Shown here in pieces: positions 1-64,000 of a DNA stretch of 64,000 bases; the first letter of the stretch is position 1, and each line of letters starts with the position of its first letter. The translations under genes and the position numbers were made by a program. A model generated the notes under the pieces. That model saw nothing but the letters and a program-made list of their open reading frames with translations. It was not told where the DNA came from and ran no database searches. The DNA is from Squalus acanthias. Taxonomy: Eukaryota. Where the stretch lies: contig CM059432.1 of assembly GCA_030390025.1 (NCBI GenBank), positions 58,902,001-58,966,000 on the forward strand, in the 5' to 3' direction.

Positions 1-559
1 GTCCTCGCAGATGGAAATCTTAGAAATTACTTGAATTGATGTGAACTTCCACTTTTTACGCTCTAATCTCACTGTAAAAAAAACCCGAACAAGTTAAGCC
101 TTGTTGAATGATGTGTAACTGGGCTTTTAACGGCGTACTAAGTCATAATTACTGATGAGCAACCTCTCGGACCCTGAAAAACGAATTTTATATTTGTGAA
201 ATGTCAAATTTCTCCATTATGATAAAAATTCCGTAGATTTAAAAAAAAAAAAAATTATTTCAGCTTCTACCTTAATCCCATGTGTATGTCCCAATTTTTA
301 TTTCGCTCTTTGTAAAATGATTAAAAAGTGAAGGAATCGGTGCTTTTTATTTCCTGGTTTGCTGTTTGAGAATTCTTCAATGTGATTGATGACATCACTG
401 TTACTGGACACCAGAGATCCCCTATAGATGACTTCAGAATGAAATTAAAATTGGGACAGTTGTAATCCACGCCACAGAGATCGCTAAATCTTTGTAGGCA
501 GCTTTCTTCGAGGTCAGCGGCGAATGCCGTCACTTCACCGCTGACCGCAAAATCCGGGC
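1..559. mobile_element. Partial non-autonomous DNA transposon (Harbinger-like terminus)
   Basis: Ends in gcaaaatccgggc, resembling the GGC..GATTTT/GAATTT termini of other elements here; the other end is outside the window. Confidence 0.4.
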
Positions 560-855
560 TATTATTTTAAACCTAAATGGAGTAACCATGTATAGCCCAT
601 CTTAACAGGATGTGACTCCTAACTATACATACTGAGACACTGATGTGTACTCCAAATAAACTAGAACAGTGCTAAAGTTGGATATTGCAAGACGTTTTAC
701 CATTTTTAGAAAAAAAACTTATTGTATACTTAGATCTTAAAAGGTCATCTATCCAGTGTATCTACATATTTTGGCTAATGAAGTGTATAAATTCTTGATA
801 ACTTTTTTTTGGTTAAAAAGCAAACTTGATTTCCTTTGCTTATTGCTACTTCTAG

Positions 856-944
856 ATGAAGACAGACTGTCCAGAAGAAAGAGCATTGTTGACACTGTGT
901 CAATCCAAGTTGACCTTCTTGGTGTCAGTGTACAACAGGACAAG
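856..944 (+). CDS. EFR3A: EFR3A internal coding exon (DEDRLSRRKSIVDTVSIQVDLLGVSVQQDK)
   Basis: ttctag acceptor and AAG|gtaaag donor. The peptide matches the remembered vertebrate EFR3A segment DEDRLSRRKSIVDTVSIQVD. Phase 0 end fits the next exon. Confidence 0.93.
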
Positions 945-1793
945 GTAAAGAAAGCTTTTGTTTTTAAAGTTCCAGTAGATGTTAAGACTCTTCCTGGCCT
1001 TCTGCCACTTGTGCTACTTTGAGAGAAAGTCGCTTCCATATAATATGAATACTTTTCTAGTTCATTCAGTGCAACCCACCATTATAGACTGTATCTGTAG
1101 GGACCATGCAATTGATTTTGTTGGAGCTGTGTTTTATATGGGATCTTTGCTTAAAAAAGGAACTCTAATACAGTACATGTAATTGAATGTTTTTTTGAAA
1201 GGGTCTGTTTATGTAGTGCATATATGCAGAGCACCTGATGCTGAATTTGATGTAGCAACCTAAATCTCAACAAGGTTGATTTAATCTTTAAATCCATGCA
1301 GTTTTAAGTATATTTGTGTAGTGGTTGTTCCTATACCAGGCTTTAAACTGCACCTCTGCTATTTTAACCATTTTGAAATTTGGGTCCCAGTATGATAAAT
1401 GTTTTGTCTAGAATTGTTTCATAACTGAAATGTCTATCTTTTAAGGTGGGTCTGATTTATGTTGCCTTCAACTCCTCCCCCCCCCCCCTCACTTTCATTT
1501 TCTCCCCTCCTGCTCTTTGTGGGTCATGCAATTTCCTCATCCTAAACCCAGGTTCCTTTTGAAATTGCTGCTAGAAGATCATGAGTAACTTGTTGACCAG
1601 TCTCCCTCCATTTTCCCCTTTCTCCCCACGTGGCTGAGATGGGCAATCCATATGATCACCACGGTGCCCTCATGGCTGAAATTGTCTCAGTGCGGATTAT
1701 GATAAACTAATATGGAAAAACCAGCCATTAAAATACATCTTTAATTATATATGTACAGTCCATAAACTTCAATGTTCATTTTAATTTCCACAG

Positions 1794-1842
1794 ACAAAGA
1801 TGGTTGAAGAAATCACCTTTGAAACACTGAAGAAAGCCATAG
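1794..1842 (+). CDS. EFR3A: EFR3A coding exon (TKMVEEITFETLKKAI)
   Basis: ccacag acceptor, AG|gtatgg donor; EEITFExLKKAI motif; 49 bp, ends in phase 1. Confidence 0.92.
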
Positions 1843-3763
1843 GTATGGGTAACAAGTTGGATTAAAAAAAAGTAAAACTGCACTTTTTAAACAGCCGCAA
1901 GGCACGATGCAATATGGTGGAGGGGGGAGGAATAAGTGTAGTAAATGTGCTAGTCTTTGAACTGTACAATTGAGTCTGACTCCTAATTCTCCATAAAAGA
2001 GAGAATGTTTCTTGAGTTTTTATGGTGCTTTTGCTCTCATTAGATTAACACCAATTTCCACAGTACGTTATCTAACAAACCCCATGCAATATTTAATTTA
2101 TATATATTTTATATATGCTCTTAACAAAAATCATCAGTTTGTAGACATGCCTTGCACTTAATTATTAACCATTCTTTGATCCACATAGTGTAATAATCCA
2201 GTAGTAGTTCCTCTTTTCATAGACCAGTGTTGCTAAGTAGTTTGCTGCTGATCTGCGTCAAAGGCACTAATGTTTGGGCTTTCTCATCATTCCCCAACAG
2301 TCTAGGTTTCTCGACTCTTAATACTGAATTAAGAGCTGCATTTGGTTAGGTTTACACTCAAAGCCTGAAAGGGTATGATTCCAGGACTGAATTATCCAAA
2401 TTAATTTTAAAACTTTTTGCCCATCTTTCTCCCTTCCTCCCCCTAATTTTTATGTGCCTGTAAAATCTCTCTTTTTTGCTGTAGGAAAACATTCAAATCA
2501 AATTTTTTCTAATAAACTGCTGTTGTCCACACTCTTTGGGTTTCCTGCTAAAAGGCAAAATTGCTCTGGAATTAGGTTCACCTGTCAGTTTTCCTCTCTG
2601 TAATGGAATAGGGCACTTTCGTGAGACATTCACCTAGTGAGCTGGCCAAAGTCTAAATTAAATCTATTATAATTGACACTGATAGTGGAGTTTCAAATGC
2701 CTCTTTGTCTCAAACCTGAAATTTCAGAACTGCAAATTCCCCATAATCTTATCAGTAATTCAGCCTCTGAGATTAGAGTAAACTTCTCCTCAGCTTCCAA
2801 CTTTTAACAGTGATTATATGTTGCTTCTAAATTTTACAGTTTTGTCCAGGATTAGTAAGGTAGTGTTGGAACTATCTTGATGAGTACATGAATAGCAGAC
2901 TATGCAATGGTTTTCATTTTGGGAGTATGATAAATGTGTAATGTACTAGTTCTGTGTGTACCATTTAGTTTTTATTTTTAAATAGTTTTTAAACCATTCT
3001 GGTGATGTGACAATCTGCTTGCAGAGCTGGACAAATAACCATAAATTTTATATTAATGCATACTGGAATGACTGCCTGTATAGCCCTCATGCTTGGAATG
3101 ATAGTGTAACATCAATGCTATAGCTCCTCAATCATAATTATTTCTGCCCAGTACCAGCATTTGCTACTTCACAAGCTATAATTTCTCCAATGCCCAATCC
3201 AAATCACACAAGGACAAATAACTTACTTTAAAATTAGACATGAAGTCATTTCACCTGTTCATTTCTCCTGCCATCCAAGACGCACTCTAACACCTCTGAA
3301 ACTCAGACCAGTGCTGTACTTGCAGTCACAGACTCCGTATGTCGCGTATCGCATATTTACCTGTACATGTATAGCCTCTTGAATTTCAGACGGATCTGGA
3401 ATACACAGTGGTTGTATTCTAGGTCCACATATGTTAAATCTACTTTTCAGTCTCCGTCTACTGCTGGAGCGAATTAGACTTGCACCAGTGGGTACATATA
3501 GGCAATTTTAACACATGTCAGTATGTTGATTGGGTTCTGGGACATTGTTGTTTCGCTTCAAAGATTGAAGCTGACAGAACATTATCCCACTACCAGCCTG
3601 CCTTCTGGGTTGATCTGCAACCAAATTAGAGTGAGAAGTAGCAACTTTACAATACAACTTTTATGGTATGAATTTTCTAAGTTTTGTCATTTACGGATTT
3701 TGTAAGATTCTATTTTAATGAGGGGGGGTTTTCCCCTTTTTTTGTGATGTCTCTCTAAAGCAG

Positions 3764-3867
3764 ATAGCCAAAATCTTGAAGAGCAAGAAAGAGAAAAGCG
3801 ACGTCAAGTAATTGAGAAGTTTCAGAAAGCACCCTTTGAGGAGATTGCAGCGCAATGTGAATCCAAG
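3764..3867 (+). CDS. EFR3A: EFR3A coding exon (DSQNLEEQEREKRRQVIEKFQKAPFEEIAAQCESK)
   Basis: aagcag acceptor, AAG|gtgagg donor; KFQKAPFEEIAAQCESK is the EFR3A-type sequence (EFR3B has AAHCGAR). Confidence 0.95.
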
Positions 3868-4483
3868 GTGAGGCCAAACCCCTCTTGCAGTGTAACTGCT
3901 GCACTTAATAGTAATAGAAGCAAATCTGTAGCTGTTCCATTAGGTCAGATTAGTGTTTTAACAGCAGAGTGTATTTACCATGCCTCATCTTTGCTCTGTT
4001 TATGGCAGAACACATGATAGGTTCTCTCCAACTGAAAGCATTTTTTCCTTTTTGTGGGGTGGGGTGGGTGTTGAGATATGTTTTCTTTTTCCAAGTTGAC
4101 AATTGTTAGTAATAAGTGCAGTATAATATGGAATGTTTTTTATATTGGAGTATGCTGGACATATTACATCAGACCTGAAATCTTCCACTTAGATGTTAAC
4201 TGGTATCTGAGCCCATAGGATGAATGCATTTTTATTTTTAAATGGTTGTGCCAAATTAAACTCCCAAATAAACACTGAAATTGTCTGCTGCTGTGCTACT
4301 CAACATTATTTTGTCTGTGTGGCAGTCAGCTTTCTTTAAAAAAAAATCTTGTAAAACTCCAGGATTAGTGCCCATCTATAAAGCTTTACTGGTTCAAAAA
4401 GTACTGTACTTTTATACCAGACTAAAGCAGTTGTTTATGTTGAGACTTGTTGAGGAAAAAATAACATTTACCTTTTCTTCCAG

Positions 4484-4533
4484 GCAAACCTACTCCATGA
4501 CAAACTTACAGAAATATTTGAACTGACAATAAG
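4484..4533 (+). CDS. EFR3A: EFR3A penultimate coding exon (ANLLHDKLTEIFELTIR)
   Basis: Polypyrimidine tract plus cag acceptor, AG|gttagt donor; ANLLHD matches EFR3A; ends in phase 2. Confidence 0.94.
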
Positions 4534-4838
4534 GTTAGTTACTTTCTTTTGAGTAAGAATCCTATAATTTATTTATTAATTTATAATAGCCCATATAGTA
4601 TACTGTGAAGTACAATAAAATGAATTTCCAGTTATTGCAAAATAACAAAAATGATAGCTTAAATGATGAATAGTCTTCAGTTTTTAGTTTCCAGCTCTAC
4701 CAGAAATGAAGAGGTTTGATATGGAACTGTGTGTCTGAATACCAATTTGTTGCATCCATTTAATTAATGCTTCCCCAGATTTTAAACTAAGCTAATAAAT
4801 TAGTTTCCATCAAATATGAACTACCTTTTGAAATCAGT

Positions 4839-6576
4839 GGGGGGGAATTTTTCAGGGGGTCAGCGGGCGCATTTGGTGGCAGGTCGGGTGCGAAATTATT
4901 TTTTTTGACCAGGTAGGGAACACGCTGTCAACCCGCCGCCACACTAGTTTCATAGATGTCGGGTCAGTCATCGCTGAACAGACCCGACACCAAGCAGCAG
5001 GGGAGGCAATTTAGATGATTAAGAGCTTGTTAACAGGTACTTAAACTATTTTAAGCTCACCTTTTAAATTTTAAGAGTTCGCCCACGGTTTCCCCGCTGC
5101 TCAAGGATCACGTTGGGTAAGCAGATCGGGAGTTGTCACCATGGGATCATTTCTTAACTTGACAGCTGCAAATGTGCTATAAAAGCTCCCATTTCATAGC
5201 TGTTCACTTTCCAAGGTCAGAAACTGTTGCTTACTGCATTTGGAAGACAGATTGAGCTTTATGCAGCTTGCAAGTGTTCGGAGCAAACTGTATCCAGTGT
5301 CACCTCATTGGAACAACCCCTCTCACCATTGGCAGATCGCTTCTGTCATCTCAACTTCACCTGCCATCTGTTCCACCAGCATCGGTGCCCTTGAAACTAT
5401 CTCCCCATGCTCCTCAGAATCCCACCACGATCACCAGGCACACCAACAGCACCAACACCAACCTTCTCCACAATCAACTGATGCTGCACAGGACACGGCA
5501 TCAGCACCTGACCACATTGCTGGCCGGGAGGCCAGAGATGGCCTCACCATAGCCAGATTTACTTCACTTGACACTGTACACCCTGGCTGCCACATGATGC
5601 GCCAGGTTGGCACCACCCCACACCAACACCATAAAGCATCCCTACAATGCCTAAGCCATTCCTTTCACACTCATCACCATTGTAGGGGGTACCGTTATGT
5701 CTCACCATTCACTGTAACTCACTAAGCCACTTCCAAAGGTGCACACAAATCTGTCCAAGAACGCAAAGTGTTGAAAATAAAGATTTCAATGTTTGACAGC
5801 ACATTAACAGAAACGTCACATGAACATTGGCTAAAACACCCAAATGCCTACCCTTGCGTGTTGTTATTTGGTATGATTGGACTGGGATAAGGGTGAGTGT
5901 GAGGGGTGGCTAGTGAGATGGGGAAGTGATAATATAGATAGAGAGGGATGGGTGGAGGTGTGAGTAAGGATGTGCAGGAGTAGGGTAGTGAAGGCAGAGT
6001 GATGGGGATGTGATGAGTGGCACAGGAGGATGAGGTTGGGTGTGGCTTTGCAGTAACGTTTCGTGATCTACTGAGATCATTGAAAGGTTTGCGCCACTGC
6101 AGCCTGGTCCTCCTGATGACATCCCTGCTTGTGTCCTCCTGTGCAATGTGCAACCAGGCTGCGTTGATCTCCTGGGGAGGTCTCTTCCGCCCATGGGAAA
6201 GGAAAAGAACCTGCGTGCTGTGAGTCCCTCCATAAGCATATGGAGGGAGTCATGGGAGAGCCTGGGTGCAGCCGTGCACCTCTGCAGTGCTTGTCAGTTT
6301 TTACAGCACCTCAATGCTGTAGAACACTGACAACAGAACTGTCAAAATCAATTTGCGTGCTGTGAGTCCCTTTAAGGAAACTGGCTGATGACACGTCATC
6401 AAAAGTGACGTCATCAGACCCGCTTCCTTCAATTGGCCGGGAAACGCGCTGGGCAAGCTTAACAAGCCCAATCAGAATAAGATCACTTTGGACAGCGGGC
6501 CGAAGCCAGCAACAGGGTCGCAACCCGCCACCGACCCCGGCCGCACGGACCTTCCGAGGTAGGGGAAATCACAGCC
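4839..6576. mobile_element. PIF/Harbinger internal-deletion derivative, copy 1 (EFR3A last intron)
   Basis: Termini gggggggaattt and aaatcacagcc; 3-bp flanks agt/aat. Minus strand has a Myb/SANT-like remnant (IAQEDTSRDVIRRTRLQWRKPFNDL); plus strand has a transposase C-terminus-like remnant (GREARDGLTIARF). Homologous to 34960-36704 and 54483-56135. Confidence 0.8.
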
Positions 6577-7599
6577 AATGTGTCTACTTCACACACCTGT
6601 AAGAAATGACTGGCTTAGTAACGTCAAAATATTTTCGCCATGTTTTAAATAAAATTCTTAAGTCTTTTCCACTGAATCCAAATGGAAAAAGATGCAGTAA
6701 TGGTAAATAGTTTAATGTGTAATTTACCCCACCAGTGAATAGAACCAAATATTTTGTGAGTACCATGAGCTTTCTCGGTGTCACTTGGCAGTGTGCTAAA
6801 TTTCAAATTCAGTGGCTTACCATCTAGGACTGTAAATGTGATTCAAGGTATTGAAAAGAAATGTTTTAGACCCGGACATTAATTTACTTCTTTGGGGTGA
6901 AGGTCATAACCAAAACATTCATGTACCAATTAGGATATACAATTGCAACCAACTTAATTCTAGCTGTAATGTGGAGCTTATTGCACACCATTCTGATTTC
7001 TTCTGTAAAGTTATGGTATTTTAATACTTGCGGCAGAAAAAAGGCACAAGATTCTGGCAAACTGAACTTGCACTGATTGCTATTGTGTTTCACAGCTGTC
7101 ACTATGAATTTAGATATTCTATTCCCCTACCCTCAAGCCAGACCCCTCTAATAAATAGTGATATGATTTTCTCAGGCTTCTATACGCCCAGTGATTTGTG
7201 CACTCTTGTTACCATCTCAGCATTATTCACCATATCATAACCCATCATAATCTTGAAGACAGGACCAAAATATGTTTCAGATATGTGCCCTGTGACCACA
7301 GCACTCGTCCATCAGAGCTAGGTGGAATTTTTGAAGTTCATACAGGGTGTGGTATGTACAGTCTGAATCGACCCTCTTTCATTCTGCTGCATGAGGGTTA
7401 CTTCTGGTTTCCTTCCAATCTTCGCCTGAGATCGGAAGACCTAAGTTGTGCTCCCAGGATCCATGTTCATTGCCATCTGGCGTAGAGTAAATTTGTAGTT
7501 AGAAACGGAAATTAATGTAACTTATTGGAAAATTAGATTAAAGTTTATATGAAGCTTTAGGAATTAAGGAAACGTCCTTTAAAAATAAATTAATGCAAA

Positions 7600-8215
7600 T
7601 ATAATCATTGAACATTACAGCACAGAAATAGGCCATTCAACGTATCAAGTCTGTGCTGATGGTTTTTCTCCACGTGAGCCACCTAGTCTAATCCCACTCT
7701 CCTCATCCTTTAATATGCTCCTTTTCAAGCAAAAAAATACTTAGACTCTGCTTCAACAATGGTTCGCGGCTGAGAATTCTGATTTTTCCGTCTACTACTT
7801 TTTGTGATTACCTTAAATATGTGCCAACTTTTCACCGGTCAAAACAATCTTGCATTATTTACCTCATCATAAACCCTCACAACCCTGAAGTCCTCTGAGA
7901 TCACCCCTGAACCTGCTTGGCACTGGTGGGGGAGGGGGGGGAAAGGCCCCAACTTCTCAAGTCTCTTCATAGCTGTTACCCCTTATCCCTGGTAATATTC
8001 TAGTGAATCTTTTCCATTACTTTTATATCCTTTCTCTAATGAGACACCCAAAACAGCGCACACTACTCCAACTGAACGTTCCAAAGATCTTGTATAAGTT
8101 CTACATTACCTCTCTGCTTTTGTATTCTATGTCTCTGGATGCAAAACAAATTTGTTTGTCTTTTCATGGCCTTATCTACTTGGCTGCCACTTTTATTGGG
8201 CTGTGTTTTGCGTCC
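7600..8215 (-). mobile_element. Degraded CR1 LINE 3' portion
   Basis: Reverse complement resembles the RT C-terminus and 3' UTR of the intact CR1 copies in this window. Confidence 0.6.
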
Positions 8216-8229
8216 CCAGTGACACGCAT

Positions 8230-9899
8230 CTTTCCCTTCAGTAGTTACAGTAGAAGAGGAGGATAGCTTGCCGTAAATCCCAAAGAAACTAATAAAGAAT
8301 CGGGGACAGGGACTCTAAAATTAACTTAAGTAAAATAACAGTAATGAAGAAAATAATGGCATGAAAGACTGACAAATTCCCAGGGCCAGATGGTTTCCAT
8401 CCCAGGGTTTTAAAGGAAGTAGGTGAGCACATTGCAGACGCTCTAACTATAATCTTCCAAAGTTCTCTAGATTCAGGAACTGTCCCTTTAGATTGGAAAA
8501 TTGTGCTTTTTTAAGAATAGCGAGAGGGAAACCAGGGAATTATAGACCAGTTAGCCTAACATCTGTTGTCGGGAAATTGATAGTCTATAAGGATAGGGTG
8601 ACTGAACACCTCAGTTTTCAGTTGATCAGAGAGAGCCAGCATGGATTTGTGAAAGGTAGGTCATGTCTGACAAACCTGATTGAATTTTTTGAGGAGGTGA
8701 CTAAAGTAGTGGACAGGGGATGTTATTTATATGGAGTTCCAGAAGGCATTTGATAAAGTCCCACATAAGAGACTGTTATCTAAGGTAGAAGCCCATGGAA
8801 TTGAGGGCAAACTATTGACCTGGTTGGGAAATTGGCTGAGCGGCAGGAGACAGAGAGTAGGGATAATGGATAGGTACTCAAATTGGCAGGATGTGACTAG
8901 TGGTGTGCCACAGGGATCTGTGTTGGGGCCTCAACTATTCACTATTTATTAACTACTTAGATGATGGGATAGAAAGTCATATATCCAAATTTGCCAATGA
9001 CACAAAAATAGGCGGCATTGTAGGCAGTGTAGATGGAAGCAGAAAATTACAAAAGGATATTAATAGATTAAGTGAATGGGCAAAACTGTGGCAAATGGAT
9101 TTCAATGTAAGCAAATGTGAGGTCATCCACTTTGGACCTAAAAAGGATAGAACAGGGTACTTTCTAAATGGTGAAAGGCTAAAAACAATGGCTGTCCAAA
9201 GAGACTTGGGAGTCCAGATACATAGATCATTAAAATGTCATGAACAGGTACAGAAAATAATCAAAGGCTAATGGAATGCTGGCCTTTATATCTGGAGGAC
9301 TAGAATACAAGGACGTAGAAGTTATGCTGCAGCTATACAAAACCCTGGTTAGACCACACCTGGAGTACTGTGAGCAGTTCTGGGCACCACACCTTGGAAG
9401 GATATATTGGCCTTGGAGGAAGTGCAGCGTAGGTTTACCAGAATGATACCTGGACTTCAAAGGTTAAGTTAAGAGGAGAGATTACACAAATTAGGGTTGT
9501 ATTCTCTAGAATTTAGAAGGTTAAGGGGTGATTTGATCGAAGTTTTCAGGATATTAAGGGGAACAGATGGGGTAGAAAGAGAGAAACTATTTCCGCTGGT
9601 TGGGGATTCTCGGACTAGGGGCATAGTCTAAAAATTAGAGCCAGACCTTTCAGGAGTGAAATTAGGAAACGCTTCTACACACAAGGTGGTAGAAGTTTGG
9701 AACACTCTTCGCAAACGGCAATTGATGCTAGGTCAATTGTTAATTTTAAATTGGAGATTGATAGCTTTTTGTTAACCAAAGGTATTAAGGGATATGGGCC
9801 AAAGGCGGGCATATGGAGTTAGAGCACAGATCAGCCATGATCTCATTGAATGACGGAACCGACTCAAGGGGCTGAATGGCCTACTCCAGTTCCTATGTT
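8230..9899 (+). mobile_element. 5'-truncated CR1 LINE (RT region and 3' UTR), frameshifted
   Basis: NYRPVSLTS, QHGFVKGRSCLTNL, FQKAFDKVPH, SGVPQGSVLGP, SKFANDTK; tail ggcctactccagttcctatgtt. Confidence 0.92.
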
Positions 9900-10294
9900 G
9901 AACGCAATAATCAAACACTCAGTATTGTAACAGTAAGTAATAAAGGAGAAATTTGCAATCAAAAGATAAAGTGGTAGAATAATAGAAGATGAAGGGAAAC
10001 TAATAGAATGAATGACTTTCTAGAAATATTCAGTAGGGAAGAAAATACTGATTTACTATCTAATTATTCAATAACAAATATACTAGAGGAATTTGAAATC
10101 CATTTGTGGGACCTTCACTACAGATGGCGCATGTTCTGAGGTGCTAAATGAGACTGGGGGAAATTAGATGCTGGCTACACTCATGAAGAAACATTGGATA
10201 ATGGAGAAATTCTCTAGGTTTGGAACCTACAGTGAAAAAGGGGACACATCGGGCCCGAGCAATATAGGCTCATAAGCCTAACATTAGCAGTGGT

Positions 10295-10650
10295 AATCAC
10301 TTAGCACAGTTGGCTGCACTCTTGCCTCTGGGTCAAAAGGTTATGGATTCAAGCCCCATATCAGGAGCATATAAACTAGGTTGAAGCTGCAGTACAGTAA
10401 TGAGGGAGTGAGTGCTATATTGTGGGACGTGCCATCCTTTGGATGAGAGTTTAACAACACTTGAAAAGACAGACTGGACCTTAAGATCTCCTAACATTGG
10501 TCCCTGAACCAATGCTATCAAAAAATCTGACCATTCAAATTATTATTGTATGGGATGTTGCTGGCGCAGAATTGCTATCTCGTTTGCCTACCTAAGTCAC
10601 TGCATTTAATTTATTTTTAGGATGCGTTTGAGATATTTCAATGACATAAC
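10295..10650 (+). mobile_element. Degraded tRNA-derived SINE (Deu/SacSINE1-like)
   Basis: A-box-like ttagcacagttgg and B-box-like ggattcaagccc; the body resembles the reverse complement of 30368-30685. Confidence 0.55.
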
Positions 10651-10719
10651 TGTTATTAATAAAATAATTTATTTTATTTGATCATTCTAAGTAGGTTAGA
10701 GTAGTACCTATATTGCAAT

Positions 10720-11300
10720 AGTTTAATAGGAAACAGCCAGCATAGACCTAGGAGGAGGTTTGGATTGGAGAGCTACTTTAGCTTCTTGACGACCTGACAA
10801 AAGAAAATAATGACTATTATTTCTGATCAGTGTCCAGACAATGTGCACAAAAAATTAAAAAGCAAATAAAATGTTGAGATTCATAACCAGAGCAGTAGAC
10901 TACAAGTTGGCAGAGGTTATACTAAGGTTTATAATGTACTAGTCAGATCAGACTTGGATGACTATTTGCAGTTTTGATAGTCATGCTTCAGAAAGGATAT
11001 TGATGTGTTTGAGAAGGTACAGAGTAACCAGAATGATCCCATATGTAAAGTGGATTAGTGAGGAAGAATTAAAGAAGATTAAAGAAACTTAATCTGTAGA
11101 GAGGAGGTTAAGTTAAAACTCATCAATGTATTACCTGCGAGTAGGTCAAGATAAAGATTTGAAAAAATCTACCACATAATGTTGTAGAATCAGACGTATA
11201 GGGCTTTCAAAATGCAGTTGGCTGTTAGGTTAGGTGAGTTAGTGTACTAGAGGGACAAGCTTCATTGAGCCAAATGACTTTTTATCATTTTTCTTGTGTT
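10720..11300 (+). mobile_element. Highly degraded CR1 RT C-terminus/3' end
   Basis: Residual similarity to the CR1 3' region (agaaaggatatt...gagaaggtacagag). Confidence 0.5.
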
Positions 11301-12009
11301 ATGCCCTTCCATACAGTGACTATTTGAAAGGAAGTTGTTTTGAAACGAGCAGCATTATAGTCAATGTTAGAAATTTCAGTAGGCCATTTTGATCTTTTAT
11401 TTCTCCCTTCAGTTCTGGATTAAAGCAATATATTCTGCCTTTTCAGTTCTGACGTGTATGATTGCAACACAACTTGTAGCATTTTTGTTAATTTACCTGT
11501 GATTAGGTGTTGAATGCATCTGGTAGGGACTAACAACAAGACACTGTGAAGATATTGTTATGGTTTTGATGGCAGATTATTCTGATTTAAATGGACACTC
11601 CTGGGGAAAAAATGCATGGGTTTTTTTTGCTTGCAGAGAATGAAAAATTGTGCATCCCCTCAATCCTGTTACTGTAGAGGCAAAGCCATACTTAATGCTA
11701 AATAATAATTACAAATAGTCTGTTTTAAGTATAGTGTCCATAATGTTACACCAATTTCTGTGCATTGATCTAATCCATTACACTTCTTAGGATTATAATA
11801 AAGCTTTGACATGAAACCATACTATTTTTTTTCTTTATAACATTTATGATATTAAGCCAGACACCTCTTGCTCCAACTAAGGTCATCCCTCTTCTAGTGG
11901 CTTTGCTTGTTTCCTGTGGCCCTGATCATTTTAAACCCCTGTTGTGCCAGCCAAAGTGGGACAGTGTGACGTTGGCAGTAGTTACAGCAGATAAATGAAC
12001 CAGACCAAA

Positions 12010-15000
12010 TCTGTAAGTAGGTGGAACATAGACAGAGGAGATTCAGTACAGTTAAGTATAACTATAAATAAAGTTTAAATAATTCATAATTAATATAAAA
12101 TGTAGTTTCACTGCCCGCTCTTTAACTAACGAAAGGGACATTCTGAAAAAGTGACGGCACGGAGGAGGAGCTCTGGGGTAAGTAAATCGGGTGAGTAAAC
12201 AATAAGTAATTTATTTTTAACTAAAGCTGTCTACCTAATTTTAACTTCATTTTATTAAATAAGTAAAACAAAGTTAGATCAGGATGGCAGTGCAGCTGGT
12301 GTGCCTCATCTGCAGCATATGGGAATTTCTGGAGAGCATTGCGATCTCGGACAACCACATCTGCAGTAAGTGTTTGCATCTCGAGGAACTTCAGCTCAGA
12401 GATGTTGAGCTGGAGTCTGAGGTGCAGACATTATGGAGCATCAGGGAGGGGGCAAGTTACCTTGGACACTTTGATCCAGGAGGCAGTCACACCCCTTAGG
12501 TTAGGTAGTGGTACAGGTCTGGTTAGTGGTCAGGAACAGGAGGGTGTGACTCCAAGTCAGGAAGGTAAGGCGACCCCAGGTGCAGTACTGAAGGAGCCTT
12601 GGCCTTTGCCCTTATCCAACAGGTATGAGGTTATTGCTGCCTGTGTGGATGAGCTAACTTGACCACGGCATCATGATACAGGAGGCTATTCAAGTGGGGG
12701 GAAATGAAAAGGAATGTTGTAGTGGTAGGGGACAGTATAGTCAGGAATAGATACTGTTCTCTGCAGCCGCGACTGGGAGTTTCGAAGGTTGTGTTGCCTG
12801 CCCGGTGCCAAGGTTAAGAACATCTTGCGGCTGGAGAAGAACTTGGAGTGGGAAGGGGAGGATCCAGTTGTCGTGGTCCACGTAGGAACCAGTGACATAG
12901 GTAGAACTAGGAATGAGGTTCTGCTGAGAGAGTTTGAGGAGCTAGGGTCCAAATTAAAACGCAGAACATCTCCGGTAATAATCTCTGGAATGTTACCTGA
13001 GCCACGTGAAAATTGGATTAGGGATAAACAGATTAGAAGGCTTAATGTGGGAGGCAGAGGTTTTGATTCATGGGAGACTGGCACCAGTACTGGGGAAAGA
13101 GGGAGCTGTGGGATGGGCTCCACTTAAACTGGGCTGGGACAAGTGAACTGGCGAGTCGAATAACTAGGGCTGTAGGTAGGGCTTTAAACTAATGAAGCGG
13201 GTGTGGGAGGATTCAGGAAAGGGTAAATTCAAAAGCAGGAAGAGAAATGTCAAGGCTGTAGAGAAAAGTAGCGATTTGGGTAAAACTAAGCAGAGTGGAT
13301 CAGGAAGGCACAGAGAGCTTAACAAAAGTAATGGGGCATTAGAGACTAAGGTGACACCAGGAAAAAATAGAAAAAAGTTAAATCTAAAGGAACTATATCT
13401 GAATGCATGAAGCATTCCCAAGAAAATAGATGAATTAATAGCACAGATAGAAATAAATGGGTTTGATCCAATGTTCCCGTTAAGCTGCACAGCTGTTTGG
13501 CGGTCCCGCGCAGGTCACTTGCCGGCTTTACAATAGGAAAAACCGAGCTTGCGCGGAAGTTTCAATGGGACGCGCAGCCCATTAAAGGGGCCGCGCACCC
13601 AAAAAAAAATTAAAGGGAACATTGGTTTGATCTAATAGCCATTACGGAGACGTGGTTGCAGAGTGACCAAAATTGGGAACTAAATATTCCAGGATACTTG
13701 ACTTTTAAAAGAGATGGGCAAAATGGAAGAGGGGGGGGGGGAAGGGAGGTATAGCCCTGAAAATAAAGGATGGGATAAAGAAAGTAGAGAGAAAGGATCT
13801 TAGAAAATCAATTATGTAGAATCAGTTTGGGTGGAGCTAAGAAACAACAAGGGACAGAAAACACTGGTGGGAGTAGTTTATAGGCCCCCTAACAGTGGTA
13901 GTAGTGTTAGTCTGTATAAATCAGGAAATCAGAGGTGCATTTAACAAGGGTAATACAGTAATCATGGGGACTTTTTTCTTTATATAGACTGGGCAAACCA
14001 AATTTGCAGTAATAGTGTGGAGGACGAGTTCATGGAATGCATTCAAGCTAATTTTCTAGATCAGTATGTAGAGGAACCAACTAGAGAACAGGCTATTTTA
14101 GATATAATGTGCAATGAGAAAGGGATAATTAATAACATAATAACCTTATAATAAAGGAGCCTCTGGGGAATAGTGATCATAATATAATAGAATTTTATAT
14201 TGAGTTTGAGAGTAATTTAGTTAAGGCCGAAACTAGGGTCTTAAATCTGAAACCAGGGTCCTAAACCTGAACAAAGCAAACTACATAGGTGTGAGGCGAG
14301 TTGGCTAAGGTAAATTGAAAACTAGATTAAAAGATATGATGGTGGATAAGCAATGGCAAACATTTAAAGAATTAATTCATAATTCACAACAAATATACAT
14401 TCTCCATAGGAATAAAAACCCCATGGGAAAAATGGTCCAACCGTGGCTAACGAAGTTAAAGATAGTATTAGATTAAAGGAAGAGGCTTACAATGTTGTCA
14501 GAGTAGTAAGCCTGAGGATTGGGAGGATTTTAGAATTCAGCAAAGGATGACCAAGAAATTCATAAAGAAAAGAGAATGAGCGTAAACTAGCAAGAGACAT
14601 AAAAACAGATTGTAAACGTTTCTATAAGTATGTAAAAAGGAAGAGATCAGCAAAAGTAAACATGGGTCTCTTAGAGGCAGAGACAGGAGAAATTATAATG
14701 GGGAATAAGGAAATGGAAGGGACATTAAACGAGTACTTTGTATCAGTCTTCACGGACGAAGACACAAATAACATTCCAGAAATAGTGGGGAACCAAGGGT
14801 CTAGCGAGATTGAGGAATTTAAAGAAATTAGTATTAGTAAAGAAATAGTACTGGAGAAATTAATGGGACTAAAAGTAGTCTTGATGGTCTACATCCTAGG
14901 GTTAAAGAGGTGGCTACAGAGATAGTGGATACATTGGTTTTAATCTTCCAAAAATCCCTAGATTCTACAGCAGTTCCCATGGATTGGAAGGTAGCAAATG

Positions 15001-16375
15001 TTAAAAAAAAAGTAAGTGAGAAAAGCACAAACTATAGGCCAGTTAGCCTGACATCAGTAGTAGGGAAAATGCTAGAATGTTATTAGGGACGTAGTAACAG
15101 GGCACTTAGAAAATCTTAATATGATTGGGCAGAGTCAGCACGGATTTATGAAAGGGAAATAGTGTTTGACAAATCTGTTTTTTTAGGTTGTAACTAGCAG
15201 GATGGAAAAGGAGGAACCTGTAGATGTGGTGTATTTGGATTTTCAGAAGGCATTCGATAAGGTGCCACACAAGAGGTTATTACACAAAATACGGGCTCAT
15301 GGGATTGGGGTAATATGGATTGAGGATGGGTGAACGGACAGACAACAGAGTAGGAATAAACGGGTTGTTTTCAGGTTGGCATGCTGTAACTAGTGGGATA
15401 CCGCAAGGATCAGTGCTTGGGCCTCAGCTATTCACAATCTACATCAATGATTTGGATGAGGGGACCAAATGTAATATATCCAAGTTTGCTGATGATACAA
15501 AGCTAGGTGGGAAAGTAAGCTGTGAGGGGGACACAAAGAGGCTGTTAAGTGAGTGGGCAATGAGGTGGCAGATGGAATATAATGTGGAGAAGTGTGAAGT
15601 TATCCACTTTGGTAGGAAAACTAGAAAAGCAGGATATTTTGTAAATGACGAGAGACTGGGAAATGTTGGTATTCAGAGGGACCTGGGTGTCGTTGTACAT
15701 GAGTTACAGAAAGTTAACATGCAGGCAATTAGGAAAACAAATGGTATGTTAGCATTTATTACAAAGCGATTGGAGTACAAGAGTAAAGAAGCCTTACTAC
15801 AATTATATAGGGCCTTGCTGAGACCATACCTGGAGTACTGTATACAGTTTTGGTCTCCTTACCTAAGGCAGGTTATTCTTCAGAGGGAGTGTAACAAAAG
15901 TTCACTAGACTGATTCCTGGGATGGGGGGGATTGTCCTATGAAGAGAGATTGAGTAGACTAGGGCTATATTCTCTAGCATTTAGAAGAATGAAAGGTGAT
16001 CTCATTGAAGCATAACATTTTTAAGGGGCTTGACAGGGTAGATGCAGGGAGGATGTTTCCCCTGGCTGGGAGTCTAGAACTAGGGTATAGTCTCTGGGTA
16101 AGGGGTCGGCCATTTAGGACTGAGATGAGGAGAAATTTCTTCACTCAAAGGATTGTGAATCTTTGGAATTCTCTACCCCAGAGAGCTGTGATGCTCAGTC
16201 GTTGAGTATATTCAAGACTGAGATCGATACATTTTTGAATACTAAGGGACTCGAGATATGGGGAATAGTGCGGGAAGGTGGAGTTGAGGTAGAAGATCAG
16301 CCATGATCTTATTGAATGGCGGAGCAGGCACAACGGGCCGAATGGCCTACTCCTGCTTCTATTTCTTATGATTCT
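12010..16375 (+). mobile_element. Near full-length CR1 LINE, decayed (ORF1 with Cys motif and SGNH esterase; ORF2 APE-RT)
   Basis: ORF1 from 12284 (CLIC..CSKC; GDSIVR; VVVHVGTSD). ORF2 has AITETWL, YRPP, GIPQGSVLGP and FADDTK. 3' tail ends ttcttatgattct. The 5' boundary is approximate. Confidence 0.92.
13469..13624. mobile_element. hAT-type MITE (156 bp)
   Basis: 15-bp TIRs caatgttcccgttaa / ttaaagggaacattg (1 mismatch); perfect 8-bp TSD gtttgatc at 13461-13468 and 13625-13632. Confidence 0.9.
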
Positions 16376-17428
16376 GTTATTATGTACAAGATACTTCATA
16401 TTTGTGGGGGGGGGAACTGAGAATTGCAGAACTTGAAGTTGAACAGGATCTAAACATGTTATTAGACTCTACTCAACAGATCCAATCACTGAATTTATTG
16501 GTTAAAGACAAATTTAGAACTGCTGTCAGCAAGAGGTTCTTCTCTCCGTGATCAACACCTGGAATGGACTCTTGTAGGGTAGTTTAAGACACCGGTTGCA
16601 TGTTGTGTTGGGGGAATAAGCTTTTCTAGCTGGTTAAGTTAAGATGAGCGGAATGATCTTTCCCATCTGTATTTATTGTGTGATCTTGTAAAGCATTCAG
16701 AGCAGAAACATGGGTTTGTTGTCAGCAAAGTACAAAAATATGCAATAATATAAAATATTTAAAGCTACTACTTTGTATGTAAAACAGAGTTTAAAGAGCA
16801 TAGTGCATGATCTTTATTCGTAAGACTAGTTGATGTGGAAAATAAATATTCTCTCCTTTAAAATAAAACTCATTCTATAAGCGTAAATGAAAGTTTATCA
16901 TAGTACAGTACTACTTTTGAACCATCCATTATAAACCTATCATGACAGCTGGGAAAAATATAGAATAGCGTATTAAGCTAGAAAAAATAGTAATATATTT
17001 CAGTTACAGGACACCGTCCATAAGAAACTAAAACATTAAGAACTGGACTGGAAGTTAGTTAGGAGACTCCAAACGTTGGTAATAGTTTTCAGGCTCAGGT
17101 GTACCTCTAGATTCCCTATTGAGCAACTGCTATGGTCATAAAGTCGTCAGTGGCGTGCCTCCTGGGTGGGATAATTAGCTAGTTTTTATACTAAGTGAGT
17201 TTTTTTTCCCCCCCCACCTTCTTTAGCTTTAGAAAGAATAGGAAGTACTTTATGTTGAAAGTACTGTTTGCTCTTCTACACCCTTCTTCCCCCACTGAAC
17301 AAAGTGACACGTTTGAGTAGTTTTACAAATGTTAGATTAATCATTGTCTTCTAAATGTTAAAAAATAGACTGTATTTTGCAAGGTGTGAATGAAATTCAG
17401 TAAACTGATTTAGATTTTTCTCTAGCAG

Positions 17429-17534
17429 GCCGCCGCCAAGCCCATCAGGATCCATGAGCGTCGCAGCTGGCCATGTTCAGTACCATTCCATCCCAGTCTA
17501 TGAAATGAAATTTCCAGACCTCTGCGTTTATTAG
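17429..17534 (+). CDS. EFR3A: EFR3A last coding exon (PPPSPSGSMSVAAGHVQYHSIPVYEMKFPDLCVY*)
   Basis: tctagcag acceptor in the correct phase; conserved EFR3 C-terminus PVYEMKFPDLCVY; TAG at 17532-17534. Confidence 0.96.
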
Positions 17535-20455
17535 CCACTGTTTCTGTTTGAGGTATCTCAAGGAAACAAATAATGAAGTATATACCAATTCGAAGAACAG
17601 AACTCCTCTGGGGGTCATTGAGTTTTCCATTGATTATATTATGTCTCAGAATAGTGTTCAAGTGGAGCAATTTCTCTTACTTTTCAACTGATTTATTTAG
17701 AGATTATTAGGGTTAGCTGGACTGAAATTCACTGTGATGTGATATAATGTGTAAGTGTATAAGTATTATGTAGTACAAGAATGCATATAAAAGCTTATTT
17801 GCTTGAAGAGGATTAAGAGTATAATGTTTATACCCGGCAAGAGGTCCAATAGATGGAAGAGTGATTGTTAACATTCACAACAGTGAAAGTGCAGCATGGC
17901 CTTTGTGTTTTTAAAAAATAGGAGTATATACAGGAAAAGAATGGACCTTATGAAGGCAACTGAGCTAGCTTAAGGTTTCCTCTGATTGTATCACATTCCT
18001 GTTAATTAGAACTATTTTTAGTGAATTTTGTAATTTTTGTTAACCAGCATTCCAAACTTGACTTGTTAACAACTCTATAGATAATTTCTGAATCTAATCA
18101 CTTGTCTAAGCCAACCACATTGAACAATGAATGGAGCAAATCGGTATTGAAAGTTATTCAGAGCTGTCCCAATGCACATAAAAACAGGGTGAATTCATGA
18201 CCTTTTTTGGTACCTAGAAGTCTATCTAGATTGCTGGTTTTCAGAGACTACGCAACGATTATTGTTCATATTGACTGTATAAATATGCATACTTCTAGAG
18301 ATTGTTTAGTATTATTGAGCAGCAAAATACTGCAATGATTTTAACATAAATCAGTTTGACCTGAAGCATCAGTAGAACCATTTCCAATATCCATAGAAAA
18401 AGCTAGTAACAACCCAACGCAGATGAACGTAGTGTTGAGGCATACTTAGAAATCTTACTAATATTTCACTTCAGTAATTTAGAGTGTGAATATTGAGGAA
18501 TTACTACTGTTTTTTTTACAATGGTAACTTTGCGCTCACTATGAAAAGTGCTTTTCATGCTAGTCTGGACAATGACACTTTTTTGGCAATAACTTTCATA
18601 GAGTTTCTCAGTGACACGCATCTTTCCCGATCAAGAGGACTGGCTGGAGGGCTGCTTCCAGTTGAATGCAACGCTATACAGCTGCTGGAAAATGCAGGAG
18701 AGTGAGCTACTGTGATTGGTCTCTGATTTCTCTCCTCCCCCCACCTCCTGCTACGGATGAGATCTCTTGGCCTAAACAATACTCGGTTTACACCATCAGT
18801 CAGTATGTTTTGTTTCACTGTTGGTTAGTCTTGATGTTGAGAAATTGATAAAATTAGACATACAAAAAGCATGGAAAACCGTGATGAAATTTCTAATAAT
18901 TGATTATTTTGCACTGCAACCGTTGAAACAATTGCATTTTCTAGTAACTAAAAAAAATCAAGTCTGCACATTTCAGATACTACCTGTGCAGGATGAATTA
19001 ACTCTGAAATGATGCACAACTAAAGATTCCATTTGACTTCTTTCCTACTATAGCTCCTATTCCCAAAAAGTTACTGGCTGATGACTTTATTATTGCTTTT
19101 TCAATTACACATGAAAATGATCAAAATTGTAATATGGTAAGGTAGTTAAGACATTTTATGTGTATGCTTTAATAATTGATATTGGATAATATAAGCAGCA
19201 AATCCAGATGTATTAAATAATGAAATGACACAAATCTGCATATGCATGATATGTTTGTTTTTAAGAATGTACACTTGGCTACTTTATCTTTTTGGAACCA
19301 GATTTTTAAATTCACTATTTCAAATAGGTTAAATAGAAGTGCAGGACATATATGGAAAATCTACACACTGGACCATTCTGAACAAGACTGTAGTTAACTT
19401 TATTATCACTGAGGAGTGGAGGTTAAATTGTGAATTAAAATCTATATGTAATAACAGTGTCCTTTTCATTAACTATCAAGACATTTAATTGTAGTTAAAT
19501 AAGATGCTAGCAATACCAGACAAATCAGCTGCCATCTTTTTGGGTTCTGCAGAAATGTTATTACTCAAACTGAATTTTAAAGAGACTGTTGTGTGCTTGT
19601 AGTGGCAGAATTGTATTTCTGTTTTAAAATATTTGTTATGAATTTATTTTCTTGTAATTACAATTAGATTAGACAGTTAAACATAGTGCTTTTCATTTGA
19701 TTTTGTTTAACTTCAAATAGCTTTGCATGCAGTTCAAAACTTCACATGCATTTGAAAATAGTAGGTAAGTCACTATCTGTATTTAATCTGCTAAATTTAA
19801 TTAAAAATGTTAACCGTGCTGTATTGTCAGAAAATTGCATTAGACAAATCTCTTCTTTTACTGTTTGTTTATTTTTGAAACCAAATAAATAGCAAATTCC
19901 AAATGTTATAATGCTGGAAGCTGCAGTCTCGGATGAACTTGATTAGTAGTGTGAGCAATAGTTTGTTTGGATGGCTAAAAGTCATGTGATTGCATTAATT
20001 GACTGTTTTGACTTTATTGAGCACTTTTTAAATGACCATTTGCTGTCCTTAAGAGCAGGCTATTTTTGTATGCCCATCAGTTATGATGATTGCTGCATAG
20101 CATCAGCAGAACATCTGTGAAATTCTGCCATAAATCCTGTGTTGTGATCAGTTTGTGATGCCTCAACAAGGAAAATGTCTCTTTAAAGATAGTCTGCTTC
20201 TAAATACAGCTTAAACTGTGATCAGATGTGCATAAATGATGTAGTATGTTGGCAGTTATGTAAATCCTAGACATGAGTATCATGTTTTCAGGATAATGTT
20301 TCACACTTTGAGTAGATTTGTTAATGTCAGTAAAACTTTGGTGTCTGTGTACTGTTCAGTCTTTGTCCCCTTCAGAAAAGTTAAAAATTTAATGTGAAGT
20401 GTAAAGTTGTACAATTACAAAGGGCAAAATAAACATCTTCACTGTTAAATGCTTC
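17535..20455 (+). other. EFR3A: Probable EFR3A 3' UTR (~2.9 kb)
   Basis: AT-rich stretch after the stop codon with no recognisable transposon, ending near AATAAA signals. The end point is inferred. Confidence 0.6.
20428..20433 (+). terminator. Candidate polyadenylation signal (AATAAA)
   Basis: AATAAA followed by a GU/U-rich tract (tttgtgggtttttt); alternative AATAAA at 19884 and 20497. Confidence 0.5.
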
Positions 20456-20829
20456 TGGCAATTTGTGGGTTTTTTAAGTTTCATTTTTCTCAAATCAATA
20501 AAAACAGGTATACATTTCTGGAGATAATGCACCATTAAAATTCCAAAGGTCATTATTCACATTTTCTGATGCAAATATACAGGTGAACTGTATTCTTGAC
20601 TATACATTTGATTATTATTAGACAGGCGCTGGAATATCACAGACCAACCTTACTTTATATATTCCAGAGTTACAGCAGCTTTTTGAAAATCTACAGTAGA
20701 ATTTCCTCTGGTACTTGACAGGCAGAGTGTACTTTAGTTTTCTTCCACCAGACTATTTGCATGGCTCAGGCCCACCTCAGCAAGTGTTCTGCCTAAAAAT
20801 GAGGAAACCCTAAGTGCCTCAAACCTTGG

Positions 20830-22730
20830 GGGAGGGGATCAAAGCTCTGTAATCCTGCCACATCCAGTCGTGAATGGTGGTAGACAATTAAACAACTAAT
20901 GGGAGGAGGAGGCTCCATGAACATCCCCATCCTCAATGATGGAGGAGCCCAGCATGTGAGTGCAAAAAACAAAGCTGAAGCATTTGCAACCATCTTCAGC
21001 CAGAAGTGCCGAGTGGATGATCTATCTCTGCCTCCTCCTGAGGTTCGCACTATCACAGAAGCCAGTCTTCAGCCAATTCGATTCACGCCACGTGATATCA
21101 AGAAATGGCTGAGCGCACTGGATACAGCAAAGGCTGTGGGCTCCGACAATATCCCAGCTGTAGTGCTGAAGATTTGTGCTCCAGAACCAGCTGCGCCTCT
21201 AGCCAAGCTGTTCCAGTACAGCTACAACACTGGAACAGCTTGGCTGAGACACCCATTTTATTCATTTATGAATATAGAACTTCTGTAATTTTGTTTGAAC
21301 TGAACATAAGTTAGACAAAAAGTGGATAATTGCCCAGGTATATCCTGTCCTCAAAAAGCAGGACAAATCTGGCCAATTATTGCCCCATCAGCCTACACTC
21401 AATCAGAAAAGTGATGGAAGGTGTCATCAACAGTGCTATTAAATGGCACTTACTCACCAATAACTTCACCAATGCTCAGTTTGCGTTCCGCCAGGACCAC
21501 TTGGCTCCAGACTTCATTACAGCCTTGGTCCAAACGTAAACAAAAGAGCTGAATTCCAGAGGTGAGGTGAGAGTGACTGCCCTTGACATCAAGGCAACAT
21601 TTGACCAAGTGTGGCATCAAGGAGCCCTAGTAAAATTGAAGTCAGTGGGAATTGGGGAAAACTCTACTGCCTGGAACCATACCTAGCATAACGGAAGATG
21701 GTTGTGGTTGTTGGAGGTCAATCATCTCCGCCCCAGGACATTGCTGCAGGAGTTCCTCAGGGCAGTGTCCTAGGCCCAACCATCTTCAGCTGCTTCATCA
21801 ATGACCTTCCTTCTGACATAAGGTCAGAAGTGGGGATGTTCGCTGATGATTGCAGTGTTCAGTTCCATTCGCAACTCCTCAGATAATGAAGCAGCGCGTG
21901 CCCGCATGCAGCAAGACCTGGACAACATTCAGGCTTGGGCTGATAAGTGGCAAATAACATTTGTGCCACACAAGTGCCAGGCAATGACTATCTCCAACAA
22001 GAGAGCTTCGAGTCACCTCCCATTGACATTCAATGGGATTACCATCACTGAATCCCCCACCATCGGCAGCCTGGGGGTCATCATTGACCAGAAATTTAAC
22101 TGGACCAGCCACATAATTACTGTGGCTACAAGAGCAGGTCAGAGGCTGGGTATTCTGTGACGAGTGACTCACCACCTGACTCCTCAACGCCTTTCCACCA
22201 TTTACAAGGCATAAGTCAGGAGTGTGATGGAAAACTCTCCACTTGCCTGGATGAGTGCAGCTCTAACAACACTCAAGAAGCTCAACACCATCCAGGACAA
22301 AGCAGCCTGCTTGATTGACAACCCATCCACCACCTTAAACATTCACTTCCTCCACCACCGGCGCACCATGGCTGCAGTGTGTGCTATCTACAAGATGCAC
22401 TGCAGAAACTCACCAAGGCTTCTTCGACAGCACCTCCCAAACCTGAAAACTATACCACCTAGAAGAACAAGGGCAGCAGGCGCTGGGATCACCATCACCT
22501 CCAAGTTTCCCTCCAAGTCACACACCATCCTGACTTGGAAATATAACGCTGTTCCTTCATCACTAGGTCAAAATCCTAGAACTCCCTCCCTAACAGCACT
22601 GTGGGAGTACCTTCACCACACGGACTGCAGTGGTTCAAGAAGGTGGCTCACCACCACCTGCTCGAGGGCAATTAGGGATGGGCAATAAATGCTGGCTTTG
22701 CCAGCGATGCCCACATCCCAGGAATGTTTT
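20830..22730 (+). mobile_element. 5'-truncated LINE of a second CR1-group family (RT region and 3' tail)
   Basis: VRVTALDIKATFD, GVPQGSVLGP, FADDC; tail gggcaattagggatgggcaataaatgctgg; homologous to 25301-28480. Confidence 0.88.
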
Positions 22731-23029
22731 TTTAAATTACATTTTCAAAAGTTTACATTCCCATATAAAATGACCCCATTGTGCACTTGGAATGTATGTT
22801 TGCAGGAGAACTACATTGATGTTTTACAGGCATGTTTCTGCTTGTGATTGTGACAGAAGTGATGTGAATTGGAGGGCTGAATCAATTGATTTGTTCTTGA
22901 CACCTGGGGTTTAATCAGGTCAGGGAACATCTGGTCTTGTCCCTACTGATAGTTAACAACTTGATGACCCTCCCATAGAGCAATGTCTGAGCTCTTTGCA
23001 AAGGCTGAAGAGAAGATGAGAAAGACTAT

Positions 23030-23785
23030 GGGCTGGATTTTGTCAATGGGGAGCTTTTGGAGGCGGGACTCCCATTTGTCGGGTTTTAGTCCCAACTCCA
23101 TTGACTTGTGGCCAACCCATGTTATTTTCTCTTGTTTGACCTTGTTAAGCCCGCCCAGCAGGCTTAGCAGGCCAATTAAGGGAAAACCGGTTACAGGTGA
23201 CGTCAGCGAGTGACGTTTCATCTGTCGAGCTTTTGACAGATGAAATGTTATCATTTGACAGCTCTGTGAAGCTGTCAAACACCGACAATCTGTCTTCTAA
23301 GTTGAGTCTTTACTCAAGACTCAATTAGAAAGCTTTCCTGAGCAGAAAGCAGAAGGCTGCAGCTTTTGACAGTTCAGCGGCCATTCTGCTTTCTGTGCCG
23401 GTGAGCTGAGGGACTCCCGAGACCTGAAGGGAGGAAGCCTGCAGGAAGAAGTAAAGATATGTAAAACTTATTAACACACTTTACACACACCTCACACACC
23501 TATCTCTGCCCCGCAGACCGACAGCCCGCCTCGCTGACCCTGACGAGGTTCGGAGCTGTCGGCAAGCCCACACTTCAGGGCTCAAAATAGGGATTAGCCA
23601 AAAAACTGCCTGTTAACTGACAGTTAATTGGCACTAATCCCCTTCCCGCCTCGAGGAGATGGGACCCGGCACGGGTCGGGTACCCGCCTCCTGGGAAGAT
23701 GGCATGGGAGCAGGATGGGTACCCACCCCAGATTCTGCCATTTTCCCGGCAGTCCCGCCTCCCCAGGGCTGGCAAAATTGCCCCC
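23030..23785. mobile_element. Harbinger-like MITE (~756 bp)
   Basis: Imperfect 16-bp TIRs gggctggattttgtca / tggcaaaattgccccc; internal palindromes such as tgacagct...agctgtca. Confidence 0.65.
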
Positions 23786-25036
23786 AAAGTGTGGTGAGGG
23801 GTGCGAAAGCATAGTTGAAGAGCGGTTTCGAATAAGTTTTACCTCTTCCTGGCATTAAAAACTGCTTACAGAAAGAATTCCCAAGAGCAGGTGCATAGTA
23901 GAGAGTGGTTTCTGATCAAGCAGAAAAAAATGGGTTCACAAGCAGTACAGTACTTATTTAGCATCAAGAACTGGATGAGATATGGGGAGAAAATAGGAGT
24001 GCAAATACGCGCTAGTCTTTGCAACTGACCAGGGTCAAGCGGAACACTGAGGTAAACTGGTGTAGTTGGAAAATGTTAAAGCAGACCCGATGTTGTGGAT
24101 GCAGCATGTAGATGATCGGCGGTTACTAAGGAAGGAGCACTGGGGCATGCCACAGATGGTCGTGTGAGTACAGGATGAGAAACCATTTAGAGTCTATGAA
24201 ATTACATATAGCTAGATAAAAAGAAAATAGAAGTAGCCAGCATGGATTTCAAAAGACACAATTGTGTTTGACAAATCTCAGAATATAAGGAGGTAACAGA
24301 CATGTTAGATGTAGGAAATGCAGTGTAAATAGACCTTCAGGAAAGAATTATGGTGTATGGAATTAGGGGGACAATAGCAAACTGGATAATAAAATTGGTT
24401 AGAAGGGAGAAAACACAGATTAGGAGTTGAGGACAGTCTTTCAGAGTGGTTGGAAGTGAGTAGTGGTGTCCCACTGGGTTCAGTTCTGGGGCCACTTCTG
24501 TTCACTGTATATCATTGGTTTGGATATAGACCCAGAGGGAATGGTGTTAACATTTTCAGATGACAGTAAAATTGATGCTTTAATTAATCCTTTTAAAAGA
24601 CCAAAGGAATCTGCAAAGGGATATTGAGGAGATTGGGGAATGGGCTAAAAAGTAGCAGATGGAATTCAATAGCTAAGTGTGAGGTGATGTATTTTGGTAA
24701 AAATAACAGCAGTAATATATTCTGAATAGAAGTAGTCTCAGTGCTGTGGAAGAGCAGAAGGATTTGAGGGTACAAGTTCACAGGACATTAAAGACAGCAC
24801 CGTAAAAAATAAATTAATGAGATTCTAGGATTTATCACAATGTATAGAATATAAAAGCCAAGAGGTAATGAGCCTATATAAAACCTTAAGACTTCCATAT
24901 TGGGCTCCATACTACAAGTAGGATATTGAGACAGTTCGGGTGGGTACAACACCGATTCACTAGGGCTGCCTGGTATGAAGAAATACAAATATGAAGAAAG
25001 ACTTGAATTATTTTTTTCAATAGAACAGTTTTTTAT

Positions 25037-25296
25037 GACTGACCTGATTGTGTCTCTGCCGAAGTGTGATAAAAGGCAGTCAGAAAGATTAACTGTAGTC
25101 GTCTGACATTGTACGCTGCACAGGCATTGATCTCTGTCTATATATGCTTTGCCGATTCGTATTCCTTCACTTCACCTGACGAAGGGGCAGCAGCTCCGAA
25201 AGCTTGTGATTTCAAATAAAACTGTTGGACTATAACCTGGTGTTGTGCGACTTCTCACTTTTGTCCACCCCAGTCCAACACCGGCATCTCCGCATC
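25037..25296 (+). mobile_element. Penelope-like terminal-repeat fragment with hammerhead motif
   Basis: 12-bp TSD acagttttttat (25025-25036, 25297-25308); homologous to ~33180-33401; hammerhead core present. Confidence 0.75.
25172..25209 (+). ncRNA. Minimal type I hammerhead ribozyme motif
   Basis: tcac-CTGACGA-a-ggggc(agca)gctcc-GAAAGCTT-gtga: stem I tcac/gtga, stem II hairpin, palindromic AGCT in place of stem III. Confidence 0.8.
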
Positions 25297-25300
25297 ACAG

Positions 25301-28300
25301 TTTTTTATTCGTTTGTGGGATGTGGGCGTCGCTGGCATCCCTAATTGCCCTTGAGAAGGTGGTGGTGAGCCGCCGCCTTGAACTGCTGCACTCCGTGTGG
25401 TGAAGGTACACCCACAGTGCTGATAGGAAGGGAGTTCCAGGATTTTGACCCAGCGACGATGAAGGAACGGCGATATACTTCTAAGTCAGGATGGTGTGTG
25501 ACTTGGAGGGGAACTTGGAGGTGATGGTGTTCCCATGCGCCTGCTGCCCTTGTCCTTCTAGGTGGAAGAGGTCGCTGGTTTGGGAGGTGCTGCCGAAGAA
25601 GCCTTGGCGAGTTGCTGCAGTGCATCTTGTAGATGGTACACACTGCAGTCACGGTATGCCGGTGGTGGAGAGAATGAATGTTTAAGGTGGTGGATGGGGT
25701 GCCAATCAAGCGGGCTGCTTTGTCCTGGATGGTGTTGAGCTTCTTGAGTGTTGTTGGGGCAAGTGGAGAGTATTCCATCACACTCCTTACTTGTGCCTTG
25801 TAGATGGTGGAAAGGCTTTGGGGAGTCAGGAGGTGAGACACTCGCCGCAGAATACCTAGCTTCTGACCTGCTCTTGTTGCCACAGTATTTATGTGGCTGG
25901 TCCAGTTAAGTTTTTGGTCAATGGTGACCCCCAGGATATTGATGGTGGGGGATTTGGCGATGGTTATACCGTTGAATGTCAAGGGGAGGTGGTTAGACTC
26001 GCGCTTGTTAGAGATAGTCATTGCCTGGCACTTCTGTGGCGATAATGTTACCTGCCACTTATCAGCCCAAGCCTGAACGTCGTCCAGGTCTTGTTGCATG
26101 CGGGCATGGACTGTTTCATTATCTGAGGAGTTGTGAATGGCGCTGAACACTGTGCAGTCATCAGCAAACATCTCCATTTCTGACCTTATGTTGGAGGGAA
26201 GGTCATTGATGAAGCAGCTGAAGATGGTGGGGCCTAGGACACTGCCCTGAGGAACTCCTGCAGCGATGTCCTGGGGCTGTGATGATTGAACTTCAACCAT
26301 CTTCCTTTGTGCTAGGTATGACTCCAGCCAGTGGAGCGTTTTCCCCCCGATTCCCATTGACTTCAGTTTTACTAGGGCTCCTTGATGCCACACTCGGTCA
26401 AATGCTGCCTTGATGTCAAGAGCAGTCACTCTCACCTCACCCCTGGAATTCAGTTCCTTTGTCCATGTTTGGACCAAGGCTGTAATGAAGTCGGGAGCCA
26501 AGTGGTCTTGGCGGAACCCAAACTGGGCATCAGTGAGCAGCTATTGGTGAGAAAGTGCCGCTTGATCGCACTGTCGATGACTCCTTCCATCACTTTGTTG
26601 ATGATTGAGTGTAGACTGATGGGGCGGTAATTGGCCAGATTGGACCTGTCCTGCTTCTTGTGGACAGGACATACCCAGGCAGTTTTCCACATTGTTGGAT
26701 AGATGCCAGTGTTGCAGCTGTACTGGAACAGCTTGGGTAGAGGTGCGGCTAGTTCTGGAGCACAAGTCTTCACGATAGCCGGGATGTTGTCGCGGCCCAT
26801 AGCTTTTGCTGTATCCAGTGTACTCAGCCGTTTCTTGATATCACGTGGAGTGAATCGAATTGGCTGAAGACTGGCTTCTGTGATGGTGGGGACCTCAGGA
26901 GTAGGCCGATATGGATCATCCACTTATGGCTGAAGATGGTTGCAAACACTTCAGCCTTGTCTTTTGCACTCGTGCTGGGCTCCACCATCATTGAAGATGG
27001 GGATATTCATGGAGCCTCCTCCTCCCGTTAGTTGTTTAATTGTCCACCACCATTCACAACTGGATGTTGCAAGACTGCAGAGCTTTGATCTGATCCGTTA
27101 GCCCTGTCTATAGCATGCTGCTTCTTAGCGTGTCGTCCTGTGTTGCAGCTTCCCCAGGTTGGCACCTCATTTTTAGGTACGCCTGGTGCTGCTCCTGGCA
27201 TGCTCTTCTACACTCCTTATTGAAACAGGGTTGGTCCTCTGGCTTGATGGTAATGGTAGAGTGAGGGATATGCCGGGCCATGAGGTTACAGATTGTGGTG
27301 GAATACAATTCTGCTGCTGCTGATGATCCACAGCGCCTCATGAATGCCCAGTTTTGAGCTGCTAGATCTGTTCTGAATCTATCCCATTTAGCACAGTGGT
27401 AGTGGCACACAACACGATGGAGGATGTCCTCAATGTGGGACTTCATCTCCACAATGACTGTGCGGTGGTCACTGCTGCCAATGCTGTCATGGACAGATGC
27501 ATCTGCAACAGGTAGATTTGTGAGGACGACATCCAGTAGGTTTTTCCCTCGTGTTGGTTCACTCACCACCTGTCGCAGGCCCAGACTGGCAGCTCTGCCC
27601 TTCAGGGCTCAGCCAGTAGTGGTGCTACCGAGCCACTCTTGGTGATGGACATTGAAGTCCCCCACCCAGAGTACATTCTGTGCCCTTGCTACTCTCAGTG
27701 CTTCTTCCAAGTGGTGTTCAACATGGAGGAGTACTGATTCATCCGCTGAGGGAGGGCGGTAGGTGGTAATCAGCAGGAGGTTTCCTTGCCCATGCTTGAC
27801 CTGAAGCCATGAGACTTCATGGGGTCCGGAGTCAATGTTGAGGACTCCTAGGGCCACTCCTTCCCGATTGTATACCACTGTGCCACCACCTCTGGTGGGT
27901 CTGTCCTGCCGGTGGGACTGGACATACCCAGGGATGGTGATGGAGGAGTTTGGGACATTGGCTGAAAGGTATGATTGTCAGGCTGTTGCTTGACTAGTCT
28001 GTGGGACAGCTCTCCCAATTTTGGCACAAGTCCACAGATGTTGGTGAGGAGGACTTTGCAGGGTGTGCCATTGCTGTGTCCATAGCCGGTACCAAGGTTG
28101 TTGCCAGGTGGTCCGTCCGGTTTCATTTTTTGTTTTTCGTAGCGGTTTGTTACAATTGAGTGGCTTGCTAGGCCATTTCAGAGGGCAGGTAAGAGTCAAC
28201 CACATTGCTGTGAGTCTGGAGTCACATATAAGCCAGACCAGGTAAGGACGGCAGATTTCTTTCCCTAAAGAACATTAGTGAACCAGATGGGTTTTTAACG

Positions 28301-28480
28301 ACAATCCGATGGTTTCATGATCACCATTACTAATACTAGTAATTATTCCAGATTTATTTAATTAACTGGATTTAAATTCCTCAGCTGCCGTCGTGGGATT
28401 TGAACTCGTGTCTCTGGGTTATTAGTCCAGGCCTCTGAGATTATTAGCCCAGTGACATTTCCACTACGCTACCGTTCCCT
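25301..28480 (-). mobile_element. Near full-length CR1-group LINE with single APE-RT ORF and tRNA-like 5' head
   Basis: APE motifs (LLTNICGL, YRPP, GDFN, LLDVVLTN, SDH) and RT motifs (DIKAAFDRVWH, QGSVLGP, FADD), ending HHHLLKGN*; A/B boxes at 28392-28473; several frameshifts. Confidence 0.9.
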
Positions 28481-28930
28481 CAGTGCAGATTAAGAGGCAA
28501 TATGATAGAATTATTTAAAATTATGAAAAAGTAGTTAGCAGACTATTTCCAGTTGTTGAACGGTCCAGAATGAGAGGCCATAGATACAAAATTAAATGTA
28601 AGAGATTTAGAACAGAGCAAGAAAACTACAGTGTTGTGAAGCTACGGAATTCACTTCCAGGGTTAGTGGTTGAGACAGGAATTGTCAACATTCAAGGTTA
28701 AATTGGATTGGTCGGTGAAGGAATCGGGAGTGAAAGGATACAGGAATGGGGTCGGGGTAGATACAATTATAACTTTGTTCACATGACAGGTAAACGCCAA
28801 CACACACTAGTTGGGCCGAATCGCCAGTTTCCATGTTGTGTCTTCTGTGTACTATGCAAGAAATGTGGCAGCATGGAAACAGAGTGCGGTGCCATGAAGA
28901 CGGGCCACAGGAGAGCCAGTGGAAGAGAAT

Positions 28931-29463
28931 ACGATAGCAAAATACTGCGGATGCTGGAAATCTGAAATAACAACAGAAAACGCTGGAAAAACTCAGCAAG
29001 CCAGGCAGCATCCGTGGAGAGAGAAACAGAGTTAACGTTTCAGGTCGAAGACCCTTCGTCAGAATTGGAACAAAGCAGGAAATGAAATAGATTTAAAGCA
29101 AGTATAATGCTGGGAAAAGGGGGAGGGGATGAAAGAACAAAGGGGAAGGTCAGTGGTAGTATAGAAGGCAGGAGAGATTAAGAGACATTAAGAGATATTC
29201 AAGGCGAGAGGAGGTGGTAATGTGACAGGTTGAGACTGGATGAAGTGTGAAGTGCACTGGCAGGATGAAGTGTGAAGTGCACTGGCAGAATGAAGGACAG
29301 CTGCCAGCTTCAGGAGGTATATATATATATATATATATGAGAGAGATAGAGAGATCGTTATGTGATAGGGGCCGTGGTTATGATCTGAAATTGTTGAACT
29401 CTATGTTGAGTCCAGAGGGCTGTAGCGTGCCTAAACGAAAGATGAGGTGCTGTTCCTCGAACT
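28931..29463 (-). mobile_element. Penelope-like element 3' fragment
   Basis: Homologous to 43825-44230; 12-bp TSD gtggaagagaat (28919-28930, 29464-29475); hammerhead core at 29030-29066 on minus. Confidence 0.82.
29238..29353. repeat. 25-bp tandem duplication followed by (TA)n(GA)n microsatellite
   Basis: gatgaagtgtgaagtgcactggcag twice, then tatatata... and gagagagatagagaga. Confidence 0.8.
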
Positions 29464-29606
29464 GTGGAAGAGAATGTTGTGGTCAACCATATTGTAGGCA
29501 GTATAGAGGACAAAGATTGACAACAGCATGGTTGTTGTCACACATTGGTTGAAGCCACTGTCCTTATCTATTTGTGGGTGAGTTACTGTTCATCGGGCAA
29601 ACTTAT

Positions 29607-29825
29607 TGAAAGACTTGCATTTATAAAGTGCCTTTCACAACCTCAGGATGTCCCAAAGCGCTTTACAGCCAATGAAGTACTTTTTGGAGTATAGTCACTG
29701 TTGTAATGTAGGAAATGCAGCAACCAATTTGCTTACAGCAAGCTCCTACAAACAGCAATGTGATAATGACCAGATAATCTGTTTTCGTGATGTTGATTGA
29801 GGGATAAATATTGTCCAGGACAAAG
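29607..29825 (-). mobile_element. Deu-type SINE, 3' portion
   Basis: Closely similar to 30375-30590 (gaaagacttgcattt...gagggataaatatt). Confidence 0.7.
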
Positions 29826-30367
29826 GCAGATCATTGACACCCAACAGCTATCCCTGTAGACTTTGACCTACTTCAGTCCTTCTGTACATAGAGGATTTGC
29901 ATAGCAACCTGGTTGATCAGCTAATGAAAATATTAACATCATACACTAAGAAACTTAAGAATCAAATTAAATTCTCAACAGCTATATATAGTACCACGTC
30001 ATGCAATCTGTTACAGTAAAGACTGGAAATTAACAGTGTCATATAAGTCTGCTGGGATACCCGCTCATGTCCCCCCTTGGTTGCTTGAAAGAACGCAGCA
30101 ATCAATCTGCTTGTCCAGAGTATTAGTAAACTTAACCAGTACATCAATATAGTGCAAATTACCTGCCAAAGAAATCACCTCTTGGATATTGATGAGAGCC
30201 AATATCATAGAAGTTGAGGGCAATTGTCAATTTCACATTTATAGCCAAGGCTGATCTAGCAACAACTAATTTGAAATAGTAATACAAATCAGCTCACAAA
30301 TTGAATTGAATTTGTTTTTTGTATCTGGTTTGTCTTAGAGAGATCTGGCATTTTAATGGAATCAATA

Positions 30368-30685
30368 AAGAAAGAAAGACTTGCATTTATATAGCGCCTT
30401 TCATGACCTCAAGACGCCCCAAAGCACTTTACAGCCAATGAAGTACTTTTGAAGTGTAGTCACTGTTGTAATGTGGGAAACGCAGCAGCCAATTTGCACA
30501 CAGCAAGCTCCCACAAGCAGCAATGTGATAACGAGCAGATAATCTGTTTTTGTGATGTTGGTTGAGGGATAAATATTGGCCAGGACACCAGGGATAGCGC
30601 CCCTGCTCTTCTTCGAAATAGTGCCATGGGATCATTTACGTCCACCTGAGAGAGAGCAGACAGGGCCTCGGTTTAACGTCTCATA
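30368..30685 (-). mobile_element. Deu-type SINE (SacSINE1/AmnSINE1-like), 5'-truncated
   Basis: Resembles the remembered Deu domain (minus-strand gtggacgtaaatgatcccatggcactatttcgaagaagagcaggg) with a ttct-repeat tail. Confidence 0.7.
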
Positions 30686-32890
30686 AAATAATACAATATA
30701 GTATGACTTCCTTTTGTCTTTTTTTCCCCCAGTTGCACCCAAATACACCATGAAATATTTTCCCATCTATCTGAGATGTGTCTTTACCGAAAACACTTGT
30801 GCACTTATGTGGTTTTAAAGCCTTTATACATTAGAGCTTGGTGCAGTATGGAGGCTGGGACAGGGAGTGATACTGAAATAACCCCTTGCCTGTTGATATT
30901 TAAGACTGGGTTCAGTTTCTTGCAGACTGGTACATACAGACTAGGTCTTCTGTGTTTGCACAGAATGTCCCATTGCACAGTGAATATGATGCTGTTAGTT
31001 TTCAGCAACTAAGAACATAGCTGAATGTAAGGGAGAAGGATGAAAACTGACTAGGAAGTGTTTATAAACACAGGAAGAAAGCTAGTGAGGCACAGTGGTT
31101 TTGGAAGAGAATTACAGAGAATTGGACTGAAGACTGAAGCAGCAGCCTCTGATGGTGCAGTGGCGGGAGCAGGGAATGCGCAGCAGAACATAATTGGGCA
31201 AAGTTACAGAGGTGGAAGAAGGCAAGCTTGGTGAAGTATTGAGCAAAAAGCTCAAGGTCAAACAATGTGCCATTTCTGCACCGGCTTGAGTGAGCAGGTG
31301 AGCAGGTTAATAATCAGAACCAGAGGCATGGATCTCTATTTTAATCCCCTCACCCACCACCCCCTCCGACGGGTGGGATAGGATTGGGGGTTAAATATCG
31401 GAATCGAGCAACCCAACCCAATTCCCGGCCACTAATATTTACGGTGGTGATTCAGGGCCTGGACGAGGCTCCCGCTATAAGCAGGCGGGGCCTACTTAAC
31501 ATGCAAAAGTCACGGCCTGATGATGTAATCACCGCCACAAAGTATTTTTAACACCACGGGGAGTCCCGCTATAACTTTACTTTATTAAATTAGTCACTAA
31601 AACTAGATAACCCAATTAAGGAATAAAACTAAAATTATTGATTATTTGATTAGTTAATTTTTCTTTAAAGGTTCGATAGACATGGCAGGGCAGGTGGTGT
31701 GCTGTAACTGCAGCATGTGGAGACCAGCGAGATCCCGAGCAATCACGCCTGCGGTAAGTGTCTGCAGCTCAAGGCACTTCGGCTCAGAGTTGTTGAGCTG
31801 GAGTCTGACATTGCGGAGCATCAGGGAGGGGGAGCGTTACCTGGACACTTTGTTCCAGGAGGCAGTCACACCCCTTACATTACTTTAGAGTTTGTCAATG
31901 GTCAGGGACAGGAGGGTGTGACTGCGAGTCAGGAAGGTATGGGGACCCAGGATGTAGTGATGGTGGAGCCTCGGCCCTTGACTTTGACCAACAGGTATGA
32001 GATATTTGCTACCTGTGGGGATGAGAACAAGGACTGCCAGGTGGATGAGCAAACTCACCATGGCACCATGGTGCAGGAGGCCATTCAAGTGGGGGCAGTG
32101 AAAAGGAATGTGGTAGGGGACAGTATAGTCAGAGGGATAGATACTGTTCTCTGCAGCTGCGACTGGGAGTTCCCAAGGTTGTGTTGCCTGCCCCGGTGCC
32201 AGGGTAAAGGATGTCTTCTTGTGGCTGGAGAAGAACTTAGAGTGGGAGGGGGAGGATCCAGTTGTTGTGGTCCATGTAGGAACCAACGACATAGGTAGAA
32301 CTAGGAATGAGGTTCTGCTGAGAGAGTTTGAGGAGCTAGAGTCGAAATTAAAATGCAGAACCTCACAGGTAATAATCTCTGGATTGTTACCTGAGCCACG
32401 TGCAAATTGGCATAGGGACAAAGAGATTATAAGGTTAAATGCGTGGCTCAAAGAGTGGTGTGGGAGGCAGGGGTTTCAATTCATGGGGCACTGGCACCAG
32501 TACTGGGGAGAAAGAGAGCTGTTCCGTGGGGACGGGCTCCACTTAAACCGAGCTGGGACCAGTGTCCTGGTGAATCAAATAACTAGGGCGGTAGATAGGG
32601 CTTTAAACTAATGAAGGGGGGTGGGAGGATTCAGGAAAGGGTAAATTCAAAAGCAGTAAGAGAAATGTCAAGGCTGTAGAGCAGAGTAGTGATCTGGGTA
32701 AAGATAGGCAGAGTGGGTCACGAAGGGACAGAAAGATTAATAAAGGTAATAGGGCATTAGTGACTAAAGTGACATCAGGGAAAAATAGAAAAAGTTAAAG
32801 CTAAAGGTACTATATCTGAATTCATAAAGCATTCACAACAAAATAAATGAATTAATAGCACAGATAGAAATAAATGGGTTTGATTTAATA

Positions 32891-33401
32891 TGCTGACTGA
32901 CTTAATTAACTTTTCATCGAGCAGAAACTGATAGCCAAGTTCCGCACTCATGAAGACGGTCTCAACCGGGATCTTGGGTTTATGTCACGATACATGACGT
33001 GATCCGGACTCGAGTTGTCGTTGGCTTGTTCACAGATGTGATTCCCAGTAAAAAAGTAAAAATTTTAAAGCTTTTCGTTTTACATACAGACGGCAGCTTT
33101 TGACACGTTAGAACCCCTGCGACTACACCTCATTGTCTCAGTTGTATCTTGCTATGTCTTTGATGTGGTACCTTCCTGGCTGACTTAATTAACTTTATCA
33201 CACCTCGGCAGATAGTCAGGATGATTTAATTTAGTGGTCTGCAATTGTAAGGTACACATGCTTTGTTCTCTATCCATATATGCTTTGGCGATTCTGTATC
33301 TAATTTACTTCACCTGAGGAAGGAGCAATCGATAGCTCCGAAAGCTTGTGATTTCAAATAAAACTGTTGGACTATAACCTGGTGTTGTGCGACCTCTCAA
33401 T
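32891..33401 (+). mobile_element. Penelope-like non-coding insertion (511 bp) inside CR1
   Basis: 12-bp TSD tttgatttaata (32879-32890, 33402-33413); 3' half homologous to 25037-25260; internal direct repeat ctgacttaattaacttt. Confidence 0.78.
33310..33351 (+). ncRNA. Minimal type I hammerhead ribozyme motif
   Basis: tcac-CTGAGGA-a-ggagc(aatcgata)gctcc-GAAAGCTT-gtga. Confidence 0.8.
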
Positions 33402-34737
33402 TTTGATTTAATAGCCATTGCAGAGACATGGTTGCAGAGTGACCAAAGTTGGGAACTAAATATTCCAGGATATTTGACTTTTAGAAGAGACAGGCAGAAT
33501 GGAAAAGGAGGAGGGGTAGCCCTGATAATAAAGGAGGGAATAAAGACAATAGAGAGAAAGGATCTTGGCTCGGAAATACAAAATGTAGAATCAGTTTGGG
33601 TGGAGCTAAAAAACAAGAGGTAGAAAACACTAGTGGGAGTAGTCTATAGGCCCCCTAACAGTGGTTGTAGTGTCGGGCAGAGTATAAATCAGGAAATTAG
33701 AGATGCATGTAACAAGGGTAATACAGTAATCATGGCGGACTTTAACTTTCATATAGACTGGGCAAACCAAATTTGCATAAATAGTGCAAAGGAAGAGTTA
33801 ATGGAACGCATTCAGGATAGTTTTCTAGATCAGTATGTCAAGGAACCTATGAGGGAATTGACTATTTTAGATCTAGTATTGTGCAATGAGACAGGGTTAA
33901 TTAATAACCTTGTAGTAAAGGAGCCTCTGGGGAGCAGTGATCATAATATGATAGAATTTTATGTTGAGTTTGAGAGTGATTTAGTTAAATCGGAAACTAG
34001 GGTCCTAAACCTGAACAAAGAAAACTACATAGGTGTGAGAGGCGAGTTGGCTAAGGTAGGTTGGGAAACTAGATTAAAAGATATGACAGTAGAAAAGCAA
34101 TGGCAAACATTTAAAGAAATAATTCATAATTCGCAACAAATATACATTCCCTTAAGGAATAAAAACACCACGGGGAAAATGGTACAACCATGGCTAACAA
34201 GAGAAATTAATGATAGTATTAGATTAAAGGAAGAGGTTTATAATGTTGCCAAAAAGAATAGTAAGCCTGAGGATTGGGAGGATTTTAGAATTCAGCAAAG
34301 GATGACCAAGAAATTCATAAAGAAAGCAAATGAGAGTAAACTAGCAAGAGACATAAAAACAGATTGTGAAAGTTTCTATATGTAAAAAGGAAGAGATCAG
34401 CAAAAGTAAACATGGATCCCTTAGAGGCAGAGACAGGAGAAATTATAATAGGGAATAAGGAAATGGCAGAGACATTAAACTTTGTATCAGTCTTCACGGA
34501 AGAAGACACAAAAAACATTCCAGAAATAGTGGGGAACCAAGGGTCTAGCGAGAATGAGGAATTTAAAGAAATTAGTATTAGTAAAGAAATAGCACTGGAG
34601 AAATTAATGGGACTAAAAGTAGTCTTGATGGTCTACATCCTAGGGTAAAAGAGGTGGCTAGAGAGAGGATGCATTGGTTTTGATCTTCCAAAAATCCCTA
34701 GATTCTACAGCAGTTCCCATGGATTGGAAGGTAGCCA

Positions 34738-37700
34738 ACGATTTTAGAATTCAGCAAAGGAGGACCAAGAAATTGATAAAGAAAGGGAAAATGGAATGAG
34801 AGTAAACTAGCGTGGGGCATAAAAACAGACTATAAAAACTTCTATAGGTATGTAAAAAGGAAAAGATTAGCGAAAGTAAATGTGGGAACCTTACAGGCTG
34901 AGACAGGAGAAATTATAATGGGGAATAAGGAAATGGCAGAGAAATTAAACAATTACTATGGCCGCGAATTTGCCGGCGCTCAGAGGGCAGGTTTCGAGGT
35001 GGGCCTGCTGTCAAAATAGCAAAGATTGACAGTGGGTAGGAAACCTGCTGTCAACCCGCCTCCACGCGAGTCTCCCAGGTGTCGGGTCTGTCAGCGGAGA
35101 ACTGACCTGACACCAAGCGGTGGGGGAGACAATTGAGCATGTTAAATGGCTTGTTAAGAGCCAATTTAATACTATTTTGAGGCTTCCTTGCAATTTTACG
35201 TTTTCCCCCACAGGTTACCTGCTGTTCGGGGAACACGTCAGCTCAAGCTGGCGTGATTTGAGGCTGTTCTGATGTTTCTGATACGCTGACAGCTGCAGAA
35301 GTGGTGTAAAGGATGGCATGTTGCAGATGGTCAGTTTCAGAGCACAGAAAATGTTGGTTACTGCATTTTTAAAACATATAGAGATTTCTTTAGCTTATAA
35401 GTTTTTAGATCCAACTGTATGTCCAGTGCCACCTCATTGGGAGAGCTCTCTCACTGTTGACATTGCTTCTGTCTTCTCACCTGCAGCTGCCATCTATTGC
35501 AGCAACATCAGTGCCTTTGAAAAAATAAGACCTTGGTCCTCTGAATCCCTCCACGATCAGCCCCAACACCAACATCACCAGGCTCGCCAACCTTCTCCGC
35601 CATCATCTGATGCTGCACTGGACACAGGGCATCAGCCCCTGACAACATTGCTGCCCGGGAGGCCAGCGATGGCATCACCATGGCCAGATTTTCTTCACTT
35701 GATGCTGTAAACCCTGGCTGCCACATGATGCGCCAGGTTGACACCATCCCACACCAGCACCGTGAAGCATCCCTTTAATGTCCAAGCCATTCCATGCACA
35801 CTCCTCACTATAGGGGGGGGGCGGATGTTATGTCTGAACAATCACTGGAACTCAGTAAGACACTTCTCAATGTGTGTGCAGATCTGACAATAAGGGGCAG
35901 TTTTGGAAAAATAGATTTCACTGTATGACAGCACATTACCAGAAACTTCACATGGACATTGGCTAAACCTCTCAAGTGCCTACCCTTGTGTGTTGTTAGT
36001 TGGTATGCTTGCAGTAGGATGAGGGTGAGTGTGAGGGGTGGCTAGTGAGATGGGGAAATGATAAAGTAGATAGAGAGGGATGGGTGGAGGTGCAAGGTAA
36101 GTTGGTGTGAGTTAGGATGTGCAGGAGAAGGGTAGGGAAGGCAGAGTGATGAGGATGTGTTGAGTGGCACAGCAGGGTGAGTTTGAGTGTGGCTTTGCAG
36201 TAACGTTTCGTGATCCACTGAGATCATTAAAAGGTTTGCGCCACTGCAGCCAGGGACCCCTGACGACATCCCTGCTTGTGTCTTCCTGTGCAATGTGCAA
36301 CCAGGCTGCGTTGGTATCCTGGGGAGGGAAGAGAACCTAACTGCATGCTGTGACTCTCTCCATAAGCATATGGAGGGAGTCATTGGAGCGCCTGCGTGCA
36401 AGCATCCACCTTTATGCAGTGCTTGTCAGTGTTTGCAGTACCTCAATGCTGTTAAACACTGACAGAATAACTGTCAAACTCCATGTGGGCGTGGTCCCTT
36501 TAAGGAAACCGGCTGATGACATGTCATCAAATGACATCATCAGACCCGCTTCCTGTTAATTGACCAGGAAGCCCACAGGGCGGGCTTAACAAGGCCAATC
36601 AAGGTAAAATCCCGTTTACAGAGCGGCTGCAGCCAGGTTCATGACTGGAACCCGGCAAACAGCTCTCCCGCTACCATCCCGCCTCTGTTGGGAAATTCGC
36701 AGCCTTTGTGTCTGTCTTCACGGAACAAGACGCAAAATACCTCCCGGAAATAGTGGAGAACCAAGGGTTTAGCGAGAATGAGGAACTGAAAGAAATAAGT
36801 ATTAATAAAAAAATAGTACTGGAGAAATTAATGCGACTGAAAGCCGATAAATCCCCTGGACCTGATGGCCTACATCCTAGGGTTTTGAAAGAGGTGGCTA
36901 TAGAGATAGTGGATCCATTGGTTGTCATCTTCCAAAATTCCATAGATTCTAGAACGGTTCCCGCAGATTGGAAAGTAGTAAATGTAACCCCACTATTTAA
37001 GAAAGGAGGGAGAGAGAAAATGGGGAACTACAGACCAGTTGGCCTGACATCAGTAGTAGGGAAAATGCTAGAATCTATTATTAAGGACGTGGTAACAGGG
37101 CACTTAGAAAATAATAATAGGATTGGGCAGAGTTAACACAGATTAATGAAAGGGACATCATGTTTGACAAATCTGTTAGAGTTTTTTGAGGTTATAACTA
37201 GCAGAATAGATAAGGGGGAACCAGTGAATGTGGTGTATTTGGATTTTCAGAAGGCATTCGATAAGGTGCCACACAAGAGGTTATTGAACAAAATTAGGGC
37301 CCATGGAATTGGGGGTAATATACTAGCATGGATTGAGGATTGGTTAACGGACAGAAAACAAAGAGTAGGAATAAACAGGTCATTTTCAGGCTGGCAGGCT
37401 GTAACTAGTGGGGTACCGCAAGGATCAGTGCTTGGGCCTCAGCTATTCACAATCTATATTAATGATTTGGATGAGGGGACCAAATGTAATATATCCAAGT
37501 TTGCTGATGATACAAAGCTAGGTGGGAATGTAAGTTGTGAGGAGGATGCAAAGAGGCTTCAAGGGGATATAGACAGGCAAAGTGAGTGGGCAAGAACATG
37601 GCAAATGGAATATAATGTGGAGAAATGTGAAGTTATTCACTTTAGTAGGAGAAATAGAAAAGCAGAGTATTTTTTAAATGGTGAGAGATTGGAAAATGTT

Positions 37701-37950
37701 GGTATTCAGAGGGACCTGGGTGTCCTTGTACACGAATCACTGAAAGTTAACATGCAGGTACAGCAAGCAATTAGGAAATCAAATGGTATGTTGGCCTTTA
37801 TTACAAGAGGATTTGAGTATAAGAGTAAAGACGTCTTACTGCAATTATATAGGGGCCTGGTGAGACCACACCTGGAGTATTGTGTACAGTTTTGGTCTCT
37901 ACCTAAGGAAAGATATACTTGCCTTGGAAGGGAGTGCAAAGAAGGTTCAC
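34738..37950 (+). mobile_element. Second CR1 ORF2 segment (RT), interrupted by a Harbinger derivative
   Basis: Restarts ~460 bp upstream in CR1 coordinates; KSPGPDGLHPR, NYRPV, DFQKAFD, QGSVLGP, FADDTK; 3' end truncated near 37950. Confidence 0.9.
34960..36704. mobile_element. PIF/Harbinger internal-deletion derivative, copy 2
   Basis: TIRs ggccgcgaattt / aaattcgcagcc; flanks tat/ttt; removing it restores CR1 codons NNY|FVSVF; Myb-like remnant WLQWRKPFNDL on minus. Confidence 0.88.
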
Positions 37951-38539
37951 AGCAACACAGCAGGAAGAGCTGACTGGCCAGAAGAGGCCTATGTAAGTTT
38001 TAGAACTTCGCTTGGTTTCAAGATCCTTGTGGGCTAGAAGGAGCAGGAGTGCTCCCACCAGGCCTCACCAGGAAGCCTTCAGCCTCCCCAGCCCCGACCT
38101 CGCCTCTTCCTGATTGCTGCCATCAGGAGGTTCCCCCCCTCCCGATCGCGGCCTGAGATCCTTCCTTCCCCTCCTCCCAATCGCGGCCTCAGCCTTCCTC
38201 CTCCCATCTCCTGATCGCAGCCTGAGGCTTCCCCTCCGTCCCTGACTATCCGGGACCATTCCTACGGGTTCCTGGTGGCCGGCCAGACAGTCAGGTGGGA
38301 ATCTGCACAGAATTATTTAAATGAGACCCACCATCACTGTCCCTGGCCTTGACTGGTTCTTCACTCTCCTATAATCACTGCAGTAGACTTCACTTAAACC
38401 ATCTTCTCCTCATATTCATTGCTATTACAACACTCTCTCCAAGTTAATGGAAATATAGACAGATAAAAAGACATTAGCCACAGGACAGATGGAGCAACCA
38501 TCCCGCTACTGGGCTCCCCCGCATCCTTCCCATCCCCCA

Positions 38540-38940
38540 TTAATATAGAGGCCATGGAATTGCTGTTGAGAGCTGAACGGGGTGTCTTCAGTCTTGCTAG
38601 TGCTGAACTGTAGGATGTTTCGACAAATTGAAGACTTGATATTGGACAGGCAATCGGATAGAACTGCAACTATCCTCAAGTCATTGGTGAACATAGGTGT
38701 CATTGGTACACATATGGAAGTTGATTCACGCTTGTGAATGATGCTACCAAGTAGCATGTAGATGATAAATAGGAGATGACCAAGGAGTTCATAAAAAACA
38801 CTCGCCTGCCTTCTTGACTCCTTGGTTCTGATGAGAAGATGACCATATGCCCACATATTTCCATTAACTTGGAGAAAGGGTTGTAATAGCAATGAGTATG
38901 AGGAGAAGGTGGTTTAGTGAAGTCTACTGCAGTAATTGTG
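38540..38940 (-). mobile_element. L2-like LINE remnant
   Basis: Decayed LLFIIYM and LSDCLSNIKSSICRNILQF..KTE, typical of L2 RT. Confidence 0.55.
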
Positions 38941-40300
38941 AATTTGTTCCTGGGATGTGAGCATCACTGGCAAGGCCAGCATTTATTGCCCATCCCTAAT
39001 TACCCTTGAGAAGGTGGTGATGAGCCGCCTTCTTGAACCGCTGCAGTCCATGTGGTGAAAGTACTCCCATAGCGCTGTGAGGAAAGGAGTTCCAGGATTT
39101 TGACCCAGCGACGATGAAGGAACGGCGATATATTTCCAAGTCAGGATGGTGTATACCTTGGAGGGGAACTTGCAGGTGATAGTGTTCCCATGCGCCTGCT
39201 GCCCTTGTCCTTCTAGCTGGTAGAGGTCGCAGGTTTGGGAGGTGCTGTCGGAGAAGCCTTGGCGAGTTGCTGCAGTGCATCTTGTAGATGGTACACACTG
39301 CAGCCACGGTGCGCCAGTGGTGGAGGGAATGAATTTTTAAGGTGGCGGATGGGGTGCAATCAGTCGGGCTGCTTTGTCCTGGACGGTATCGAGCTTCTTG
39401 GTGTTGTTGGAGCAACACTCATCCAGGCAAGTGGAGAGTATTCTATCACACTCCTGACTTGTCTTTTGTAGATGGTGGAAAGGCTTTGGGGAGTCAGGAG
39501 GTGAGACACTCGCCGTAGAACACCCAGCCTCTGACCTGCTCTAGTTGCCACATTTATGTCATAGAGTCATAACGGCACAGAAGGAGGCCATTCGGCCCAT
39601 CGAGTCCATGCCAGCTCTCTGTAGAGCAATCCAGTCAGTCCCATTCCCCCGCTCTATCCCCGTAGCCCTGCAAGTTTATTTCCCTCAAGTGCCTATCCAG
39701 TCTCCCCTTGAAAACATTGAGTGTCTCCGCTTCCATCACTTCCGTCGGCAGCGAGTTCCAGGTCCTCATCACTTGCTGCGTAAAAAAGATTTTCCTCACG
39801 TCCCCTCTGTATCTCTTGCCCAAAACCTTAAATCTGTGTCCCCTAGTCCTTGTACCATCAGCTAGTGGGAACAGCCTTTCCCCGTCTAGCCTATCCAAAC
39901 CTGTCATAATCTTGTACACCTCTATCAAATCACCCCTCAACCTCCTTTACTCTAATGAAAACAAATCCAGCTTCTCCAACCTGTCCTTGTAGCTAAGATC
40001 CCCCATCCCTGGAACCATTCTGGTAAATCTCCTCTGCGCCCTCTCGGGCCTTCACATCCTTCCTAATGTATGGTGACCAGAACTGGACGCAACACTCCAG
40101 TTGTGGCCTAACCATCGCTTTATAAAGATTCAGCATAACTTCTCTACTTTTGTACACAATACCTCTATTTATGAAGCCCAAGATCCCATATGCTTTGCTA
40201 ACCACTCTCTCAATACTTCCCGCCACCTTCAGGGACCTATGCACATTAACTCCCAGGTCCCTCTGTCCCTGCACACTCTTTAAAACTGGGCCATTAAGTG

Positions 40301-41113
40301 CACCATCATCCCATTTGTCTCTTATCTCTCCTGCCTTCCATCCTATCACAGACCTTCCCTTTTGTTCTTTCCTCCCCTCCCCCCCTTTCCGTGCCCCTGC
40401 ACTTGCTTAAAAACCTGTTCCACCTCCAGCTTTTTCTCGTTCTAACGAAGGGTCATCGACCTGAAACGTTAACTCTGTTTCTCTCTCCATAGATGCTGCC
40501 TGACCTGAGTATTTCCAGTATTTTCTGTTTTGTTTCAGATTTCCAGCATCCGCAGTATTTTGCTATTGTATTAGTGTTTAATTCACTGCTACTTCTCTTC
40601 TAAGAATGCCCACCTTGAAGAAGTTCTGCTCTTCTCTCCGACAGGATTTCCGTTTGTCTCTTTTACCTTGTTCATCTTCATTGCTTTCTGTTTCCCTTCT
40701 CGTGTTTGATCTGCCCCTATCTTTTTTTTTTCCCTTCTCTCTCACATGGCAGTTGTCTTTCATTCTGCCATCGCCATTCACACTTCATCAAGAGCCATCT
40801 TTTGTTTCTTAACTTGTCCAATTATCATCTCCTTTTGCCATGCACCATCATCCCTTTTGTCTCTTAATCTCTCCTGCCTTCCATCCTATCACAGACCTTC
40901 CCTTTTGTTCATTCCTCCCCTCCCCCTTTTCCCTGCCCCTGCACTTGCTTAAAAACCTGTTCCATCTCCAGCTTTTACGAGTTCTGACGAAGGGTCATCG
41001 ACCTGAAACGTTAACTCTGTTTCTCTCTCCACAGATGCGGCCTGACCTGCTGAGTATTTCCAGCATTTTCTGTTTTTGTTTTCGATTTCCAGCATCCGCA
41101 GTAGTTTGCTTTT
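40301..41113 (+). mobile_element. Non-autonomous Penelope-derived element with two ~270-bp direct repeats
   Basis: 10-bp TSD ccattaagtg (40291-40300, 41114-41123); repeats at ~40299-40566 and ~40841-41112, each with a hammerhead-like motif. Confidence 0.88.
40979..41017 (+). ncRNA. Minimal type I hammerhead ribozyme motif
   Basis: gagtt-CTGACGA-a-gggtc(atc)gacct-GAAACGTT-aactc: stem I gagtt/aactc, palindromic ACGT. Confidence 0.8.
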
Positions 41114-43824
41114 CCATTAAGTGTATATTGCCTCTCCCTGTTCCTTCTGCCAAAATGCATCACCTCACACTTCTCTGTATTAAATTCCATCTGCCACTTG
41201 TCTGCCCATTCTGCTAGCCTTTCTATGTCCCGTTGCAGTCGATTGGTATCATCCTCACTGTTTGCCACACCCAAAAGTTTGGTGTCATTGGCAAATTTCG
41301 AAATTCTACTCTGTATTCCAATATCCAGGTCATTTATTTATATATATATATATCAAAAAAAGCAGTGGCCCCAGCACTGACCCTTGGGGAACACCACTGT
41401 CTACCATCCTCCAGTCTGAAAAACAGCTGTTTACCACAACTCGCTGTTTTCTGTCCTTAAGCCGATTCCTTATCCAAGCTGCCACTGACCCACCTATTCC
41501 ATGGCCTTAATTTTGTTAACCAGCCTTCTATGTGGTACTTTGTCAAATGCCTTCCGAAAATCCATGTAGACAACATCCATTGCATTCCCTTCATCAATCC
41601 TCTCTGTTACTTCATCAAAAAATTCAATTAGATTAGTCAAACGTGATCTGCTTTTTACAAATCCGTGTTGGCTCTCCTTAATTAGCTTAAACCTCTCCAA
41701 GTGCCTGTTAATTTTTTCCTTAATTATTGTTTCTAAAACATTTACCCACCACTGATGTTAAACTGACCAGCCTGTAGTTACTAGGATTGTCCTTACACCC
41801 TTTCTTGAACAATGGTGTCACATTTGCCATTTTCCAATCCTCAGGCACCTCCCCCTGCATCTAGGGAAGATTGGAAAATTATGGCAAGCCCTTCTGCTGT
41901 CTCCTCCCCCCAATTCCCTTAGCAACCTGGGATGCAAGCCATCTGAACCAGGCGACTTATCCACTCTAAGCATACCCAGCCTTTCTAGTACATCCTGTCT
42001 ATCAATTTTCACCCCTTCCATTGCTTCTACCTTTTCCACTTCTACCGATATTTTGTCAGCATCCACCTCCTTAGTAAACACCGATACAAAGTACTCATTG
42101 AGTATTCTAGCCTTGCCCTGCGCCTCTAAGCATATATCATCTTCTTTGTCCCTAATAGGCCCCATCCCGCCTCTTACTACCCACTTACTGTTTACATGCA
42201 GGTAGAAGATTTTTGGGTTCCCTTTTATGTTAACCGCCATTCTACTCTCATATTCTCTCTTTGCCAATCTTATTTTCATCTTCACTTCCCCTCTCAACTT
42301 ATTGTATTTGGTCTGGTTCTTCCTTGAAGAATTCACCTGACATTCATCATACACCCTCTTTTTTTGTTTCATCATCTTCTCAATCTCCCTCTTCATCCAA
42401 GGATCCCTTGCTTTGGTTCCCTTACTCTTCCCTCTTGTTGGAATGTACCTAGCCTGTACTTGGAACATCTCCTCCTTAAAGATCACCCATTGTTCCGTTA
42501 CAGTTTTTCCTGTCAGTCTTTGGTTCCATTTTGCCCTGGCTCGATCCATTCGCATCCCATTGAAGTTAGCCCTATTCCAGTTTAGAAATTCCACTCTAGA
42601 TTGTTCCTTGCTCCTCTCCATTGCTAATCTAAATCTTATAATACGATGATCACTCATACCCAAGTATTCTCTCACAGATACTTGGTCGACGTGGCCCACC
42701 TCATTCCCCAGCACCAGATCCAACAATGCCTCCTTCCAAGTTGGACCAAGAACATACTGGTCCATGTGGCTGGTCCAGTTAAGTTTCTAATCAATGGTGA
42801 CCTCCAGGATGTTGATGGTGGGGGATTTGGCAATGGTAATGCCGTTGAATGTCAAGGGGTGATGGTTAGACTCTCTCTTTTGGAGATAGTCATTGGCTGT
42901 CACTTGTGTGGTGCAAATGTTACTTGCCACTTATCAGCCCAAGCCTGAATGTCATCCAGGTCTTGTTGCATGCGGGCATGGACTGCTTCATTTTCTGAGG
43001 AATTGCGAATGGAACTGAACACTTTGCAATCCTCAGTGAACATCCGCACTTCTGACCTTATGATGGAAGGAAGGTCATTGATGCAGCAGCTGAAGATGGT
43101 TGGGCCTAGGACACTGCCCTGAGGAACTCCTGCAGTGATGTCCTGGGGCTGAGAGGATTGACCTCCAACAACCACAAGCACCTTCCTTTGTGCTAGGTGT
43201 GACTCCAGCCAGAGGAGAGTTTTCCCCCTGATTCCCATTGACATCAGTTTTACTAGGGCTCCTTGATGCCACACTCGGTCAAATGCTGCCTTGATGTCAA
43301 GGGCAGTCACTCTCACCTCACCTCTGGAATTCAGCTTCTTTGTCCATGTTTGTACCAAGGCTGTAATGAGGACTAGAGCTGAGTGGTCCTGGTGGAACCC
43401 AACTGGGCATCAGTGAGCAGGTTATCGGTGAGTAAGTGCCGCTTGATAGCACTGTCAACAACACCTTCCATCACTTTACTGATTATTGAGAGTAGACTCA
43501 AGGTGTGGTAATTAGTCGGATTGGATTTCTCCTGCTTTTGTGTGCCAGAAAGTGTGGGAGCAGTCTTCTTAACTTTAACAACCATGTTCTTTGAGCAATG
43601 CTCCTGGCATTGGCATTCTCTTCCCACTGTCTCTTCAGTAGATGCCTGGAGGGCTTCCTTCCCCCTGGGGGAAAAGGGTGTCCCATCTCCTGTCCACTGC
43701 CTGCACCAAGGCCTCCAGTGCAGCAGCAGAGAACCTTGGTGCCCGCTCGCTCCTTCCTTCAGCCATTTGCTCAGCAACTTGTTTTTGTGTCTCTGCAGTC
43801 AGAATACACCTCCCCTTTAAGAGA

Positions 43825-45575
43825 ATAGCAAAATACTGCGGATGCTGGAAATCTGAAATAACAACGGAAAATGCTGGAAACACTCAGCAGGCCAGGCAGC
43901 ATCCGTGGAGAGAGAAACAGAGTTAACGTTTCAGGTCCGTGACCCTTCGTCAGAACTGGAAAAAGTTAAAGAAGTAACAGGTTTTAAGCAGGTGCAGAGG
44001 CAGGGAAAGGGGGGAGAGGGGAGGAAGGAACTAAAGGGACAGTCTGTGCTAGGATTGAAGGCAGGAGAGATTGAATGTTGCAAATAGGAATGGCAGAATC
44101 ATCAACAGCTGCCACCTGAAAAATGGGGGGGGGGATATAGTCTGAAATTGTTGAAATCAATGTTGAGTCCAGAAGGCTGTAAAGTGCCTAATCGAAAGAT
44201 GAGGTGCTGTTCCTCGAGCTTACATTGAGTTTCATTGGAACAGTGTAAGAGGCCGAGGTCAGAGTGGGAGTGGAGCGGAGAATTAAAGTGACAAGCGACC
44301 GGAAGCTCGGGGTCACTCTTACGGACTAAACGGAGGTGTTCCGCAAAGCGGTCACCCAATCTGCGTTTGGTCTCCCCAATGTAGAGGAGACCACATCGTG
44401 AGCAGCGAATACAGTATACTAAATTGCAAGAAGTACAAGTAAATCGCTGTTTTACCTGGAAGGGGTGTTTGGGGCCCTGGACAATGGGAAGGGAGGAGGT
44501 GAAAGGGCAGGTGTTGCATCTCCTGCGCTTGCACGGGAAGGTGCCGTGGGGAGGGGAGGGGCTGTTGGGGGTGATTGAGGAGTGGACCAGGGTGTTGCAG
44601 AGGGAGCGGTCCCTTCGGAATGCTGAAAGGGGAGGTGAGGGGAAGAGGCGTTTGGTGGTGGGATCACGTTGGAGGTGGCAGAAATGGCAGAGGATGACCC
44701 GTTGAATGTGGAGGCTGGTGGGGTGAAAGGTGAGGACAAGGGGAACCCTATCGTGGTTCTGGGAGGGAGAAGGGGTGAGAGCAGAAGTGCGGGAAATGGA
44801 ACGGGTATGGTCGAGGGCCATGCCAACCAAAGTAGAGGGGAATCCTCGGTTGAGGAAAAAGGAAGACATATCGGAAGCACTGGTATGGAAGGTGGCATCG
44901 TCAGAACAGATGCGGCGGAGACGGAGAAACTGGGAGAATGGAATAGAGTCCTTACAGGAAGCGGGGTGGGAGGAAGTGTAGTCCAGGTAGCTGTAGGAGC
45001 CAGTGGGCTTGTAGTAGATGTTTGTCGATAGCTTATTGCCAGAAATGGAGACAGAGAAGTCAAGGAACGGAAGAGAAGAGTCAGAGATGGACTATGTGAA
45101 GCTGAGGGAAGGGTGGAAATTCAAAGCAAAGTGAATGAAATTTTCTAGTTCAGGGCGAGAGCAGGAAACAGCGCCGATACAGTCATCAATGTACCGGAAA
45201 AAGAGGTGAGGGAGGGGACGTGAGTAGGACTGGAACAAAGACAGGCATAGCTAGGGCCCATGCGGGTTCCCATAGCAACACCTTTAATTTGGAGGAAGTG
45301 AGTAGAGTCAAAGGAGAAGTTGTTCAATGTGAGAACAAGTTCAGCCAGGCGGAGGAGGGTGATGGAGGATGGGGACTGGTTGGGCCTCTGTTCAAGGAAG
45401 AAGCGGAGCGCCCTCAGGCTGTCGTGGTGGGGGATGGAGGTGTAGAGGGATTGGACGTCCATAGTAACTTTTTCCAGTTCTGACAAAGGGTCACAGACCT
45501 GAAATGTTAACTCTGTTTCTCTCTCCATGGATGCTGCCTGGCCTGCTGAGTGTTTCCAGAATTTTATGTTGTTAT
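43825..45575 (-). mobile_element. Penelope-like element (partial RT and GIY-YIG endonuclease) with inverted terminal repeat
   Basis: TMDVQSLYTSI, GVAMGTRMGP and LVYCIRCSRCGLLYIGETKRRLGDRFAEH; 45465-45575 is an inverted copy of ~43857-43968; 14-bp TSD tcccctttaagaga. Confidence 0.93.
43921..43957 (-). ncRNA. Minimal type I hammerhead ribozyme motif
   Basis: Minus strand reads agtt-CTGACGA-a-gggtc(acg)gacct-GAAACGTT-aact. Confidence 0.75.
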
Positions 45576-46114
45576 TCCCCTTTAAGAGATGCTGGCTGCC
45601 ATTAAATAGCAGATTGGATCCCTGATATCAGCCCCCTATAGGCGTACAGCCAATAAATAGCGCTAGCTGCATTAACGGATGATTACAATTAGCAGGCAGC
45701 ATTGGGAGACCTGGATGACATCTGTATTGATAGTACCTAGCATGGGGCGTGCCCAACCTGCCCCGATCCAATTTGTTGGCCATAATTCAAGAATACAGCG
45801 ATATCACTTCTTGTGTAAATATTTTTAATCTTCGAAAAAATTAATTTTTGAAAAAAAAAGTTATCATGAGTTCAATAATTTGCATTTGTGCATACACAAT
45901 TTGGAGGTGTTATAGCACAATCAGCTATAATTCTTCCAACTGAAATTAATGGATGTAAAACAGAAAATTTACTGAACTTTGCTGTACCTATACACAGTTT
46001 TCACATGGTGCTTTTTTAATTGCATTTTCTGAAGCCGGATTGAGTATTCCGTGATATCTTGAACACCGTTAAAAAAAAATAAAAAAAATTCTATGTCAGA
46101 ATCATTGGTAATTT

Positions 46115-46262
46115 AAACAAAAAGCAAAAACTGCAGATACTGGAAATCGGAAACAAAAACAAAAAATGCTGGTAACACTCAGCAGGTCAGTCAGCATCTG
46201 TGCAGAGAAAAGACAGGTCAATGTTTCATTGTAGACCCTTTCTACACCTGAAACATTAACGT
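46115..46262 (-). mobile_element. Degraded Penelope terminal-repeat fragment
   Basis: gcaaaaactgcagatactggaaatc...ctcagcaggtcag, similar to 43825-43930. Confidence 0.65.
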
Positions 46263-46414
46263 ATCATCAGTAATTTATTCATAATTTTGTAAGAATTTTA
46301 ATATTCACTTCATGTTAATTTCAATGCAAAATGTGATTGATTTATTTATAATATATTTTTAATTTGTTAAGCACATCAAAAGGCTGCCAAGTATAATTAG
46401 CTGCAACTCATATC

Positions 46415-46830
46415 ATGGAATCATAGAAATTTACAGCACAGAAGGAAGCCATTCGGCCCATCTTGTCCGTGCTGGCCGACAAAGAGCTATCCAGCCTAAT
46501 CCCACTTTCCAGCACTTGGTCCGTAGCCTTGTAGGTTATGGTACTTCAAGTGCATATCCAAGTACTTTTTAAATGTGATGAGGGTCTCTGCCTCTACCAG
46601 CCTTTCAGGCAGTGAGTTCCAGACCCCCACCACCCTCTGGGTGAAAAAATTTCTCCTCAAATCCCCTCTAAACCTCCGACCAATTACTTTAAATCTATGC
46701 CCCCTGGTTATTGACCCTTCTGCTAAGGGAAATAGGTCCTTCCTATCCACTCTATCTAGGCCCCTCATAATTTTATACACCTCAATTAGGTCTCCCCCCG
46801 GCCTATCCAATCTTTCCTCATAATTGCATG
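46415..46830 (-). mobile_element. CR1 LINE 3' end
   Basis: GDLIEVYKIM, TRGHRFK and FFTQRVV..WNSLP plus 3' UTR. Confidence 0.88.
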
Positions 46831-48014
46831 TCACCACTTTGTTAGGCAATGAAAATATCACTACCATCCAAACAAATGTTTATGAACAAACATGAGTATA
46901 AGGCTTGGTCTAAATGCAGGTGTAAAGATTCAGTATTTGGTGTGCTACAGCAGATATTGTTTTTTTTTGGCCCTCTTTGGTAACAGCACACACTTGTTGT
47001 ACAAAACGAACAATAGAATGAATAAATTGCAACATTACTGCATGTTGTCAAAGATGTAACAGAATTTTGTTCATTCAAGGAAGATTTTGGTCATGCAGAT
47101 TACAATGGCATAGCATTTTGACACAACCAAATTACTTGCAGAACAAAATGTGTCTCTGCTAAACCTATTTTTATCAGTCTTCACCCATGTTAACAGTATT
47201 GCACCAGACATATGTCAGCATAATTTCCTTGCACAGAACAGTGTCTGGTGTAAAACATTTTAGACATTGTCATTATCCTAAGATTAGCAACTATACTTAG
47301 AGCTAGGTATTGAATTAAGGAGTCTTGGGACACTGCAGGTCTCTTTCTGTGGTGGCAGGGTCAAAGCTATTAACCCAAGAGCTCTCTGTCCAAATGAATG
47401 TTACAACAACTTCTTGAATGTTGAAAGAGCTATATTGATCACATTTAATACAGTGAGGACTACACAATCCTCAGAGCTGTCATGTCCTCTTGTGAAGTTA
47501 TTGAGGGAAGTGTAGGTACATAAAACCTTTCTGCATTGTTTTTTTCTGCATACTTGACAGGGATAATGCTACATCACATAAATATAAAATGTTATACCAC
47601 AGAAACAGGCCATTCGGCCCATCAAGTAGGCGCCAATGTTTTTCTCCACAGGAGCGGCCTAGTCAAATCCTAAATTCTTGCTCACTCCCCATAATCTGTC
47701 ATAATCCTCTTTTTCAAGCAACTGTATCATTTCTTTTTTTTCAAAGAATTTATGGACCCTGCTTGAACAACAATCTCCCTTTAATCCTTTTTGCGATTAC
47801 CATAAATTTGTGTATCTCGTTATCATCTCACTGACCAGTGGAAATAATCTATCACATCAAGAAAAAGCCCAACCACCTCCAACTCATCCTAATCACCGAC
47901 TTTCCGCACGAGCAACATCTTGGGGGTCACCAGTGACCAGAAGCTTAACTAGATCAGTCATATCAACATTACAGCTACAAAGGCAAAGAAGGAGCTGGGG
48001 ACTTTGCAGTGAGT

Positions 48015-48760
48015 AGGCACGGGGCCAGCTTCAATATGTATGCTGATGACACCCAGCTCCACTTCTCCACCAGTTCCCAATCCCAAGACTTCTTGTTGAA
48101 AATTGAGTCATGGATGAGCCATAACTTTCTTCAATTGAACATTGAGAAGCCAAGGGCAATCATTTTTGGCTTACATCATCAACTCAGTTCCAAGCTACTG
48201 ACTCCATGTCCCTCCCTAGTGACATGCTCAGGCTGAACCTGACTCTAAAAAACCTGGATGTTCTGATCAACCCAAAGGTGAGATTCAGATCGCACATCGT
48301 ATGTTTCATCAGACTGCTTATGTCTACCTCTGCTTTATCTCAGACTCTCTGCCATTGAAACCCTTACACATGCCTTTGTCTCCTCTAGACTCAATTTCCC
48401 GAATGTTCCCCTTGCTAGTCTCTGTAATGTATTATCGCATGGTTTGTCACATGGTTTGGTATGAGCATGCTCAGTTTACTCTGGCCTAGTAAACAAGCAC
48501 CTTGACTAGCAGCTCATCATGTCTCTGTCCTTCATTTGTTCTACCTACAGATATTACAGTCTCCTATCTGCCACTCTCCAGCAACTCCAATTTATCTGAA
48601 ATTTAACTGCCTGAATCCTGTCTAACTCACCCATCGCTCCCATCCTTACTAGCCTACAATGACTCCCTGTTCCCAAATACATCCAGTATAAAATCCTTAT
48701 CTTCATCTTCAAACCTTAAACAGCCTCACCTCAACTTGTTTCTCTTTCCCTCGGCACTGC
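48015..48760 (+). mobile_element. L2-like LINE remnant (probably continues at ~53540-53760)
   Basis: YADDTQLH and IESWMSHNFLQLNIEK. Confidence 0.7.
48423..48558. mobile_element. Solo LTR (136 bp)
   Basis: TG...CA ends with inverted termini tgtaatgt/atattaca; 5-bp TSD gtctc (48418-48422, 48559-48563). Confidence 0.8.
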
Positions 48761-49169
48761 ACCTTGATGTCGTGAGAAGGCTTGCGTGCTCCTATGATCT
48801 TGAGAGCTATGCTGGTGGGTGTATAACATCTGTTGGGGCTACTCAAGGCAGTCAATCGGCCTCCTGGTAGGCGGTTATGAGTCAGGCTAATGACCTGTGT
48901 GGTAACACAATACAGCTTCCTGTGACTCGAACTTTATTGCATCACTTCCTGTGATTAGTCCAGGATAAATACTGGACTGATCAGTTGGATCCTGGAGAGG
49001 CATAGAGTAAGACCTCTTTTGTATGTAGCACCTTTTTAGTTGATTAAAGCTTACTTTAAGTTCACCACGCGTAAGGCTCATTCTTACGACAATTTAATCA
49101 ACTTTGAAAAACTTCGTACTCAAACTTTTTGGACGAACTCGGAACTAAGGATCCAGGGAATCACCCATC

Positions 49170-50855
49170 ATGGAAAACATCCTTAAACCATCGCGTCTTG
49201 ACTTGGACCCAAACACCCCAGCAGCCGGTAAGGTGTGGAAACACTGGTATCGCACGTTTGACAATTTCCTTGAGTATTGCAAGGCTGATGATGACTCAAA
49301 GTTGCGGATACTCATCAACTGTGTCACCCCGAATGTATTTCAGTATGTGGAGGAATGGGACAGTTACGAGGAGGCAATTCGGAAGCTTAAGAGACTATAT
49401 ACTAAGACACTGAATGAGGTCTATGCCAGACATCTACTAGCTACAGCCCAACAAGGGCCGGAGGAATCCATTGATAAATTCCTCCAAGAGCTTCGCAGAC
49501 TTAGTATGGACTGTAACTTTCGGGCGGCCTCGGCTGAGCTGTACCGTGAAGAGATGATCCGTGATGCTTTCATCTGCGGGCTTGCCTCCCCATTTATACG
49601 CCAGCGTCTACTGGAAAGTAAGACACTTGAGCTTCAGAGAGCTTATGACATGGCTTGCTCTCTAGATCTGGCAAAAAGAAATGCAGACCTTTATACAGTG
49701 CCCAGACCTCGGTCTACTGCCTTAACTACAGTCAGGCAATTTAAGAGGCCACAGGTGAACTCTATTAGGGAGGTCTTTATCCCTGACGATCAATCTGATG
49801 ACTTCACTGATGAAGAGGATGATGACCCCACTGTGGCAGCCTCTTGGCAATCTAAGAAATGCTTCTTTTGTGGTGATGAGTTTCACCCTCGGAAATTCTG
49901 CCCTGCTCGCAATGCGTTTTGCAGTCATTGCAACAAAAAGGGTCATTTTGCAAAGGTTTGCCTATCAAGAGCCTCTACAAGGGCTTATCAAGCTAAGTCC
50001 TACCGAACTGCCCCGGTAAGGGCCTATCAAGATGTTCCGGCTAAAATCTATCGTGCTTCCTCTTGGGTTTCCTCTCGAAGAAACACACCTAGAGTTTCAG
50101 CCACTCTTTGTGCAATGACACCAATTACAGCTGCTTGTCCTCAGAACCTATTCCATGCAGCTACAAAAGCATCAATTAATGGACATACTTTAGATGCCTT
50201 AATTGACTCAGGTAGCACTGATAGTTTCATTAGGGAACAGATTGTTGCAGAGTTAAAGCTACATTTTTTCCCATCGGACCAGGCAATTGCGATGGCTCAG
50301 TCATCACTTAATACCAGAATTTCTGGCTTTTGTATGGTTGAAATAACACTTAATGGTCACAGGTATCCCTCCACCCGGCTTTCGGTGCTCAAGGACTTAT
50401 GTAGTAATCTTATCTTAGGGCTGGATTTTCAAAAGCAGCATAAGAAGCTCACCATTGAGTTCGGCGGACCCAAACCTGAACTCACTATTTCTAATATACA
50501 ACCTCGATTACCGTTCTGTGCATTGTCAGCAGCTTCACTGGATGAACCCTCACTGTTTACCAGTATCCCTCCTCGATGCAAACCGATTATAACAAAGTCA
50601 CGACATTTCAGTCAGGAAGACCAGTCTTTTATTGCGGCTGAGATTTCTCGGCTTTTAGCAGAGGATATCATCGAGCCTTGTTCGTCGCCATGGCGCGCCC
50701 AGGTCGTTATTGTTAAGAACCCTCTACAACCTCACAAGAAACGGCTGTGCATTGACTATTCACAGACCATCAATCAATATACGGACTTGGACGCATACCC
50801 ATTGCCATGGTTAATAAACTGGCTGAGTACACGGTGTTCTCAACATATGATCTGA
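49170..50855 (+). CDS. Gypsy Gag (two Cys/His knuckles), aspartic protease and RT N-terminus
   Basis: CFFCGDEFHPRKFC, CSHCNKKGHFAKVC, LIDSGS, SSPW, RLCIDY; frame broken after YPLP. Confidence 0.9.
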   Translation: MENILKPSRLDLDPNTPAAGKVWKHWYRTFDNFLEYCKADDDSKLRILINCVTPNVFQYVEEWDSYEEAIRKLKRLYTKTLNEVYARHLLATAQQGPEESIDKFLQELRRLSMDCNFRAASAELYREEMIRDAFICGLASPFIRQRLLESKTLELQRAYDMACSLDLAKRNADLYTVPRPRSTALTTVRQFKRPQVNSIREVFIPDDQSDDFTDEEDDDPTVAASWQSKKCFFCGDEFHPRKFCPARNAFCSHCNKKGHFAKVCLSRASTRAYQAKSYRTAPVRAYQDVPAKIYRASSWVSSRRNTPRVSATLCAMTPITAACPQNLFHAATKASINGHTLDALIDSGSTDSFIREQIVAELKLHFFPSDQAIAMAQSSLNTRISGFCMVEITLNGHRYPSTRLSVLKDLCSNLILGLDFQKQHKKLTIEFGGPKPELTISNIQPRLPFCALSAASLDEPSLFTSIPPRCKPIITKSRHFSQEDQSFIAAEISRLLAEDIIEPCSSPWRAQVVIVKNPLQPHKKRLCIDYSQTINQYTDLDAYPLPWLINWLSTRCSQHMI

Positions 50856-51844
50856 AAAGTGCCTATCATCAGGTACCCTTGAAGGTCTCAGACAAGCAGT
50901 ATACGGCCTTTGAAGCCAATGGACGGCTGTATCAATTTCGTCGCCTCCCCTTTGGGGTCACTAATGGAGTGGCTGTCTTCCAGCGAGCAATGGATGAACT
51001 GGTCAAACAGGAAGACTTGAAGGATACGTTTCCTTATCTGGACAATATTACTGTCGCAGGTCACAATCAGCGGGAACATGACGCCAATCTCCAACGATTT
51101 TGGGATGCACTCCAGCACCGTAATTTGACATTAAATGCGGCTAAATCCATTGAGTCACAACCAACCATCAACATCCTTGGCTATTGTGTGGGCAATGGCA
51201 TCATTAAGCCTGACCCTGAAAGGCTTCGCCCACTCCAAGAACTCCCGCCACCTAAGAATCCGGCCTCCTTGCGCCGGGCCCTCGGCCTGTTTGCATACTA
51301 TGCTAAATGGATTCCTAACTTCTCGGACCGAATCCAACCTCTACTGAAGGCTAGCACATTCCCACTAGACACAGCGGCTGTTGCAGCCTTTAACCTCCTG
51401 AAAAAACAGTTGGAGAAAGCGGCTCTTCACTCCATCGATGAGAGTCTTCCTTTTGTTGTTGAGTGTGATGCCTCGGAGGTGGCGATCTCGGCCACTCTGA
51501 ATCAGGAAGGTCGTCCGGTGGCATTTTTGTCCAGGACTTTTCAAGGGGCTGAGCTACATTATCCTCCAGTCGAGAAAGAAGCTACAGCCATCATAGAGGC
51601 AGTACGGAAGTGGAGTCATCTCCTAGCTCGCCAGCACTTTACCATAATCACGGACCAGCGATCGGTCGCCTTCATGCTCGATAATCGAAAACGGACCAAA
51701 ATTAAAAATAATAAAATCCAGCTTTGGCGGCTGGAATTGGCCTCCTTTGGTTACACCATCCACTATCGACCTGGCAAGGAGAATGTGGCTCCGGATACCC
51801 TCACACGAGCATTCTGCTCCGCCATGGCACCTCTACGCTCGTAG
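50807..51844 (+). CDS. Gypsy RT and RNase H (frameshifted continuation)
   Basis: DLKSAYHQ, LPFGV, YLDN, VECDAS, EKEA, TDQ, YRPGKENVAPDTL. Confidence 0.9.
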   Translation: MVNKLAEYTVFSTYDLKSAYHQVPLKVSDKQYTAFEANGRLYQFRRLPFGVTNGVAVFQRAMDELVKQEDLKDTFPYLDNITVAGHNQREHDANLQRFWDALQHRNLTLNAAKSIESQPTINILGYCVGNGIIKPDPERLRPLQELPPPKNPASLRRALGLFAYYAKWIPNFSDRIQPLLKASTFPLDTAAVAAFNLLKKQLEKAALHSIDESLPFVVECDASEVAISATLNQEGRPVAFLSRTFQGAELHYPPVEKEATAIIEAVRKWSHLLARQHFTIITDQRSVAFMLDNRKRTKIKNNKIQLWRLELASFGYTIHYRPGKENVAPDTLTRAFCSAMAPLRS

Positions 51845-53076
51845 ACATCCATGATGGGTTGTGTCATCCGGGCGTTACTCGCATGCTACACTTCGTGCGG
51901 TCCCGAAATCTCCCATTCTCTACCGGGGATGTAAAGAAGATGTGCTCGGACTGCAGAGTCTGTGCGGAATTGAAACCTCAGTTTTTCCGCCCCTCGGGTG
52001 GTATACTCATACATGCGACCCAGCCAATGCAACGGCTTAGCATCGATTTTAAGGGGCCGTTGCCCTCTTCAACTCGCAACACTTATCTGTTGACCATGGT
52101 CAATGAGTATTCCCGTTTTCCATTTGCCTTTCCCTGCCCCAATATGCTGACGACCACGGTTATCAGCTGCCTTGAGCAGGTATTTGCTTTCTGTGGCATG
52201 GCATCCTATGTTCATTCGGATCGGGGCCCTTCTTTTATGTCAGGAGAACTCAAGGCCTATCTCTCGGAACGGGGTATTGCTGCCAGCAGAACGACGCCTT
52301 ATCATCCGGTCGGGAATGGGCAAGTCGAGCGTTTTAACGCTATCATCTGGAATGCGGTACGTCTGGCTTTGAGATCTCGGGGCCTACCCAACCAGCAATG
52401 GGAAGCAGTACTTCCAGACGCATTACACTCCACACGGTCCCTCCTTTCGACCGCCACAAATACGACGCCTCATGAACGGTTCTTCCGATTTCAGCGTCGC
52501 TCATCCTATGGAATATCTCTCCCGTCGTGGCTGACTACACCGGGACCAGTGCTACTCCGAAGATATGTCCGGGCGTCTAAGAATGACCCCCTGGTAGATG
52601 AAGTTGAGCTCACTGACGTCAACCCTACCTACGCCTATATTCGGTATCCTGACGGTCAGGAATCTACCGTGTCATTGCGGGATCTGGCTCCCTGCCCGCC
52701 GAAACATAGAGGGACACCAGGGGATGATATTGTACCAGGCACATCTCTGGGCTTGCCAGGTGCCTCTCATCACGATCTGGATCTGACGCCGGCTGGTACC
52801 TCACTCCAGCGTGCCGACCTGGGGCAGACTGACTATGAGCCCGTCGGGGCTCGCACGCGCAGCCACGATCCACCCCGTACCGTACGCTCGGAAACGGATC
52901 TGCCACAGCCCTGCCCGACACCCGTTCGGGCACCAGTACACAGTCAGGATCGTCCTGACCCCTCACAGAGCGGGCTGGATCACTCGGACTCTGGTCCACG
53001 GCCCGCGGCGGGTAAACGGGCTAGGGGCCCTCTACCGCTACGAGAACCCAAACGGGTGCGGCTCTCCCTCGTTTAG
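51830..53076 (+). CDS. Gypsy integrase (frameshifted continuation)
   Basis: HHCC (HDGLCHPG..CRVC), SIDFKG, HSDRG, NGQVER; Pro/Arg-rich tail; no chromodomain or env recognised. Confidence 0.9.
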
Positions 53077-53782
53077 CGGCTACGAAATGGAGGGAGCATC
53101 CCGGCCTCCTAATCTTTTGGGGGGGGAGAATGTGGTAACACAATACAGCTTCCTGTGACTCGAACTTTATTGCATCACTTCCTGTGATTAGTCCAGGATA
53201 AATACTGGACTGATCAGTTGGATCCTGGAGAGGCATAGAGTAAGACCTCTTTTGTATGTAGCACCTTTTTAGTTGATTAAAGCTTACTTTAAGTTCACCA
53301 CGCGTAAGGCTCATTCTTACGACAACCTGTTCACGTAAAAATGTATTTAGTCACAGAAGCAACCAGAGACAAGGTGAGTCTATTACAGACTTGCAAATAT
53401 ACACATCAACTGTGGAGAACCATGATCTGCAAGATGATACACTGACGGAGTCAAATATCTTACTCTGGACAAACAGCAGTGGAAGAAATGGGTTACGTCA
53501 TATGCCGCTAGGCACAGGAGACTCTAACTATCTAACAGACTATCGCTGCACCCTCCTCCAGTCTTATTGTTCCTTCCACACACCTTCTGACTCTGACTTT
53601 GAACTTCTATCTATTCTGCCCTACCTTCGCTTACCATTGGTGGTAGATCCTTTGGCCGTACTTTCTGGAACTCCTTCCCTTTAATTCTCTACTCTCTTCA
53701 TCTTGAAAAAAATATTAAAATCCATCTTTTTGACTGAGCATTCTCATCCTAACTCTTCCTCCTTGATCCATCCCACTATCTA

Positions 53783-54428
53783 GGGCTGATTTTAACTCGG
53801 GGCTGGTATCGAGGGCGGGAGGGCTGAAGTGGGAGGTGAACCATCTAGCCCCCCCAGAATGTGAAGCCTGGGAGATTTTAACTGCCAGGTCTCATTTGCA
53901 TGCCCCGGCACTGACCCCCACTCAAAGCCGATGGGAATTACATCACTGCCAGCAAGCGGAAGTTAAGGTTGGTGGGGGGGGAGTCAGTGCACTGCTGGGG
54001 ATCCACAGAAATGGTCCCCATCAAGGTCAGTACAGATTGGATTGGCAAGTCTACGACTGGGGGGATGGGGGGAAGCCCAGGGCAAGTAGGCCCAAGGTAT
54101 CCTTGTGGAGCCAGAGGAGCACCCCCGCTCCTCCTAGCCCAGAATGTACAAAGGAAACACTTGGGTCTGGATTGTTGCTGGCAAGCCCGGAGACTGTGCG
54201 GGTCATAGATGGGCCCGTGGTTAAAATTGCATGCGCATTTCGATTACATCGTCGGAGCATGACACTGCCATTTAAATTAGGGTCCCGCTGCTCTGGGCCG
54301 GGCAGTCCCTCCCATGTCTCAATTCAGGCAAGTAAAAGTGGTGGAGGGGGTGAGCTGGAACGCATCGGGAACGCGGCACAAACTCCCCCTCCCTGTCATC
54401 TCACCGAGTGGGGGGTTCAAATTGGCCC
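53783..54428. mobile_element. Harbinger-like MITE (~646 bp)
   Basis: Imperfect TIRs gggctgattttaac / gttcaaattggccc. Confidence 0.65.
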
Positions 54429-54482
54429 TTCTATTTCCAATTCTGATGCTGGTTGGGATATTCCTCACATTACAGGTACTGA

Positions 54483-56135
54483 GGCCAGAATTTTGCCGGC
54501 GCTCAGAGTGTGGGTTTGGAGTCGTGTCCGCTGTCAAAATCACAAAGATTGACAGTGGGTCGGTATCCCGCTGTAAACCCGCCTCCTTGTCAGATTCCCA
54601 AGTGTCGGGTCTGCCATCCCTGAACGGACCCGACACCAAGCGACGGGTCAGCCAATTTAGATAGTTTAAAGCTTATTAAAAGGTAGTTAAGAACCATTTC
54701 CCCATGTACTTAACATTTTACCAGGTTTTCAATGAGGTTCCCAGAGAGTGGCTATCATGTCAGGTAAGTATGTCTCAATGACTGTGGATTGCTGTGAATA
54801 GGTGAAAGCTGCAAAAGTGGTCTAAAACCTACCATTTCACAGCTGTTCACTTTCCAATCTTAGAAGCTGGAGCATTAATGATTTGGAACCCACTTTTGAG
54901 CTTTATGCACTTTTGAAGTGTTTGGAATAATCTCTCTATCCACTGTCACCTCCTTGGAACAACCTATCTCAACATTGACAGATTACTTCTGTCATCTCAA
55001 CCTCACCTGCCATCTATTCCATCAGTGTCAGTGCCTTTGAAAAATTCTCACCATGGTCCTCAGAATCCCAACACGATCAGCCCCAACAGCAGCATCACTG
55101 GGCACACCAGCAGCACCAACATCCACACCAACCTTCTCTGCAATCAACTGATGCTGCACTGGACACAGGGCATCATTACCCGAGCACATTGCTGCTCGGG
55201 ACGCCAGTGATGGCCTCACCATGTCCAGATTTGCTTCACTTAACACTGTACACCCTGACTGCCACATGATGCACCAGGTTGGCACCACCCCACACCAGCA
55301 CCATAAAGCATCCCTACAATGTCCAAGCCATTCCTTTCACACTCATCACCATTGGGGGGAAGCTATGTCTCACCATTCACTGGAACTCACTAAGACACTT
55401 TCAAAGGTGCACACAAATCTGTCCAAGAAGGCAAAGTGGTGATAATAAGGATTTCAATGCTTGACACCACATTAACAGAAAGTTTACATGAACATTGGCT
55501 AAAACACCCAAGTGCCTACCCTTGTGTGTTGTTAGTTGGTATGATTGCACTAGGATGAGGGTGAGTGTGAGGGGTGACTAGTGAGATGGAGAAGTGATAA
55601 TATAGATAGAGAGGAATGGGTGGAGGTTCAAGGTAAGTTGGTGTGAGTAAGGATGTGCAGGAGTAGGGTAGGGAAGGCAGAGTTATGGGGATGTGATGAG
55701 TGGCACAGGAGGATGAAGTTGAGTGTGGCTTTGCAGTAACGTTTCGTGATCTACTGAGATCATTGAAAGGTTTGTGCCACTGCAGCCTGGTCCTCCTGAC
55801 GACATCCCTGCTTGTGCCCTCCTGTGCAATGTGCAACCAGGCTGCGTTGGTGTCCTGGGGAGGTCTCTTCCGCATATGGAAGGAGTAATGGGAGAGCGTG
55901 GGTGCAGGTGTGCACCTTTCTGCAGTGCTTGTCAGTGTTTGCAGCACCTCAATGCTGCAGAACACTGACAGCACAACTGTCAAAATCAATTTGGACATGG
56001 CCTCTTTAAGGAAACCGGCTGATGATGCTTAAAAAGCCCAATCAATGTAAAATCTTGTTGGAGGCCGGGATCAAGACAGATGCCAGGTCCCCACAAGCCA
56101 CGGACATCGCCCGCCCCGAATGGAAATATCCAGCC
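54483..56135. mobile_element. PIF/Harbinger internal-deletion derivative, copy 3
   Basis: Starts ggccagaattttgccggcgctcagag (as copy 2), ends aaatatccagcc; Myb-like AWLHIAQEGTSRDVVRRTRLQWHKPFNDL on minus. Confidence 0.85.
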
Positions 56136-56636
56136 CTATATATGTGCAAGTTGTTGTTGGCATCTCAATCATCGACTGATGGGCCCACAAATAAGACAAG
56201 GAGCACTGTAGGTACTCTTCATTCATTGTCCTTCATCACCAGATGAAGGAGCATAAACACCTCTATAACCATGTCAAAAGAAACAATACTACTGCACGTT
56301 ACAACAGGGTAGGACAAGGGTGATCTTTTGACTGCTAGCTGGTCTATCAGCAATTCAGGCCTGGAGCTCGGCCGCCTCAAGACTTTCCATCCATTATGCA
56401 GCTGCCCTACTAATTTCTCATGCACTGTTCCTTTGGAATTCCTGGGTATATATTATAAATTTATAATAGTTACCCTAAAATTCCACAGAGATATGTATGA
56501 ATGGTCAACAGTACAGCAGCATAAGAACTAAGCTTGGAAAGATAAGAGAAAGGATTAGGTTTGAAAACTAAGTGGGCACAAAATATTTTCAGTATCCTGC
56601 ATAAAATAAAGTACAAGCTTCGGCACAAAAACAGTT

Positions 56637-57490
56637 GGGGCTGAATTTCCCACATAGAGATTCTCCCGAGTGGCCAGCGTAACTTCGGCGGGAGATTCGC
56701 AGAAACCACGGAGAAACGCCGTTACTGCCATTTCTCCGAGGTTTTTGCAGCTATTCTTTTAGAAGTTAGAGCAGACGAATGGGAGAATCTCCGTAGGGTT
56801 CACCCCTAAAGTGTGCCAGGTTTTTTTGAAATACAAATTATCACTCTATGCATGCTCAATATAAGAAACCTAAATTATTTCATCATGGTTATGTATTTGT
56901 GTACATTACTAATGCCCCACTCTGTATTCGTTCTTTATTGCTTAACTGCTTAAGAGAAGTTTGGCGTGAAAACAAAAGTAACATGCATACTGATATTTTG
57001 CAACAAAATACTTTTTAATGTTTTATAATCCACAGAGGAACTCGTACAGCTTGCAGCTGCTCCGTGTGAAGTCCCCACCGGCCATCAGGTCTTTAACGCC
57101 TTCAGCTTGAAAAGAAGCCATTCGGTCTCCAGACAAGGTAATCGATCCCCTCTGGGAAATGTTGTGCTCTGAGTTTATTGTTCATGCGATAGAGGATTCC
57201 AAAACAGGTTGGAGAAAGTTGGAAGAGTTTTGCACCAGGTCAAGTTTGGGGCTTTAGAAGACTTCACTGGGACTCTCTTACCTGGCATGAGTTCAGCTGA
57301 AGTCTTTCAAAGTCTTTTGATATTGGGGGCGGGACAGCAGAAAGATCTGCCCAAGCCCGCCTCGCCACGCCACGCCACCGGGAAATGGCTACACCAAAAA
57401 AAAAGGATGGAATCCAACAGTGGTAGGTCCAGCCACAAGCGGCCAATCCACTTTCTCTTAACTCTTGATCTAGGCTGGAATTTTGGGGCC
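56637..57490. mobile_element. Possible Harbinger-like MITE (~850 bp)
   Basis: Degenerate termini ggggctgaatttcc / ggaattttggggcc; GC-rich subterminal inverted repeats. Confidence 0.4.
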
Positions 57491-59439
57491 TAAGTATTTA
57501 TTTCTTAAAACTATCATTAATCTCATTTCTACATGTTAAATGCAGCTAATAATTCTGAGATTAGAATTATTATTTTAGGCTGAAGCACTTTGGAAATCTT
57601 GGTACTGTAGTTGGTTTTAAACTGCAGCCTCTGATGGAAGTTATCTAGAACCATTTCATTGTGTCAGCATCCTCACCACTATGCTACTGTGTTGCTTCAC
57701 CTGACTGATCCTAATTAATTACGTTCATCTGATAAATCTTCTGCTACCGGTTGTCTCAGTTAATTAGATGTTTCTATACCTTTACAAAAAACTGCAATAA
57801 GCACAAAGGAAAAAAATACAAGAACTGCTGTTAAAAGTGCTGATGGAAAATTAACAATAGAAAAGGAAATTGAATAAAATAGGATGCTCTTAAAGAATAT
57901 ATAAGCACTATTGATTTTTACACACAATGTGTGAGAATGCAGCTCTACAGACTAAACCAATATCTGTTTTCAATCCTCCTTATCCAAAGGACCATACTTT
58001 TGAGCTAGGTAATTTAATGTTACAAGTGCTGCTGCATAAACTGAGACCCGCTTGCAGATTAGGTTCAGGATTTTGTATTAGACACTGTAGCTGTTGTTAA
58101 TTGTGTTCACCGGCTTAACTTTGTGATGAGCAATACACTGCAGGAACAATTGCTTACCGAGCAATGGATCTCAGCTATCCTTCTGTGGATAATCCCTCCA
58201 AGTGTGACCTATCTCCCTTTGAGCTCTCTAATTATGGCCAGTCTCCTCCTGGTCTCCATGAACAAAAACCAGGCTGCTTTTCTTGATGATTGTACCATGT
58301 TTTCATCTGTGCTCAAGCTTCAGATATTTAATTCTCTTTTTTTTGTGGCTAAAAGTTTATTCAACCCAGTATGGTTTCTTGTGAAATCCTAGTTAACTGT
58401 CATGAAATTCAATACAGTTTCATTCAGTCAACAATTACCTCATCATTTATGCAAATTGATCATTAAAAAAATCCAAGGAGAGCTGCAAATCAACAGTGAC
58501 TTAGCACTGTTCACAAACATTGGTGTTTCACTGTTATATTTGTTGGATATCATTACGTCTTAAACCAACAAATGCAAAAACCTATGGCTGTATCTGATTT
58601 TGATTTGAAATTTTGAATATCTTACATTTTCACAGGCCAATAATTTGATTGAGCTTCTTGCATTCAATTCACATTAGTGAGCATTCACAATGAAGTATTA
58701 GTCCTTTTCTTACCATTATTGGCTTAAGATATAGAAATGTATTTCCAAATCATTAAAAAAAAAATGTGGCAAACTCTTGTCTGATATAAATCATTCCGGA
58801 ACTTAGAACTCTAAGCATTGAGGAGCGAGTCATGAATTATCTCAGCTCACTAATTCTCCAATCTCCAAGATTTTATGAATTTATAATATTTCTGTAATGT
58901 TAGTTTCAATTTTTTTAATTCTCAATAATAAGCCAGCAGCCTGAAATTTGTAAAGGCTCCTAATAGTATTTGAAATGTTCATTAGTTATACAAAGATAGG
59001 ATTGTTATGTACAATTTCAAACATTTTGGTCTATTTTGAGAGGATGGCTCTTTGCAACATCTAAGAGCCAGAGGCCATTCTATTCCATTCACACAGTGGG
59101 GGTGGGGACGGTGTTAGCTAAGGCAAGAGCTAGGGAGCCTCGTATACCCACATCAAAGAATAGGGATTTATTTGTGATTGGCAGCTCAGTGCACTAACCC
59201 TCCTCCCCATCTCATCAACTTAAGTGGTACAGTTCCCAGAGAGCGCTCTCTTGCTTTGAATCAGCCTTCCGTAAAGAGAGGAGAATTCACGTAGCACCAT
59301 GAGCAATATTTCAGTCGCCAATGTAGGACACTGGTCCCATTCTGGTTCAGGTGGAGCCCATCCCATTGATACATCTCTTTCCTATCCCAGTACTGGTGCC
59401 AGTGTCCTATATCATATCATTTTAAATGATATAAGCGCA

Positions 59440-59715
59440 TTTAAAATAAAAAGAGGAGAAATTCAAAAGAAACTTTTTTACCCAGAGTGTGGTGAGAATG
59501 TGGAACTCGCTACCACAGGGAGTAGTTGAGGTGAATAATATAGATGCATTTAAGGGGAAGTTAGATAAACATATGAGGGAGAAGGGAACAGAGGGTTATG
59601 CTGATAGAGTTAGATGAGGAAAGACGGGAAGAGGCTCGAGTGGAGCATAAACGCCGGCATAGACTGGTTGGGCTGAATGGCCTGTTTCTGTGCCGTATAT
59701 TTCATGTAATTCTGT
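59440..59715 (+). mobile_element. CR1 LINE 3' end fragment
   Basis: ttttacccagagtgtggtgagaatgtggaactc...gctgaatggcctgtttctgtg. Confidence 0.8.
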
Positions 59716-60679
59716 GAAATGGGAGGTTCGCTTGTGGGAATGATTGGCGACGCTGAACCCAAAAACATATCTAGCACAAAATCACGTAAACTGTGACACT
59801 GATCACAATCCCATCTAAACATACGCAGGTATCTTTATTGTGAACAACTCTTAGGCCCCAACTTCTATCCCCCACCCAGAAAATGCCAGCCAAAACCCAG
59901 CCCCACAACCCGCACACCCAAAATCTCTCACCTACTATCCACCCACACCTATCTCCCCCAACATGGCTCTGCTACAACAAAATCTCCAGCTGACCCTGTG
60001 AACGACAGAAGATCACCAATCTTCGTTCATATATTTGTACATTTATGTGAACAACTAACGCCCCTTTGAGAATCTGAAAGAAACACCTGGCAAAATGTGC
60101 TATTCAGTTCCCATATTACAAACCGTACCTGTGCACTCTTAAAAAATCCCTGCAATTTATTTTCTACTATTCTCATTTAAATGAGCCAAATTGTTCAATT
60201 TAATTAAAGAAGCTGCATCAAGTGTAATATCCTGATTTTATAGGCCGATTTCAAACTGTCTTCTGCTTTGTTCAGTCACCACATGGAAACAACTCAAATG
60301 TATTAGCAATGCAGCCACTAATCTTTGTGCACTGGCAGTATCATAAGTAATTCAATTAATTAAAGCAACAATTACAGTTAATTAAAAAAAAATCCTTGTG
60401 CTCTACCTTGAAGACTTGTGAAGAACGTTGCCTAAAGGGCTGATAAAAAAAATTGTGTTTTCAAACTAGAGAAGAGGTGTTTTCATCAGTGCCAATCTCA
60501 GCAACTCCTGATCCTGGGATGTTCAAATCATATCAGCAAAGAGGAACAAGAAATGAAAAACATTCATGTTTAGGTATTCGTATAATTTTTTTTTAAATGT
60601 GGAGTTGCTGACAGGTTTACAGAATGTCCACCATAAATCTGCTCATCTGCTGGTGGGGCCAGGCCTAGAATTCTCACGA

Positions 60680-63600
60680 CCATTAAAACAAAACTGATGC
60701 ATAAAAGGGAGGCATAGGGTAAAATTAGAGCCAGCAATAACAAAGAAAATCACAAGGCATATAGAAAATGTAGTGGAGAGGTGAGAAGGGAGATTGAAAA
60801 CCTAAAAAGGAATCTGGAAAAGACTAACAGATAATATAAAAGGAAATAGTAAGGGCTTTCATAAGCATATAAAAAGTAAAATAATTCATAGTTAAAGAGA
60901 GGGTAGGACTGCTCAGAGATGGAAGAAGGAGTCTAATTGTAGATGATCAAGGTCTGGCAGAGATATTGAATAAATATTTTGCATTAGTTTTTATGAATGA
61001 TGGTGGAAGTGTACTAGAGGAAGAACTGTTAAAAATAATTGTAGAAAAGGAATTGGTTCTGAAAAGATTAGCAGGCCTTAAAGGACAAGAAATTCGTTTG
61101 CCCCTGAAAACAGGTGCGGGGCTCGCGATGCGCAATCAATGCCCTTCGGAGGAATGCATGCAAACTTTGTGCTGCCTGCTCATTTCCATGATTGTGACAT
61201 TCAGCCCAGCACTAAATGCGCTGCTGAGTGGCTGAATGCTCAGCCGGGGACCAAGTTTGTGTGAGGCTAGCACCATTTATAGCCTGCACTACTTAAAGGC
61301 AGTCTGTACTTCTTAATGGGGAGGTGTATTCTCCCTGCAGCAGCTCTTTGAACTGGCTGGGAAGACAGTGAAGAACAATTAATGATGACACAACAGGGGA
61401 GACAGCGTGCACAAAAGGTTCTCAGATGCAGCACTGGAGGCCTTGATGCAGGAGGTGGATAGGAGGAGAGAGGTCCTCTTTCCACAGGGGGCCAGGAGGC
61501 TCTCCAGACAACAGTGCAAAGTGCAGTGGGAGCAGTGCAGGAAGAAGTTTAATGACCTCACACAAGTGGTCAAGGTCAATGAATTCATCTTCAAATGCCA
61601 TATCCCACCATCTGCACCACTAGCCTCACACATTGCTTAATGCACCACACCCCATCACTCACCTACCAACAATCTCTACTAAATACGACTCATACCTCAC
61701 ATTCATAGCTTCACCTCACCCTCACACACTTATCACTGCTCTGAGCCTCACACCCACATCTCACAGCTTGCAAACACTGGCAGCTATTCAACCATGACAG
61801 GCACATCACCCAAACACATTGCACCACACCCACTGACACACTTCCCTTTCTCTTGCAGGAAAAAGGTGGCTTATAACCGGTACCAGCAGCACGGCGAGTG
61901 ACAACCTCGCCTGCATAATCTTACCACCATGGAGGAGACAGTGCTGGCCATTCTTGGGAGGGGCATCGCTGAGCAGCGGGGCTGAAAGAATACAAGTTGC
62001 CAGTATCCTCATACGTAATCCTCCTTCTCACATCCCACTTTCCCTCATTCCACAATCTCTTCTGATTTACAAGCTGCACATGGTGTAAGCATGCACCTCT
62101 TGCTTTCCCCTCTCCTTCACCACAACCCTGCCCTTGTCCCATTCTCATTTCAGAGACCCAAGAAATCCAACCTGCCCAGCCAGTGGTGCAAGAACAAGAG
62201 GGAGAGGAGAGTGATGAAGAAGAGGAAACACCGTCACTCGATCTGACACTCACAGCCACCAGCTCAGATATTGGCACTGCGCGTAGTTTAGAGGGTAACT
62301 TAGAGCGGGATCTGCACATGATGAGTCACCGGGCATGAGTGGGCTGCAGCCAGGGAAGGGGGAAAGAGTAGCGGAGGTGTCATCTCTCCAGAGGGCAAGG
62401 TCACACACGAGTTCTGCAGCAGAAGACTCAGGTGAGGACTTCGATGGGGCGGCCTACAGAAGAACGCTGATGGGTATGCACAACAAAATGCTTGGTGCAT
62501 TGGAAGGCCTGCCAGAAAGCCTGAGTGCAATGTCAAGGAGCATGGAGGAGTCTGGCACCAACCTTGCACAGGGCTTTGCACAGAGCTTGGAGCCCATGTT
62601 GCAGATGTCGCTCCAGCCTGGAAGGATCCTGACACAAAGAAATTCAGGGTCATGGTCACCTTTATAGCCATTGGCAGTGCTGTCCTTGCCCTGGTGTGAG
62701 GCTGCATGTCTGGTTGCAAGAGGTGGCAGAGTTCTGTGAGCACCTCCTTCGTAAAGCACAGCTGCCTCACACACTGCTCCTGGCTCAGGCTGAGGTGAGA
62801 GAATTGCTCTTGGAAGACCCCAGGTCGGTAAGGCCTCCTGCTGAGAGCCCTCCTCCTCCTCCTCCTCCCTCTGCGAGCAGCTTGTCCTCTTCTTCACTGC
62901 CTCTGCTCCATCTCCCTGTCATGATGCAGGTCAAGGGGGTTGACAACTAGAGCACCCATGACTGGGAGCAAGTGGTCGGACCAGAGCCCTTGAAGTCAGA
63001 ACCAAGGCCTTCTCCACTTGCAGCACCACTCACTGTCATCTCAACAACTTTAAACAACTCTAGAAAGCTCCAAACACTTCCACAAACTTACACAGCCAGT
63101 AGAAATGAATCAGCAACTAACCTGTAGGTAGGTGATGTTCCCTTTAAATATCGCTGGTGGGCGGGTTCTTGCAGCTGCTGATCACATGTTCAGCTGTGCG
63201 AGGTTAATACAGAGCTTTTAGTTCTAACGTTGAGGATGAAATAGCAGCGTGGCATCAAATCATCGTGTGACGTCACCATCTGCCTACTCTACATCTGGTG
63301 CATGCTCCCAACGCCGAAGTTAACGCCCTCTCCAAGATGACGTCTGGTGCGGGACGCACCAGAACTGTGTGCATGCGGCGCAGACGCCATTTTCATCACA
63401 AAACCGCACCCGTAGTGTCGAAAAATAGGGCGCGATGGAGCCAAATTTCGAGCCCAAAGTCTCTGGGCCTTGATGACTGGCACACGAGGGCATTGAAAGA
63501 AGTCAAAGAGGAGACAGCTGAGGTTCTGGTCATAATTTTTCAATCCTCATTCAATATGCAATTTGTGCCCTGGACTGAAGAGTATCTAATATAACACCTT

Positions 63601-63945
63601 TGTTCATAATAGGGGAGCAGGATTAAACCAAGTACCTATTGACCAGTTGGTCTAACTTGCGTGCGGGTAAAGGCCAACAACCTTTTAAATATTATAAAAA
63701 ATGGTGTAGATTAAAAGAGAAAGAAGTCATGTATAATTAGTTAGGCTGCAGATACAATGCTCCATTAGAGAGAGGATATTAAAAACATACAGATTGTGGA
63801 TAGAGTACTCACTAGTACAATGCCAGAGATGGGAAATAGTTATGAGGAAAGACTTGAGATACTGAGACTATATCCATTTGAGTGGAGAAGGCTAAGAGAA
63901 GATTTACTAGAGGGTTTTCAAATTGTGAAGGGTTTGGATAGTATT
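60680..63945 (+). mobile_element. Old CR1 remnant split by a Harbinger element
   Basis: LNKYFALVF..LKRLAGLK resumes as KSLGLDDWHTRALKEV after 63455. Confidence 0.7.
61083..63455. mobile_element. PIF/Harbinger element, internally deleted, with convergent Myb-like and transposase remnants
   Basis: TIRs ggacaagaaatt / aatttcgagccc; perfect 3-bp TSD aaa. Plus strand: RFSDAALEALMQEV..WEQCRKKFNDL with intron-like gaps. Minus strand: HARBI1-like N-terminus FTKEVLTELCHLLQP..ALPMAIKVTMTLNFFVSGSFQ, truncated near 62610. Confidence 0.9.
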
Positions 63946-64000
63946 TACAGCACAGAAACAGGCCATTTGGCCGCACAGGTCCATGCTGGTGTTTATGCTC

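Follow-up and report, generated by a model that had tools for sequence, protein, structure and literature searches.

An 813-bp insert at 40301-41113 of the 64-kb window (the whole stretch of DNA that was analysed) carries a hammerhead motif in each of two direct repeats. This raises the question of whether it is a retrozyme-like element, whose ancestral RNA released a ~542-nt unit that was then copied by a Penelope-type reverse transcriptase (RT), as a sequence-only reading had proposed, or a by-product of a Penelope-type element (PLE). The most likely answer is a decayed, one-off deletion derivative; rather probably, it stems from an abundant PLE of shark type by loss of internal sequence, and is itself present once or a few times.

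The insert and its internal junction

The features of the locus, including the pseudo-LTRs (pLTRs) and the target-site duplications (TSDs), are as follows.

39800..41900 (approximate), minus strand: host, an older decayed LINE-type retrotransposon, broken near the end of its RT ORF
40291..40300, plus strand: 5' TSD, CCATTAAGTG
40301-41113: the insert, 813 bp, flanked by the TSD CCATTAAGTG
40301..40570, plus strand: upstream pLTR, a 5'-truncated PLE 3' end with 3'UTR, hammerhead and ~100-nt tail
40439..40473, plus strand: upstream minimal type I hammerhead, core CTAACGA starting at 40442, G5A at 40444, stem I of 3 bp
40571..40605, plus strand: PLE 5' leader, from the tail to the start codon
40606..40710, plus strand: PLE ORF codons 1-35, 32/35 identical to P0079, a shark PLE N-terminus
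40711..40712 (give or take a few nt), plus strand: deletion junction, placed by contig stops and the end of the protein match
40712..40842, plus strand: PLE 3'UTR, beginning within a few nt of the autonomous family's ORF stop
40843..41113, plus strand: downstream pLTR, whose 3' end is the fixed RT start of the family, 101 nt beyond the hammerhead cut
40979..41017, plus strand: downstream minimal type I hammerhead, intact CTGACGA core starting at 40984, stem I of 5 bp
41114..41123, plus strand: 3' TSD, CCATTAAGTG

The 813-bp insert and its 10-bp TSD, both of which had been noticed from the letters, are borne out by an empty site. When the flanks are fused over one TSD copy, the joined sequence matches two of the three paralogous LINE copies in the window throughout and the third on one side only. 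In addition, 25 contigs from sequencing run X1 and 49 from run X9 diverge at 40300 into the sequence that follows the downstream TSD. The length of the TSD is 8-10 bp, as the final TG of CCATTAAGTG can be assigned to the repeat instead. A chance repeat was rejected as its source, since an exact repeat of at least 10 bp occurred in only 5/2000 random pairs of 50-bp windows at similar spacing. The host LINE retains ORFs at 39993-40406 and 41818-42786, with paralogues at 8613-9552 and 36927-37950, and we take it to be of the CR1/L2 type.

The two ~270-bp direct repeats lie 542 bp apart, as previously described (~40301-40570 and 40843-41113), and differ by 18 mismatches in 266 aligned columns (93% identity, or 92% by blastn with gaps); the upstream one also has a private 3-nt deletion after 40504. 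With its repeats ~7% apart, the copy has decayed since insertion. The upstream pLTR is 86-89% identical to the PLE 3' ends at 43825-44072 and 28931-29190, and the pLTRs form a partial tandem of the 3' end, in which the upstream repeat is 5'-truncated and is followed by the leader and the ORF start.

The leader is multi-copy in runs X1 and X9, where contigs continue from the tail into the ORF start. P0079 was the sole match in two protein searches with the 35-residue fragment. Beyond the fragment, P0079 aligns with P0010 and P0016, PLE proteins of 904 aa, from their residue 1 onward (E about 1e-10), and its continuation matches an N-terminal PLE profile (E 2e-17). A custom profile of PLE N-termini, built from 26 proteins and run on 2032 six-frame pieces, missed the fragment itself, which was also not significant against 77 relatives by phmmer or blastp; thus, the assignment to a PLE came only through P0079. 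The protein match ends at codon 35, and among the contigs listed from X1 and X9, four end their match at 40711 and one at 40708. On the other side, the truncated PLE copy at 28931-29463 has a 3'UTR to which 40747-40870 aligns, and GCCCCTATC (40713-40721) sits 5 nt past its ORF stop. The frame from 40606 enters the 3'UTR past the junction and stops after 68 codons.

Judged by its alignments, the element runs from a partial pLTR through the leader into the ORF start, and beyond a deletion of ~2.6 kb come the 3'UTR and the other pLTR; the size of the missing ORF part is estimated from relatives of 889-904 aa. The internal deletion that had been suspected is therefore supported and can now be placed at ~40711. 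The core had been described as free of RT and endonuclease; neither domain is present, yet codons 1-35 of a PLE ORF are. An unrelated captured sequence was rejected as the source of the core because its halves are a PLE ORF start and a PLE 3'UTR. The description of the insert as non-autonomous, PLE-derived and dependent on a Penelope-type RT also finds support.

The parent family and the search for further copies

Three other TSD-bearing copies of the family lie in the window, all of them 5'-truncated.

43825..45575, minus strand: 5'-truncated PLE of autonomous type, with an RT remnant, GIY-YIG and the same pLTR; 14-bp TSD at 43811-43824/45576-45589
28931..29463, minus strand: 5'-truncated PLE with ORF end, 3'UTR and pLTR; 12-bp TSD (28919-29475 with TSDs)
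46108-46277, minus strand: older truncated PLE copy with a degenerate hammerhead core; likely 8-bp TSD

The parent family carries an ORF with RT and GIY-YIG (44102-45465), and in the part at 44102-45091 a C-x4-C-x2-C motif precedes the GIY-YIG. A Zn-finger-like motif between RT and endonuclease is described for Neptune and Nematis (PMC8557442). The motif suggests that the parent family probably belongs to the Neptune clade. Among named relatives, those of highest identity are proteins annotated in sharks, and the DNA is repeat-rich.

Several unrelated repeats are also present in the window. At 48898-53325 (plus strand), two identical terminal repeats of 195 bp bound a young element that resembles an LTR retrotransposon, presumably of the Gypsy type; its protease, RT/RNase H and integrase domains are spread over three frames that overlap. 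Three related repeats of ~1.5 kb (4912-6509, 35035-36636 and 54492-56025) are 76-80% identical, and a decayed ORF is found at 62300-62918, for which Pfam gave no match at 62300-62893. Both the repeats and this ORF resemble parts of Harbinger-type transposons.

In all four TSD-bearing copies in the window, including the insert, the 3' end is fixed at 101, 100, 103 or 104 nt beyond the hammerhead cut. The insert starts 170 nt before the upstream cut site and ends 101 nt past the downstream one. Together with the other ends 100-104 nt past the cut, this indicates that a linear RNA running from cut to cut was not the template. Such a 542-nt RNA was rejected by the end positions in 4/4 of these copies, and the proposal that a released ~542-nt unit served as the copied template is not supported. 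With the linear unit impossible, the template must have been an uncleaved longer RNA or a circle. The target sites (40291, 43811, 28919 and 46108) are AT-centred, with ATT in 3/4 and TTAA in 2/4.

The repeats of the insert are closer to each other (93.8%) than to the other copies (85.6-88.5%), and both share five states against both neighbouring copies. Of 24 sequencing runs, 20 match part of the stretch (best share of sampled words, 0.48; X1 and X9 perhaps come from other species), and none of these is recorded as RNA. Whether the junction recurs was examined in four of the 24 (X1, X9, X15 and X23), which were aligned to 40150-40860; X15 is only guessed to be RNA and consists of contigs, which do not reveal strand, ends or circles, and X23 (raw reads) gave an uninformative 21 reads. 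In X1 and X9, which are shark-type DNA runs with deep coverage, the ORF start is multi-copy, with summed depths of 95,709 and 44,350, respectively, at 40678-40701, just upstream of the junction. At 40722 the summed depth, which is not a copy number, is 369.6 in X1 and 253.1 in X9. Depth on the junction side is thus at least 175-fold under that of the ORF-start bin in both runs, in part because this stretch of the 3'UTR varies between copies. None of the 24 pieces listed from X1 and X9 bridges the junction (107,192 further pieces lie beyond those listed), and one contig in each run aligned over 40722, with a common 2-nt gap.

No second core fragment was found within the 64-kb window. The ORF-start pattern hit seven loci in JGI metagenomes, all of them chance 20-22-bp matches without further likeness, and the pLTR pattern hit no locus in viral contigs and none in prokaryote genomes. 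A protein search with the 68-residue junction-spanning frame found it in 0/2 candidates and was uninformative.

Other patterns in the contigs concern the pLTR. Many contigs begin matching at 40439/40451, shortly before or within the hammerhead core, with dissimilar upstream sequence (220 in X1; 364 and 210 in X9), and depth peaks at 40462-40485. These starts may mark either a hot spot of 5' truncation or many subfamilies that have only the hammerhead and tail in common. Contig joints that go back along the stretch were rejected as a sign of circles, since they are expected of any 3'UTR-to-pLTR sequence on a stretch with one repeat.

Dimer hammerheads and routes of origin

The hammerhead cores at 40442 and 40984, the upstream one reading CTAACGA with a change at a core G, hold up in both motif and pairing. 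In each, the core is followed by stem II, GAAA, the palindrome ACGT (40466-40469 upstream, 41008-41011 downstream) and a GUU cut triplet, which ends at 40470 and 41012, respectively. The A at 40444 is private to this copy; G makes up 97.7% (X1), 99.7% (X15) and 98.6% (X9) of the summed contig depth at this position, and G5 is the ancestral state of the upstream core. The G5A change is described to abolish hammerhead cleavage (PMC4027429). In the 64-kb window, Rfam gave no match that reached the gathering score; for 40200-41200, with E up to 10 allowed, there were two chance matches (E about 2) but none to a hammerhead family, so the ribozyme call is based on motif, family context and the literature.

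The ACGT palindrome and the missing loop III agree with the earlier view that these are minimal hammerheads of the dimer type. As there is no space for loop III, the motif can act only as a dimer, and in dimers of minimal PLE hammerheads each core is described as cutting its partner's site (PMC4209133). For the downstream core on the upstream site, pairing is predicted over 5 bp in stem I and 4 bp in stem III, whereas the upstream core has G5A and a stem I of 3 bp. With the upstream core dead and stem III swapped, only the upstream site would be cleavable; in this model, a present-day dimer would cut at most the upstream site in cis and would not release the 542-nt unit. A second minimal-hammerhead family occurs at 25176 and 33314 (plus strand), with the stem III palindrome AGCU, not ACGU, a compensatory change that is consistent with dimer pairing.

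Folding predictions were also made. Within the 813-nt RNA as a whole, the cis stem III is predicted to form with a probability of ~0.0001, in a model that excludes tertiary contacts and proteins, and cofolding of three pairings never placed the hammerhead dimer at the minimum energy, a result of low weight. The 542-nt unit is 71% pyrimidine and does not fold better than shuffled sequences, either as a circle (MFE -69.1 kcal/mol, 39% of bases paired, z -0.64 over 60 shuffles) or in linear form (z -0.91; 15/100 shuffles equally good).

The simplest account of the insert, and the one that we favour to a modest degree, is a single insertion in which ~2.6 kb was skipped in copying or was already absent from the donor. 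The RT/GIY-YIG protein of an intact element would have nicked an AT-rich site in the old LINE, and reverse transcription would have begun at an internal position, in the tail of a tandem transcript that had escaped cleavage. After ~400 nt had been copied, ~2.6 kb of the ORF would have been skipped, by a template jump or through a donor deleted beforehand; the ORF start and the next pLTR upstream would then have been copied before synthesis stopped, leaving 1.5 units and the 10-bp TSD. Splicing was a further cause considered for the deletion. The hammerheads would be ordinary passengers of the pLTR, unneeded for the insertion step. Fixed 3' ends ~100 nt beyond the cut are the expectation under internal initiation by the RT, and the neighbour at 43825-45575 displays template switching, with an inverted pLTR piece of ~110 bp fused directly to its truncated RT ORF at the 5' end. 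Partial tandems and inverted 5' pieces are described as standard PLE products (PMC8557442). For an anole PLE, the one PLE studied in vitro, RT is reported to start at fixed internal sites with unprocessed RNA as the main substrate, and hammerhead mutants still insert (PMC11167929). Two hammerheads in two repeats are normal for any PLE (PMC4209133), so their pairing here comes by inheritance and does not point to a retrozyme cycle. Against this account, a circular template would yield an identical 1.5-unit product.

Such a circle belongs to a viable form of the model from the sequence-only reading. In this form, an ancestor that carried the deletion but had both hammerheads intact would have formed the dimer in cis and released a 542-nt unit; the unit would have circularized, and a PLE RT would have gone round it 1.5 times. 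Ordinary inheritance from a PLE accounts for every feature, however, and we regard this retrozyme-type cycle as very improbable. There are only 1.5 units and no array, the unit is poorly self-paired (39%, z -0.64), the cis stem III has a predicted probability of ~0.0001 and the upstream core is now G5A. Furthermore, minimal PLE hammerheads are described as weak cleavers even as dimers (PMC4209133), and eight of nine Xenopus dimer elements were without cleavage in vitro (bioRxiv 10.64898/2026.07.22.740005). These points outweigh those that would allow the cycle: the ACGU palindrome permits a 4-bp swapped stem III, stem I is possible between copies (5 bp when the downstream core pairs at the upstream site), G5 is ancestral and an insert of 1.5 units is expected of a circle, a route that has been proposed for PLEs (PMC4209133). 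The 542-nt length also falls inside the 51-972-bp consensus range of vertebrate retrozyme families (bioRxiv 10.64898/2026.07.22.740005).

Deletion in place would give the same anatomy and TSD. Here a full-length PLE (~3.4 kb including the upstream partial pLTR) would have inserted and ~2.6 kb would have been lost later in the chromosome, so that the 813-bp form was never mobile. The copy is old enough for this (18 mismatches in 266 columns plus indels), and a bridging contig is absent among the pieces listed. However, 5' truncation marks all three other TSD-bearing copies in the window, and the insertion of a full-length element with a later large loss would thus take two uncommon events; RT template switching, in contrast, is seen in the neighbouring copy. 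We therefore consider deletion in place unlikely. An amplified non-autonomous family, a PLE counterpart of the R2 SIDEs whose copies would be made in trans, with linear transcripts of a tandem master as template, seems to us less probable again, given that junction-side depth is at least 175-fold lower in X1 and X9, no listed piece bridges the junction and the 64-kb window has no further copy. What speaks for it is that the unit retains the tail, leader, ORF start and 3'UTR, and that the region needed in cis in the anole PLE spans the pLTR-ORF junction (PMC11167929). The closeness of the two repeats (93.8% compared with 85.6-88.5% to other copies), their five shared states and the one contig per run that crosses 40722 in X1 and X9 point the same way, and non-autonomous PLEs with pLTRs are known in Chlamydomonas (PMC8557442).

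It is quite doubtful that the 542-bp unit represents a real shark non-autonomous family, with its ORF deleted but its leader, ORF start, 3'UTR and dimer-type hammerhead retained, and spreading in trans as 1.5-unit, LTR-retrozyme-shaped inserts, possibly via circular RNA. If it did, a retrozyme would have been born from a PLE via ORF deletion and not via pLTR amplification. If the junction were recurrent, it would define a SIDE- or retrozyme-like family in cartilaginous fish with known parent and breakpoint, and the short unit would be a handy construct for the question of whether PLE RTs use circular or uncleaved linear templates. A search of literature that included few subscription journals found no paper devoted to the shark family or to the 40711 junction.

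Comparison with known systems

The closest likeness is to the EN+ PLEs described in PMC4209133, which also have two direct pLTRs with a minimal type I hammerhead in each. Those hammerheads resemble the present ones in their short stem I, the extra base after A9, the palindromic 15.2-16.2 and the dimer type. There, however, the motifs are ~3 kb apart, whereas here the distance is 542 nt, the ORF is down to 35 codons and one core is G5A. The insert has the partial-tandem pLTRs, a hammerhead in each pLTR (the upstream one mutated) and the fixed 3' end of such elements, and it is missing the single ORF with RT and C-terminal GIY-YIG. With only the 35 N-terminal codons left in a family that has an ORF, it is a deletion derivative and not an autonomous PLE. 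Compared with PAc, the Poseidon PLE of Anolis carolinensis described in PMC11167929, the insert is alike in its fixed 3' end downstream of the cut and in the AT-rich target (here ATT in 3/4 TSDs). In PAc, however, the ORF starts within the hammerhead and RT starts within the ORF, while here the ATG lies 136 nt beyond the cut and copies stop short of it. A further difference from PAc is that the related ORF carries a cysteine motif between its RT and its endonuclease, which suggests Neptune.

Animal retrozymes are described as non-autonomous PLE derivatives (bioRxiv 10.64898/2026.07.22.740005), and metazoan non-LTR retrozymes share with the insert their non-coding nature, a type I hammerhead per unit and a PLE origin (PMC7229834; bioRxiv 10.64898/2026.07.22.740005). 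They are reported from one chondrichthyan genome, with a mean consensus of 363 bp (bioRxiv 10.64898/2026.07.22.740005). The insert likewise has no protein-coding capacity (a 68-codon remnant frame) and a TSD of more than 4 bp (10 bp). Two consecutive complete hammerheads, in contrast, are absent today (G5A, 3-bp stem I), although they were present ancestrally. The metazoan retrozymes described in these sources form tandem arrays, whereas here there are 1.5 units and the window yielded no second copy; their circles are highly self-paired (PMC7229834), and the 542-nt unit is not. The insert also differs from them in having arisen by ORF deletion and not from the pLTR alone. Self-cleavage and the accumulation of unit-length RNA, both linear and circular, are further traits by which metazoan retrozymes are defined. 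Plant LTR retrozymes are alike in having two ~300-bp hammerhead repeats, a short non-coding core and a TSD, but as described they have type III hammerheads, a 4-bp TSD, PBS/PPT and dependence on Gypsy elements (PMC6765202; bioRxiv 10.64898/2026.07.22.740005). A retrozyme of the plant LTR type was rejected on the type I topology, the 10-bp TSD and the core ends, which are a PLE leader and a PLE 3'UTR. The likeness to retrozymes is thus one of shape, and the insert lacks two metazoan and two plant retrozyme features among those tested. The earlier label of a retrozyme-like element stands for the outward form, but not for two complete hammerheads or a self-paired unit.

Other precedents are MRC1 and the 2.8-kb internally deleted Chlamys-3_cRei (PMC8557442) and the R2 SIDEs (PMC6765202), which are likewise ORF-less or internally deleted with both ends kept. 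The non-autonomous Chlamys PLEs also have pLTRs that mimic an LTR element (PMC8557442), and the Naiad/Chlamys clade is reportedly without canonical hammerheads. MRC1 (PMC8557442) and the SIDEs (PMC6765202) are demonstrated mobile families, whereas the 813-bp insert is known from one copy. Earlier publications already cover the presence of hammerheads in both pLTRs, the circle hypothesis (PMC4209133), partial tandems, PLEs with internal deletions (PMC8557442) and the descent of animal retrozymes from PLEs, and the insert is an ordinary member of a described kind, the internally deleted PLE.

Follow-up and report, generated by a model that had tools for sequence, protein, structure and literature searches.

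To our knowledge, self-priming of reverse transcription has been demonstrated experimentally in fission-yeast Tf1 only, and has been predicted for the chromoviruses related to it and for a few lineages of plants. In the starlet sea anemone, self-primed Gypsy families were reportedly noted in Repbase around 2007, without covariation analysis or a link to polyadenylation. The available parts of the literature describe self-priming for Tf1, Tf2 and Tj1, for the Tf1/sushi group, for Tcn1 and for TAR copia elements, and among the matches listed no non-chromoviral animal clade with self-priming is named. According to the accessible text on Tf1, the mRNA's initial 11 bases pair with the primer-binding site (PBS), cleavage by RNase H falls between bases 11 and 12 (PMC7175516), and the primer is copied back into the PBS (PMC11042837). 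For the vertebrate chromoviruses of the Tf1/sushi group and for plant Tcn1, the available sections of PMC6317226 predict self-priming from LTR-PBS complementarity. The same sections predict it for the TAR lineage of plant Ty1/copia, outside Tf1/sushi, which shows that self-priming can have more than one origin.

The element analysed here is a Ty3/Gypsy LTR retrotransposon at positions 48898-53324 (+ strand, as for all parts of the element below) of a Squalus acanthias window, by which we mean the whole stretch of 64,000 nucleotides. Its domain order, gag-protease-RT-RNase H-integrase, places it in Ty3/Gypsy, and TG...CA LTRs, a target-site duplication and a polypurine tract were likewise present; the integrase-before-RT order of the Gmr1 clade was not found in it. 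The 5' LTR (48898-49091) and the 3' LTR (53131-53324) are 194 bp each and identical in sequence, and the element is flanked on the left (48893-48897) and on the right (53325-53329) by the 5-bp duplication ACCTG. Gag with two CCHC knuckles, the protease and the start of RT occupy 49170-50855, with a frame break near 50810. RT with its YLDN motif and RNase H lie at 50756-51844, with a second frame break near 51830, and an integrase with a low-complexity tail and without a chromodomain lies at 51715-53076. The polypurine tract (53120-53130) adjoins the 3' LTR. The RT motif (50970-50990) reads YLDN here and in most of 37 relatives, and YLDD in a minority. Elsewhere in the window, ORF fragments of non-LTR (LINE-type) RT/endonuclease were seen at 15314-15913, 25341-26540, 33624-34385 and 37137-37973.

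A PBS for the 3' end of a tRNA must start with TGG, and no TGG was found at the LTR edge. A single A (49092) separates the terminal CA of the LTR from the PBS TTTAATCAACT (49093-49103), which is the exact reverse complement of AGTTGATTAAA (49038-49048) inside the LTR. The latter, the predicted self-primer arm, has as its 3' end an ATTAAA poly(A)-like hexamer (49043-49048), and the 3' LTR carries a second copy of the arm and a second ATTAAA (53276-53281). Between arm and PBS lies a 43-nt loop (49049-49091) that comprises what remains of R plus U5 and is predicted to form small hairpins. The initial annotation had reported both the exact LTR complement without TGG and the ATTAAA within the arm. 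Both observations were confirmed, and the complement exceeded chance in random 20-mers and in shuffles: an 11-nt complement in the element's LTR was reached by none of 19,856 random 20-mers from the window and by 12 of 20,000 shuffled versions of the PBS region. The 66-nt segment from arm to PBS had a folding z of -3.64, with 1 of 200 shuffles folding as well. Ten of the 11 pairs had predicted probabilities of 0.68-1.0 under each of three assumed starts, and the innermost pair had 0.43. In 36 of 38 host loci of the window family (two of the loci being the window itself) arm and PBS were both intact. An 11-nt complement one base past the LTR falls within the range that the available text of PMC6317226 sets for self-priming, namely a minimum of 10 bp with a start 0-5 bp beyond the LTR.

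In several respects the window element resembles Tf1 and Tf2 of Schizosaccharomyces pombe and Tj1 of S. japonicus, whose PBS, according to the accessible parts of PMC7175516 and PMC4600332, also complements an 11-nt stretch of their own LTR. These elements share with the window lineage the lack of a tRNA site, the Ty3/Gypsy domain order and a single ORF in intact copies. Unlike them, the window lineage has an animal host, no chromodomain and a YLDN/YLDD RT on a long branch. Its arm terminates with a hexamer resembling a poly(A) signal, its duplex measures 11-17 bp, and a TATA-like box suggests that its arm may be internal rather than the 5' end of the RNA. In comparison with Tf1/sushi and Tcn1, no chromodomain or SH3_Tf2-1 domain was detected in the relatives scanned, the score against Ty3 RT is lower than that of a Gmr1-like control, and the elements are 4.2-4.5 kb long with LTRs of about 155-230 bp. 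TAR differs from the window element in superfamily and in host kingdom.

A homologue search returned 203 proteins, of which the 120 listed had 37-55% identity, with shrimp, woodlouse, sea anemone, tunicate, fluke and aphid among the named hosts. In a metagenome scan 66 loci were found, and the 27 whose match started at or near the protein start were examined, the other 39 being left out. Fifteen of these carried a perfect arm of 11-17 bp at the PBS position and three a degraded arm there; three were too short, and six had no identifiable LTR end or arm. No relative was detected in viral contigs. Among 16 representatives, a perfect match of at least 11 nt from the first PBS base was present in 12. 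The remaining four comprised one copy chosen for a PBS mutation, two that were old or mismatched and one in which the script found no arm. The mean match of a PBS to its own LTR was 11.2 nt, as compared to 5.55 nt for the LTRs of other families, and the 18 of 240 foreign pairs that reached 11 nt were nearly all between families with the same core. None of 20,000 permutations reached the observed sum of own-LTR matches, a figure that is not a strict probability as the rows are related.

When 15 rows were aligned over the 11 arm positions, with the position of the arm chosen by best pairing, 161 of the 165 cells were Watson-Crick, and at least two pair types occurred at 7 of the 11 positions. 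In one row (L074) only 9 of 11 positions paired. Nine different perfect 11-mers were found, each matched in its own LTR, in relatives down to about 50% RT identity. At closer range, both LTRs of L049 read T and its PBS reads A at a position where L051 has G and C; the RT distance between the two is about 0.015 changes/site. Compensatory change in related families had been set beforehand as a test, and the nine 11-mers and the close-range double changes passed it strongly. The arm-PBS feature is genuine, and selection maintains it across a wide lineage. Its geometry, the lack of TGG and the lineage-wide covariation are direct observations, and the covariation demonstrates pairing, not priming as such. 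The three bases 3' of the arm are RCY in 15 of the 16 representatives, followed in most by small hairpins, which would fit a conserved cleavage context.

In the 3.7 Gb host assembly the gag search gave 5,845 candidates, and all of the 150 scored had at least 97% identity, which indicates that the window family is young and abundant and therefore that it has replicated using this PBS. Many of the scored copies had open frames of about 1,320 aa. A degenerate arm/PBS pattern matched the host 62 times, against 14 times for a backwards control. By eye, 30 of the 62 matches were assigned to a single subfamily whose arm carries C and whose PBS carries G; pairing was perfect in 24 of the 30. With a tighter pattern for this subfamily (2b), G was present in the PBS of 32 of 32 copies, and the arm of the 5' LTR had C in 23 and T in 9. 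Where the 3' LTR of a T copy was visible, it retained C in six of seven cases, so the T is a later CpG decay; the copies of subfamily 2b together count as one covariation event. Tolerance of wobble pairing (9 U-G against 0 C-A) was considered for this subfamily and rejected, six of the seven checked copies having decayed after insertion.

Another host copy, L135, has a paired change in the 5' LTR and the PBS. The 3' LTR of this copy lacks the change and no clean duplication flanks it; the copy is therefore ambiguous and was rejected as clean proof of primer copying. At this position the host had 14 and 21 single changes and 1 double change. Primer run-off junctions after 3' LTRs were also searched for. 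None was found among nine LTRs with a polypurine tract before and the start of a PBS after them: six were tandem elements and three matched over 5 nt only. Tandem copies of the window family sharing one LTR were seen in the host (L142-L143, L145-L146, L148 and L149). They resemble the integrase-independent tandems described for Tf1 in the available text of PMC11042837. Closely spaced gag matches on host contig C15 near 64.06-64.08 Mb may be further tandems. The host also has at least two further families of the clade (L105, L151-L168 and L169-L170) with the same design and LTRs of about 215 bp, and one of them includes an older subfamily with the C/G arm variant.

The initial annotation had considered a link to the Tf1/sushi group and had seen no recognisable chromodomain. 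The latter observation holds for the window and for the relatives scanned. A chromodomain was absent from the three ORFs of the window and from the 120 listed homologues, it was not among the domain families displayed for 37 relatives (25 of 27 families), and no SH3_Tf2-1 domain was found in the relatives scanned. Against Ty3 RT, a close relative scored 161 bits and the Gmr1-like control 263. Against a second, unrelated RT chain (8r0s) they scored 122 and 191, and since the relative is lower here too, general divergence contributes to its low Ty3 score. In an RT-RNase H tree of 30 rows, built without Tf1 or sushi and after the exclusion of a Mag-like row and of L061 for insufficient length, the 25 rows of the clade grouped at 100/100 on a stem of 2.69 changes/site. 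A CsRn1-like row, labelled by its motifs, fell outside the clade. Mag and CsRn1 clades are characterised by RT grouping and a tRNA-type PBS. With no chromodomain, a long branch and a Ty3 score below the Gmr1-like control, the link to Tf1/sushi was not supported, although the tree contained no member of that group. The element probably self-primes in the manner of Tf1, but we do not place it in Tf1/sushi. The clade is likely an animal lineage separate from that group, and it could still be a fast-evolving offshoot.

The sea-anemone protein P0050 (Actinostola) nests within the clade in this tree, which makes an earlier notice at the database level quite possible; the Repbase families of the starlet sea anemone may, we presume, be this clade. 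Literature under the names Selfy and Troyka gave nothing relevant, and an Atlas look-up returned gag clusters only, none of them named. Five peptide motifs of the clade were not found in the searchable supplements of PMC6238403 and PMC8556966. Of 33 SH3_Tf2-1 matches in the host, considered as possible chromoviral references, 12 were inspected, and none of these 12 was recognisably a chromovirus. Host copies that we take from their motifs to be CsRn1-like and Mag-like, plus a Gmr1-like integrase-before-RT element beside a metagenome relative, were located at L206:1115-2239, L121:422-1183, L014:2247-3280 and L073:9507-12401. L126, L127 and L129 are retroelements whose integrase is about 30% like that of the clade, with a separate long downstream ORF that is possibly envelope-like. 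L128, L130, L133, L134 and L137 are long-branch retroelements, presumably ERV-like.

Because arm and PBS covary, also between close subfamilies, self-priming is likely. We put the probability that the window Gypsy element primes reverse transcription with its own LTR arm at roughly 0.8, judging from sequence. By analogy with Tf1, the element RNA would fold back so that the LTR arm pairs with the PBS, and the element's RNase H would cut right behind the TAAA of the arm, directly 3' of 49048. From the 3' end of the arm thus freed, minus-strand DNA would begin one base beyond the LTR; strand transfer could proceed via the short stretch from the cut to the poly(A) site. The same duplex would probably also cover the 5' poly(A) hexamer in most families. 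If the primer were copied back into the PBS, as in Tf1, this would yield the paired changes observed here. The earlier proposal that the element relies on self-complementary priming in place of a tRNA is thus supported by the arm-PBS covariation across relatives.

Where the RNA starts is a separate matter, and the start at about 49038 proposed at the outset received evidence in both directions. In its favour, 13 of 15 rows have an A and a G precisely 11 and 10 nt ahead of the arm end, in a context that resembles the initiator consensus, and most metagenome LTRs gave no TATA match. Against it, a TATA-like box lies upstream of the arm by 74-92 nt in four host LTR types: GATAAATA (48964-48971), for which a promoter role is presumed, does so by 74 nt in the window family, and TATAAA by 90-92 nt in three sister LTR types. 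In the window the box lies within the loop of an 11-bp inverted repeat (48955-48984). In the contigs of eight sequencing runs no start, end or poly(A) junction was seen, from which we draw nothing either way. Pairing also extends past the AG, at -12 in 14 of the 15 rows, -13 in 12, -14 in 6, -15 in 8 and -16 in 12. The window family is the sole row unpaired at -12, and in most relatives the pairing runs 2-5 nt further upstream than the equivalent of 49038. From the position of the box and the usual TATA-to-start spacing, the start would fall near 48995. To a TATA-driven start there, with the arm internal in R, we give slightly less than an even chance. A start at 49038 or at most 3 nt from it is unproven and seems distinctly less probable, and positions other than these two take up the rest.

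The poly(A) hexamer raises the question of what else the duplex may do. It had been suggested that the duplex masks the 5' signal and leaves the 3' one free. An arm ending in ATTAAA or AATAAA was present in 7 of 11 rows, and the 5' hexamer was predicted to be 83-98% paired. In the other four rows the arm hexamer is non-canonical, and three of these have another hexamer downstream, outside the arm; the 3' hexamer is itself predicted to be 46-91% paired, by a local hairpin. Masking by the arm-PBS duplex is thus plausible on the folding model, but it is not general, and the 3' signal would be partly paired as well. In HIV-1, a poly(A) hairpin in R occludes the 5' hexamer and priming is by a tRNA, whereas in the window element the partner strand of the hexamer is the PBS itself. 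It might be argued that hiding the 5' signal is the main task of the duplex, and that priming is left to an unidentified host RNA or to the 3' copy of the arm. The hexamers and their predicted pairing fit this, as does the spacing of the TATA-like box, which suits a conventional U3-R-U5 organisation where the arm belongs to R. We nevertheless consider it improbable: besides the four non-canonical rows and the paired 3' hexamer, the partner strand always begins 1 nt past the LTR end, which is where a primer has to end, and there is no other PBS.

A host RNA could instead pair with the PBS directly, as an internal tRNA fragment or another small RNA, the match to the LTR being secondary. Internal tRNA priming is known in other elements, according to the available text of PMC10886601 and PMC6317226, and five distant rows have an 11-mer in common. 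The tRNA sample from the host (50 loci with 43 tRNA calls and 19 distinct sequences) consisted mainly of Lys, Cys and Thr, and this restriction to three types also leaves room for such a primer. Within these three types the longest match to the PBS in plausible tRNAs was 7 nt, and no Rfam match was found around the arm/PBS site. Two longer tRNA matches were discarded as spurious wrap-around calls. Since nine different PBS cores each follow their own LTR, and each double change in a sister subfamily would require another tRNA, we give this explanation very little credence. The host also has tandem arrays of tRNA-Lys(TTT) genes (L179-L199) with a period of about 1.8 kb. Just as remote is the idea that the inverted repeat is a functionless by-product of hairpin correction or template switching at the DNA level. 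The change in L135, confined to the 5' LTR and the PBS, is what such a process would leave, and correction could also account for the variable extension past 11 bp. In L049 and subfamily 2b, by contrast, both LTRs carry the change, and a by-product accounts neither for a register at the LTR end that stays fixed between lineages whose LTRs are unrelated, nor for the many young copies from elements without a tRNA site. Self-priming from the LTR arm is the reading that we retain.

A wider proposal can be built on it. A widespread, non-chromoviral animal Gypsy clade may have evolved self-priming independently of Tf1/sushi and to a different design. The start would be upstream, the 3' end of the primer would be the poly(A) hexamer of the LTR, located in R, and a single hairpin would both suppress 5' polyadenylation and, once RNase H had cut internally, provide the primer. 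Taken as a whole this is tentative, and we hold it to be rather doubtful. The mechanism itself is known from yeast Tf1, and here it probably operates in what is likely a separate animal lineage. A young, high-copy vertebrate family within a broad animal clade would extend self-priming to a likely independent origin, and, with its natural compensatory pairs, would make self-priming testable on tissue RNA that already exists. An element that needs no tRNA would escape control by the host through 3' tRNA fragments. That primer and poly(A) hexamer overlap suggests that RNA processing and priming are coupled in a compact way.
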